Below, in pieces: positions 1-64,000 of a stretch of 64,000 nucleotides of DNA. Numbering within the stretch: position 1 is the stretch's first letter; each line of letters starts with the position of its first letter. The DNA is from Basidiobolus meristosporus CBS 931.73 (taxonomy: Eukaryota; Fungi; Basidiobolomycota), in the NCBI GenBank assembly GCA_002104905.1, contig MCFE01000096.1, forward strand, positions 109,075 to 173,074, given 5' to 3'. The notes under the pieces were generated by a model that saw only the letters and a program-made list of their open reading frames with translations, was not told where the DNA came from and searched no databases. A program made the position numbers and the translations under genes.

Positions 1-223
1 CACCTAGGACAAACAATGGAGTTGGAAGTTTGACAACAAATGGACTGGCCCCTACCTTATTACCAAGGTGATTGGAAATGGAAGCTATTACACATCTGAG
101 CTTGACAACACCCACTTGAGAGCACCTGTTGCAGGAAGCCATAATAAGTTATTTAAGCATAGGAATTTTGCACATCAAGATTAGTTTGCTTTGACCCAGG
201 CTCAAAGCTGAGAGGGGGGTGTA
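1..223 (+). mobile_element. Ty3/gypsy LTR retrotransposon 3' end (integrase C-terminus and polypurine tract); putative LTR starts TG at about 224
   Basis: Frame reads KWTGPYLITKVIGNGSYYTSELDNTHLRAPVAGSH, typical of gypsy integrase C-termini. It is followed by the purine tract GAGAGGGGGG and then TGTAGTGGGG. Confidence 0.65.
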
Positions 224-715
224 TGTAGTGGGGTCACAGTGACACCCACTGACAGATGTGCTCATTCCTATATTTTCTACTTCCCTATTTCTCTACTACC
301 CTTAGTTAGTTTTATCCCAGTTGTCCTACTTAATCAGTAGTATCCCATAAGCCAACTGACTATCACAGCTGCTTACCTTATTGCATAAGTTATCCCTCAA
401 TTTATGAAAGATTACTAGCTATAAGTGCTTTTATATTACCTAAGCACCTGTGCCAGTACCCATGACACATGACCAATTTGTGTCACCATCCTTACCAATT
501 TCATACCATACATGGTGTCTCTATGTTGCACAGGTTTCACACTACTGATTCCTGATTGGTTGGATATGCTGTGCCTATTGGAACCTTCTGGCACATACTT
601 AGTACATTCTTGGGTCATTCTGATGTCATTAAGATTTCTATTGATATCCATAACCTTCTGGAACACTATGATTAGTAATCACTTAGCCAGTAAGAAAAGT
701 ATATAAGGGAGGCTA

Positions 716-2898
716 TTGCTTAACAACAAATCAGACATATCAATAACTGTTATGGCAAGATCTATGATCCATGATCAGAAATTTTCCTATGATTTTTGGG
801 TGGAATCAGTTCCCTCAGCTGTTTACCTTAAAGATAAGAGTTATAACAGAATACTTTGTAATTCTACTCCATTTGAAGCATGGTATGGAAACAGACCAGG
901 TGCAGAGCATCTAACAATATTTGGGTACACAGCATATGCCAATAAACTGCCCAGAAATCAGACAAAATTTGTGCTAAAAAGTGTAAAATGCATATTTTTG
1001 GGCCACTGCAATGAGTGAAGGGCATACAGAGTCTTCAATACCAAAGCAAAGAAGCTGATCAAGTCTAGGGATGTCAGATGATGAAGAAATTTGATCTCAA
1101 GTCCACCAATAGTCAGGATTGAATCAGAGCAAAACAATGAAATCTTTTTCATTCCAGATAACCCTACAACAATGGTTCAGCCTGAATCAGTGCCCTGGAA
1201 TATCTCAGAAGTGATCACTCCAGTATCAAATGCAGGGAGATTAAATCAGACAAGAAATAGCCCAGATTACTATATCAATCATGGTACAATCTTAGCCTAT
1301 GCCTACTCAGTCATATTGATGAGCCCCTGACTGTAAAAGGGGCTCTAAATAGCCCTCAGACAAATTTTTGGAGATCTGCAATGACAGAGGAATATCAGGC
1401 CCTGATGGAAGATCAAGTATGGGACTTAGTCAAGGTACCAATCAACCAAAAGTCAATTGGATGCTGAAGAGTCTGTAAGACATAATACAAGGCCTATGGT
1501 ACAATTGAAAGGTACAAAGCAGGACTTGTGGCTAAAGGATAATTTTGTACATAAGGACTTGACTATACTAAGACCATTGCACCAGTAGCCAAGTTTGATT
1601 CCATCAGATAAATATTGGGTATTGCAGCCAAACAAAAGTTTTTTTATACATCAAATGAATGTAGAATCTGCATTTTGAATGAAGAACTTGCTGAAGATGT
1701 GTATATGGACCAGCCTGATAGAATTTGACCAAGTTCATCCCATTTAGTCTGCAAGCTTAAAAAATCTTCATCTGGTCTCAAACAATTGCCAAGAGCCTGG
1801 AATTGCAAGATAGATTCTTATTGGAATCTTTGAGTTTCAAGTAGAGTAATGCTGACTATAGTATATACTATAAGCCAGATAGAGCAAATCCAGCTCTGTT
1901 AGCTCTATATGTGGATGATTTTATTGTAACTGCCAATAACCTCAAAACATTGGAAGATACTAAATCCTGCCTATCCAAAGAGTTCAAGATGTCCAATCTT
2001 AGAGAACTCAGTTGCTACTTAGGGATAAAGTTCTCCCTATACAGAAGCACCCAGAACATCACCCTAAGTCAATTCAAGTATATTCAAGATATACTGAAGA
2101 AGTACCAAATGGAAGACTGTCAACCGGTAGCTACCCTAATGGGGACAAACCTCAGCTTGGTTGAAACTCAACCAAATCAAGAGAGCTTGGTGCCATCTGA
2201 AAGCCTTGACTTTCCTAATCAACTGAAGGCTGGCAGTCTTATGTATATAATGCCTGGAGCACATCCAAATACCTCATATTCAGTGGGAGTTGTCAGCCAG
2301 CATATTCAGAACTATGGATCTGATCATATTACAGTAGTTAAACAGATTTGTAGTTACCTAAAAAGAGCTGCAGATATCTGCTTAAGATACACTTATAAGG
2401 ATCCAGAAAGGATCTAGTGCAATACCCTGATGCTGATTGGGAACATAATCTGGAAGATAGAAGCTCTACCACATCACACACTATTCTTTATTGTCAAGGA
2501 GTAATCTCATAGAATTCAAGCAAGCAACCAACTGTAGAACTTTTCACCACAGAGGCAGTGTATAAGGCAGACTGTGGAGCTACAAAAGAAGCAATGTGGC
2601 TAAGGAAGCTCTTCAAAGATTTAGGCCTATGTCAAAAATTGCCCAATACCTTATTTCAAGAAAATCAAGGAAGTATATAATTAGGTATAAGTCCAACTTT
2701 TCATGCTAAAACCAAGCACATGGATATTAAATATCATTTTATACATGAAGCTATCAAGAATAACTTAGTTGGCCTAGTTTATTGTTCTACAGATGAAATG
2801 ATTGCAGACATATTTACCAAACCATCAGCTAGAGAGAAGCTTGAATATCTTAGGTTAAAATTAGGACTAGTTAGTATGAACATTTAGCTAGGTAGGAG
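716..2898 (+). mobile_element. Degenerate Ty1/copia internal region (integrase C-half, RT, RNase H, PPT)
   Basis: Fragments TPFEAWYG, KCIFLGHC and LYVDDFIVT, with many stops and frameshifts. Colinear with 52.5-54.7 kb. PPT AGCTAGGTAGGAG lies just before the LTR. Confidence 0.92.
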
Positions 2899-3247
2899 TG
2901 TTGTAAAGATCTGGAATTTCATCTAAGTATTCACCTAACTTAGTCCCTTATGTGAATACCATCAAATCCTAGAGAATACTGTCCAAACTCCTTGTTGGGA
3001 TTTACCAAGAATAATTGCACCAAAATATCAAATACCCAGACAAGAAGGACTTGATAAGTTATCCAAACAGCCCCAAACTTTGCACACCTGCTCTTAGGGC
3101 CTTCCTAAGCCTATCCTATATGTTTGTTATGCCAATATCATGTAAAAGTGTAAATGCTACACTTACATTCAATATATCATTAGGTGAAATCCACATAATC
3201 TACTTGTCCTCTCAAGCACTTCCAATATCTCCAAGACTCTTACAACA
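2899..3247 (+). repeat. Copia LTR (349 bp, TG..CA), followed by a PBS-like GGTTTTGAGCCC
   Basis: TGTTGTAAAG...TTACAACA, alignable by eye to the LTRs at 49700 and 54736. Confidence 0.9.
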
Positions 3248-3259
3248 GGTTTTGAGCCC

Positions 3260-5082
3260 AAAGGTCTAGCACCTCAGCTCCCAGTCTTTGCAATAAGTCC
3301 TTGCAATATTCAAGTGCATTTTCTTGAGCACTTCTCTTGAAAAAGTGCTGCAACCTCTTGGTGAGCCTATTAATGTTCCAAAATTCCACTGAAGGCATTG
3401 TAGTAGTCTTTCAAGTTCTTGACATTGTAGCCTTGTCTGTCTGCAGGATCTCCACTCTGTCAACAATGGATGATGTGGAGGCTGTGGTTGACAAACTATC
3501 TCTCTCTGCAAACTCATCTACCTTGCTGGAGTGTAGCTCAAATGCCTGCACTTCCAACTCTGTGAAAACAGCTGTTTTATTGTTGGTAATTCTTCTTGGC
3601 TATGATGGGTTTCCGTCTGCTCCAGGCTTGCAGCATAAATTGGCAAGAACTGCAGTTTTTTTGCATGCTTCCCTGTCTCAGGCCTGGGTAGACATTTTCC
3701 CTTTATCTTTTCCTTTATCACTGCCAGGTCTTTCAAGGCTACTTTGTCTGAGTTTTTCTTTTAATGAACAACATTTTCTCCTTGATAAATTCTGCTCTGA
3801 CACTTCTGTTTTGGCCTGCTTGTCCCTTGCTGGCACTCTTTGGGCAACCTGACATTTCTTGACTGCTTGTCTTGAGCTCTTGGCTATAGTTGTGATGGGC
3901 TCCTGAGAAAGCTGCTGGTTTCATCAATGCCAGGTCCTTCACTACTACTTTGACTGAGTGCTTCTTGAGTGGTACTATGCTTTTACCTTGATAAATGTTG
4001 TGCTGGTGCATTTGTGTCTGCCTGCTTGTCCCTTATTGGCACACTTTCAGCTACCTGATGCCTTATTGATGCTTGTTTGGAGCTTAGGCCCTGCTTGTAA
4101 TGGGCTCTTGAGGAAGCTGCTGGTTTTTAGCCATGGCACCCTTGTTCTTCTGCCTCTGATAATTTCTGCTATTCTTAAGATACTTTCTTAGCATACCAAT
4201 GCTAGCCCAAAATCTGTTTGCCTGTGTGAATCCAGGATAATGCTCATAGAACAGATCAAGTGTATTCTGCTTGGCCTGGAGTTCCTGATGGTCCCATGGT
4301 ATGCTGACCCTAAGGTGATGGTGTGCTAGACTTCTGACAGCCTCTTGAATATTAGCCCACTCTTCATTATTGCACTCAACAGCTTCTCAGATCTTCAATG
4401 TCTTTTGATTTTTAGGTTTTGGTATAAGTACCACTTTGTCTCCCTCCCATGCTGTGATAGGTTTTTCTATGGGCTTTATCTTTGGGCTCTGTTGTTATGC
4501 TTCAAAGACTGTATGGTGTTCAGCTGTTATTACATCAGGAAATGGCTCAATTCTTGGCTGTGACATTGAGCTGCTTGAGTTCCTTCTTTGCAGCAAAGAT
4601 ACTGCTTTTTCTACCTGGGACATTGATTGATCTAAACATATTATCCACTCATCCTGTTCCTTGACTATTTCCTGATTTCTCTGGGCCATTGCATCTATCC
4701 TATCAGCCACTGCACCTAATTGACTCATTAATGCTTTGGTATGAGCTGACTACATACTTGCTAATATGGGTGGGGGTGATGTTATGACAGCCACTTGCTG
4801 GTCTACAATTACAGGTATTGCATTTGCTACACTCTCTTCTACTTGTGCATAATGATCAGCTTGCAGCTCTGTAGAGGATTTCAATTGCCTACCTGACTGA
4901 AAGCCTGAGGAGTCTGCATTATTACCTTCAATGGGCACACTATCAACATGGCCTTTTTTGGATGTAACCCCACTTGTTGCACTGAATGTCAACGCAAGCT
5001 GCTGTCCAGCTGTTCTTCTGCTGCCATCAGTGGTGAGGCTTGGTTGGGAACCAGATGACTTTGCTTTATTTTGTGGCGGCAT
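3260..5082 (-). mobile_element. Degenerate non-LTR (LINE-like) relic: ORF1-like region and possible start of an APE endonuclease
   Basis: Broken minus-strand ORFs 4750-5082, 4495-4728 and 3266-4011. LQCLQWNFGTL resembles the APE N-terminal 'xQWNxxGL' motif. CpG-free. Family is uncertain. Confidence 0.4.
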
Positions 5083-5164
5083 TTATATGGAAGTAAGTCA
5101 AGTCAAAGGGGAATTAGTGTTACATATATGTGGATATGTGGTGCTACACTTTATTTATAGTGCT

Positions 5165-8116
5165 TACTATGGCAGGTCATCATTGAATCTTACATTCATA
5201 TAGGTGCAATATCTCAAATAAAAGACTGTCTTAAATTCATATCAGTATTGACCAAAAAGTGATATAATATTGTTACATTGTTGAAGGTCAAACTGTTTGC
5301 CCCATGGACAAGGCTACTTTTAATCAATGGCGTAAGAGAAGTGAAAAAAGACCATGTGGCTATTGTGGCAAGCCTCTCAGTCATGAAGCATGCAGACAGC
5401 ATAGGAAGTATTACAAGGATCACAGCCAGTGTTTGCCACACAAGTTATATTTGACCATTCATCAGTCACTACTGTATCAACATTATCTTGCCAGCCAGTT
5501 GATACTTCTACAATGGCACATAGCCATCATGTAACCTTGTGCAAACTGAGTCAGAAGAGTTTGTGATGCCTTTAGGCTCACCTCAGCCTTCTGAATATGG
5601 CTTGCTGAGTGATAGCTCCAACAAAGAAGGCTCATTGATAGGTTGTGGGCCTATCTCCTCTCAAAACAGTACCCTGCATGAGCCCAGTCAAATTCTAATA
5701 TGCAATGAGACAACACCTGTTGAAACAAATGCCAGGGATGATTCATGGAGCCAAGTGAGCCCAGTAATCCATCAGCTGGAGAATGATGTATTGATGTGGC
5801 TAGAGAAGTGGTGTGTTTCCACTAATATCAGTAAAGGGGGCTTTGGGATTTACTACTACTTCTTGCCAAAATCATTCCAGGATGCAACTTACCATGTACA
5901 TGGTACAAGTGAACAACCATCATGCAGCTGGCAACATATGACCCAGAGACTGTCCTTATTCTATCATGTGTTGATAGTTGCATGGCATTCACATCCAAGA
6001 ACGCCACCATTGCAACATGTCCAAATTGTCAGGAATCCACTGCCATTGAGGGAAGCATTGTTCACATTCCAGATATATTCCATTAATACCCTGTCAAAAG
6101 AAGCTCATGCAGTCCAACAAATATTGCAAAGCTATAAAGTACCACACTCAGTATCAATCAAGCACAAACATATCCAATATATTGGATGACAAGCATTACA
6201 AACAGCTAAGAAGCAAGGGCTACTTTAAAGGTATGTACAACCATGCCTTTGACTTAGCACTTGATGGATTCTCATCAGACAAGTACTCTGCCAGCAAATC
6301 CTACTTGCCACTGATTCTCATCAACCTGAATCTGCTACCTATCATACAGTATCAGAGCAAAAATCTGATGGTAGCCTCACTGGTATCTAGGCCTAAATCA
6401 CTGTCCAACCTGTATGGCTACCTGTATCCATTGCTGGATGAGTTTTGTATGCTTTCCAGTGGGATAGCAGTAGATGGCCATCATGTCAAAGCGCATATCA
6501 TTATCTGCATTGGAGATACCCTAGGCTTCAGCAAGATAACAGTCTTTTCTAGGCATAATGGATGGTGTTGCTGTCAATTGTGCAGTATCCAGGGGATTTA
6601 CTCAATAGCTAACACACATTATTAATACCCAAACACCAACACCAAGCACATCATCTTCCCACAGAGAGAATTAACAGAAGCTGGCAAGCAATTGCAGCCA
6701 AGTTGGCAAGCTATAAGCCATTAACCAGAATATGGAATCAGTTGGAAACTGGAGATACTTGAGATAGAGGGTAGCTGTTGGAGCAAAAGCTTTCCACTGG
6801 GAGCAACACATTTGCTTTTCAACAGTAATCCCATACTGATGACCAAGTTGTAAATGGATTGTTTCAAGCTAAATGAGCCCTTCAAGATACCGGAGAAATT
6901 TAAAAGAATTGGCAAGATATTACAGAGTTTCTGCTACTCTGGGTATTTCTCATAGGCTCCAATCAATATCCATATGTATATGCAACAATACAAATGCAAA
7001 GACTGGATGAACTGGATATGTATTTACTCAAGTGGTGTACTGAAGCCATTCCTACCAAGAGTACATTGGAAGCATTAGGAGTCATATGTTGACATTGTAA
7101 GAATATTTATCCAGAAGCAGATCACCAATGACACCTTGACACACCTACAGCTATTGTGCAAGGAGTTTATAATAAGACTTGAGTGGCTATACTACAAACA
7201 TAAAGCTGAGCATGTAGATCTCTGCCACTACTGTATCCATTCTTGACTCTATCTTGCTTGGTGTGTGGAGAATATTGGGCCTTGCTTCACCTTTTGGGTG
7301 CTTCCTATGGAGCAGATGTGTGGGGAGATAGGAAGACAAGTCAAGTTGCTGGTACTACCATATGCCAATCTTATCAAGAATATTACCTTCAAGTTGGTGA
7401 TGGATGTGATGAGCTGGTACATGGAGGACAGCCAGGAAGAATTGGAAAATACTGAGGATAGATGTGCATATGGAGACACCTATGCCTATGGAATTAAGAA
7501 ACTAAGCAGCCCTAATGTGAGGGTAATAGTTGAGTAATGCAAAGTTGGGCTGGGTGCAACAAGCAGCTAATTTTTATTAGGAAAGCCTTACCAAAGTATA
7601 CCAGGTTCCTCTTGGTCACAAGCCAACCTCTACACCATTCAATACAGAATTCACACAAACAAGAGCCAGAGTGCACCCATAAGGGGGACTAGAATCCGGC
7701 AGGGAGATGAAATATATTGGCCAAATACCAAAAAGTTCTTGGCGGATATTCAGGAGGTATTCATGGCAGAAGTGGCAGCAACCAAGCATATGTTTGCAAG
7801 ATGTATATGTTACCAGCAGTACAAAGTATATAGCAACCTTGCAAGTATCACACTAAAAAGCCGTGAAGCTGAGGTAATAGAGGTATGTCAATTACAGCAG
7901 GTATGCACATGTGTAGAGGTTAGGAAGCAGGAGACCATAGTTTTTTTTATTCAAACTATATGTGGAATACCCAAGGTAGTAGTGGGCAAGCAAACAAAGA
8001 GGGGTGATTCTACAGTGGAATATATGAATTGCACAAGGGGAGGTAGAAAAATGAACTACCATTTGGTAAGTTGGTACAGTAGCATTATATAGAACTAGCT
8101 ATATGCTGCCATACTG
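5165..8116 (+). mobile_element. Degenerate CACTA/EnSpm DNA transposon (Transposase_21/Tnp2-like plus DUF4218-like domain)
   Basis: LALDGFS...YLPLILINLNL...YLYPLLDEF...IGDTLGFSKI...HNGWCCCQLC (6107-6625) and IGPCFTFWVLPMEQMCG (7265-7537). Possible degenerate TIR TACTATGGCAG (5165) / CTGCCATACTG (8106), but no TSD seen. Confidence 0.75.
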
Positions 8117-8199
8117 CCATCATAATACCATTAGAGACTCTTGATGAGGCTGTCAAACACCATCAAGTTTTTTGCCATTTAAGGCAATTTGATGTACTG

Positions 8200-9974
8200 G
8201 CCAGTTAGATCCATTTTGAGTAGTTGTAGAGTGCACTAAGACTGCAACAATGCCATGCAACTATTGCCTGAGCACAAATCAAATCCTGTTAAGTTTTATA
8301 CACTTATTTATCAGTAAAATTAGCTAAACACTATTGTGATACTGTCAAAAGATTGTTAAGAGGGTCATCAATTCCAAGCTGCAGGTATTATAATGGTCTC
8401 CAAATGTGATCCTGATGGCTGATCTGGATTGGATCCACCTGTAGGACCAAATTATTCTTCATAGGGGATTAATTTGCTCTAATTTATATTGCAATATCTG
8501 ACAGATCCTGTTGAAGTTTAAGGCACTTCCGGGGTTTCTGGCTGGAGAACTTTGTACAAGAGGCTTCATGAAACACATCTGCATTGCCTGATAGTTCAAG
8601 TATAGCCTATGTAGGCTTTGACTTCATTTGGAAAGTACCCCAATTTGTGGTAGTAGTTTTTTCCTGTTTTTCTTCTTTTTCATTTTCTGCAGATGACCCA
8701 TGGGATATTCCTTTTGTGGGATGGTTCTGGACATCTTTATGGATGGGACCACAGTGTGTTTGAGCATAGAAGTCCTCATGACAAAATTGGTCCATAATAT
8801 AGGACTATTTGAGAGTGATATAACCAAAGTTGACATCCTCTTAGATCAAACATAACTCTTGATAGAGCTAGCCAAACTTGATCTAATAAACTGACTTTGA
8901 AAGCTAGCTTCATCAGTACTTTGGTATCAGACTCCAATATACCAGCTCTTTAAGTTGCAGAGCTTGGCAGTGACTTGATCAATCACAATTATTATGATCT
9001 GATCCAGAGAATCAAGTGTCACCAAGTGTTTTCTCCTACTGTAATAGGCTATATATATATAACAAGTATAAAATATTATGTCATCTTTGGAGTAGCTCTT
9101 AGCTAAATACTGGCTGACTGTTGCTTAATTGTGTACTCCAATCAAGCTTGCAATCATTTGCTGCACTTCTTTTCAGCTGGTGGTAGAATTTCCTTGAGTT
9201 GATTTTGCTGAGTTTGTACAATACCTTCTCCCACTGTTTTGAGACTTATACAGAGTGAAAGCACATCTAACAGCTTCATACTTAGCTCCTGGTACATTGG
9301 TTTCAGTATCAAATCTCTTGATACAATTATAGCATTCTTCCAATGGATTTTGTGCTATGATGGTACTCTGGGTGAATATAAATGTATTATATATCAATAG
9401 GATCCTAAAAATTGATGGACCTTGTTTCTGAGATCTTCTTCCATCAATAGGTGGTCCAAAATGGTGGTCAACTGCTCCAGTATCTGTATTCATCACCCTT
9501 ATTTGGAGCAGCAACAACTGGTAAGATCTTCCTCCAGCAATCATTCAATAATGATCTATTTTTTTTCTTGCAATTCAAGGTAACATTATACCCAAAAGCT
9601 CATCTAACAGTCAACTGAGGTCATTTGAATACATATAGCAATATATCTCACTATAGATCTGGACCCACAATTGCTGGAATAATGCAATTTGCTTGGTAGT
9701 GGTAGAGCACTCAATGTCATACATTTCTTGACATATTCAAATGCTAGCTTGATAGACTTTCCTTCATAACTAGCTTGAGTAGTTGCTGAATGAGTCTTTC
9801 AAGGCAAGGCCTTCTTCTCCGCAGCAATTTCCTTGTGAGCATAGCCCTTTTAGCAGCAGGAGTCATCTTCAACTTTAGCAGAGCAATATTGTGAAAAGTC
9901 TTTCTCCAGACAAGCAGAAAAGTATCCAAGGCAAAGTAGACACCTAGAGGATAGCAAGCTTAGGGCTCAAAACC
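8200..9974 (-). mobile_element. Degenerate Ty1/copia internal region of a second family (PBS, gag, protease, integrase fragment)
   Basis: Reverse-strand PBS GGTTTTGAGCCC at 9963-9974, protease-like TDTGAVDH in ORF 9173-9544, and an integrase fragment near 8400 that is near-identical to 10460-10510. Confidence 0.6.
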
Positions 9975-10301
9975 TGTTGCAATATTCTGAGGAGTATTGG
10001 AAGATGAGTTACATGTTATTCACTGGTAGATTTATTGATCAAAAGTATGGTGTTTATACTTTTGGTAAAATAGAGCAAGGAAATGTGTAAATTTGTTAAA
10101 GAAGGTCCCAAGAATATATGTGCAAAGTCTAAGGGCTTTTGGACAACATTGTGAAAGATCATAATCTGGGTACCTGATAATTTGGTGAAAATACTCAAAG
10201 TAAATCCCAGCAAGAAATATTATCAGGACAGAATGGTAATCAAAGAATAAGATCTATGTAACTAAGTTAGCATGAATATTTAGGTGACAACTTTACAATT
10301 A
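9975..10301 (-). repeat. Copia 5' LTR (reverse orientation, degenerate)
   Basis: Reverse complement of the LTR family sequence, adjacent to the PBS. End coordinate is approximate. Confidence 0.75.
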
Positions 10302-10304
10302 CAA

Positions 10305-10760
10305 CTAGGACCACCTTAATGCTATGCAAACCTCATGGAAAAACCACAAAATACCGTCAAATTTACTACTATATTTGGCAGATAAAGCAGCAAAACACTG
10401 TTGCAATCCCACCAGAACATTGTGAAGAGGGTCAAGAATAATAAGCCACCAGCATTGTGAGATCCTGGTGGCTGATCTGGATTGGATCCACACAGGACCA
10501 AATAATTTTTCATATGGTGTTGTGGGCTTCCAAAAGGCTAACTCTAATAGTGACCATAAAATCACTGGGTCGCAAGCTTGATATCTGACCATTGATCTAA
10601 TAGATTCCAATAAAAGGTTAGAAACAGGGGTGCCAAGCTCTTGGGCTGTTGGTTTGCCACTTGATCTGTTGTTGATCACAGTGAGAGCTTGATAATGGTT
10701 TGGAGTATTTAGCAAAAAGTGTGGACTTTGCCAACAGCTTGCAACAACACACACATAAAT
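10305..10760 (-). mobile_element. Copia integrase fragment
   Basis: LLLESIRSM...LW...PTTPYEKLFG in ORF 10305-10754. Confidence 0.6.
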
Positions 10761-10780
10761 GTACTACTTTGTTGTTTCAG

Positions 10781-11126
10781 TTTTGTAAGAGTCATGGAGA
10801 TATTGACAGTGATTTGCATTTGATAAGTCATCAAGTGAAACTACTTAGTGTACTTGTTCTCCAAAAGTAGTATTTAGACTTTTACATGGTATTGGAGAAA
10901 CAGACAAGTAGAATGTGCTTAGGAAGATCCCAAGAGCATGAGTGGAAAGTTTAGGGCTGTTTGGACAACTTTGAGAAGCATCATGTTTGGGTGCCCAATA
11001 TTTGGGTGATGATATTCCAAGTAAATCCCAACAAGGAATTTGGTCAGAGTTCACTACTATTTGCAGGTAATGATCTAAGTAACTAAGTTGGGTGAATATT
11101 TAGGTGCAATCACAAGATTTCCAACA
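10781..11126 (-). repeat. Copia LTR (reverse orientation, degenerate)
   Basis: TTTTGTAAGAGTCATGGAGATATTG...GGTGAATATTTAGGTG...CCAACA is the reverse complement of the family LTR. No matching TSD. Confidence 0.8.
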
Positions 11127-11886
11127 TATGGGAGGGAAACCTTGGACATTTGGAGATGAACATTTTAAGCTACCAATTCATAGCAAGCCACATTTTAGCA
11201 GCAAATTTGCAATCCACATGAGTCTCTCCAGCCACAATCCATAATACTCAAACCACCAGCAGCAGAAAACCCTGTTTTTACTGCACAAAGATCGGTGCAC
11301 CCATTGATATCAGAGTATAAGGTGGCCCTCATATGATTCCAGGACATCCGACAACATGGAGCCTGGTCCCACCTATCAACCAACCAGTGACCCACTTTAA
11401 AGGCCGTGTTCTTGGCAGGACCATTGGATGAGGTATTCCCCCTTGAATTATGCTTCTTCCTTGAGATTGTTGCGGATCAACCTGACCTCCAATCACTCCC
11501 GAGGTGACAATTCACTGGCAAATATCGCGTAAAATGCGCCTCCCGCGGGAGCAATCTCCATGCTCCCATATCCCTTGGTATGTGACCGGGCCTTCCTAGC
11601 AGTGGAGTGGGGGGGGGATTCGTGTGGAGGATGGGTCATCCTCGAGACATGCGGAGGGAAAGATGGAATGGAGATAGCGGTACCCAGGTGTTGGAAGCGA
11701 CCATCTACGGGGGATACGCCGATCGTGCGACATGACTTCGAATGCTTTATTTTAGATATGACGAGACCCCCTCCTCGTACGAGAAACCCCCGGGTTCGGG
11801 GTGGCTCCGTGGGGAGAGAGGGAGGTTCAAGATGGAATGACGATGAAAAATGATCTCTACGGTAAGTGGAAAGTGGGGGAAGGGGT

Positions 11887-11917
11887 GAGGGAGAGGGAGA
11901 GGGAGAGGGAGAGGGAG
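11887..11917. repeat. (GAGGGA)n purine microsatellite just downstream of the mL40 stop
   Basis: GAGGGAGAGGGAGAGGGAGAGGGAGAGGGAG read directly. Confidence 0.9.
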
Positions 11918-11926
11918 GGGAAGCAC

Positions 11927-12373
11927 TTATTTGGCAGCGGTGTAGTTCCAGCCGGAGAGGGGAGGAGTGTCGGTGAGAGTGCGAAGCTTCTTGGGGAAGG
12001 TGACGTGCTTGTCCTTCATCTGGGCCTGTCTGAACAGACGCTCGTTGGTGCGTTCAAGCTCTAGGTTGGCCGCCCTCATGGCGTTGTACTTGGCCTCCAA
12101 CTCGGCTTGACGTGTGAGGTGCTGCTTCTTCTCCAACAACTTCCAGGCCAGTTCGATGATCTCCTGGCGGTGTTGCTCCTCCTCGTCAAGGGTGGCGGTC
12201 TTGCGTGGCGTAGACTCGAAGAGCACCTTCTTGATGAGCTCGTTACGGGAATCCCCACCGATGGAGGTGTCTCTCTTGGCGCCGGGGGCTGCGGCGGCTG
12301 GGGGAGCGGCACGGAGGAGTATTCCACGTCTGGCGGTGGATATGGCGGGAAGCGAGAAGCGTGCGAGGGACAT
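11927..12373 (-). CDS. MRPL40: Mitochondrial large ribosomal subunit protein mL40 (yeast MrpL28 / human MRPL40 family)
   Basis: 148 aa, intronless. R/S/A-rich presequence, then IELAWKLL...KYNAMRAANLELERTNERLF and C-terminal TDTPP...GWNY. Confidence 0.75.
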   Translation of the reverse strand: MSLARFSLPAISTARRGILLRAAPPAAAAPGAKRDTSIGGDSRNELIKKVLFESTPRKTATLDEEEQHRQEIIELAWKLLEKKQHLTRQAELEAKYNAMRAANLELERTNERLFRQAQMKDKHVTFPKKLRTLTDTPPLSGWNYTAAK

Positions 12374-12708
12374 GCTGAGGTTTCGGTGGAGAGGGGGGAG
12401 ACGGTAGTCCGACCACACTATCTACCGTAAGGGAAGAAATTTTTTCGGGATCCTGGGATGCGAGGGATTTGGATCACACAGTTGGATTAAACAAAGCAAA
12501 CATCTATGCGGGATTCGGGAGGATCGTTCGGATTGATTGGGTGGGATCGAGTGGTCGCCGGGTGGAGTGAGAATACGAAATACGCTGGTGCGGCGGGGTT
12601 GCTGGGACCCACTCCTTTTGAAAGTCCTTCTTCCACCCAGAGTGTCAGTGGATTTCGTCCCCACCTTACCAGTCAACAACACTAGGCTTGAAAGCACCCG
12701 TACCCAAC

Positions 12709-15700
12709 ATGTCGATGCGTGGACTCACCGTGTTCATCGCGGACCTTCGAAAATGTACGCAAGTAGGTGCGGTTCGTCCCGGCAGCTCCAGTGGGCTGAT
12801 GGTTTTTGCTTCCTGTAGGCCGTGCGAGAGAACTAGAAGAGAAGCGAATCAACAAAGAGATGGCCAACATCCGTACGAAGTTTCGAGGTGAGTGTAACCC
12901 TTCTGGACCCGGAGGATTGTGGTGAACGGAATAGTGAACTGACCTCCCGGACCTTTTCGCCAGACGGAAACTTGAACGGCTACCAGAAAAAGAAGTACGT
13001 CTGCAAGCTGCTCTACATGTACATCCTCGGTTGGGACATCGACTTCGGTCACACCGAGGCGGTGAACCTGATGTGCAGCAGTAAATACAGCGAGAAACAG
13101 ATTGTAAGTTGCCGCAGCCCACCTTTCCCTCCCTTACCCCCGTTACTGAATTGGCCCTCGTGGTCACGACCTAGGGTTATCTCGCCATCACCTTGCTTCT
13201 CACCGAGAACAGCGACCTGGCAAGATTGGTGGTGAACACCTTGAGGAAGGATCTGGAGGATCTGAACGAGATCTACAACTGCCTAGGGCTGCACGCCATC
13301 GCCAACATCGGCGGTCGAGAGATGGCGGAATCTCTGGCCGGGGATGTGCAACGTCTGCTGGTGTCGAGGTAGGGTGTGTTCTGTGGCTGGGACACTTTTC
13401 TGTCCAAGGTATTGACGATTCTCTAGAAATACCAAGAGCTTTGTCAAGAAGAAGGCGGCCCTTTGTCTGCTACGTCTGTTCCGCAAGCACCCTGACGTCC
13501 TGCCGGCCACCGATTGGGCCGACCATATCCTCAGCATCATGGATTATCCTGACCTGGTAAGCAGCGACCCCCAGCCCACCCCTCTCCCCTCCTTCGACTG
13601 ACTTGCTCCCAGGGCGTCACCCTCTCATTGACCAGTTTGATCACTGCCTTGGCGCAACAATTCCCTGAAGCCTATCAGGGATGCGTGGAAAAGGCCATCC
13701 ATATACTTTACAAGGTACGTTCTGCCGAGCCCACCGGACTGCCCCCTCCCCCACTAACCGCTGTGGCCCAGTAGATCATCGTCAAGAGAGAGTACAGCCT
13801 CGAGTACGTCTACTACAAGGTGCCCATCCCTTGGCTCCAGGTCAAGCTACTCCGACTTCTTCAATACTACGCACCACCAGGTATTCCTTCGCCAGCAACG
13901 ACTCGTGCGGACCCACCCCCCCCCACTGACTGACTTCCCTTGACAGAGCAACCGGACCTGCGCAACCAGCTCAGCGGCATCCTCCAGTCGATCATCAACA
14001 ACGCCCACGACGTGCCCAAGAACATCCAACACGCCAACGCGCAGAACGCCATCCTCTTCGAGGCGATCAACCTCGCCATCAACCTTGACATCGAGTCGGA
14101 CATCGTCACCCAGGCGGCCTCCCTCCTGTGCCGGTTCATCTCCTCCAAGGAAACCAACACCCGGTACCTGGGGCTGGAGACCATGGCCCATCTGGCCTCG
14201 TATTCGGACTCGCTGGACGCGATCAAGAAGCACCAGGATATCATCATCCTCTCCCTCCGAGACAAAGACATCAGCGTGCGGAGACGGGCGCTGGACCTTC
14301 TGTACGCCATGTGCGACGTGACGAACGCCAAGACGATCGTGGGGGAGCTGCTGAGATACCTCCAGGTGGCGGACTACACCCTGCGAGAGGAGATGGCCCT
14401 CAAGATCGCCATCCTGACCGAGAAGTTCGCCGCGGACTACGAGTGGTACGTCGACACGATGCTCCAGCTCATCAGCTCCGCCGGGGACCATATCAGCGAC
14501 GAGGTGTGGTACCGAGTGGTGCAGATCATCACGAACAACGAGAATCTGCAGGAGTATGCGGTGCGCAGCATCCTCCACACCCTGAACCAGGTCAACTGCC
14601 ACGAGAACGCCCTGAGAATCGGGGGCTACGTCCTGGGCGAGTTCGGGCATCTGGTGGCGAACGAGGGTGGCTGCAGCCCGATCGAGCAGTTCCGCACCCT
14701 CCACTCCAAGTTCAACATGTGCTCGGCCTCCACCCGGGCCTTGCTGCTCTCCACCTACCTGAAGTTCGTCAACCTCTTCCCGGAGATCAAGGAGGAGGTC
14801 CTCGGGGTGTTCTACCAGTACCGGCATGTGCTCGACGTGGAGCTGCAGCAACGGGCCTGCGAGTACCTCGTCCTGGCGAACTTCCCCGACGAGGAGTTGA
14901 TCCAGACGGTGTGCGAGGAGATGCCGCCGTTCCAAGAGCGCGAGTCGGCGCTCATGTCGCGGCTGCAGAAGAAGGTGGGCGAGACCGAAGACAAGCGCAC
15001 CTGGAGCATCGCCGGCAAGGACACGGTCCGAGAGAAGAAGTTCGGCGAACTCAATGGCGCCACCAACGGACAGCAGGATCTGCTAGACCTGTTCGACAAC
15101 GCGCCCTTGCAGGGGGCCGGATCCGTCGTTGGGCCAGCCGGGGAGGTCACCGTCGACGCAGACTACGAGAACAAGTATCGCACGTTGATCTATACCTCCG
15201 AGGGGGTCCTGTACGAGGATGCCGAGGTCCAGATTGGCATCAAGTCCGAATACCACGGCCACCTGGGACGCATCGCCATCTTCCTGGGCAACAAGAGCGC
15301 CACCCACTTCACCCAGCTCAAGGTGAACGTGGACTCCATCGCCGGACTCAGCGTGGAGACCACGCAACAGGCCCCGGACTCCCTTGCCCCATACGCCCAG
15401 GCCCAGCAACTGTTGAGCGTGGAATGTCAAAACCTGTTCCAGGAGTCGGTGGGGCTGCAGCTCGCCTACCAGGGAAGCGCCATGCGTGCCCTGGAGCTCA
15501 AGCTGCCCATCGTCCTCAACAAATTCCTCGAGCCGGTGCAGATGACCGGGCCGGACTTCTTCGTCCGATGGAAGCAGATCGGCGGCCCGCCCAAGGAATC
15601 CCAGGTGGTGTTCGCCTCGAAGGAACCCATCGACATAGAGAAGGTCAAGAGGATCGCACATGGCTGCCAGTTCGGATTGCTGGATGGCGTGGATCCCAAT

Positions 15701-15980
15701 GCCAACAACCTGGTGGGCGTCAGCGTCTTCAACACTTCCCAGGCAGGGAAGGTTGGTTGTCTCCTTCGCTTGGAGCCAAGCCTCGAACAACAGGTAAGCT
15801 CAGGCCAACCCCGTCGCTCCACCACCCCCATCCTAACTAACCCATTCTCTTTCCCTCTCCCTCTCCCTTTCCCTCCACCCTCCCCTTCCCCTCTAGATGT
15901 ACCGACTGACCATCCGCACCACGAACGACCTAGTGACCTCGCAGCTCCGGGCCAACCTGCAGACCCTACTAGAATCTTAA
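12709..15980 (+). CDS. APL3: AP-2 adaptor complex alpha subunit (9 exons)
   Basis: MSMRGLTVFIADLR...KRINKEMANIR...YQKKKYVCKLLYMYILG, trunk and ear domains (KVGCLLRLEP), last exon MYRLTIRTTN...LES*. Canonical introns, e.g. 12888-12963 and 15794-15896. Confidence 0.97.
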
Positions 15981-16339
15981 ACCATCTCATTGCTCTTGAT
16001 TACTCTATATATATAACCTGCACCCACATCCAAAACTCACTCGCGCTTCCAGTAATTCCAGATCTAATAAAATCTCTGCCAACGAACCACGCTCGCCTGA
16101 TGCTGTACATGAAGGGGGTTTATTGGTTGCCTCATGGTTGAGGTTGAGGTTGGGGTTGTGTTTGTGGTGGGGAAGCATACGATACGAATCGGGGGGAGGG
16201 TAGATTAGTAAGATATAGTATTCGGGGAAGGGTGAGGGAAGAGTGGGATGAAGACTGCGTAAATGAATGATTTGCGGCAATTCCTGGATCTATTGTCTAT
16301 CACGGGGGAGGGGACGTAAGGAATGGTGGTGCGGGCAAT

Positions 16340-19300
16340 CTAGGATCTTCTGGTCTTCTTGCTAGTCTTCTTCTTGCCGCTACCGCTGACCGCGGCCGCC
16401 TCCTCCTGGGCCAACTTGGTGGCGAGTCCCGAGGTCATCTTGCGCTTCTTGCCGTCCTTGCTCTTGACGCTGACCACGGTGGATCCCTTGTTCTTGGAGA
16501 TCTGGCCGTGGGCGGCCTCCCAGTCCGCTTCATCGCCCTCGATGGCATATCTGTGGAGAGAAGGGTTAGATTCATCCAGACCACGCAAATCCCTACATGA
16601 TGTACTTACTTCTCAAGGTCGAGCGTACCGATCAACTCCTTCTGCTTCTCACGAAGCTGGTTGATCACCTCGTTACCCGCCTCACCGATGTCCTGATCCA
16701 ACGACTCTTGGACGGGGTCCCAGGCCTCCTCGTCATCCACCTTTTTGGCGGACTTGTTGACCGACTTGGACTTGGCCTGCATCAGGCTGGGGATGCTGCT
16801 CACCTCGCTCTCGATCTCCTGGGTCTTCAGCTCACGGAAACACCCGGTGACCTTGCGGATGATCTTGGTGAAGAGGGCGAGGATCTGGCTGGAGGGGAGG
16901 TTCATCTCCTTCTCGACGTCGTCGACCGACTTCCTTTGCAGCCCGATGGCGAGGAGAATGGCGCTCTGGACTCCGGAGAGCTTGACGTCCTCGCTCAGCT
17001 TGTTGGTGAAATACAAGTTGGCGATGGCTGGCAACAGATCCAAGATGACGTGGTAGTCCAGCATGTTGTTGGCGTAGGACTCTAAACGCTTGATGTCGTA
17101 CGGGCTGAATTGAGCGGAGAGCTCTTGGTAGGTGATCTTCTTGGCATCGTTCTCCTTGGTGGTGCCAGCGTGGGCGGCCTCCATGATGCTGAGCGAGAGG
17201 ACGCCCGAGAAGGATCTGAATTGGTAGGACAGCAACGACAGGAATCGCTTGTGGAAGTCTCGGGTGAAGGCGTCGAGCCATTCGGGAGAGCAGGAGGTGG
17301 CCAAGTCGTCACTCTTGAGCGCCCTCAACATCACGTTGGTGTGCTCGCCAGTGAGGTCGTTGGGCGTTTGTCTCAGATAGACTGGCACGAAGTCCGCACG
17401 CTTCCAGAATCGGTGTAGGTTCTGGGTGAGGCCGTAGGAGACACCGATGTAGTGCAGTCTTTGGGGACGCTTCTCGGAAAGCTTCAACAGCAAGGGGGGC
17501 ATCTTGCGTGGATCACGAACCTTGATCTCGTCGCTGTGGATGTTGCCCTTCTCCAGCTCCACCTTGGTGACTCGAGGCATGTTCTCCCAGTCGGCGGGGC
17601 TCTCCTCCTCGGTCAGGCTGTAGCACTCGCCCTGGTAGAATGAGATGAGCTGCTCGAGGGCGCGGGTGCCGTATCCCATCTTGGCGTAATCTGGATGGGT
17701 GGCGATACGAACGACACGGGCTCCGGACAAGCTTCCGAAATCGTCATCCTGGAACTGCTGGGAAACGAGCCATGGGATCAAATCACCGCCGCCGCGATGG
17801 CCGCGGCTCAAGCTGTTCAGAATGGTTTGCTTGGAGATCTCACCCTCGAGACAGACCTGGATGACACACAATGGGTCGGGCAGGGTGTTGTCCCCTTCCT
17901 TGACGGGGGGAAGGAGGACGAAGAGATGATGTGCTGGGGCATCGGACATCAGCTGAAGGTCGTTGGGAGAATTCTTGTAGTGGGAGGCTACGTACAGAGC
18001 CATCATTCTTTGCAGGAAAGTCTCGGACACGGGATGGTAAGAGAAAAGGGTGTCTCGGTTGACGTAGAAGAGCTCGCACTCCGAAGGGTGGGGGCAGCCC
18101 TGGATGTTCTTGGAAACGATGGTGGCGTCCAAGCACAAGAGCTTGTTCATCCACTTCTCGATGGGGTCGTTGGGAGCATAACGGATAGGCTCCTCCAACT
18201 TGATTTCCCGAAGAACGCGGGCTCCGCTGCTGGCTCCAGCCTCGCCCTCCTTCTTTGGCTTGCCGTCTCTGGAGGCCGTGGCACCCTCGTCCAGATTGTT
18301 CTTACCGGTCAATCCGCGGCTTTGCTCGCGGAGTTGCTGGATAAGCTTGAGAGAGAGGGATCTTCCGGTACCCTCATAACCATTGATGGTGGAGGCCATG
18401 AACACAAGGAAGGGACCCATGAGCTTCTTCACCAAAGGAAGGGGAATGGCAGCTGCCTCATCGATGACGAGAAGCTCAGCTTGGCCGAGGGTGTGAGCAT
18501 CCTGGGGCTGGATGTACTGGATGGTTTGGCGGTGTTGGCGGAAGATGTTGACGCGGACAATGGCTTTGTTGAAGTCGGGGTTGGTGGACTGGACGATGTC
18601 GTAGTCCAGATGCTCCTCATAGCCCAGCGAGTCGAAGCCCTTGAAAATAAACTCGAACAAGGTCTTTAAATTCTCGGGACTGGGGGAGGTGATGAAGATG
18701 TTCGAGTATCCATAAGCCACGGCAGCTGCGACAGCAATACCCAAGGCGGCGGATTTACCACGACCACGAGAAGCGGTCAGGGTGACGGTGCTGCGAAGGG
18801 TCTTCTCAGAGATGGCCTCGACGAAGGTCAAGATGGCCTTGGCCTGGTCCAAGGTTTTGGCGTTGGAGACCAAGGAGCCCACAGGCTGGGTGTCGGCCAA
18901 GGATTCTTTGAGATCCTTCAGCTCGGAGGCTCTCTCGGAGTCCTCGGAGCTGCTGTTGGGAGGCAAAGGCTTGACGTTCTTTCCCATGGAGATGGGGAGC
19001 ACGTTGAGCTCGTCGTCAATGACCAAACAGTTTTGGCAACCGCCCAGAGAAAGAATGAAACGCTCGTTGAAACGAGCAACCACGTCGTCGTGTGCCTCGG
19101 TACGATACCTGGAATGGACATCCATGGTCAAAGTATACAGCTGTTTGAGAGATTTCATGGTGCGCAAAAGCAACACAACAACACCACCACCCTCGACAGT
19201 CTCGATGGTTCTAGCGAGGAGATTAGGGGTGAGGGCCTCGAAATCCTGGAGAACACACATGCCGTAGGTGTTACCGAGAATCTTTTGTGTCTCCTTGTAG

Positions 19301-19617
19301 TATGTGTATCTAATGTTGGTCACCGAAATGAAAAGCTCGAAGGGATCTTCGGAGTTGGGCTCTCTGATGCCTCTCTTAATCTCCCTCTTAATCTTGGTCT
19401 CGCGCTTCTTACGGTGGCTGCTGAAGCCGAGGTCCTTCTTGTAGCACCAGAGTACCGAAGGTCTGGAGGAGACTTGAGCCTGGGACAACATCCAATGGAG
19501 GTTCACCACCTGATCCTTTCCTTTGTCACCGACAACAACAAAGAAGGATCTGTGCTTGTTCTGAACTCCATTCTTAATCAGGGTGTTAATACGCGAGTCA
19601 ACTACCTTCTTGACCAT
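16340..19617 (-). CDS. NAT10: RNA cytidine acetyltransferase NAT10/Kre33
   Basis: LTASRGRGKSAALG P-loop, VIDEAAAIPL, TINGYEGTGRSLSL, GNAT motif RIATHPDY...GYG. One intron at 16551-16609, then a K-rich last exon. Confidence 0.98.
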
Positions 19618-20203
19618 CTTGCCAGTGGATTCTCAAAAACGCACGAAAGGGTTGAGTGAATCGACTCGACAAACCCACCGCCTATTTCCACCAATTTTTT
19701 TCTTTTTTTTTCGAATCATTGAGTGCTTTGAGGACTTGGATTTTTTTCGGAATCCTGAGGCGCGATGGTCGAATGCGGGTTGTGGGTTGCGAGCTGTAAG
19801 CTGTGGGCGGTTGAATGCAGATTGTTGTGTCACTTCCATTACTCGCTGATCTCACCCGCAATATGTACCGCGATGGGCTCCAACAAAATCACCTCCATCG
19901 ACCATAAATCCACGTAATTCCATTTATGCGCGGTTGTTTCTAGCGATTGTTTCCACTTGGTTAGCACGCATCATCTGATTGCCGGGATCCGAGTCGATTT
20001 CTTTTTCCACATTATCTGCGCCTCATGAGCATCCTTCGGTATATTGTTTGGCTCCACGCTCCTCTGGATTGATTCAGAAAGATCCCCACCATTTCACACC
20101 AGATTCGCAGGTATCCCGTTTGAGGCTCTCTTCACCACCTTGTCCATCCCCCTTACTTATCCTTAACCGTAACTCACTTCCCACCCCAAGGATCCCTTCT
20201 AAT

Positions 20204-20947
20204 ATGGAACAAAATAACTCCAGCATGCCTGAATTCTGCATCAACAATTGCGGTTTCTATGGGTACATATCACTCTTCTGCCACGATCCGCGTCTGCCAT
20301 ACTAACCCTTCTTGTCCCACATATAGGAGCCCTATATACAACCACATGTGCTCTAAATGCTTTAAACAACTTAACGAAGAAGTCAAGACCGATAGCTCTT
20401 TGACTCTCTCGAAGCCCATCACCCCTAGCTTAGTTTCATCGGTAGACCCTCTCCCCGCCACAGCCACTGAGGTAGAGATCACTCATGAAACGCCGAATCC
20501 CATTGAGGCTTCAGTCGATGTTGCGCCAGAAATAGCTGAGCCTGTAGAGGAAAGCGTTCCAAGAAAGGTTCAAAATAACAAGGGCAGATGCTTCCTTTGC
20601 AAAGCCAAGGTAGGCTAACCTATACCACGCTCTACTTCGAACACCAGCTTAACTCACTCGCCCCCTCCTTTAGATCCCACTCGCCAAACAAACCATCAAC
20701 AAATGCAGATGCGGTAAGCGATCATTTGACGACTCCCTCTACGCACCAAAACTCACCCAACCCTAACCCTAACCCTGTCTCCGACCCACTTCTAGACTAT
20801 GTTTACTGTGATTCCCACCGCTACCCCGACAAACATGAGTGCGACTTCGACTTTGCCAGCCAGGATAGAAACATTTTGGCTAAAAACAACCCTAAACTTA
20901 ACGAGCGACATACAGGTGGTAGAAGCTTCACTCGGCTTGAAGATTAA
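20204..20947 (+). CDS. A20/AN1-type zinc finger protein (ZFAND5/6-like, 4 coding exons)
   Basis: FCINNCGFYG...MCSKC (A20-like) and RCFLCKAK...CRCDYVYCDSHRYPDKHECDFDF (AN1). Approximate introns 20262-20326, 20610-20673 and 20714-20795. Confidence 0.9.
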
Positions 20948-21356
20948 CTAGCGTAGACTAGATAGTATTTAGTATGTACCTCTATCCAATAATTTGTAGA
21001 AACGCTCTATCAATATGTTTAACCCTGGCCCCAGCCTTAGCCTAAACCCAAATATATCTTAATTAGACATGATTTGTTGTTGGTTGTAGAGTACAGATAG
21101 TTGCATCCACTTTCACACACCTAGACATCCAGGCCTGCTTAATAATACAGAAAACCCATAAATCAGGTTTAATTGGTAATCGATGTTATGCACAGCAACA
21201 AGCTAACCTGGCCACCACCACCCTCACCCCAATCGGTGAGAGGATCACCCCATACGTGTGAAATTGGGGGAGGGAATCTATGTTAACAAATGTCAAAATA
21301 ACCGGAAGTTTAGCTCGAAAGGCATCCTTGTTTTCGTACCATCCACATCAGTCAGC

Positions 21357-21636
21357 ATGCCCTCCGCCGCCGGTAACAACACCACTGCCAACCGCATTGG
21401 CCGCACCTTCTACAACACCCTTTTCAGAAGAAACTCCGTCTTCATCTCCGGCATTTTCATCGCAGCATTCGGTTTCCAGGCTGCCTACGATATCGGCTTC
21501 GACAGACTTTGGAACAACCTCAACAAAGGAGTAAGTGCCTATCATACCCTGCGGAAGCCTCCTCTCCCACTAACCAACTTGCCCCATTTAGAAACAATGG
21601 GAAGACGTCAAGCACAAGTTTGTTCAAGACGCCTAA
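21357..21636 (+). CDS. QCR9: Ubiquinol-cytochrome c reductase subunit 9
   Basis: FYNTLFRRNSVFISGIF...FDRLWNNLNKG|KQWEDVKHKF. Intron 21531-21591. Confidence 0.95.
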
Positions 21637-22339
21637 GTCGCTTTAGCTAGCTAGCACTGTAATTCATCTTTCCTTTACCAGCCCTAAACACACATTATTA
21701 AAGAACACTAGCATTAAGCCACACGCTGTTTAACACTTAATTACCACTGCATGTGATCGTTGCTCTCATAAATGAAAATATGCTTGCTGAGTCATCTGTG
21801 AATGAATCCCATCCCAAAGCTCGTCAAATAGCCAGAGGGTATGGATTCCAACGAATCAAATGAATCCACATAGCCACCGATTGAAGGGACTATCTTTTAG
21901 CCAAGGGTTAGGGTTGGCTACTCAATGGGTGTTAATCCAATCATCATAAAATCCATCTACGTACCAGGTGGCATGGCCTATCATTGGGAAACGACAAGAA
22001 AAAATTTGATCCAGGGGCCTTTTCATATTTGCGTAATCGCCCCAACCACCATCGAGTTTCTGCGTCTCCAAACGGGGAGGTATTAACGAAAAAAGCAAGG
22101 GAGAAAGGAAAAAAATTACACGGCCGCCCGGCGAAACGAGAACCCCCCCCCTCGAAGTAAAGCAACAGGAAGGTAGTACTGCACACACTGAGATCGAAAC
22201 TATCAGAGTAGATCCTGGTCACTGCCAACATCTGGTATTAACTCACTCCTTGACGTCATGCGTTAAAGGATCTTTTCCTCATCTGGGTCTTACTTTTCCT
22301 TTGTTAAGAGAGTTTTTTTACTTCAAGCTTAACGTCTCA

Positions 22340-24765
22340 ATGCCTAAAGCTAAGTTTCGATCTCGTAAGATTGATGATAAGCGTCCTCTTCCTGTCTACC
22401 GTGCCTCCGAGATCCCTGACTTTGATGAGGTAGCAAATACCCAACGAAGTGTACCACAAGTAGAAACTGGTGTAGAGAAGGAGGAGGAGGAGGTAAGCAA
22501 TACAGATCTATCTTGGATCCATTCCCTGCGGGACTCCATCTTGGCCTCATCTGGTCTGCTACGCCCGATTTTCCAAGAACCCCTTGGTTTTTCTGGTGCA
22601 ACCGATCTAGCATTCTGTTTGAGTATCCGAGTGACCCTAGCTATTGCCCCCATTGTGAATCCAAGCAACTAACAATATTTTTCGATTCGCTCTAGGAACA
22701 TCATTTACAAGCGGCCATCTCAGCCTCACAGGCAGCTAGAACGGGAGATGCCGCACCCTTATATATTCCCACGCCCGATGCTTCCAAGCAAATCGGTGGC
22801 TATGAACTTTTATACAAAAAAGTGTTCCACCAGCCTAGCACGTTCATTCGATTTTCAGCTAGTGTTGAGGATTCCACCGGGTGTCCATATAACCTAGATG
22901 AAATCGATGACGAGTGGCTGGTGAATTTCAACAAGAAGGCCTCGGAAGATAAGAAACTTACGGAAGACCAGTTTGAGAGTGTCATGTACATATTTGAAAG
23001 CGCAGCCAACGACAAAGTAAATACCCATTTATTTTGTTAGGAGATCATGTAAATAAATACCTTGTCCTTGGTTTTCTGATTCTAAACATTTTCAAGTACA
23101 ACTCAGCTATTCCGTCTTACGAAGATATGGTGGCGTTTTCCACGAACAGTCCCTTGGCCTACGCGAACGCACTCGAACAGCCGATGCACCCAGCTGCCTC
23201 GGCAATCTACGATCACTGGAAAGAAAGGAGGGTGGCAAACAACGGCCAGTCCATCACACCGGTCTTGAAGGTGACTTGGTTGCTGTGTGAAGGTGTTGCG
23301 TATCGATGCACTCATTAACACTGCCGGTTTCTTGTAGGTCAACGAAATCCTCAATGAGTCGGATCCCTATGTTTGTTTCCGCAGAAGAGAGATTAAATCC
23401 ACTCGGAAGACCCGCCGAACAGACGCGCAGTCTCACGAAAAGCTGTCCAAGCTCCGACATGAGTTGTACATGGTCAAGGAGCTACTTCACGAGGTGTGCT
23501 CCAGGGAAAAGATGCGCAAGGAGTCCTTGGTTTTGGAACGCTTGATATTCGACCAGAAATGCCTTGTCCGTGAGCACAGGAGACTTGCCGGCTTCACTAA
23601 CGAGGTTGAGGAGAGCTATCTGGTGCACAAGGTATGTTGTGTTCGGATATACTTTATGTTGATCCGCCCACTTATCGAGTTCGTTTTAGAAAAAGAGCAA
23701 AGAAAAGACGATGCCTCCAAGTGACCCACGGTACGTAATCAATTTCGCCTTCTTCGACTCTTTCTGTTTTCTCCCGGATCCGTCATTTATATTTCAAGTT
23801 TAGATCGTTAATATCAAAACCAATTCATTATAGTGCAACGATCACCATTCCTCTTCGTAAAATCAAGGCCATCGAGGGTAATGAGAGCTCAACAAGTCCT
23901 AGCCCGAAGCCTAAGAGCTTCTCCAATCAGATCGGGAAGAACCTCAAGCTGGTTGGTGAGTTGCTAAGGCGGAAGGAGGCAGCGAACTCCTGGGTAGACA
24001 TCACTGAGGTACAGATTCCCATCGCAAGGACGCATCGGCATTCATGTTCTCACCATTTCACCGTAGAGCCCGTTTCAACCACTCGATGGTCTCCAGCCCT
24101 CCAGCTACTTCAGGCCAGCGTCTAATCACCATGGTGGACGCTTCCGGTGCCGTTTTGGTCGAGGCGGTCGGATGTTTATCGATCGTAAAAGGCCACGTGT
24201 TGCTTCCGGAGACGACGAGAGAGTCTGGCAAAAGTACAAGTACGATGAGGACACCAGTGATCAGGAGTCAGTCAACTACGACGATCTTTATGACAAGTAA
24301 GCCCATTTGCCCACGAATTTCGCCCATGATCCCTTACTCACCAATCCATTCTTCTCGGAGTGCAGATTGATTGATTTTCGCGCGGGATTGTACGCCGAAT
24401 CCATCACCAATCTATCTTCAGGTGCCATTCAACACGGCACTGCTCCATCCTCGCTGAATGGTAATCAGATTAGGCGTGTCAATGGTCTTAAGCTCAATCC
24501 ATCGAATCTTAAAACGAGTAATATCAGTATAGTAAGAAAGAACAGCTCCTCGAAAGCTGTCAAATCGGCCGAGTTGTCAAATACTAGTGTCCATGGGAAT
24601 GTGAATGGCGGCAGCTCCAAAATGGGTATTGGGAGCGGTAGCAGTAACGGTCACGGTAACGGGCTTATGTATAACGCGAGGCTGGCAAGTGGGGGACACC
24701 CAGGCGAAACTCCGACGTTACCATCATCGTCAAGAGTCAAGATTGATATGGATTCGGTGACTTGA
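22340..24765 (+). CDS. EPL1: Enhancer of polycomb-like protein (NuA4 subunit), multi-exon
   Basis: FRSRKID...LPVY...VETGVEKEEE|EHHLQAAI...YIPTP...YNLDEIDDEWL...DPYVCFRRRE, ...RRGRGGRMFIDR. Canonical introns. Confidence 0.93.
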
Positions 24766-24804
24766 GCAAACCCAACTACTAGATAACCGCGGCTGTTGTG
24801 TTTC

Positions 24805-26900
24805 TTACTGAAGCACCAACCGTACAGCCTGCGGGTGTATCAGGCTCCTCATTATGGCATAGAGCCGGTGTGTCAAACACGTGAAGTTACCAAATCTGCT
24901 TGAAGTTTCCCATCGATCAACATTAGTATATATCCGATATGAAAATTCGACTCCTCGGCAAGCACTTACCTCTATTTCATCATCTTCGTCCCGACGCACT
25001 TCAACTTATTGGACTCTATTTAGTCTAGTCTAGTCTAAATCCAAACGCATTCCTTTAGTTTCGATTTTTTCCTTGTACACTATACAGTTCTGAATACTTT
25101 CAAGAACCTTTTATCATGATTGTTTTTTGTACGCCTTCATCAAAAAAACTATCCTCTATTTACCTACCACCGCTCCATCTCCGTCCATTTGAATTGTAAA
25201 ATTATCATAAAGAACAGATTCCAAACCTCTGCGCTCCTCGGACGATCAATCTAGACATGTAGTGTTGTAAATCGATTTGTTCTTTGGCATATTCAGTCAA
25301 CTTAGCTTTACCGGATCCAAAGCGGATGTGCATAGATTGCTGTAGTGTTCATGTATCGTTTGCTTACGAAAGGATGAAACCAGCGTGTCTTATGACTGTG
25401 AACCAACCAAAGTAAAGGCCGGATTGAAACCTGCCGACTGTATGGTCAGCTAGGAGTTCACCTTGGAAGTGTGTACTGGTGTTGCCAATAAGCAAAAGGA
25501 ACTAGCTCTCAATAAGCCGGACTCCTCCATACTTGTTTGCTTGCCCGTCTGCATGCGTTATCAAGGTTTTACTCAAGATTATCCTGGAGAAATTGAGCCT
25601 TTAGTATTTGAATTGTTGTATCGTTGTTACTTCAGTAGTATGTATATCTGTACCTTGTATCTGGGAGGACAGTAGTAGACGTCAATGCCGAATAAAAGTG
25701 AAGCACCGTAATAACATCACGCAGACTTTCGGGTACCAAGAAAGTCTCTTTCCAGGAGATTAGCACTCTGCGGTGTGGCACAATACCACCCTTCACTCTG
25801 AAGGGCAACAGAGAAGCACCGCATGCAGCCACCCAAGAACAAACACCCAGGGGATGTCTGGTATTATTCAAGACCACACTTTTGTGTGCCAACTGGTGAC
25901 AGAACATAGGGAACTCGTCCAAGCAGAGGCTGTATAGGCTATTTCCGATATACTCTCCAACGGTGAAACGCCTGGACGGTTGCATATCAATACAATTCTT
26001 GGTAGTGGAATTCGACCATGTGCGCATACTTGAGGAGGAGGCTAGCTAGAGATATGAGAACCTGCCAGACTGCTCGTTGAGGATACATAGCAAAGAGAAA
26101 GAAGGGTACACTTTCAACGGAAGTCCATATTCTATATAATACTTTTTCTTTTTTTGCATATATTTCTATTGAACTCCAAGATAAAGGGAGTTAATCGAGG
26201 TTAAATCAGATCTTATTTCAAAGTGAATACAAATCTGAAGTCGTTTAGTACTAAAAAGAGATAGCTTGCTGAATAGACGGAATTGAGCAGCCCTTTCCTA
26301 TTAGGTATTTGGGTTTGGGTTGAAACGATCATATGAACAACCAGCTCTTTGTCCACACACCCACCCTAACCTTCGATTCAGGTCGTAAGCGGAAAGCCAA
26401 AAATCCACATGAATTTGGCGATGATGGCCAGAATAGAGTGTGATGCCAGGGTTGATTAGATGTCACACACTGAGTAGTCTGAATAGCACGAACCGTCCAA
26501 ATAGTCCAGCCTGATTTTCAATCAACACAGCCGTCACAACCCGCTCCCACGTGACCCTCGATGTTCTTGTTTATCTTAGACCCCGCTTAGACAAGATTCA
26601 TATGTTGGCGTTCATGATTGGTGACAAATGGTCCTTAAATTCGAGATGGACATAGTGTTCGAGGTGGATTTCCGAATACTATGCTTCGCTGACAGGAGTT
26701 GATTGGCTATAATAGACAACAATTGAAGTTCGTGATTGGGAATATCCCATGGGTTGAAATGTTTATGCCATAGTAGCAGCTCGATCAACCCGGAGAATTC
26801 GATATTTTCTAGGCGAAGAATGATTGGATTTCCGGGATATTCTCTCGAGCTATTATAAAGTTCAAAATAGAAAGTGGGAAGTTTTAGGTGTATCTTTAGC
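24805..26900 (-). CDS. Probable unannotated multi-exon gene of unknown function (boundaries approximate)
   Basis: Minus-strand canonical introns at 24896-24969 (GTAAGT..CTAAT..CAG), 25584-25653, 25972-26029 (GTATGC..CAG) and 26298-26370, plus a GTAAGC donor at 25367. Open exon-sized frames lie between them. No complete model could be assembled by hand. Confidence 0.5.
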
Positions 26901-26985
26901 TCGTCCCTTTACCCGACATTGTAGGCTTGGGACTCGAATATCCACCCTACTTGGTTGATCATATTACACGTTATATTCCCTCAGG

Positions 26986-29020
26986 ATGAAGTACGAGTAT
27001 GATGAGTCCGGAGTGACTTTTAATTACTTCATCTTATCGGTGGTAGGAATAGCGCTTATCCCCGCCACCATTTCTCTTTTCAGAAAGCCAAAAGGTAAAG
27101 TGCCCGTCTCAACCTTGCCAGAACACAACTGGACAATTGAGTGCTAAACTGTTGCGAATAACCCAGCCGCCCGCAAAGATCCCCGCTCATGTCGTTGCGA
27201 GCTTTGCGTTAAGAAAGAAGCTGCCTTGAAAGAACGTAAGAAAACCAGTGCCGTAAGCAAGAAGTAAGTATACAGCGTCCCTGGCGGAACGAAAGCCCCA
27301 TATTCACACCCCTTGTTTCAGGCTTATCTTTGTTGTTCTCGGCTGGGTGTTGTTTGGTTTCCTCGCGTACAAGGCTGCCACCACCAAGATTGAAACCAAC
27401 ATTTGGGATCCCTATGAGATTCTCGGCATCGACTCTGGAGCCACCACCAAACAAATCAAAAAGCATTACAAGAAACTCAGTTTGAAATGGCATCCTGATA
27501 AGGTCAGCGCTGAGTTGGCCGAGGAGGCTGAGAGCAAGTTCGTTGAGATCACCAAGGCCTACAAAGTTCTTACCGACGACGAAATCAGAAAGAACTACGA
27601 GGAGTTCGGGCATCCTGATGGCCGTCAATCCATGTCCCTTGGTATTGCGCTTCCTTCCTGGCTGGTAGAGTCCGGCAATTCCTTCTTTGTCCTGGCCATT
27701 TACGGTGGTTTGTTCGGGGTTCTTCTTCCACTGTATGTTGGCCGCTGGTGGTACAAGTCACTTCGCTACACCAAGGATAAGATTCTCAACCAAACCATGG
27801 CGACTTACTTCAGACAGCTGCAGGACGACATATCCCTCCGAGGATTGATCGAGCTTCTTTCTACCAGTGCCGAGTTTAAGGAGGAGGTGACGTTTAAGCC
27901 TTCGGATGCCGTGGAGGTTCCCAAGTTGATCAAGTTGATTGAGCAGACCCTTGAGGAGCGTGGCGAGGTATATATGAAGTCCAAGAAGTACACTGCCCCC
28001 TACTGCGTTAAAGCCCACACTTTGATCACCGCCCACATCCACCGTGTTCCCGTTGAAGACTCTAGTTTGGCGGCGGATCAAAAGGAAATTATTCAGCGCT
28101 CGATTCATTTGGTTCTTGGTATGCTTCAGATTTCCATGGCCCATAGCTGGTTCGAAACCACAGTCCATTGCATGGAGTTGTCTCAGATGCTGGTCCAAGG
28201 GCTGCACGTCAGCAGGGCACCCATTTTCCAGCTTCCCTACATCAACGAGGAGATGGCGAGAGCGTTTGCCCAGAAGAAGGTCCGCTCCATCAAGCACCTT
28301 ATTGATCTGCCCAACGATGAGAGGAAGCTGGTTCTGCGCGAACTGTCTGCCGAGAAGTACGAGAACCTGATGAATGTTGCTATGGACTACCCTTGCATCA
28401 ACATCGCCAAGGCTTATTTCAAGGTGGTAGGAGACGATGCCATTACTCCCGGAGCCATTGTTACCTGTGTGATCAAATTGAATCTGACATCTGCCCGTCA
28501 CCAAGCCGAACACCCTGATAAGGTGTGCGTCGACAACGATAACGACGACGAGGAGGGTCATGGCTGCCAATCGGGATGCCATCCCCGCCCCCACTCCGAC
28601 AAGGAGGAAAACCACGAGGCCATCCGAATCCATTCTCCTTACTTCCCCTTGGATAAGAAGCCTTTCTGGTGGGTTGTTGTGTGTGATCCCCGAGGCAATC
28701 GCATCAATCTTCCCATCGACAAGGTTGGAAATTTGTCATTTGACTCCATTAAGACAGTGAAGTTCCAGTTCCAAGCACCACCCCGCCCTGGTGCCTATCC
28801 TTTCACTGTATTTGTCAAGAGTGATTCGCAGGTCGGTTCCGACTTGAGACGCAATATCGAGCTCCACGTCCAGGATGCCTCGGTGCTTCCACCCGAGGAA
28901 GAGATAGAAGACGAGATCTCGGAGCCTGAGGAGGACTCTATTGCCGGGCAGATGGCCCAGCTCCGCGCACAACAGCAAGGTAAAGGAAACGCCGGCGATG
29001 ACACATCGGATGAAGAATAA
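26986..29020 (+). CDS. SEC63: ER translocon J-domain protein Sec63
   Basis: KYEYDESGVTFNYF, WDPYEILG...KWHPDK J domain, GHPDG...GIALPSW, Sec63/Brl domain, acidic tail. The ATG follows an acceptor-like TTCCCTCAG, so the true start may lie upstream. Confidence 0.96.
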
Positions 29021-29268
29021 ACCATTCCCCCACGACAAATCAAATCTACATTGATGTAATTTATAGTCAATTTGATGAAAGCTTAGAACTGCATCACGAA
29101 CCGATTCATTGAATTCTTTTATATAAAGTTGGTTGCCATACAAAATGATACACAGTACAATACAATACATTGGATGGGTGATGAGGTGGTTAGTTTAGTG
29201 CTGATACAGGGGTATTTACATCGATGGTCGGTGGTCGGTGGTCAGCGGTGGATGACGGATGGTGGCGC

Positions 29269-31338
29269 TCAGCTGAAATAGGAGGTGCGTCTTGGGTCAT
29301 TGAAAGAAAGGGTGGTGTTGTGGCTGGGGGAGAATGCAAAGTAGTCAGCGGTGTTGGATGCTGCCATTAGTCCTGAGGTTTTGTTCACGGCCGGTAACTC
29401 GCTGGGCATAGAGGCAACTGGGGCTTGCTTACAACTTGGCACACCCATCAGTCTCCACAGAACTGCCTCGTAGCAGAAAACGAACTGGCGAAGCGTTTGC
29501 ACCATGGACAGACGTTGATCCCGGAACTGGTTGACAATCTCCGCAATCACGTCTTCCTTCATCGTGAGCATTGAGCGCTCCTTGGAGGCCAGCATCTCTA
29601 GTACAGTGTCAATGGTGCAAAATGCCCCTGTCCTACCGCATCCAGCACTACAATGGACAATCATTGGGCCTGCGCCATGTGATTGTTGGATGTTGTAGGC
29701 GATATCGCGTAGGGCAAGCACCCCGGAGGGATCTGCCGGGATGCCGAAGTCGGGCCACCCGATGAAATGCAGTTGAGACAGGTGGCGGACTTCGTTTGTA
29801 TGAACGTTGGTCATTTCTAACTCACGCAGCGTCAAAGTGTGGTCCTGCAATGGCTGCGACTCGGAGACTAGCCTCACCTCTATATGATCGCCATATTTGA
29901 CTGCCGGCGATATGGTAGAGTTGGGCCAGTACCGGTGGCACTTGATACGCCCTGCCTCCTCTTCTTTAGTAAGCATGACAATCACTCGAGAGTTTTGCTC
30001 CCACACCATCTCCCAGAAATCAGGGAAGGTGGATGGCATAGGTCCCTGGGTGGCAATGTATCGATTAGAGTTGGTGTCTTTGGCGCCAATGAAGCTAGCA
30101 TTGATGTAATCAGACTCCGGCTTGTTGGCGTGCTCAAGCTTCACTCTGCTGTGTTCATATGGCCAGATGTTGTTGTACCGGTTCTTAGAACCACGTTCTA
30201 TGCCTGCCGCTATACTGTAAGGGTTCGACTGGGATACATGGTGTGCTTGAGCAACAAGTAGCGATTGTAGGCGCTTCTGTTCGACCTTGTCGATACGCTG
30301 GATTTTCTGTTATTAATGGCGATACTTAAAAATGATGTGTAGTCCAGCAGTTACCTTAAATGCCTGCGATAGTTTATATTTCCCCTCTGAACTATATGCG
30401 ACATCGGTGAGAAATGGAGGCAGCTCAGTATTGGCGAGTTCTGTTTTTGCTGGGGTGCGAATTGCCACAATCTCGCCAAGCTCGCATGTGACGTCATGAT
30501 GCGGCCTAATGTTGTTGAAGAAAGGGGTGGCCATGCTGCCGCTAGGTGTAGGGCAGGTTAGAGGGGCAGCCAGGAAGCTAGTTGGCGAGAGCATAGGCTT
30601 GTTGATTGGTCTCTTGGCTTGGGTGGTACTATTCACTTGGCACAAATTCGGAAAGGTTGACCTGAAAGCATCGAATCCACCTTTCAGCCAACCTATGGTG
30701 GTGGGCGCTTTGCCAAGAAATTTTCGAGCCAAGTACATAATTGGCGTGTTGTCCATGACCGTTTGGGAATTACCATCGTACATCACTACGGTTGCGTAGT
30801 TCGTCCAGTTCTTTAAAGCACTGCGGTCCTTCTCTGATATCAGCGACTCGGCAAGTTTGTCCACACTGAACGAAGCTCTCTTCAACAGAGTATTTGGAAC
30901 ACATAGATTGACAGCATCATGGATATGAGCGCACGAGTATTGCGTGAATGAGCGCATATCAATCAAAAGTACGCTGCTGCTTTGAATAAGGTCTGCAAGG
31001 TGTTCTGGAGTAAAAGACACGAAGCTGTTTGCTGGGGATTCCGAGGTTGGGCACGCAGACTTCACAGGAGAGAGGTCTGTCTTGCTCTTACAGGCTTTGG
31101 TCCCCAACAGGTTGAAATGAGACAAGGACTCTGTTACTGGCGTTGATTGCTTTTCGCTCAAAGCAAAGTAACTTTTTGCTCCCGAGCCACAGGGAGAGCG
31201 AGGTGAAGACATGGGTGGTGGTGAGATTATTGGTGACTCCGGGTACGCCTTGTTGGGAGATTTGACATTGAGTGGAAAGTAGGAAGGTGCATCCGGAAGA
31301 GAGATGTGGTTTGGTTTGTACGGAAAACCTATAGTCAT
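29269..31338 (-). CDS. Protein tyrosine phosphatase with N-terminal rhodanese domain (Pyp1/Ptp2/Ptp3 MAPK-phosphatase type)
   Basis: Rhodanese LIDMRSF...HIHDAVN...WLKGGFDAF. PTP motifs KNRYNNIWPY, DYINAS, YIATQGP, WPDFG, HCSAGCGRTG, MVQTLRQF. Intron 30307-30354. Confidence 0.95.
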
Positions 31339-32185
31339 GGCTACACTATATGAATTAAATTAAAGGTATATCGGACAATGCCACTTGATGGTGGTGCTAC
31401 AAGGTCGACTGTAAGTGCGTGTGGGTAGGTCAACGGGAATATGAAGAAGAGGAAAAGTCAAGGCTAGGATAGTATGAATCAGGGGATTCGTCTCCAACGC
31501 TGGGATATTTATTCGTTGTCCAATGCAAGCGATGGGCAGCAAAACCCGCCATAAATGGAAGGAGTGACAGAGAGTCACGGGTTTGATATAACTTTTACTT
31601 TAAAGAATGATCTAATATCGTAGCAGCGGCCGGTTCCCAATTGGCAGATGATCCTTAATTATGTGTCAAGCCAACGGCTGTTCGTACCGATATTCCAATG
31701 AATTATGGTTAGTGTGCTACAAAGCCATGGAATAGTTTGCGACAATTATCCTCCGTTGCCCTTGCCTCTCTATCCTTTTCTGATGGACGGGAGAATGGTG
31801 CATTGAGCTGTTTCATCAAGCATCCATTGTTGTCTCTGAATACCGAGGCTAGGTCGCAGCCTCCAATATGCTTTGTGAGCCAACCATACGACGAACTGCA
31901 TTTGCTGCGAGTAGATGGAATCTAGACGTCATTATTACGGCATCGATAGCCTATTTTAGATGTGCCATTTGTCAACCCACCTGACATCATAGCTATCATC
32001 GTTAGGTAGGATTCAAGGCAGATCGAGTAACCATGACCGATATATCTTCCCATCAGATCGAATAAGATTCAGCATTGGCCAAATCCATATTGGTAATGTT
32101 CATTAACAGTAACTTTCATGGCTGCCAATGTTGTCATATTTGAAGGGTACATGAACGGTGCATCAGCCATCGAAATAATCACGAA

Positions 32186-32290
32186 GTGTGTTTAAGTAAT
32201 GGTTAATCACTTTCTCTATCTTCTGATGGAAATGTGTGTTTAAACAACGATTAATCACGTTCTCTTGCTTCTTGTGGAAATGGGTGTTTA
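32186..32290. repeat. About 48-bp direct repeat (2.2 copies) upstream of NOP12
   Basis: G(T/G)GTGTTTA...TTAATCAC.TTCTCT...GGAAAT recurs at 32186, 32234 and 32282. Confidence 0.7.
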
Positions 32291-32434
32291 TGTTATGACA
32301 CGAAGTTTAGGTCAAAAAAATAAAAAATAATTCATCAGCTGGAAAAGAAAAAAATCGCCTACCTTCAAGTGGTTTATTGAATTGGTAGCATTCACTTTGT
32401 GTCCTTCCCATCCCAGTGGATATTCTCCAGTATT

Positions 32435-33790
32435 ATGTCAAACTACGTACCTGGCCAATTGACCCAATCCCTTTTAGGTGGCGGGAAAATCGATTCCAAG
32501 CTCGATGATCTCTTTAAAAACAGTGTGAGTATTTATCCTCCGCCACCATTTGAACTTTACTGATTTCCTACTCTTATCCAGGCCGGTGCTTCAGCATTGC
32601 CTCCTCCCGTTCTTGTTACTAGGGAGATTAAGGCCACAAAGAAAGAGGCCGAGAAAAGAAAGGAACCTGAGGCTGAAGAGGGCAGCAAACAACCAGCCAA
32701 AAAACAAAAGGTCAACGCGAAACCAGCAAATTCCCCTAGACAAGCTGACAAAAAAGCACCCTTAGAGCAGAAGGATGAGGCGAAGCCTGCAGTCAAAGAG
32801 GACGATCCCGAGAAAATTGCTCGTACCATATTTGTTGGTAACCTGTCGGTTTCAGTTATCAACAAAGCAGAGTACAAGCAGTTGAAGACCAGATTCGCCG
32901 AATTTGGCGAAATTGAGAGTATCCGTTTCCGTTCAGTTGTAAGTAATCCCTCCAACAACCAACTTATGTACAGGGTAGTTAATGTGGTGATTTATTAGGC
33001 ATTCGCAGAATTGATGCCCCGTAAAGCAGCATTCATCAACAAGAATCTCCATCCCGAGAGAAACTCAGTCAATGCATACATCGTTTACAAAGAAAAAGCC
33101 AGCGCCGAAGCAGCTTTGAAGTCCAACGGAACTATGTTCTTGGAGAGACACTTGCGTGTTGATAAGTCTGACAACACTGGGGTACTTGAGATACGGTTAA
33201 TTTGCTTCCACTCATGCACTAAACCTTTTTCATCAGAGCCAGGATCGTAAGACCTCCGTATTCGTGGGTAACCTGGCGTTTGACGCCGATGAGGAGGATC
33301 TATGGAAATACTTCTCCCAATGTGGCGAAGTCATCAATGTCCGCATCATTCGTGATAAAACCACCAATGTCGGGAAAGGATTTGGCTACGTTCAGTTCAA
33401 GGTGAGTGCATTAGCCTTCCTCTTAAGTTCTTCATTTCCTAAGCCCGTATTAGGAAAGACCTGCTGTCGGCTTAGCGCTGAAGCTCCATGAAAGCAAGAT
33501 GGGCAGCCGCAAGTTGCGCGTCTTCCGCTGCTCTGAAACCGACATGGTTAAAGGAAAGAACCCCGTCAAAAATACCGACAAGTCCAAGAAAGATGCTAAA
33601 AAGCCTCGAGCCAAGATGGTATGTTTCCTTCAATAGCAGTACAAATGATGTTCCTTCGATAACACGGTCTTTCTAGGTTAAGCCTAAGACACAACAAGAG
33701 GGCGAGCGTGCGGTCAAGGAAAAGAAGCCTCGTGTACGTGCCCGTACGCAAGCATGGAAAAAAACTGGCAAGAAGCCAGCTAAAAAATGA
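32435..33790 (+). CDS. NOP12: Nucleolar two-RRM protein Nop12/RBM34, multi-exon
   Basis: RTIFVGNL...[35 protein letters not shown]...[24 protein letters not shown]. Confidence 0.92.
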
Positions 33791-34635
33791 GATTCTTCCA
33801 TCTGAATATTTATGATTTTCTACTTCAGCACCGCCCATTTATACATAGAGAATAATGTACAAAATAAAGAAAATTATTACTATTCGTTGGTGTCTACCAT
33901 TAGCAGGAAGGAGATGTCTCAAGGATGATCTGACCCACCGCCACACCTTCTATCCACCTGCACCATGTATGACTTTCTACACCCGATTCAAATAACCCAT
34001 TTCCTGGCTCATAAATATGGGGGATTCAACAACGGGATAATTTGTAGGAAAATATATAAAATAACGATGATGGAGTGGACCAGATGAATATGGAATTTTT
34101 GACCATGAATTTCATACTTTCGTAAAATCATTGGGCTGTGATGTCCCCCTTCCTTCTAGCATACCCATCACAATCATACTTGCTCTGAATAGTTATCGCT
34201 AACTGTTAAGTAAACACCACTTCTTCCTTCTGTCTTCCAATTCCTGGCCAATTAACAACGGCCACCACTCTGTATTGGTAATCTCTTTTCATATCTCACT
34301 GTTTCCTTGACTTGGCTGATTGACCTCAGTTGCTTAGGGCTCGTGTGACAAGAACAACTGCCTAAGAAAACTAGTTGCTTTTCGAGATTGTCCACACCAC
34401 CATCTAATCTTCGAGGTTACGCAATCGTTCCCGATCTTGAAAAGTCTGTTTTGCTGTTCTGTTTGGGAAACTCTTCTGAAAGAGAATATAGTTATCACAG
34501 GATAGATAGATAGAGATTTCATAACAGCGCGCCAAATCTGCATTTAGAAACTTCCCCAAACCCTTTTACACTACCTTGGTTCACATCTCTGAGTCCAAAG
34601 AATAATTAGAAAACTCCCTGATTCTATCTTGAAGC

Positions 34636-37600
34636 ATGCGCGTTGACCAAGTGGACCCTGGATCCACGACGTTGGCTCAAGCAGAACCCGAAATATGGGG
34701 GCTGAACGGAGTAAAGCCGTGGAATCCCCTCATTCTGGAAAAATCTGTAAATACCTCCGTGTCACTCGATGTGGTAAGATCTATGGTTTGTTGCGCGTTT
34801 CGCAGTACACATGTTCTAACCAGAAGGCTTCTTCCTCTTGGACCAATCTATCCACTATAAACACGAACTCCCGTTGCTGTTGTTGCTTCTATAGAGAAAA
34901 CAAAAAGGTTGATAACCAAATCCACTGCTTGTGCCCTCTTAACCAGTTTATCTAACGTTGAAGCAAACACTTTCAGATATTTTGGAACGTCATAAAGATT
35001 CACCCCCCTCCTTTGTCTTGCACATATTCCCGACTCATTTCAAGTTTGAGAAACAGGTACCTTTCGTTAGCCCAATTTCTATCGCTAGCAAGCAGCACAT
35101 CTGACACTCTCTTATTCGATAACAGGACGGTGTATTCCTGTTTAGTAGCTCTATGAAGGTGTGTAAGCTGGGGTTCGCCTCAGTCTTGTTGCGCTCCAGA
35201 ATGCCACAGTGATCTTAGTAGATTAGTTACTAACCAAGAGACCTTCCCAGAATTTTTTGGATTATCTGAACAAGCAACGGATCCCTCCTGACCTGGTCGA
35301 TGTGTTTGACGAGGCACAGTGTCAATACTACGAAGGTAGGAAGCGCTACATACCGTTAGTCTCCTCACCAGCTCGCGGCTAATCACGCACCACCACAGGC
35401 TGTATAATAGCCGAGATCCATGATTATCGAGAAAGCTATACGACAAACGTCAACGGGACCAATTCCAACACCAACAGGGTGCTACTCACTCCAAACGCAG
35501 AGACACTGTGGTCTGACCTGTGTCTACTTAACGAAAGCTACGGAGCTTTCTGGTCAGAAGATTTTGCGCTGGAAGTGGAGTCGAAGATATTGGTTCGTGT
35601 AGTTTCCAAGTGGGGTTTTTTGGTCGTTTGGTCACTGACACGTGTGCAAAGCTTGCCACTGAGGAACCGTTATGCCTAGATCCATCGTTCCAAGTCACTC
35701 GAATCAGCAATACTATATGCAACTATGGAAACGTTCGAAAGGTCAAGAAGCGGAAGAAGAGAATTTCTGCCGAGAAAGAAACGGAGTTCGCCGAGAAGAT
35801 CGAGAAGGAGAAAACGATGATGATGATGGATGAGGTACTCTGTTCACTAGCCACAGTTGCCTTGGAGCCAGTCCTAACCTTGATCGTGTTGTCTAGCGGT
35901 ATCAAAAAGAGTTCCAGCCGACGTGTGTATTTCTCGTTGATTTCGTTTGAAAGCCAGGTGCTTACCGATGTCTTCCAACAGGTTTGGCCGACTCTCCTTT
36001 GTCCAAGATTGGCGGAAGAGAAAAAGCATGGTTGACGCGGATCCCTCGGTGGGTCTGGTGACCAAGAAATTAAAGAGTAAGCTGTCACTCGACTTGTTAC
36101 TCGACCTCTGCTCCTGATCTCCTAATCGACTTCTTCGCAGATCGCCAAGTGGTCGAGCCATTGCCGCCAACAGGCGACAACAAGCAGATAGTCCGAACGC
36201 TCCGATTTGCCAAAGAGGCGGGAGGCCGTGAGTGATTCATTATTGTTGCTTGGTTAGCTGTCAGTACTAACGGGGCTTCAACGTAGACACAACGTACACG
36301 TTGATCAACATCTACATGGATAATATCACGTCCGAGTTTGATGGAGTATTGCGTATGGGGGCTGCTCCCAACACCAGCATTAAGGGGAACACCATCAAGT
36401 GAGTAGTGAGCTAGTGCATATCTGCCCACCATGTCGCTGATCATCCTCGATAGGTTCCACATTGGCTCGAAATCCACGTTACAGATGTACATCGAGAATG
36501 CCAAAAGGATTTTTGAGATTGACCACAAGCTGATATCGGACGACTCCTTGATATCCTTCGAGTCGCCGGCTCCCTCTCCAATTCTCCAGGTTCCTGACCA
36601 GAAGTCCGAGACTTCGACAAACCCACCTCTGATATCACGTGTCCAGAATCCTCTTTTGATGCTGGCGCAAACCCTGCCGATTGCGAGGACCCTACCCCAA
36701 GCTACTCCAGCCTCACAGCAACAAAGTTCTCAACCGGTTCCCCAACCTCAGGTCACTACCCCCTTGCCGCCATCGCTGCCTCAGCCCCAAATTCAACCAC
36801 AGGTCACACCTACCTTATTGCCTCAATCGACCATGCAGCTGTCCTCACCGTCGGATTCCTCAACACAGCCACAGAGTTCGCCACTGCAGGCACAGCTCCT
36901 TCAGACACAACAGGTCAGTGCTTCTCCAGTTGGCGTCAATGTCCAAGTACCAGCTGCCCTTCCTGGGAATGCCGCTCTCGCCAATACAAATGGCGCTCCA
37001 TCCACCTCCAACACCGCTGCTCCGCAAGATGCATTATCGTTGAGTCTACAACAGTTTGCTCAAAGCAAGGGGATGAAGAACCTGACTCCTCAACAATTAA
37101 ATCAGCTGAAGCAGCAGCTAATTCGCAAAAAGCAGTTAATGATGCAGAGGGCTCTACAGCAACAGCGTCAACAGCAGCAGCTACAGCAACAACAGCAACA
37201 GCAACAAACGCAAAGACCAAGTCCGCTTCAGTCATCGCCTTCCCCACAAATTCATCAGCAGCAATTCTCGCCTTCCCAACAGCAACGGCAGCTATCATTG
37301 CAACAGCAGTCTCCGCACCAACAGCATACGCAGCTCTCATCGCCCGTACAGTTTAGTCAAAACATTTCTCCGATGTTGCAAAGACAAGAGTTGAGCCAAT
37401 CTCCATCCCTACCTAATCAGCAAATGTCCATATCACCGCAACATCAACAGTCGCCTCCTCAACCTTCATTATCTGTAGCACAGTCTTCGTTGCAATTTCA
37501 AGCATCAGCCTTGCAAGTATCACCGCAACAAATGCTACAAGTAAGTTGGCAATCACACCGTTGAGGTATTGCAGATTGACTAACGGCTGGTTTTAGCCTA

Positions 37601-37980
37601 CAGGTAGTGTTCAACACCAAATCACAAGCCCGAATGGACAGACAATCAATTTGCCTAATGGAAGTGAGTAGGCATGCTAACCACCGAATGTTTTGCTAAT
37701 TGCTAATTGCTTCTCATCACCAGTGACTCCTCAAATGTTTGCCCTCAACCAACGTAACCAGCTACTGTGGCAGCAGCAGTTGCTACAGCAACAGATGGCG
37801 GCGCACAACATGGGTATGAATCGAGGCAACGCCAACGGAGCTTCCATACCAATGCAAATCCGAAATGCCAACTTGGCGTTAGCACAAGGCAGAGGGATGC
37901 TGCCTTTGATGCGGGGGAATGGCAGAGGGACGCCACAAAACCAGTTACAAAACCAAGGCCCTAGCCAGTTCGGCTCGTAA
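34636..37980 (+). CDS. SPT20: SAGA subunit Spt20 with Q/P-rich C-terminus, multi-exon (start uncertain)
   Basis: Spliced PSFVLHIFPTHFKF, FLDYLNKQRIPPDL, YYEGCIIAEIHDYR, RVLLTPNAETLWSDL, EVESKIL|LATEEPLCLDP. PolyQ at about 37140-37330. Confidence 0.88.
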
Positions 37981-38457
37981 ATCAACTGAAGTAAATCAAT
38001 TCACTGAAATAGAAACAAGTCTAGTTAGTCAAATACGAGATGCCCGATTGAAGAAACGTGTTTCCCATGTTTATCTTATCTTTACTGTTATAACGGATTC
38101 AGTTGAACACTTTCATGTAATATATTAATTTAATTATGAAATATCTGTAAATAGATCATTTTTCGTTGTAGCGCTCATGCCTATGATGCTTGAGCCGGAT
38201 TAGGTCTTAAAGTCCGAGCATGACTAGGATACTGCCGATTTTCCTAGCGAGGTGATCTTTCCTACCACTGCTTTGTTACCATTACCCGGATCCTTTGTTA
38301 CCATCGAGATGAGTACCAAATGATGTGACAGTTGGGTGCAATTGTGAAAGGATTCCGAATAATGGCGACAGCCATCCTGCCTCCACACCCATCTATTTAT
38401 AAGCACATGATCAGCATCCCCCAACGCTACAACACCAAACAGCTCCACTCCATCGAC

Positions 38458-39504
38458 ATGACCATCTCTGCTCAAGCCGTCGTTCCGTCCAACGAAGCCA
38501 ACTCCGCCAAGACTCACGCTGAGTTCCGCAATCCAAAGTACATCCAGGGCTTCAATGCTCACCCAGAGTACAGAAATCTGTTGGATGCTGCGACCAAGCA
38601 CACGGATCTCACCCCGTCCATCGGGACTGAAATCGAAGGCTTGCAGCTGGCCAAGCTCTCGGATGCCCAGCTCGAGGACCTTCTCGCACTTGCTGCCAAG
38701 CGAGGGGTCGTGTTCTTCCGTGACCAGGAGTTCAGCCAGGACGACGAGATCGCCTTTGGCCGTAGATTGGGCGAGCTCCACATCCACCCATTCATCCCAG
38801 CCCCCAACTCCTACCCAGAGATTGTGATTCCGTCCGGAGCTGGAAAAGTGAATCATCAGGTGGAGTCCCTCTACCGCAGAGGATACTGGCACACCGACAT
38901 CTCATTCGAGGAGCGGCCCGCCTCCTACTCCATCCTCCAGCTGAAGCAAGTCCCCGAGGTTGGAGGGGACACCTTGTGGTCCAACTCCTACGCGCTCTAC
39001 GACAAACTGAGTCCCGAGTTCCGCGGGTTCCTCGAGGGGCTCACCGGGATCCACAGTGGAGAGGTGTTCATCAAGCTTGCCGAGCTCTCCGGAAAGCCAT
39101 TGACCCGAGAGATCCCTACGCACACCGAGCACCCAGTGGTCCGCACAAACCCACTGACCAACCAGAAGGGCTTGTTTGTGAATGCGGTGTTCACCAAGGC
39201 GATCAAAGGACTCTCCCCAGCAGAGTCTGATCTCTTGCTCGACTTCCTGGCCAACCATCTCCATCGCACCCACGAGGCCCAGGTCCGTTGGACATGGACA
39301 CCCAACTCGGTAGCCATCTGGGACAACCGCAGCACCCAGCACAATGCCACCTTCGACTACTACCCCTATCCAAGATACGGAGAGCGCATCACAGTCCTAG
39401 GTGAGAAGCCATACTTTGACCCCAGCAGCACCACCGAGGCCGAGGTCAAAGCACCCCAGGTGGAAGCGTTGTTGGAGAAGCTCAAGCTGGAGGAAAAGCA
39501 ATAG
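38458..39504 (+). CDS. TauD/TfdA-family alpha-ketoglutarate-dependent dioxygenase (Jlp1-like sulfonate dioxygenase), copy A
   Basis: LTPSIGTEIEGLQL, RGVVFFRDQ, WHTDISFE (HxD), HPVVRTNP, WDNRSTQH, R-terminal motif. Intronless. TATA-like TATTTATAA upstream. Confidence 0.93.
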   Translation: MTISAQAVVPSNEANSAKTHAEFRNPKYIQGFNAHPEYRNLLDAATKHTDLTPSIGTEIEGLQLAKLSDAQLEDLLALAAKRGVVFFRDQEFSQDDEIAFGRRLGELHIHPFIPAPNSYPEIVIPSGAGKVNHQVESLYRRGYWHTDISFEERPASYSILQLKQVPEVGGDTLWSNSYALYDKLSPEFRGFLEGLTGIHSGEVFIKLAELSGKPLTREIPTHTEHPVVRTNPLTNQKGLFVNAVFTKAIKGLSPAESDLLLDFLANHLHRTHEAQVRWTWTPNSVAIWDNRSTQHNATFDYYPYPRYGERITVLGEKPYFDPSSTTEAEVKAPQVEALLEKLKLEEKQ

Positions 39505-39893
39505 TGAAGATCTCAAGCTGTAATCACCGTACCACCCCGCTAACATCATCACATTCAATAAAGTCCTTATTATTATCATATTCAATGCATATATAATATT
39601 TTGTGAGAACAAGACCTTGAACCATAAAATTCAATTTCCTTCCATGGATCGGTTTTAGCTGCATCACATACATCAATATAAACAACGATTTACTTGTATT
39701 AAATTCCAATAACTATCTTTTATACAGTGAAGGTGTGGCTATTTTTTCCGCAACATCCCATTTCATGACACCGTAAGAATAAGAATTAATGTGAGTTATA
39801 TTGTTACCGTGATAGTATATGATAGCAATAATGACTTTATTAAATGTGATGATGTTAGCGGGGTGGTACGGTGATTACAGCTTGAGATCTTCA

Positions 39894-40940
39894 CTATTGC
39901 TTTTCCTCCAGCTTGAGCTTCTCCAACAACGCTTCCACCTGGGGTGCTTTGACCTCGGCCTCGGTGGTGCTGCTGGGGTCAAAGTATGGCTTCTCACCTA
40001 GGACTGTGATGCGCTCTCCGTATCTTGGATAGGGGTAGTAGTCGAAGGTGGCATTGTGCTGGGTGCTGCGGTTGTCCCAGATGGCTACCGAGTTGGGTGT
40101 CCATGTCCAACGGACCTGGGCCTCGTGGGTGCGATGGAGATGGTTGGCCAGGAAGTCGAGCAAGAGATCAGACTCTGCTGGGGAGAGTCCTTTGATCGCC
40201 TTGGTGAACACCGCATTCACAAACAAGCCCTTCTGGTTGGTCAGTGGGTTTGTGCGGACCACTGGGTGCTCGGTGTGCGTAGGGATCTCTCGGGTCAATG
40301 GCTTTCCGGAGAGCTCGGCAAGCTTGATGAACACCTCTCCACTGTGGATCCCGGTGAGCCCCTCGAGGAACCCGCGGAACTCGGGACTCAGTTTGTCGTA
40401 GAGCGCGTAGGAGTTGGACCACAAGGTGTCCCCTCCAACCTCGGGGACTTGCTTCAGCTGGAGGATGGAGTAGGAGGCGGGCCGCTCCTCGAATGAGATG
40501 TCGGTGTGCCAGTATCCTCTGCGGTAGAGGGACTCCACCTGATGATTCACTTTTCCAGCTCCGGACGGAATCACAATCTCTGGGTAGGAGTTGGGGGCTG
40601 GGATGAATGGGTGGATGTGGAGCTCGCCCAATCTACGGCCAAAGGCGATCTCGTCGTCCTGGCTGAACTCCTGGTCACGGAAGAACACGACCCCTCGCTT
40701 GGCAGCAAGTGCGAGAAGGTCCTCGAGCTGGGCATCCGAGAGCTTGGCCAGCTGCAAGCCTTCGATTTCAGTCCCGATGGACGGGGTGAGATCCGTGTGC
40801 TTGGTCGCAGCATCCAACAGATTTCTGTACTCTGGGTGAGCATTGAAGCCCTGGATGTACTTTGGATTGCGGAACTCAGCGTGAGTCTTGGCGGAGTTGG
40901 CTTCGTTGGACGGAGCGACGGCTTGAGCAGAGATGGTCAT
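39894..40940 (-). CDS. TauD/TfdA-family dioxygenase, copy B
   Basis: 348 aa, identical to copy A except V9/A9. Confidence 0.93.
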   Translation of the reverse strand: MTISAQAVAPSNEANSAKTHAEFRNPKYIQGFNAHPEYRNLLDAATKHTDLTPSIGTEIEGLQLAKLSDAQLEDLLALAAKRGVVFFRDQEFSQDDEIAFGRRLGELHIHPFIPAPNSYPEIVIPSGAGKVNHQVESLYRRGYWHTDISFEERPASYSILQLKQVPEVGGDTLWSNSYALYDKLSPEFRGFLEGLTGIHSGEVFIKLAELSGKPLTREIPTHTEHPVVRTNPLTNQKGLFVNAVFTKAIKGLSPAESDLLLDFLANHLHRTHEAQVRWTWTPNSVAIWDNRSTQHNATFDYYPYPRYGERITVLGEKPYFDPSSTTEAEVKAPQVEALLEKLKLEEKQ

Positions 40941-41194
40941 GTCGATGGAGTGGAGCTGTTTGGTGTTGTAGCGTTGGGGATGCTGATCATGTGCTTATAA
41001 ACAGATGGGTGTGGAGGCAGGATGGCTGTCGCCATTATTCGGAATCCTTTCACAATTGCACCCACCTGTCACATCATTTGGTACTCATCTCGATGGTAAC
41101 AAAGGATCCGGGTGATGGTAACAAATTAACGGTAGTAAAATGAGAAAGATGGGTTAGGGTTGGTAAAATTAGGAGGTTGCTAACAATAGTTTAG

Positions 41195-42501
41195 GTGATA
41201 TCTTGCCAACAAGCTGCTATAACTTATAATGGTTATCATCTTTGTCTTGTGGATATAAAGAGCAAAAATTGGCATATTGCTGACAATGTTGTATATGTAG
41301 CAACCAACTTGGAGGGTATAGAGGCCGTTATTCCAGAGCGACTATATCCGAAAGTTCTGGCTCCCAGTTTTGGAACACGCGTCGTTGCTTCTATTCATCG
41401 CCAAAGTATCCGCTTGCTTGGCTGTATGAACAGGAAAAGCTCGGAACAATGATACCGTCAATCACCAAACCTGACGAATCACCGTTTGAAGAGTTAGGAT
41501 CATTTATGCTCTATTTGTGGTGACATATTGTTCATTAAAGTGCCTGGATACTGGTATTATTGAAGAGTGTGAAGACTTCATGGAACCTCTAGCATCAGTA
41601 AGGCTGCTTAACAAGTTATCTTTGCCTCAATATCTACGCCAAGCCCCACATTTCCATAATTATTCTCTAGTGGAAGCGGAGGTTCTTCTGATATTTCTAG
41701 CCTCATTGTGCAACAACAAGGACGAATGTCAAGAGCTACTGCTATCCAAAGAACCCGATAAATCCAGATAACACCGTTCGTCCCATGTGTGGGAATGAGT
41801 TTCTTAAGCAGTGACGTTAACTCACCCCCACTGCCTGGTGACTTGTCTAAAGCAATCCAAGAAACAGTAACAGAGGTTCTCGATTTTGTAAATGAACCAT
41901 TTCTCCGCTCGCCTCCGATATGGCAACATCAAGTATTGAAGGTGAACAGTATTAAGCAGGAGTCGATTGTGACTGGATTGAGCATATCCGATGAAGAAAC
42001 GGAGCAAGACTCCTATGCATGCGTCTTGTGGAAGCGCAATCTAACTGACCACGCGGAAATTGCAAGTCACATCCAAACGGTCGCTGGGTGTAAAAAGGAT
42101 GTTGCAGCTCGGATAATCAACACCACAGAGACTCGGGCAATGGATTCATGCGATCGTCTGGGATTTCTATTCATTAAACATGCTTCATACTGTTGAAGGG
42201 AAGAGCTATCGTTACGTCATCCGCCGACTTGGGGTATCTTATCAGTATATCCGCTATTACCGGAAGAAGTAAAAAACTGTTTACGAGAACTTTACAACTG
42301 CATCTTTGCAAATTTTCCGCACAGAAGGAAATCATCTACAGGTGTCTTCGTCCATGCGTTGAACCAGTGGTAATGATTCCATTAGACTCTAGATATACAG
42401 CCTTATACACAAAGTTTACTGGGGTGTTGGCAATGGATGTCCCAGCAGTTCCCGCAGCACATGACCAAGAGTACGACTTCTTAGCAGTAACTCTGTGTTG
42501 A
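41195..42501 (+). pseudogene. Chain of broken same-strand ORFs, possible pseudogene of unknown family
   Basis: ORFs 41195-41452, 41517-41771, 41789-42196 and 42193-42501 abut in shifting frames with protein-like composition. No recognisable motif. Confidence 0.35.
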
Positions 42502-42747
42502 TTGCGCTCCTATTCACCCATCCTCTAGGAGATGTATGTTGCTTGTTTGTACACTGGAAATTGGTGATACATGTAACGAGAATCTCTTCAGATAACCATA
42601 AAAATGAAACTTCGGTATTTTCCGAATAGCCATGATAACGAGGCTTGAATATTTCTTTATTGGCGTTTTCTAAACAACACCAATTACAAAAATTGCCAAG
42701 TATCATGCTTTAGAAAGATAAACCATGTTGATTTTGATGATTGATGG

Positions 42748-43045
42748 TGTTGTATCTTTTGTATTTTCATCCAAGTATTCATATCAACTTGGTCACTTTT
42801 ACTCTTTGCCAAGATTTACTTTAAATGTTTTCCCAAAAACGTCAAGTACCCAGAACATAGAAATTTGAAAAGTTGTCTAAAAGCCCCCAAATTTTGCACA
42901 TGTGTTCTTACGTTATATACGTAGTTATTTTGCGAAGACCATGTAGAAGCTTAAATATCACTTTACATACAATAAGCCATTAAGCGAAAGCCACAATCTA
43001 CTTGTCCTCCCAATCGCTTCCAATATCTCCAAGACTATCACAACC
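42748..43045 (+). repeat. Diverged solo copia LTR with degenerate 5-bp TSD (GATGG/GATAG)
   Basis: TGTTGTATC...AAGTACCCAGAACAT...TTTGCACATGTGTTCTT...CCAATATCTCCAAGACT...CAACC aligns to the family LTR. Confidence 0.75.
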
Positions 43046-43766
43046 GATAGGAGCTGTTATCATTGCCAGCATATGCTTGGAATGCTTCAGTAAGGGTGTC
43101 ATATATATATCATTTCTTTGCAATCTAATGCTCATTACTATTTTGAAGTACCAGTAGCCAGAGGAGTTCCTAGTTGCTTATTACACTGAATAGAGATTCT
43201 AAAAGACTTATATAATAATTAATATTCACTTGAAATGATTCAAGTTGCCCAAAAACTGCCACTTTAGAGGCGCTTTTTCTTCGATAAATTATGTTACTTT
43301 AAAATCAGGGTCTCACCTTCCCTTACCTCCACGTCCATGTAGATCGAATTTGAATACCACCAAGCATTTAATCTTGACAATCTATACCAATTGCAAGTAT
43401 CCGTTATAACCAGGATACATTATGCACTCAGCAATTTTTTGCTTCAATCCGGCTAAAAAGTATTCAAAAAGGAAATATACCTACTGCTTAAGTGTAGCCT
43501 ATGTAAGGACTATCAAATATTTGGTGCATTTTCACCATGTAACTTCATATTTTACATGCGTTGTGTAGACTTCTCGGCCCCATATATTGCTGAGCAAAAC
43601 TCATTGAACTGCCACAAATACTTCTTATCAAGTATATCCGACCAGTGTTCACCTAACCGATAAGCAGAGAAATGCACAGGGGGGTGATTGTAATCCCTGT
43701 TTCGCCTAGATACTGAACATGTGCGTGGCTTTCCAACAGCATGGTTGCAGGTGTTGGAGCCCTCGC

Positions 43767-44188
43767 AACAACAATCGGTAACAGATTAGTCTTAATTAGA
43801 ATTGCCACGTCTATAGCCAGGGTATGACCGGAGTGATATATATAGTAGCGCATGGTAGAGACCAAGTGTTAAAACAACAAAGACAAAAATTTCCCATCTG
43901 GAGCCCAATAACAACAATTGATAACAGATTGGTCTTAATTAGAATTGCCACATTCATAGCCAGGGTATGACCGGAGTGATATATATTTATAGTAGCGCAT
44001 GGTAGAGACTAAGTGCTAAAACAACAAAGACAAAAATTTCCCATCTGAAGTCCAATAACAACAAACAACAGATTAGTCTTGATTAGGATGACCGCGGCCA
44101 TAGTCTGGGTATGATCGAAGGGACATATTTGGTGTAGTGTATGGCAGAGGCTAAGCGCTAAAACAACAAAGACAAAATTTCTCATCTT
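43767..44188. repeat. About 143-bp tandem repeat, 3 copies
   Basis: ACAGATT(A/G)GTCTT...GGGTATGA...AAAACAACAAAGACAAAA begins at 43781, 43924 and 44068. Confidence 0.9.
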
Positions 44189-44513
44189 TTATCTAATCTA
44201 TTTCCTAAATTCCCCAAGCCACCATACTAGCGACTAGACTTTTTTGGAGCCCAAGTGACGAATAGATTCACTTGACTGGGTGCTCTTTGGTCTCTCACTG
44301 GTTGATTGGTAGCGCTTGCAATGCAGACCAGGGGTTGGATGTAACAGTCGGGGTAAATCTGAGATTCGACACCAGAGTTACTTCATTGGGACTAGATCAG
44401 AACTGCTGGCATTTGATACAGAAATTACTTGATTGGGAATAGATACAAGAATTACTTTATTAGGAGTAGATATGATTCAAGAGGCTAGACATAATATGTA
44501 ACAGCGAATGCCA

Positions 44514-46039
44514 CTAGATTTCTCGGATATTGGACCCGCCAATGTTTCCCTTATCTCTGGCAGTAAGTTCTTCAATACTCTGGCACTTGGTTTCATGAAC
44601 GAAGAAGAGAATACCAAAGAAGCCGGCCAAACAGCAGCCCATGAAGATGAGGAAGGTATACCCATGGATAGCACGTGAAACAGTGGGGAAGAAGAGGCCA
44701 ATAATGAAGTTGGATAGCCAGTTGAAGGCCAGAGCTGTGCCGGAAGTAACAGACACGGCATTGGTGGGCATCAGCTCGGTCATGATAAGGAAGATAATGG
44801 GCCCGAGACCGACGGCAAAGAATGCAACGAAGATCAAGATGGAGGTGACGGTCAATGCAGTGTTGTTGATTTCCAGCCCAATGCACATGAGAACACAGAA
44901 GATAGCTGAACCACCGCTTGAAACGAGTAGAAGGAACTTTCTTCCCACGCGATCAATCAAAAGAATTGAGATAATACTCATGAACACGTTGAGTCCACCA
45001 AGCCCGAGTGTGACATACTTGGCCTTTTCCCCGTAACTGTGCCTGAAGATGGATGTCGAGTAGTACATGATCCCATTGATACCTGACCATTGTTGGAGGG
45101 CTCCAAGACCGACGCAGACCAAAAAGTTCGTTCTGCAGTGCGGATCCCGAATGATTTCCATCAGGCCTAAGTTACGGCCGGATCCTTTAGCCTCCTCACG
45201 TGCCTTGACAATCTGCTGGAATTCAACCTCAACATCGCAGTTATTTCGCAGCTTGAGTAACACGGCCTTGGCCTCCTCCACACGTCCCTTGGAAACCAGG
45301 TAACGGGGGGTCTCTACGCACAGGGGGATCAGGAGCATCTGGACTATGCTGAATGCGCCAGGCAAACTAAGGAGCACTCTCCAGCCTATTGGGGTAGACA
45401 TCCCCAGACTCATGCTTTCCACAACAAGCATTCCGATGGTAGTCAAGCCTTGATTGAAGGCTCCATAGGTGCCGCGGGTCTTGATTGGCGAGATCTCTCC
45501 GATATAGGTTGGCGCTACGACCGTCCCAAAACCGCACCCAAATCCGATAAACCCACGACCGCAGATCCACATTCCCGGATTGATGGAGCAACTGATTAGG
45601 ATACCACCGAGTATCAGGAAGAAGTTGTTGACCATCATTGCTTGTCGACGTCCAAGCTTCTCCTGAGCGTAACTCCCGAGGAAACTACCAAAAAATGCGC
45701 CGAATGCATGATTCCCCACAGCAAAGCCCCATAACCAGGAGTTCATGTCAAAGCAGTAAGGGAATCTGCCGTCCAGCTTCTTATCAAAGTCAGCGCAATT
45801 GTGTATGGCGCTACCAGCTACGGTGGATGTTAGGAGATGGCTCACACAGAGGAGAGAGGGAAAGACTACTTACAGATATTGGCAGCAGCTACATTATAAC
45901 CAGCGGTGTATCGTACAATACATGCGGTGACTACACAAAAGGTGGTGTATAACGGAAAGGTAGTATTCCGCGAGTCGTTCATGAGCGACCTTTCATTGGG
46001 CTCCAGCTGAGCCAGCTTGTTACTCTTTTGGTCATCCAT
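44514..46039 (-). CDS. MFS sugar porter (GLUT-like), 2 exons
   Basis: GYN in TM1, KLGRR, YIGEISP...RG, ETPRYL, QQWSGIN...YYS, DRVGRK, FAVGLGP...ELMP, HETK. Intron 45818-45873. Confidence 0.93.
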
Positions 46040-46928
46040 TCTGCAGAGATCAAGGTGCAAGACAACCAACCTTGACCTTGGTATTTATTGGCATCGGGCC
46101 ATCTTATCATCACCAAACTGGGGAACTTCCTCACATGGGCCTTTAAACTGCTCTGGCTCAATGTTCAGCCATTTCCCAACAAGTGAAGGATCTGGTGACT
46201 GCTAGATTTTCTCTTTCTGGGTGGATTTTTAATACATTACTTGTTGGGGTTGTGCTAGACTCATGTGCGCCGTCCAGACACATTTGACCCAAGCAAATCA
46301 TCTAGACTGACCCAAGTACGATCGTCGTTTCTCTGCGCTGACCTAAGCACAGGTAATATGGCGATGAAATGGCTATTGCTCTTCCTCTTTATATGGCGGC
46401 TGGAGGCTACTCCATTGATTCTCGTCGATAATAAATATGCGAAATTATTTACCATTCTTGCCAATAATAAACATGCAAAACTCCTTCCATGAATCAATGA
46501 TCACTTTCAGTTAAATCATTTATAGAGATCCACTTCTTTGGAGGTCCATATACATGGCCAACCAGCACTTCCATGAGAATTTGAAAGATATTCCTGTATT
46601 TCTGCTCTGGAGATTGGAAATGATGAATATTGACTTATGCTAGATTATTTTATTGCGATTTTGTGATTACTTTCGATCATACAAGTCCCCACAATTTCTT
46701 GATTACCCTGGCTGCTCATACTTACTATCGCATCTGAAATGCAAATAAACCCAACTGTGACATTGCAAGCTATCAAAGCTGAGAGGGTTTATAGCAGTCA
46801 AAGGAACGATAAAAGAGGGCGGTAAGACCTGGACTTTTTCATTTACATGTTGATGGTATTTCACTGTGATGGTAATGTATGACTATTACCACCTTTGGAG
46901 GCACCAATAGCCCGCTGTTAGGTGTTGT

Positions 46929-47900
46929 TGTTGTAAAAATTCACCTAACTTAGTCACTTAGATCATTGACTACAAAGCATAAAGAATTCTGAGCAAACTC
47001 CTTGTTGGGATTTACTTGGAATAATCTTGCCAAAACATAAGGTACTCAGAGCATAAATTTAGTAACATTGTCCAAGCTACCCCAACCTTTGCACACATGC
47101 TCTTGAGACCTTTCTGAATGTATTCTACAGGTGTGGTTCTCCAAGATCATATAAAAATATAATATACAACTTTACATTTAACAAATCATCAAGTGGAAAC
47201 CACCTAATCCACTTGTTTTCAAATCACTTCCAGTATTTCCAAGACTCTTACAAGAGGTTGTGAGCCCCAAGCTGCCACTCTCTGCAATGTCTTCTATTAC
47301 TAATACTGGATTTTTTGCTCTGTTGAAAAGCTGATGGATATAACTACCAGGTATGGAAGGTGAAGATGAAGATGCTACTATTGGAAAGCAACCTTTGGGA
47401 TATTGTTATGGGAGCAAAATGTCCTCCTAATGATGCAGGAGGGGAAGTTGTAAAGTACCAGACAAAAGAGCAAAGTGCTTTTAACTGCATCTGCTACAAT
47501 GCTAAAGACAAGTTACTAATTCAATGCTCAAGAGCAAAAATGGCACAGAAAGCCCGGAAGGCACTGAAAGACACATACCAGTCATGTGTGGCTGTTACAA
47601 AAAAGCATTTTAGATGAAATATCTTTACTACAAAGATGATCCCAGGAGAATAATGAAAAATTTAATCAACAAAATTACCATGCTGGTCTATGCAATGGAA
47701 TCTCAGGGCATAGAAGCTACTGGTGGTGATGTGATATTTACCATCTTGAATAGCCTGAAAGACATATCTCAGGGCTTTGTATCAGCCCTAGAGTCCAGAA
47801 CTGAAAATTTGACCTCAAGTTACATATATGGAAGGGTCCTGGATGAGGAATTAAGAAAATCTAGTGAAAATCAGAAGGAAGGGGAAAATATTTCAATATG
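46929..47900 (+). mobile_element. Degenerate copia 5' LTR (46929-47255), PBS and gag fragment
   Basis: LTR followed by GGTTGTGAGCCCC. Gag pieces WKVKMKMLL...WDIV and FVSALESRTE. Confidence 0.85.
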
Positions 47901-48126
47901 TTATAATTATGAAGTTGTTAGCTAAGTATTTATGATACTTAGGCACATAGACTCTGTTCTGTGATTTGCACTTTACCCTGACCAAATTTCTTGTTGGGAT
48001 TTACTAGGAACATTTTCACCAAATTATCAGGTACCCAGATTTTGACCCTTCTTGGAGTTGTCAAAAAGACCTCAAGCTTTGCACACATCTTGGGACCTTT
48101 CTTAACAAACTCTACATGCTTGTTTG

Positions 48127-48475
48127 TGCTGTAAGAGTCTTGGAGATACTGCAAGTGATTGGGAGAACAAGTGTATTATGTGGTTTTCATTTAATGATTT
48201 ATTGAATATAAAAGTAGTATTTATACTTTCACCTGGTCTTGGTATAGCAAACACACAGGATAGATTAAGGAAGGTCCCAAAAACATGTGTGCAAAGTTTA
48301 GGGCTGTTTGGACAACTTTGAGAATTTTCATTTTCTGGGTACTTGGTATCTTGGTGAAAATATTCTAAGTAAATCCCAACAACAAATTTGGTCAGTTTTC
48401 TCTAGGCTTTGAAGGTGATGATCTAAGTGACTATGTTAGGTGAATATTTAGGTGGAAATACAAATTTTTACAATA
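48127..48475 (-). repeat. Solo copia LTR with perfect TSD GTTTG
   Basis: 349 bp reverse complement of the family LTR. GTTTG at 48122-48126 and 48476-48480. Confidence 0.9.
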
Positions 48476-49105
48476 GTTTGCTCTACTTTATCAGCAGCAT
48501 AAATACTCTTGATCAAAATATCTACAACTGAATAACAGGTAACTCCTCCAGCTCTCCACATCATTTCTAATACTCCTCAAGATATCAAAGCACAATAATC
48601 AATGATGATCACTATAGCAGGTACCCAAGACCTTTAAGAGTCAAGAGCAACCTTTTTCTGCAGCTACTGCAAAAGGAACGGACACACATCAGCCAGGTGC
48701 TTCAAAGGGAGAAATAATCAGCAGAAAAGCCTGATTACAGAAATACATCAATAACTGAAGATTGACTGATCATAGCTGCACTAATTATGACTACAAACAA
48801 GGATTCTCAGATGTGGCATACTGACTCTTGAGCATCTCAACACTCTATACACTAAAAAGAGCTCTTACCTATTATCAAAAATTTCCAATTAAGAAGGATT
48901 GATGGGTGACAATAGAACACTTATTACAGTTGGACAGGGCACTATCCAAATGGGCCTCAGAAGTAGTGGAGGAAGCACCACCAATCTCCAAAGAGATTCT
49001 CTATGTACTAGGAAAAGCCACCAACCTACTATCTGTTAGCAAGGCCACAGCAGAGGGAGTTAGTTTCAATTTTGAAAATCCTTGATGCTGGATCACTGAC
49101 CAAGA

Positions 49106-49453
49106 TGGTGTAAGGATTTGTAAACACCAAAACATTCCCCTGGCTTAGTCACTTGAATCTTTACATATAAATTGTAGAGAATGCTGACTAGAATTCCTGT
49201 TGGGTTTTACTTATGGTATTGTTGCCAAGACATCAGGCACCCAGAACATGAAATATTGAATAGTTGCCCAAACAGCCCCAAACTTTGTACACATGCTCTT
49301 GAGATTGTACTAAGTATATTCTATAGGTTCTCATTTCCAATATCATATAGAAATTTCTACTTTAACTTTGCATTTGATAAATCATTAAGTGAAAACAACA
49401 AGATCAACTTGTTCTCCCAATCACTTCCAATATCTTCAAGCACCTTTACAACA
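49106..49453 (+). repeat. Solo copia LTR with near-perfect TSD (CAAGA/CAAAA) inside an older copia pol fragment
   Basis: The flanks rejoin to the same pol sequence seen at 51890-51930 (GATCACTGA..CAAAAT..CCATAT). Confidence 0.75.
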
Positions 49454-49699
49454 CAAAATTGTGTCCATATCACTTTGGGTATCAGAGATCAGAATCCATA
49501 CAAGTTAACTTATATTCCACCTGATGGTTAAGCCTATAGAGTAAATCATATGAAGTAACATCAAAACTTTGGCACAGAGAACTTGATCATGCCAACGCTG
49601 ATTATTTAAGTAAGGTGATAAAAAATCAGCTAATTTCTATAACAATAGTTGATCCCCCAGCTAATTTGGATCACTGTGAAGCCTGCATATAGGGGAAAT

Positions 49700-52600
49700 T
49701 GTTGTAAAAATTTGTATTTCCACCTAAATATTCACCTAACTTAGTCACTTAGATCATCACCTTCAAATCCTAGAGAATACTGACCAAATTCCTTGTCGGG
49801 ATTTACTTAGAATATTTTCACCAAGATACCAGGTACCCAGAACATGAAAATTCTCAAAGTTGTCCAAACAGCCCCAAACTTTGCACACATGTTCTTGGGA
49901 CCTTCCTTAACCTATTCTACATGTTTGTAATGCCAAGACCAGGTAAAAGTATAAATACCACTTTTATATTCAATTAATCATTAAGTGAAAACCACATAAT
50001 CTACTTGTTCTCCCAATCACTTCCAATATCTCCAAGACTCTTACAACAGGTTATGAGCCCCAAGCTGTCACTCTCTGCAATGTCTACTACTGCTATTACT
50101 GGAATTTTTCCCTCCGCTGAAAAGTTGGATGGATCTAACTACCAAGTGTGGAAGGTGAAGATGAAGATGCTGCTACAAGAAAGAGGCCGTTGGGATATTG
50201 TCATGCAAGAAGAATGCCCTCCTAAAAACGTAGGAGAGGAAGCCTTAAAGTACCAGAAGAAAGAATAAAATGCCATTAACTGCATTTGCCTTAATGTCAA
50301 GGACAAATTGCTAATTCAATGCTCAAGAGCAAAAACAGCAAAGAATGCCTGGAAAGCATTAGAAGACACCTACCAGTCATGTTCAGCTGCCAAGAAGATG
50401 TATCTGAGACAAAAATTCTTTACTACAAAGATGCTGCCAGGAGAAGAAATGAAAAATCTAATTAACAGAATTACCCTGCTGGTAGATGAGATGGAATCTG
50501 TGGGCATACCAACTACTGATGAGGATGTGATAGTTACCATCCTGAATAGCCTGACAGACAAGTTTCAGGGCCTTGTATCAGCCCTAGAGTCCAGAACTGA
50601 AGATTTGACCTTAAATTACATATATGGAAGGCTCCTGGATGAAGAATTAAGAAAATCAAGTGCTAATAAGAAGGAAGAAGAAAATGCTTTAATAAGCAAT
50701 GATAAGCAACAAAGGAGGTACCCAAGACCCTACAAAGGCAACAGCAACCTGTTTTGTAACTACTGCAAAAGGAAAGGACTCACATCAGACCAGTGTCTCA
50801 AAAAGAAAGATAATCAGCAAAAGAAGCCTGTGTTGTATCCAAGAGAAAGTGTAATAAAACTCTTGAATGGTTTAACTGAACCAAAGGGACAATTAAGTGC
50901 AGAATCTTAGAATTGTCAGAGAGTGGCAGAAATATTAGCGGAAGGATTCTGATCTAATGTTGGTCTTGGATATAGCTGGGTTGGCTATAAAGACAATGAT
51001 ATTTGTTTGCTAGGCAGGCTAGGCTTGGTGTTCTTTGGAGTGCTATATATACTAGGCTTGGATAGAAACTAGAACAGAATTGTTGGATTCTTATTTTTGC
51101 TGCAACAGAATCTTAATTTTGTTGAGACACACACTAAACCAAAAGGTTCAGTGAACTTTATTTATACTTTTCTGATCAAGTTGAGTTAGTAAGTGCCAAG
51201 GGACTGGATTGATTGAAATCAATTTGGGTGTTCATAGGTGCATAAGATAAATGAAAATTACATCATCAATCAACTGATGTCTTGGCAACTGCACAGTGGT
51301 GGATAGATCTCAGATGACTAATCACCTGGGAAGGCTTAGCAGATAGGTTGATAACGTAATGACCATTTGAAAATAGATCAGGTGTGATAGCTAAAAATAG
51401 ATTTTGAGGTGGGATAAAATAAACTGTAACTGGGATTTGTTATGTTTGGGTTAGGGAAAATCAGTTAGGGTGCTAGATTTTCAAACAGAGTAAAATTGCT
51501 AAGTTTTATATGTTGATGCACAACGGCCTGAATATGGAAATGCAGCAACAACTGAAGATAGACTATTCATATCTGCACTAAATAAGACCACAAACAAGGA
51601 TTTTCAGACATGGTATATTGACTCTGGAGCTTCTCAACACTTTACGCACCAAAAAGAACTTTTTACCCATTATCAAGAAATTCCAATTACAAAGGTTTTC
51701 ATGGGTGACAATACAACACTTGATGCAATGGGAGAAGGAACTATCCAAGTAAACCTAAGAAGCAGTGAAGGAAGCCATATACTGACCTTTAAAGAAGTAC
51801 TCTATGTACCAGAAATAGCCAAGAACCTACTCTCTGTAAGCAAGGCCACAGCAGAAGGACTCAGTTTCAGTTTTGACAATTCTGGATGCAGGATCACTGA
51901 TCAAAATGGTGCCCATATTGCTTTGGGCATCAGAGATCAGAATCTATACAAGTTGACTTACATTCCATCATATTTGGAGGCCAATATACGTAACTTAAAT
52001 GAAGAAACACCAATGCTTTGGCACAGGAGATTTGGATACATCAATTTTGATTATTTGCGCAAAATGATCAAAGATCAGCTAATTTCTGGAGTGAAAGTTG
52101 ATCCCCCAGCTAATTTGGAGCACTGTGAAGCCTGCATATATGGGAAACAAGCCAGACAACTGTTCAAGAGCTCTGGGTTAATCAAAACTAAGAAAAAATT
52201 AGATCTAATTCACTCAGATCTGTGTGGACCTATGCAAAATTAATCCTTAGGTGGGATGAAGTATTTAAGCACTTTTATTGATGATTATACAAGATACACA
52301 TGGGTTTACTTCATGAAGAGAAAGGAAGAAGCTCTGTCTAAGCGCAGGGAGTTTAAAGCCATAGTGGAGAGAGAAACTGGAGAAAAAATCAAGAAAATAT
52401 GCTCTGACAATGGTGGAGAATATACCTCAAAACTCTTCATCCACTTCTGCAAAATTCATGGGATAAAGCAAGAGACTACTGTACCATACTCCCCACAGCA
52501 AAATGGAGTAGCAGAACAAGCTAATAGATCAATAATTGATTTGGCAAGATCTATGATCCATGATCAAAAATTATCCTATGATTTTTGGGAGGAATCAGTT

Positions 52601-55084
52601 GCCACTGCTGTATATCTTAAAAATAGGAGTTATAACAGAATACTTCGTGATTCTACTCCATTTGAAGCATGGTATGGATACAGACCAAGTGCAGAACATC
52701 TAATAATATTTGGGTGTACCACATATGCCAAAAAACTGGCTGGAAATCAGTCAAAATATGAGCCAAAAAGTGTAAAATGCATATTTTTGGGCTACTGCAA
52801 TGAGAGTAAGGCATACAGACTCTACAATACCAAAGCAAAGAAGCTTATCAAGTCCAGGGATGTGTTGTTTGATGAAAATTCAAAATTTTCACAAAAAATG
52901 ACATCAGATGATGACAAAAATTGATCTCAAGTCTACCAATTGTCAGGACTGAATCAGAGCAAAACAATGCAAATTTTTTCACTCCAGAGGACTCTACAAC
53001 TGTGGTTCAGCCAGAATCAGTGCCCAGGAATATCCCAGAAGTGATCATTCCAGTATCAAATGCCCGGAGATCCAATTGGACAAGAAATAGTCCAAATTAC
53101 TATATCAATGAGGGTACAAACTTAGCCTATGCCTATTCAGTCCATGTTGATGAACCACAGACTGTAAAAGAGGCCCTAAAAAGCCCTCAGACAAGGTTTT
53201 GGAGATCTGCAATGATTAAGGAATATCAGGCACTGATGGAAAATCAAACTTGGGACTTAGTCAAACTACCAATCAACCAAAAATCAATTGGATGCAGATG
53301 GGTCTTCAAGACAAAATACAAGGCTGATGGTACAATTGAAAGATACAAAGCAAGACTTGTAGCCAAAGGATACTCTCAAACAAAAGGACTTGACTATACT
53401 GAGACCTTTGCACCAGTAGCCAAGTTTAATTCCATCTGATTAATATTGGCTATTGCAGCCAAATATAAGTTTTTTATTCATCAAATGGATGTAAAAACTG
53501 CATTTTTGAATAGAGAACTTGATGAGGACATGTATATGGACCAGCCTGATAGGTTTGTTGATCAAGATAACCCCAATTTGGTCTGCAAGCTTAAAAAGTC
53601 ACTATATGGTCTCAAAAAATCACCAAGAGCCTGGAATTGCAAGATAGATTCTTATTTGGAATCTTTGAGTTTCAAAAGAAGTAATGCTGACTATAGTATA
53701 TAATATAAGCCCAATAGAGCAAATCCAGTTCTATTAGCTCTATATGTGGATGATCTTATTACAGCCACCAAAAACCTAGAAACATTGGAAGAGACTAAAT
53801 CCAGCCTATCTAAGGGAGTTCAAGATGTCCAATCTAGGAGAACTCAGTTACTACTTACGGATTAAGTTCTCCATAGAGAGAAGTACCCTGACTATCACCC
53901 TAAGCCAATCCAAGTATATTCAAGATATACTAAAGAAGTACAAAATGGAAGACTGTCAACTGGCAGCTACCCCAATGGAGACAAACCTTAACTTGGTCAA
54001 AACTCAACCAAATCAAGAGAGCTTGGTGCCATCTGAAAGCCCTGACTTTCCTTATCAATCTATGGTCGGCAGTCTGATGTATATCATGCTTGGAACATGT
54101 CCAGATATCTCATATTCAGTGGGAGTTGTCAGCCAACAAAATCAGAACTATGGATCTGATTGTATTGCAGCAGTTAAGCGGATTTTTAGATACCTAAAAG
54201 GAACTGCTGATATCTGCTTAAGATACACTTATAAGGATTCAGAACAGGATCTTGTGGGATACTCTGATGCTGATTGGGGACAAAATTTAGAAGACAGAAG
54301 ATCCACCACAGGATACACCTTTCTTTACTGTAAAGGAGCAATATCATGGAATTCAAGAAAGCAACCAACTGTAGCACTTTCCACCACAGAGGTAGAGTAT
54401 AGGGCAGCCTGTGAAGCTACAAAAGAAGCAATGTGGTTAAGAAAGCTGTTTACAGATTTAGGCCTATGTCAAAAAACACCTATTACTTTATTTCAAGATA
54501 ATCAAGGATGTATACAATTAGGTAGAAATCCAGCTTTTCATGCTAGAACCAAGCACATAGATATTAGACATCATTTCATACATGAAGCTATAGAGAATAA
54601 CTTAGTTAGCTTAGTTTACTGTCCTACAGATGAACTGATTGCAGACATATTTACCAAACCATTAGCTAGAGACAAGTTTGAATATCTTAGGTCAAAATTA
54701 GGACTAGTTAGTATGAACATTTAGCTGAGTGGGAGTGTTGTAAAAGTTTGTATTTCCACCTAAATATTCACCTAACTTAGTCACTTACATCATTACCTTC
54801 AAATCCTAGAGAATACTGACCAAATTCCTTGTCGGGATTTACTTAAAATATTTTCACCAAAATACCAGGTACCCAGAACATGAAAATTCTCAAAGTTGTC
54901 CAAACAGCCCCAAACTTTGCACACATGTTCTTGGGACCTTCCTTAACCTATTCTACATGTTTGTAATGCCAAGACCAGGTAAAAGTGTAAAAACTACTTT
55001 TACATTCAATTAATCATTAAGTGAAAACCACATAATCTACTTGTTCTCCCAATCACTTCCAATATCTCCAAGACTCTTACAACA
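49700..55084 (+). mobile_element. Full-length but inactivated Ty1/copia retrotransposon (LTR-PBS-gag-PR-IN-RT-RH-PPT-LTR)
   Basis: 349-bp LTRs at 49700-50048 and 54736-55084, about 10 differences by eye. PBS GGTTATGAGCCC, gag ATG at 50080, zinc knuckle with H to L change, WYIDSGASQH, LWHRRFG..CEAC, SDNGGEY..QNGVAE, RYKARLVAKG..HQMDVKTAFL..LYVDD, YSDADW..RTKHIDIRHHF. Stops at 50266, 52241, 53437 and 53701, plus frameshifts. Confidence 0.97.
50831..51525. mobile_element. 695-bp insertion, probably a solo LTR of another family, with 5-bp TSD GCCTG
   Basis: TGTTG...CAACG flanked by GCCTG on both sides. Removing it restores the frame KKPEYGNAA...WYIDSGAS. Confidence 0.85.
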
Positions 55085-56595
55085 ATCAGACCAAAGGCAG
55101 AAATGTCTCAAGGAAGGTCCCATGGGGCTGTGTATGCGGTTGGGAGCTTTTGAGCAAGTGTCAGGTATTGCTGCCTTGCAAGCTTTCAGCAAATCTTTAA
55201 AACAGCCAATACCTCATAAGCAAGATTTGAAATGAATATACCAGGACTAAACCAAGATCCAAGCAGAATCATACAGTATTCAGGTGTATACTTGGTGTAT
55301 AAAGCAAGAATATGGTTTCAGCATCTTTAGAACATATCACTGACTAAATGGAAAAGCCATATTGATGCAACTGCAATGCTGATTGGATCTAACCTAGGTG
55401 TCAGCTCTTGTAAAAAATAATAAGGGGCCTTGACACTGCCAGACACTTGCTTGCAAAATGAGAATTATGAATGCAATGATGCAAAATATGCAATCAGGGG
55501 ATAGGTATAGTGACAGTTCTGAATGTAAAGTACTGTTAAAAGTCCAACAATTATAGTTTATACAAGTATCATCTTAGGAAAAGACAAATGTGAATCTCAG
55601 CAATATAAATGAGAAAATTCCATTGAATTATCAGCAGTTAGCCAATATTGCATGACAAAATACTAGACTAATGCAATCAATACTCTTTTGTTGGTCAACA
55701 TTGTCTTGATATCAACAAATCTGCACCAGGAGTGGGCCAAGCCTGAAAAATATGGTTTATAGGTCTCTTACAGAGAGAGATTAACCAGACACTTAGATAT
55801 ATGCCAAAATGCAAAGCAGTGAATATCCACGCTGCCAGTGCTTGCTAAGTTTACCCACGTAGAGTATTTCAGTATACAGGTCCGGAATAACATATCAGAA
55901 ACTAAGAAATTGGCAGCTGCAGAGAATGAAGCTTTTTAGCTCCAGTCCGGTTTTCACACTGTAAATGCGATCAGAAATCAGCTGCTGGGCTTATACTGCA
56001 ATGCAGGCGCCAAATTGAGATTAATCAGTATTGATCAGAAATTGATTGCTGGGCTTACATGACCAGGCAGGCTTCCAATTAAAGTTTATACAACGTGGTC
56101 AATGAGATTGGCGCACGCACCAACGCCGGGTTGCGGAACAACTTCCCTTTTAGAGGATAGTAATATGATCTGGCAACATGGGCTAGTATGGCAAACAAAA
56201 TACCACGGAACATCATGATAAACTCACTTTTAACCGAGCCAATCACCACTCTGATATTCCTTATTTGAAAGTGGTGGCGGAAATTGGTTTAGGTTGAGGC
56301 TTGTATGGCATCACATGGTGGATGCAATGCCCTGGTGAGACCGTTTGTGGAAGACGATGCGTACTGCGCGGAGCCCGAAGCTATGCTATGATCTAAGGGT
56401 TATTCTAGAGTGGCGCCACTATTTGATATATCACAAAGCAGGTATATTCTATACTCAGCGACATTTAGAAGTATTATTGAATAAAGCATTCTTTGTGGCT
56501 CTCTTCACCGCCCGCTCCATCCCTATGCTCAGTAATTCATGAATGCATCAACACACGTATATGAAATAATGGGGATTTATTGAATGTATATGCTA

Positions 56596-57402
56596 TTATT
56601 TACGATTAACTTCGGGTATAAGGGCGTTCATTGCACAATTGGAGTACTGAAGCCATTGCCCTATTTGATGGTTACAAGCGTACGACCAACCATTGTTGCC
56701 ATCGATAGAGAGATAAATCGAGTCACCTTGGCCGACTATGCCGGAGCCATAGCATTTTGCATCTCCACGCTTGCTGGTTAGCCCTCCCCAGCTTGGATAG
56801 CAGAAATCTCCACCATTGATACGGTAACATTGTCGCCCAAACACTGCGGTCCGGAACTCCTCGTTCTCGGAGCCCAGATTATCCACCAGCTGGCTCAGGC
56901 CAGAGCGCAAACTATAAGAACCGAAGTTTTTTCCAGTCACGTTTGCCAGGAACCGCCACTCATCGTTAACCCTAATTTGGGCAGTAAATACTGCGTCTGG
57001 CCCAGAGGGCTGAACATCGAGCCGCATTCTGTAGCTCTCACCTGTCTTCCAATCCAGGTTCATAGTTACTTTGGATCCTGGCTGCTCTGTGGCGTTCTGA
57101 GATACAGCATCGCGGGAGATAGCGGATATTTCTGTCTTGCCACTTTGGCCCCGGTCGAAAAGAGTGAAAACAAGCGACCTATGTGAGGAACTGTCTGCGT
57201 ACAGGCTAAAGTACCCAGCGTCGAAATTTACGCCAGTCCACATTCCCGGTGACGCGTCTCCACCTTGAATTACTTCAATGTCGGATTCAAAGCTCGTTAC
57301 AGTACCGATATTCCAATCCGGAAAGTCATTAGCAAGCCTGAACTGAGCAGCTTGAACCAAGGAGAGTGCGGATAGCAAGGATAACGGAAGGAAGGCTTTC
57401 AT
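56596..57402 (-). CDS. Secreted DUF3472-like beta-sandwich protein, divergent paralog (268 aa)
   Basis: Signal peptide MKAFLPLSLLSALSLVQA, intronless. GYFSLY..LVFTLF, WKTGESY, FTAQI..WRFLA, QLVDNL..RTAVFGRQ align by eye with the neighbouring paralog. Confidence 0.75.
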   Translation of the reverse strand: MKAFLPLSLLSALSLVQAAQFRLANDFPDWNIGTVTSFESDIEVIQGGDASPGMWTGVNFDAGYFSLYADSSSHRSLVFTLFDRGQSGKTEISAISRDAVSQNATEQPGSKVTMNLDWKTGESYRMRLDVQPSGPDAVFTAQIRVNDEWRFLANVTGKNFGSYSLRSGLSQLVDNLGSENEEFRTAVFGRQCYRINGGDFCYPSWGGLTSKRGDAKCYGSGIVGQGDSIYLSIDGNNGWSYACNHQIGQWLQYSNCAMNALIPEVNRK

Positions 57403-57747
57403 ACTTAAGGATTTACTGTATACCGACATGAGCCAGAGTAGTCTTTATATACGGCAGAGATTCCCGGGTATTTACGGTCTGGATCAACATTTAACAGTTG
57501 CTTTTCAATCCGAAGTGCCTGGAAGAATTCGGGGATGCCAGATATGAACGGTTGACCAGCAGCCCTTGCACACACTTCTTTTCGATTCTCATGTGGCAAA
57601 TCCTCATTCGACGCGCACAGACCGTAAGCAAAAGCCTCACACGAAAATAGATAGTAACGTGGGTTATTCTGGCTCCCACCGGGGATAGATAGTAGACCTC
57701 TGTCTCGTATAAATACTACAAGCCGACCCATTCATCAGAAAAACATA

Positions 57748-58860
57748 ATGAAATTCAAGAGTCTCCTATTAGCCGTAACAGCCGGGCTTTTCCTTTCAGT
57801 CAAGAACACATCTGCCAGTGGACTGTGGATTTTTGGTAGCGGTAATGGCCAAAGCCTTGTTGGTGATGCCGGACCGTCCTATACCGGCTTTGTAACATCT
57901 GTGGAGGTTCCGGCTGGATACGACCCGGAAGGAACCTACTATTGTGCTGCAGGGTGGTACCTCGGGTACTTTGGCCTACAAAGCAACCCTGGTGATGTCC
58001 ACGATGCGATATTTACAGTATGGAATATGGAGGATAACGTACCTCCCGAAGTGCTGGAAACCTATCCAAATGCCCAGGTTGAGTGGTGCCAGAGCGATGA
58101 CTGCGCCGAGGGTCGGGCTGTCCAAATCAATGTTGTACCTGACCATGATTTCTGGAAGCCTGGAACCAAGTATTGGCTTATGGCAGAGATGGTGAAGGAA
58201 GGCAACGATGTAATATACACCGCCTCGATTTTCAAGGATGGCCAGTGGCATATATTCGGAAAAGTCCGGGGTCCGAACTACGCAAAGATGAGTGTGCCAG
58301 TTAACTATTATTATCAATTCCTTGAGGATTTCGTTGGGAATACAGATGCCCCCCGACGCGTAACATATGGAAACCAGTTTTACCGACTTGAAGGATCCGA
58401 AAAATGGGGGCCTATGGAATACTTCTCAGCTCAAGATGAAATGAGTGGAGTAAACACAACAGTGATTAACACGATGAAGCTAAGCCCAAGTGGCAATAGT
58501 TTTGACCTAGCACTTGACGGCCTCCTACCTGCCGGCAAGACTAACCCTACGCAAGTACCGCCTGTAGCATATGAGGAGCGCAATATCAAGAGTCTTCCAT
58601 CTTTTCTCGGGATTGATACAATTGAGCTTCCCACACGTCCACATCTCGAGCCTTGGAGGGAGCCCAGCTCAGCACGGTGCCCACGTCCAGTGCTGCCACC
58701 TAAGTATGATCCCTCAACATCGCATAAGGACAATCGCACACAAGATACCTTGCTTCACAAGGGTATTACTCTTTCTTACGACGGGGACCGTGTTGTCGCT
58801 GAAGGGCCTAATCCTTCTTGTCCCAGACCAACTTTACCACCAGTGTATAAGCATTTGTAA
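57748..58860 (+). CDS. Secreted DUF3472-family protein with Pro-rich tail (370 aa)
   Basis: Signal peptide, intronless. VEVP.G.D..GTYY...GYFGLQ...AIFTVW, WKPGTKY, YTASIF...W, YQFLEDF...RRVTYGNQF match my recollection of the DUF3472 pattern. Confidence 0.8.
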   Translation: MKFKSLLLAVTAGLFLSVKNTSASGLWIFGSGNGQSLVGDAGPSYTGFVTSVEVPAGYDPEGTYYCAAGWYLGYFGLQSNPGDVHDAIFTVWNMEDNVPPEVLETYPNAQVEWCQSDDCAEGRAVQINVVPDHDFWKPGTKYWLMAEMVKEGNDVIYTASIFKDGQWHIFGKVRGPNYAKMSVPVNYYYQFLEDFVGNTDAPRRVTYGNQFYRLEGSEKWGPMEYFSAQDEMSGVNTTVINTMKLSPSGNSFDLALDGLLPAGKTNPTQVPPVAYEERNIKSLPSFLGIDTIELPTRPHLEPWREPSSARCPRPVLPPKYDPSTSHKDNRTQDTLLHKGITLSYDGDRVVAEGPNPSCPRPTLPPVYKHL

Positions 58861-60056
58861 TAAACAAGCCCAGTATTAATTGTATCACTATTGCAAGTAC
58901 ACCCACAGCATTACCCACTGTAGCCATTTGAGGTGCAACTGGTCGTTGTGCCCATAGCGCTGATTACTGTATCCCGGGGTATGAGCCAGTAATAACTGGC
59001 ATATTAGCATGCATGGATAGAAGTACTCGACCTTTTGAATCCAAACAAGAGTAACACTCATTTTGGAGAGTAGATATACCTAATTTGTAGGATGTGCAAT
59101 ATTTGCTCAATCATGATTCCAAGCCTTCAATGGCTTTCCGGATTGGAGGGTTGCCCTAGTGACAGGTTTTGAGTCAGATATGTGTTTTTTGAACGTGAAA
59201 GGCTTTGGTGCATGCCACTGAATATTCGTACTTTCACAGGGACTCATGGCAATTAACTCAACCAATTATTCTACTGCCGTGTGTTTCTCTTGCGGCTATA
59301 CACGAACCCCGCTTAAATTGGTTAATCAGCATCACAACGCATGTGCATAATCAGCATCTCAATGCATGTGCATGAGCGTACAATGCTTCTGGGTAATCTG
59401 GAAGCTCTATAACCAGCCCTTTCCAAGAAAGGAGTAATTGTCTAGACCTTGGTTACGATTTAATACCTGATACATTTCGATCAGATTGAATCGTTACAAT
59501 CTAGATTTTGCCGATGCATCATGGTGGGCTAAGATATGCATATGTATGGAACATTCCGGGGTTAGTGCCCTAGTAGGACGAAGAGGTTTTCCAAGAATCA
59601 GTTGCTTATTCTATTTTGGCTTATCTAATGAAATACCAGGCTCATTCTCCCGCTTTGTCCTAGAAAGGGATCCGAGCTATACTCCTATTGGGTATGCCAA
59701 GTACGAAGGTTGATATTCTATATTGTAATATTTTGAAGTAAAAGGTTCTATTACTAGGGCGCTGGCTTCGAAGTACACGCAGTCAGAAAATGCAAGAATG
59801 AATCAGGCTGGCACTTGGTAAGTTAGAAGAGGCACAAATACAAAGCAGATCACTTATACGCGGCTTCAACAATTACAAATATAATATGGTAAAAACGCAA
59901 ACCATTACAAACGCAGAGTTTGTTGAAAGTTTTGAAATTACATCTAAATATTCACATAACTTAGTTGCTTAGATCTGAGTCTATACTTCTTAGATTCTGC
60001 ACAAATCTCTGGTTAGGATTAACTTGAATTACAATATCATCATATCTGGTACGCAC

Positions 60057-60840
60057 TGTTGTAAAAATTCGGAATTCCATCTAAATATTCACCTAACTTT
60101 ATCACTTAGATCATTACCTTCAAATCCTAGAGAATACTGACCAAAATCCTTGTTGGGATTTACTTAGAATATTTACCCAGAACATGAAAATCTCATAGTT
60201 GTCCAAACAGCCCCAAACTTTGCACACATATTCTTGGGACTTTCATAAACCTATTCTACGTGTTTGCTATACCAAGACTATGTAAAAGTATAAAAACTAC
60301 TTTGACATTCAATAAATCATTCAGTGAAAACCACATAAGCTACTTGTTCTTCCAATCACTTCCAGTATCTCCAAAACTCTTACAACAGAGTATGAGCCCC
60401 AAACTATTACTCTCTGCAATGTCTACTACTGCTATTACTGGAATATCTATCTCTGCTGAAAAGTTGGATGGATCTAACTACCAAGTGTAGAAGGTAAAGA
60501 TGAAGATGCAGTTACAAGAAAGAGGCCTTAGGGATGCTGTCATGGGAGAAGACTGCCCTCCTAAAAATATGGGAGTGGAATCCTTCAAGTACCAGAAGAA
60601 AGAACAAAGTGCCATTGACTGCATTTGCCATAATGTCAAATACAAATTGCTCATTCAATGCTCAAGAGTAAACAGCAAAGAATGCCTGGAAGACATTAGA
60701 AGACACCTGTCAGTCATGTTCAGCTGCCAAGAAAATGTATCTTGGACAAAAACTCTTTGCTACAAAGATGCTGCCAGGAGAAGAAATGAAAAATCTAATC
60801 AACAAAACTACCCTTCTGGTGGATGAGATGGAATCCATGG
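60057..60840 (+). mobile_element. Copia 5' LTR (60057-60387), degenerate PBS and truncated gag
   Basis: TGTTGTAAAA...TTACAACA, GAGTATGAGCCCC, MSTTAITG..EKLDGSNYQV. Cut at about 60840 by a LINE 3' end. Confidence 0.9.
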
Positions 60841-60844
60841 GTAG

Positions 60845-61760
60845 AGGGTTAGGGGGGGAGACAGTCACCAACAGGTGAAATCTTTATTTCAGTTGAAACA
60901 AAGAAGCCAGCGCTACTGTTGTAGCTTTGATACAAGAGTGTGTAGCTGAGGGGAATTTGTAGGTAAGTTAATAAGAAGTGATGATAGTTCTTCAGTGCTC
61001 AAGACACTGTTCAGTGGGAAGGGGGGTAGGAAGAGAGGTAAGAATGACTTGTGAACAACATTAATGAGGGGAATGTGATAAGGATTGATATTCATCATAA
61101 AGGGAGTGTGCTGCTGCAGATATTGCTGCCAAAGGTCTGTCAAGTACTTCAGGTAGGCCAGCTTGGGTTTTTCTGACTGCAGAATATAATGAGCAAACTT
61201 CTTGACTTCAGGATCTCCAAGTATAGTTCTCCAGCAGGAGCCAGGTGTAGTGTGGTGTGTTCTCTTCCAGGCCTTTATCAGTGGGTTGTTGCAGTGGTGA
61301 AGTCAGAGATATAATCTGGTTCTAAGGTAGAGAAGTCTGATCTTATAGGGCATAAACCCAAAAGCACCAAGAATAGCATGTCTGTAGGGGCATTCAGGCA
61401 AATGAGGCACCAAGGAGGTAATGCACCATACTGCAAACTTGCCAGGCTTAGTGCAGTCTCTAGAAGTAAGAGAGAGAAGTGGTAAGCCAAATTCCAGGAC
61501 AGGGAAGACAAACTGCTTGAGTAGAAGGAGGCAGCTGGGAGCTGAAGTTGTAGGAGGAGTAACAGCCAGTAGCTTGTGGAGTGCCTGTCTTGCCAGGATA
61601 ATTCTCTTCTTCAGGTGTGCTCCAGAGTCTAGTCCAGTAGGAAGGAAAGGAAAGCCAAGATATGTAGCAGAAACCTGAGCAGGTAGAGTGGAGTTCTCCA
61701 AGTTGATGGGAGAGCCCAAAGGTACTGTTGTTGCAATGGAAAGCTGGAGATTATTCTTCT
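60845..61760 (-). mobile_element. Degenerate non-LTR retrotransposon 3' portion (RT thumb region)
   Basis: ORF 61303-61719: ATYLGFPF...LLLLKQFVFPVLEFGL. The 3' end has AATAAA, a hairpin and CCCTAACCCT. Confidence 0.7.
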
Positions 61761-62563
61761 TAGGGTGTAGGTGTTATAGTAAGGGCTAGGAAAAGGTTAG
61801 AAGAGCAGGGGGTCTGGGGGACACAGTCCCCTAGAGAATAAAAAAGCAGGGGGTTTGGGGGATGCAATCCCCCATACTGCTCCCATACTCTTTAGATTCC
61901 CTTTGGATTACTTTTCTCTCATTCTTGGTTCTGGTCCCTTAGGGTTAGAATTCCTCCTCCTAACCCTTATCACCCTAACCATAAATATGTTTATCCTACA
62001 ATTGGCACATTGTCTGCTCATATAGTGGGCATGTCTGGGCCAGTATTTATCTCCCTATACTGTCCATATGCTCTGTATAATTCTTGATGACTATTTAATT
62101 AATAAATTGTTACTTTTAATGTATATCTAATAATTAATGGGAATCATCCCAATCTGGCCACAATCCCATATTTTGATAAGCTTTGGGCACCATAAATTCC
62201 GCGGCCCTAATATGATAAAAAAACTCATGGCTAATACAAATTTTCTGTAACCGGACTGCTTTTACCAAATATAAAGTGTATTCCAAAGTTTAATATATAT
62301 TATGGCTATAATAGAAACTTTATTTGACACCATTGCAGCCACTACTTGTGTTCTATGTGCACATGTATCCCGCAGGAATTGTAAAACTTAGCCACATGGT
62401 ACAAAAGTGCTTTTATTTTTCATCATGATAGTTTTATATGAGTTCCTAACGCACTTTGAAAGTATGCAGTAGCCATACCCCAACAGATTTTAAGGATGTC
62501 CACTAGTTACATCTACTTGTGTCTAACAAGAGCCATCAATTGTCAGCCACGCAATACTGAAAT

Positions 62564-62925
62564 TTAGGGTTAGGGGGAGGAAAGTCACCAAGTGGTGAAA
62601 TCTTTAGGGGGAGGAAAGTCACCAAGTGGTGAAATCTTTATTTACTTATGACAAGTATCTAAAGAAGCCAAGTTGATCTGAAGTTAATCCTAGAAAGCTA
62701 GGTCTGAGAGATATTTTCCTGGTAAGCCAGGTCTGAGAGTTGAGAAGCTGAGTGGTACTATATTTCCTAGTTAGCTAGGTCTGAGAGAGGTTTCCTGGAA
62801 AGCCAGGCCTGAGAAGTGAGAATCTGAATATAACTGAGCTAAGTTATACTGGTTTGCGGTAGCTGAATTGTGGCCGGAATGGCCAGTAGACTGGGGGAAC
62901 TGAGATGAATTTCTGGGTGATCACT
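62564..62925 (-). mobile_element. Short repeat-rich element sharing its 3' terminus with the LINE at 60845 (non-autonomous derivative?)
   Basis: Same AATAAAGATTTCACC..TTGGTGACT..CCCCCTAACCCT end. Internal C(T/C)AGG(T/C)CTGAGA subrepeats and a 34-bp tandem duplication at 62570-62637. Confidence 0.55.
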
Positions 62926-64000
62926 GGGTTAGGGTTAGGGTTAGGTTTCTAGACACTTTATTGGGAATTTCATATCAAGTGCTTGTCAATTAAGATAGTA
63001 TCCTTGTAACATGCAATAAAGAGGGAGTAATTGGAATCAATATGGGATGCACTTCAGACTTGGGAAGGGATAGCATTCACTAAAGTCTTATCTATAATAA
63101 TTCTGGCCTAATTGCTGATATCAAAGCTGAAAGCCTTAATTTCAAAGCTTTTTGGTTGTGAAATTGAAATAGTGCATCAGTATCCTCGAATCCAAAGCAT
63201 TTGTCAGCATGAGTGTAGTGAAAGTATTTCTGACACTTAGGACATTTGGATCCTAAACATAGTGTGCTCATTCTCCATCTGATAGCTTGAAATGCAAAGA
63301 ATGTTTCTTTCATATATAATGAGACATCTGCATGACTATGTGCATGGCGGCTACTTACTGCAATCAATCCTACTTTGTCATGGGGCCTAGTGGCCCTAGA
63401 GATGTTGTAAAGCTTTCTCTCAGCCATTGCAAGGTCAAATAATATTTGACAATTAGAAGAAAAACCAGCATTGCAAGCTAGGAACTTTTTGTAGCCTTCT
63501 GGCTTGTGTATATCTTGCAAAATTAATGAGTCTGAAGTGGTAGCTACTTTCTGAGACTTAATGATATTCACTAAGCCTTGTAATGGATTTTCAAGGGAGG
63601 ACTTAGCATAATGCATGCCAAATCTAATCCCAAGAGTCTCAAATCTGTCAGGTATGGACTCTATACCGCAAAGACTCTGAATGAGCCTACAGTACTGTCT
63701 TGAGTGATATATAGAGGCATTGACAACCCATCCAAGTGATTGTTGTTGAACTAGTGCAAGTTGTTGCCACTAAGAACTTTGAAGTGATAACTGCATCATT
63801 GGGGCTGCAAACTCCCACCTGGATCGGATGAAAGCCCTAAATAGGTGCAACCTAATGAGAGGAGGCCATCTGGCACCCTTGAGCTGGAGTAGCTTCAGTG
63901 TATTTGAAGCTTTAGTAACACACCTTTGTACATACATTGGCCAGTCAATGCCTTCTTGGGTAACTGGAAGACCCAGATAGTAATATGACTTAGGTTTTGG
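62926..64000 (-). mobile_element. Non-LTR retrotransposon 3' portion running out of the window, with a (TAACCC)3 tail
   Basis: YYYLGLPVTQEGIDW near 63990. C-terminal AIRWRM..KCPKCQKYFHYTHADKC in ORF 63092-63616. AATAAA at 62957-62962, then telomere-type repeats at 62926-62945. Confidence 0.75.

Follow-up and report, generated by a model that had tools for sequence, protein, structure and literature searches.

A conserved head-to-head pair of DUF3472 genes with predicted secreted products in Basidiobolus

The window, that is, the whole 64,000-nucleotide stretch of Basidiobolus meristosporus CBS 931.73 DNA analysed here, contains two divergently transcribed genes, A and B, with a short spacer in common:

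56596..57402, minus strand: gene A coding sequence, 268 aa plus stop, intronless, A-type DUF3472 protein with an altered active-site position
57349..57402, minus strand: predicted signal peptide of A, residues 1-18, ending ...LVQA before AQ, from inspection of the translation; leader conserved in orthologues
56686..57318, minus strand: DUF3472 (PF11958) domain of A, Pfam E 2e-12, AlphaFold model pLDDT 88
57403..57747, no strand: divergent promoter region of 345 bp, common to A and B
57444..57451, minus strand: TATA box TATATAAA facing A, about 45 bp upstream of the M10 ATG; column block conserved in 5/5 aligned spacers from two species
57708..57715, plus strand: TATA box TATAAATA facing B, 40 bp upstream of the B ATG; TATAAA invariant in 5/5 aligned spacers
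57748..58860, plus strand: gene B coding sequence, 370 aa plus stop, intronless, B-type DUF3472 protein with the full family core
57748..57816, plus strand: predicted signal peptide of B, residues 1-23, ending ...NTSA before SG, from inspection
57877..58542, plus strand: DUF3472 (PF11958) domain of B, Pfam E 8e-44, pLDDT mostly >85

Including its upstream extension, the open reading frame of A covers 56596-57429 on the minus strand (277 aa). The start of A is most likely M10 at 57402, because the alignment of the B. ranarum orthologue (P0010) begins at A residue 10 and the first ATG of the frame has a TATA box a mere 22 bp away; with this start, the spacer of 345 bp given in the first-pass annotation holds. 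Both frames are uninterrupted and colinear with their orthologues up to the stop codon, and gene length equals three times the number of residues plus three in every called family member, in line with the earlier description of the genes as intronless. The signal peptides, which had also been proposed for both proteins, were called by eye alone, with cleavage between MKAFLPLSLLSALSLVQA and AQ in A and between MKFKSLLLAVTAGLFLSVKNTSA and SG in B; the B model has an N-terminal helix at residues 3-15. The cysteine count is odd in both mature proteins. The B protein encoded on a second contig of the assembly (L001) is identical to that of the window. The public JGI model of gene A (K493DRAFT_348538) is truncated to 197 aa, and the truncation of A-type public gene models calls for their correction. 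A 108-aa open reading frame in the spacer (57405-57731, minus strand) was rejected as a gene, since it gave no family match and overlaps the promoters of A and B.

The pair is carried by a short island between CpG-depleted flanks:

46000..55900, no strand: left flank of CpG-depleted, broken Copia-type LTR retroelement copies, CpG observed/expected 0.10-0.16
55970..60843, no strand: CpG-normal island carrying the pair, 4.9 kb, 99.1% identical to the second contig (L001)
60844..64000, no strand: right flank, CpG-depleted repeat block, CpG observed/expected 0.10

The ratio is 0.89 in A, 0.98 in the spacer and 0.72 in B, which bears out the initial remark that the pair keeps its CpGs whereas the flanks do not. 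Copia gag, pre-integrase, rve and RVT_2 domains were identified by Pfam in the left flank, whose arrangement is different in L001. A Pfam search gave no match for the open reading frames 61303-61719 and 63092-63616 (both minus strand) of the right block, and on this side the only trace of a retroelement is a weak gag-like match at 60500-60826 (E 0.007, below gathering score), which falls inside the island, just left of the block. In a spot check of the neighbours, the alpha-adaptin open reading frame was found to begin at Pfam profile position 230, which implies that the alpha-adaptin gene is split.

Both proteins had been described as DUF3472-like, and they score above the gathering threshold (24.8 bits) of Pfam PF11958 (DUF3472, renamed BPSS1860), with 47.8 bits (E 2e-12) for A and 150.7 bits (E 8e-44) for B. 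The two sequences are 22% identical over 182 aligned residues (E 8e-13), and the motif series listed earlier (GYF, FTxW/F, WKxGxxY, Y/FTAxI, W, FLEDF/LVDNL, R) falls on columns that are conserved in the family alignment. Nothing beyond DUF3472 was recognised by Pfam in A or B, and NCBIfam has no model for either of them. Both structural models match the same beta-sandwich, that of 4QHW and of 8PMU, a chain of the mucinase HC7 that itself carries the name DUF3472 protein. For A, the Foldseek E-values are 4.5e-17 to 4QHW and about 1e-12 to HC7 (8PN5/8PMU), with TMq 0.73-0.74, and for B they are 3.5e-17 and 5e-14, respectively. This fold is of the concanavalin-like type, common among lectins. Likeness to the folds of the G1 glutamic peptidases (eqolisins) and neprosin is distant (E 1e-4 to 1e-5, TMq 0.34-0.39, rmsd 7-10 Å), and A and B gave no Pfam match to these peptidases. 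Word-indexed homology searches, with B or with a 14-sequence profile, returned the window's own proteins only; the relatives came from an exhaustive HMMER search that lists one representative per 50% cluster, so that the census of members is a lower bound.

The earlier view of DUF3472 as an uncharacterised family no longer holds in full, since HC7 is a mucinase (PDB 8PMU/8PN3/8PN5; PMC13003899) and BPSS1860 an attachment factor (PMC7998038). HC7 is presented in PMC13003899, with reference to Narimatsu et al. 2024 Nat Catal, as a di-glutamate mucinase of Bacillus cereus K8 that cleaves Tn/T mucins. It belongs to the same Pfam family and has the same fold as A and B (Foldseek E 1e-12 to 1e-14), and its DUF3472 domain likewise follows directly after the leader, without DUF5077. 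However, identity to A and B is only 14-18%, and HC7 is a protein of 659 aa whose specificity is tuned by a CBM5, whereas no carbohydrate-binding module was recognised in A or B; a divergent paralogue partner is not known for HC7, and the activity of the fungal proteins is a prediction. The best match in sequence (E 1e-5 with B alone, 1.7e-34 with the profile) and in fold (E about 4e-17) is BACCAC_02064 of Bacteroides caccae (4QHW/4QHX), a structural-genomics "putative two-domain sugar hydrolase" which has the conserved motifs GYFG.Q, EG.G and FLENF in common with the pair but represents the bacterial two-domain form, DUF5077 plus DUF3472. BPSS1860 of Burkholderia pseudomallei, the namesake of the Pfam entry, has a signal peptide, is extracellular or surface-located and acts at the host cell surface, where it mediates attachment (PMC7998038); this bacterial attachment factor is related to A and B at the family level only. 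Eukaryotic secreted DUF3472 proteins expanded by gene duplication are also found in centipede venom (PMC7864903) and in chytrids (10.1101/2021.12.02.471044). These have been proposed to derive from recent bacterial transfers, and many centipede forms keep DUF5077 and have introns, whereas the Basidiobolus clade is separate, intronless and short-form.

Active-site positions were compared in a family alignment of 130 sequences with 16 near-invariant residues. The mapping to HC7 rests on PDB titles and on our profile alignment, in which E131 and E200 of HC7 fall on near-invariant Glu columns of the family. Glu200 is the residue mutated in the substrate-complex structures (PDB 8PN3/8PN5), and Glu131 is, judging from its invariance in the family, probably the second catalytic glutamate. 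These positions and the C-terminal tail of B lie as follows:

57085..57087, minus strand: A Glu106, column of HC7 Glu131 and B Glu121, retained
56881..56883, minus strand: A Asp174, column of HC7 Glu200 and B Glu193; Glu to Asp in all paired A-type proteins
58108..58110, plus strand: B Glu121, column of HC7 Glu131, family motif ..EG.G..
58324..58326, plus strand: B Glu193 in YQFLEDF, column of HC7 Glu200
58543..58857, plus strand: Pro-rich C-terminal tail of B, no Pfam match, pLDDT <55 from about residue 300
58678..58707, plus strand: tail motif copy 1, CPRPVLPPKY
58819..58848, plus strand: tail motif copy 2, CPRPTLPPVY

The two glutamates of HC7-type di-glutamate mucinases are both present in B (E121/E193 for E131/E200), together with 14/16 near-invariant residues (exceptions S90T and G124A). 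In contrast, A combines E106 with D174 and keeps 9/16 (exceptions G76S, Q78Y, S90T, W92F, G122Q, F191L and E193D), the changes W92F, G122Q/K, F191L/H/Y and E193D being common to all paired A-type proteins. The Glu200 column holds Glu in 122 of the 130 family sequences; besides A, L004A and P0010 of B. ranarum have Asp there, and P0021 has Ser. The motif of the B tail, which has the form C-[PS]-[RS]-P-x-[LQ]-P-P-x-Y, has been conserved in the orthologues from B. ranarum.

Head-to-head pairs of an A-type and a B-type gene are present at 6/6 loci examined, four in B. meristosporus (the window, L001, L004 and L011) and two in B. ranarum (L002 and L012), with spacers of 345-405 bp; the divergent arrangement, with less than 1 kb between the genes, is thus conserved among paralogues and between species at six loci. 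The two oriented TATA boxes are likewise shared by paralogues and by both species, in the five aligned spacers. The trees of A and of B have mirror topologies, with clades starred or at 93/89, dS of A is similar to dS of B within each pair comparison, and omega is 0.06-0.21 for both genes, indicating purifying selection. In the two recent copies (the window and L001), there is one synonymous change per coding sequence against 1.6% in the flanks (Fisher p 3e-8), and the spacers have one difference, with flanks at 0.8-1.8%. Among the loci examined, no member of the paired A or B subclades was seen without its partner. The possibility that A is a decaying pseudogene was ruled out, as the gene is intact at every locus with omega of 0.06-0.21. 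From the six loci in two species, the mirrored trees, the selection acting on both genes and the conserved TATA boxes, it follows that the A/B pair is an old, co-duplicated module in which both genes have been kept. The repeated copying and retention as a unit, supported also by the similar dS values, suggest that A and B work together, as the first-pass annotation had supposed; segmental duplication carries neighbours along anyway, so that conservation of the pair is no proof that the products cooperate. Basidiobolus has at least a dozen distinct DUF3472 copies, and other members of the family lie alone (L005-L008) or in a same-strand tandem (L003). A Pfam domain scan of ten long relatives revealed CBM32-type, NPCBM, BACON and chitin-binding modules, and the paralogues P0023 and P0138 carry Chitin_bind_1.

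All 22 of the 22 Basidiobolus sequences form one clade (100/100), whose sister (85/81) is a group holding a Mucorales protein of Chlamydoabsidia padenii. The enclosing short-form clade (95/96) lies apart from the sampled bacterial long forms, its other members being found on eukaryote-like contigs of low coding density, and no bacterial sequence is nested inside it in our tree. A and B fall in different old subclades, and the closer relatives of each are found at other loci and in B. ranarum; they are duplicated and diverged paralogues, as initially thought, that split within the Basidiobolus lineage. The accompanying claim of a horizontally acquired gene finds no support in the tree as regards a recent event, though the whole enclosing clade may be of ancient bacterial origin. 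That the gene was recently gained from bacteria and then duplicated in place would agree with the chiefly bacterial distribution of PF11958, with the lack of introns in all fungal copies and with the bacteria-to-eukaryote transfers proposed for centipedes (PMC7864903) and chytrids (10.1101/2021.12.02.471044). However, the placement of all Basidiobolus copies in one clade beside a Mucorales sequence argues against a recent bacterial transfer, which is not supported by these sequences, and the idea that the pair arose by a recent duplication in place was rejected given the 22% identity of A and B and their different subclades. We regard this scenario as very improbable.

In the reading that we favour, at about even chances, the pair is a conserved two-gene module in which B would be a hydrolase of glycosylated substrates and A an altered partner acting alongside it. 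Both proteins are predicted to be secreted, and their genes, transcribed oppositely from the short shared spacer with a TATA box each, would be co-expressed. B is predicted to be an active hydrolase because it has the whole conserved core and both glutamates matching HC7 Glu131/Glu200. Its substrates would most likely be O-glycosylated mucin-like proteins of the animal gut, prey or cell walls; given the identity of 14-18% to HC7, the substrate could also be of quite another kind, such as a polysaccharide or a glycoprotein of fungi or insects. For A, the Asp at the Glu200 position and the other near-invariant changes, fixed in orthologues under purifying selection, point to either a glycan or glycopeptide binder with weakened catalysis or an enzyme with shifted specificity. 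Since the change is Asp for Glu, A may have kept some activity. The suggestion of an "enzyme plus modulator" made at the outset would fit the restriction of both HC7-type glutamates to B. The GH18 chi-lectins, which are derived from enzymes, have kept fold and binding cleft under purifying selection while the catalytic glutamate was replaced. They resemble A in concept only, fold and family being different, and loss of activity in A is a prediction.

A less likely explanation is that A and B are independent secreted enzymes of different specificities, their head-to-head order being a historical accident of segmental or whole-genome duplication. The many other Basidiobolus paralogues that stand alone or in same-strand tandem are consistent with this, as is the abundance of duplicated contigs in the genome (window and L001 at 99.1%; L004 and L011), and Asp is able to serve as a catalytic acid or base, so that A may still be active. 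It accounts less well for the fact that, after one speciation and at least three further duplications, both genes are still intact at each of the six pair loci and have omega well below 1, for the absence of unpaired members of the paired subclades among these loci, for the conservation of the spacer with its two TATA boxes, and for the concentration of A-type substitutions at near-invariant family positions. We consider it quite unlikely that both proteins are non-enzymes, that is, secreted or wall-associated lectins or adhesins like BPSS1860. The fold is common in lectins, the Pro-rich tail could tether B to the wall, and BPSS1860, located on the cell surface, is needed for attachment, 90% of which is lost in mutants (PMC7998038), but this attachment may itself come from an enzyme-like site that binds glycoproteins; moreover, B has both glutamates and 14/16 near-invariant residues, and the assayed member HC7 is a hydrolase (PMC13003899). 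A more specific version of the two-gene module, which we hold to be unlikely, is a two-part secreted system derived from a bacterial-type di-glutamate mucinase, in which B would be an active glycoprotease. A would be its paralogue with Asp in place of Glu, a natural substrate trap that attaches to the same glycopeptide patches as B and directs B, curbs it or gives protection from it. The two would be produced jointly from a single divergent promoter and might form a complex. If true, this would give the di-glutamate mucinases their first eukaryotic system and their first dedicated pseudoenzyme partner.

To our knowledge, di-glutamate mucinases first came to light in 2024, all of them bacterial, and we know of no study of fungal members. 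New here are the fold match to HC7 and 4QHW, the residue states of A and B, the pair at six loci, the mirrored trees, the conserved TATA boxes and the single Basidiobolus clade. In the conserved pair, a copy with the full site stands beside one with an altered site, which provides a natural experiment on the conversion of enzyme paralogues to binders or regulators. Basidiobolus lives in the guts of amphibians and reptiles and occasionally causes disease in humans, and this expanded family of predicted secreted proteins is a concrete candidate for its handling of host mucus or heavily glycosylated proteins.

Both of the divergent genes, A on the minus strand and B on the plus strand, belong to the DUF3472 family (Pfam PF11958, now BPSS1860), as the first-pass annotation had proposed. 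Their open reading frames are:

56596-57429, minus strand, longest form of the A frame, 277 aa
57748-58860, plus strand, B frame, 370 aa

Both proteins pass the Pfam gathering score (47.8 bits for A, 150.7 bits for B). Aligned pairwise, they are 22% identical (E 8e-13), and the motif series first noticed in them corresponds to conserved columns of the family alignment. Because the alignment with P0010, the A orthologue of B. ranarum (271 aa, 55% identical), begins at residue 10 of the minus-strand frame, and because the first ATG of that frame has a TATA box just 22 bp away, the start of A is most likely at 57402, giving a protein of 268 aa. The 345-bp spacer described earlier is obtained with this start, and by inspection both A and B start with a leader of the usual cleavable type, in agreement with the signal peptides originally reported. 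Introns are absent from all fungal DUF3472 copies. In paralogues and in both species alike, the full A-type frames are conserved as far as the stop. The public JGI models of A-type genes are too short: 197 aa instead of 268 aa for the gene in the window, and 252 aa without signal peptide for that of L004, another B. meristosporus locus (L004:5980-6819).

A and B fall in different subclades. Wherever an A-subclade gene can be placed on DNA, a B-subclade gene stands head-to-head with it, across a spacer of 345-405 bp; the loci are:

Window, L001, L004 and L011, head-to-head pairs in B. meristosporus
L002 and L012, head-to-head pairs in B. ranarum

At all five distinct loci the spacer has kept two TATA boxes, one facing each gene, which in the window are:

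57444-57451, minus strand, TATA box facing A, TATATAAA
57708-57715, plus strand, TATA box facing B, TATAAATA

In a careful tree of 34 sequences, the topologies of A (winA,((L004A,L011A),(L002A,L012A))) and B (winB,(L002B,L012B,(L004B,L011B))) mirror one another, the clades being starred or supported at 93/89. The dS values of one gene and the other are similar in each comparison (0.63/0.82, 0.30/0.27, 1.06/1.29 and 0.83/0.97). Together, the mirrored trees and similar dS indicate that the two genes were copied together before the two species separated, then again in each of them, and once in more recent times. After every duplication both genes are intact, with omega at 0.06-0.21 for A and B alike, and on these comparative grounds the pair can be regarded as a module. 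Among more distant members of the family, those at L005-L008 stand alone and those at L003 form a same-strand tandem. The orthologous pair is present in two diverged copies per species, L004/L011 (dS 0.63-0.82) in B. meristosporus and L002/L012 (0.27-0.30) in B. ranarum, as would fit segmental or whole-genome duplications that occurred independently in the two.

The B protein is encoded letter-for-letter identically on two contigs of GCA_002104905.1 (Basidiobolus meristosporus CBS 931.73), that of the window (173 kb) and that of L001 (18.6 kb). A 4.9-kb block (window 55970-60843) is common to both, 99.1% identical, and beyond it the transposon content differs; within the block, a single synonymous change separates the copies of each CDS, against a difference of 0.8-1.8% in the flanks (Fisher p 3e-8). 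The flanking Copia-type elements (window 46025-55901; L001:1-8230 and L001:12310-13884) are unlike in order and content. Either the transposons have turned over recently compared with the duplication, or these are two haplotypes. The isolation of the pair in a retroelement nest, with its CpGs kept, was borne out: CpG observed/expected is 0.72-0.98 in the island block, against 0.10-0.16 in the left-hand Copia-type debris (gag, pre-integrase, integrase and RVT_2 with broken frames) and 0.10 in the right repeat block, both with TpG/CpA in excess. Over the window, transposon blocks at 1-11000, 46000-55900 and 60844-64000 have ratios of 0.03-0.16 with the same excess, and genes 0.7-0.9, the mark left by methylation-driven CpG decay when it is restricted to repeats. 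CpG-depleted blocks also adjoin several other family loci of this genome, an observation made locus by locus, with no enrichment implied. Elsewhere the window has the ordinary gene content of a fungus (alpha-adaptin, NAT10, Sec63, a sugar transporter and two TauD genes); the latter, TauD-family dioxygenases by Pfam match, lie tail-to-tail at 38332-40940.

An exhaustive HMMER search over 1.84 billion representatives gave 131 matches. The top ones are all from B. meristosporus and B. ranarum, followed by one protein of Chlamydoabsidia padenii (Mucorales). All Basidiobolus sequences form a single clade both in a tree of 135 sequences and in the careful one (99 SH-aLRT; 100/100). Its sister is the Chlamydoabsidia group (85/81), and both sit in a 'short-form' clade (95/96) of proteins with a leader and DUF3472 but without DUF5077. 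Long frames cover just 16-43% of the contigs of the other short-form members inspected, and these contigs look eukaryotic. The remaining 104 matches are of the bacterial DUF5077 plus DUF3472 form, for example in Chitinophaga and Armatimonadota. Given this single clade, its sister and its place among short forms, the horizontal acquisition first suggested is unsupported as a recent transfer into Basidiobolus. For the short-form clade as a whole, an ancient bacterial origin is plausible, since the fungal copies are intronless, the family is predominantly bacterial, and DUF3472 transfers have been proposed to centipedes (PMC7864903) and chytrids (preprint 10.1101/2021.12.02.471044). A 76-kb metagenome contig of low coding density and eukaryote-like character (JGI 3300047123, L009:1-16837) carries at least five DUF3472 genes in a same-strand array, which looks like another lineage-specific expansion in the short-form clade.

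AlphaFold models were built from a 130-sequence alignment, with a mean pLDDT of 88 for A and mostly above 85 for the B domain; the last ~70 residues of B are not confident. In Foldseek comparisons both models match 4QHW, a 'putative two-domain sugar hydrolase' of Bacteroides caccae, and 8PMU/8PN3/8PN5, titled as HC7 and its Glu200Ala variant bound to glycopeptides (E 1e-12 to 1e-17; TMq 0.74 for A). The resemblance to glutamic peptidases and GH16 glucanases is more distant. The family profile also picks up the 8PMU chain (E 6e-12), which bears the label of a DUF3472 protein. According to the PDB titles and a citing paper (PMC13003899), from which the mechanism given here is taken, HC7 of Bacillus cereus K8 is a di-glutamate mucinase; it cuts mucins with Tn and T O-glycans, aided by its CBM5.

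In the profile alignment, HC7 Glu131 and Glu200 align to two near-invariant Glu columns of the family, counted by hand. B has Glu in both (E121, E193) and keeps 14 of 16 near-invariant residues; A keeps Glu106, has Asp174 in the other column, and retains 9 of the 16. The changes W92F, G122Q/K, F191L/H/Y and E193D (B numbering) are common to all paired A-type proteins, and the site is yet more degenerate in P0021, a more distant A-clade member. As the other Basidiobolus subclades, chitin-binding fusions included, keep both glutamates, the A lineage alone has remodelled its site and held the remodelled form under purifying selection.

There are five cysteines, an odd number, in each of the mature proteins A and B. 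The poorly modelled B tail carries two copies of a motif, conserved in the B. ranarum orthologues and without any family match:

58678-58707, plus strand, first copy of C-[PS]-[RS]-P-x-[LQ]-P-P-x-Y, both copies here reading C-P-R-P-x-L-P-P-x-Y
58819-58848, plus strand, second copy

In the B-clade relatives P0003, its tandem neighbour, P0007 and P0014 (L003:390-4723; L006:6001-7233), long Thr-rich, mucin-like tails replace it.

Galactose-binding (F5/8 type C), NPCBM and BACON modules occur in bacterial relatives and a hevein-type chitin-binding module in Basidiobolus paralogues (P0023, P0138); Burkholderia pseudomallei needs the surface protein BPSS1860 to attach to host cells (PMC7998038). All of this speaks for recognition of glycans or glycoproteins at the surface of a cell or of mucus, and our reading of the two proteins builds on it. 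The main rival, that A and B are independent enzymes whose adjacency is merely inherited, seems to us less likely than that reading, though by no means remote. We give about an even chance to B being a predicted secreted HC7-type glycoprotein hydrolase and A its co-produced paralogue: B would hydrolyse glycoproteins outside the cell, and A, made together with it, would bind related substrates with weakened or shifted catalysis.
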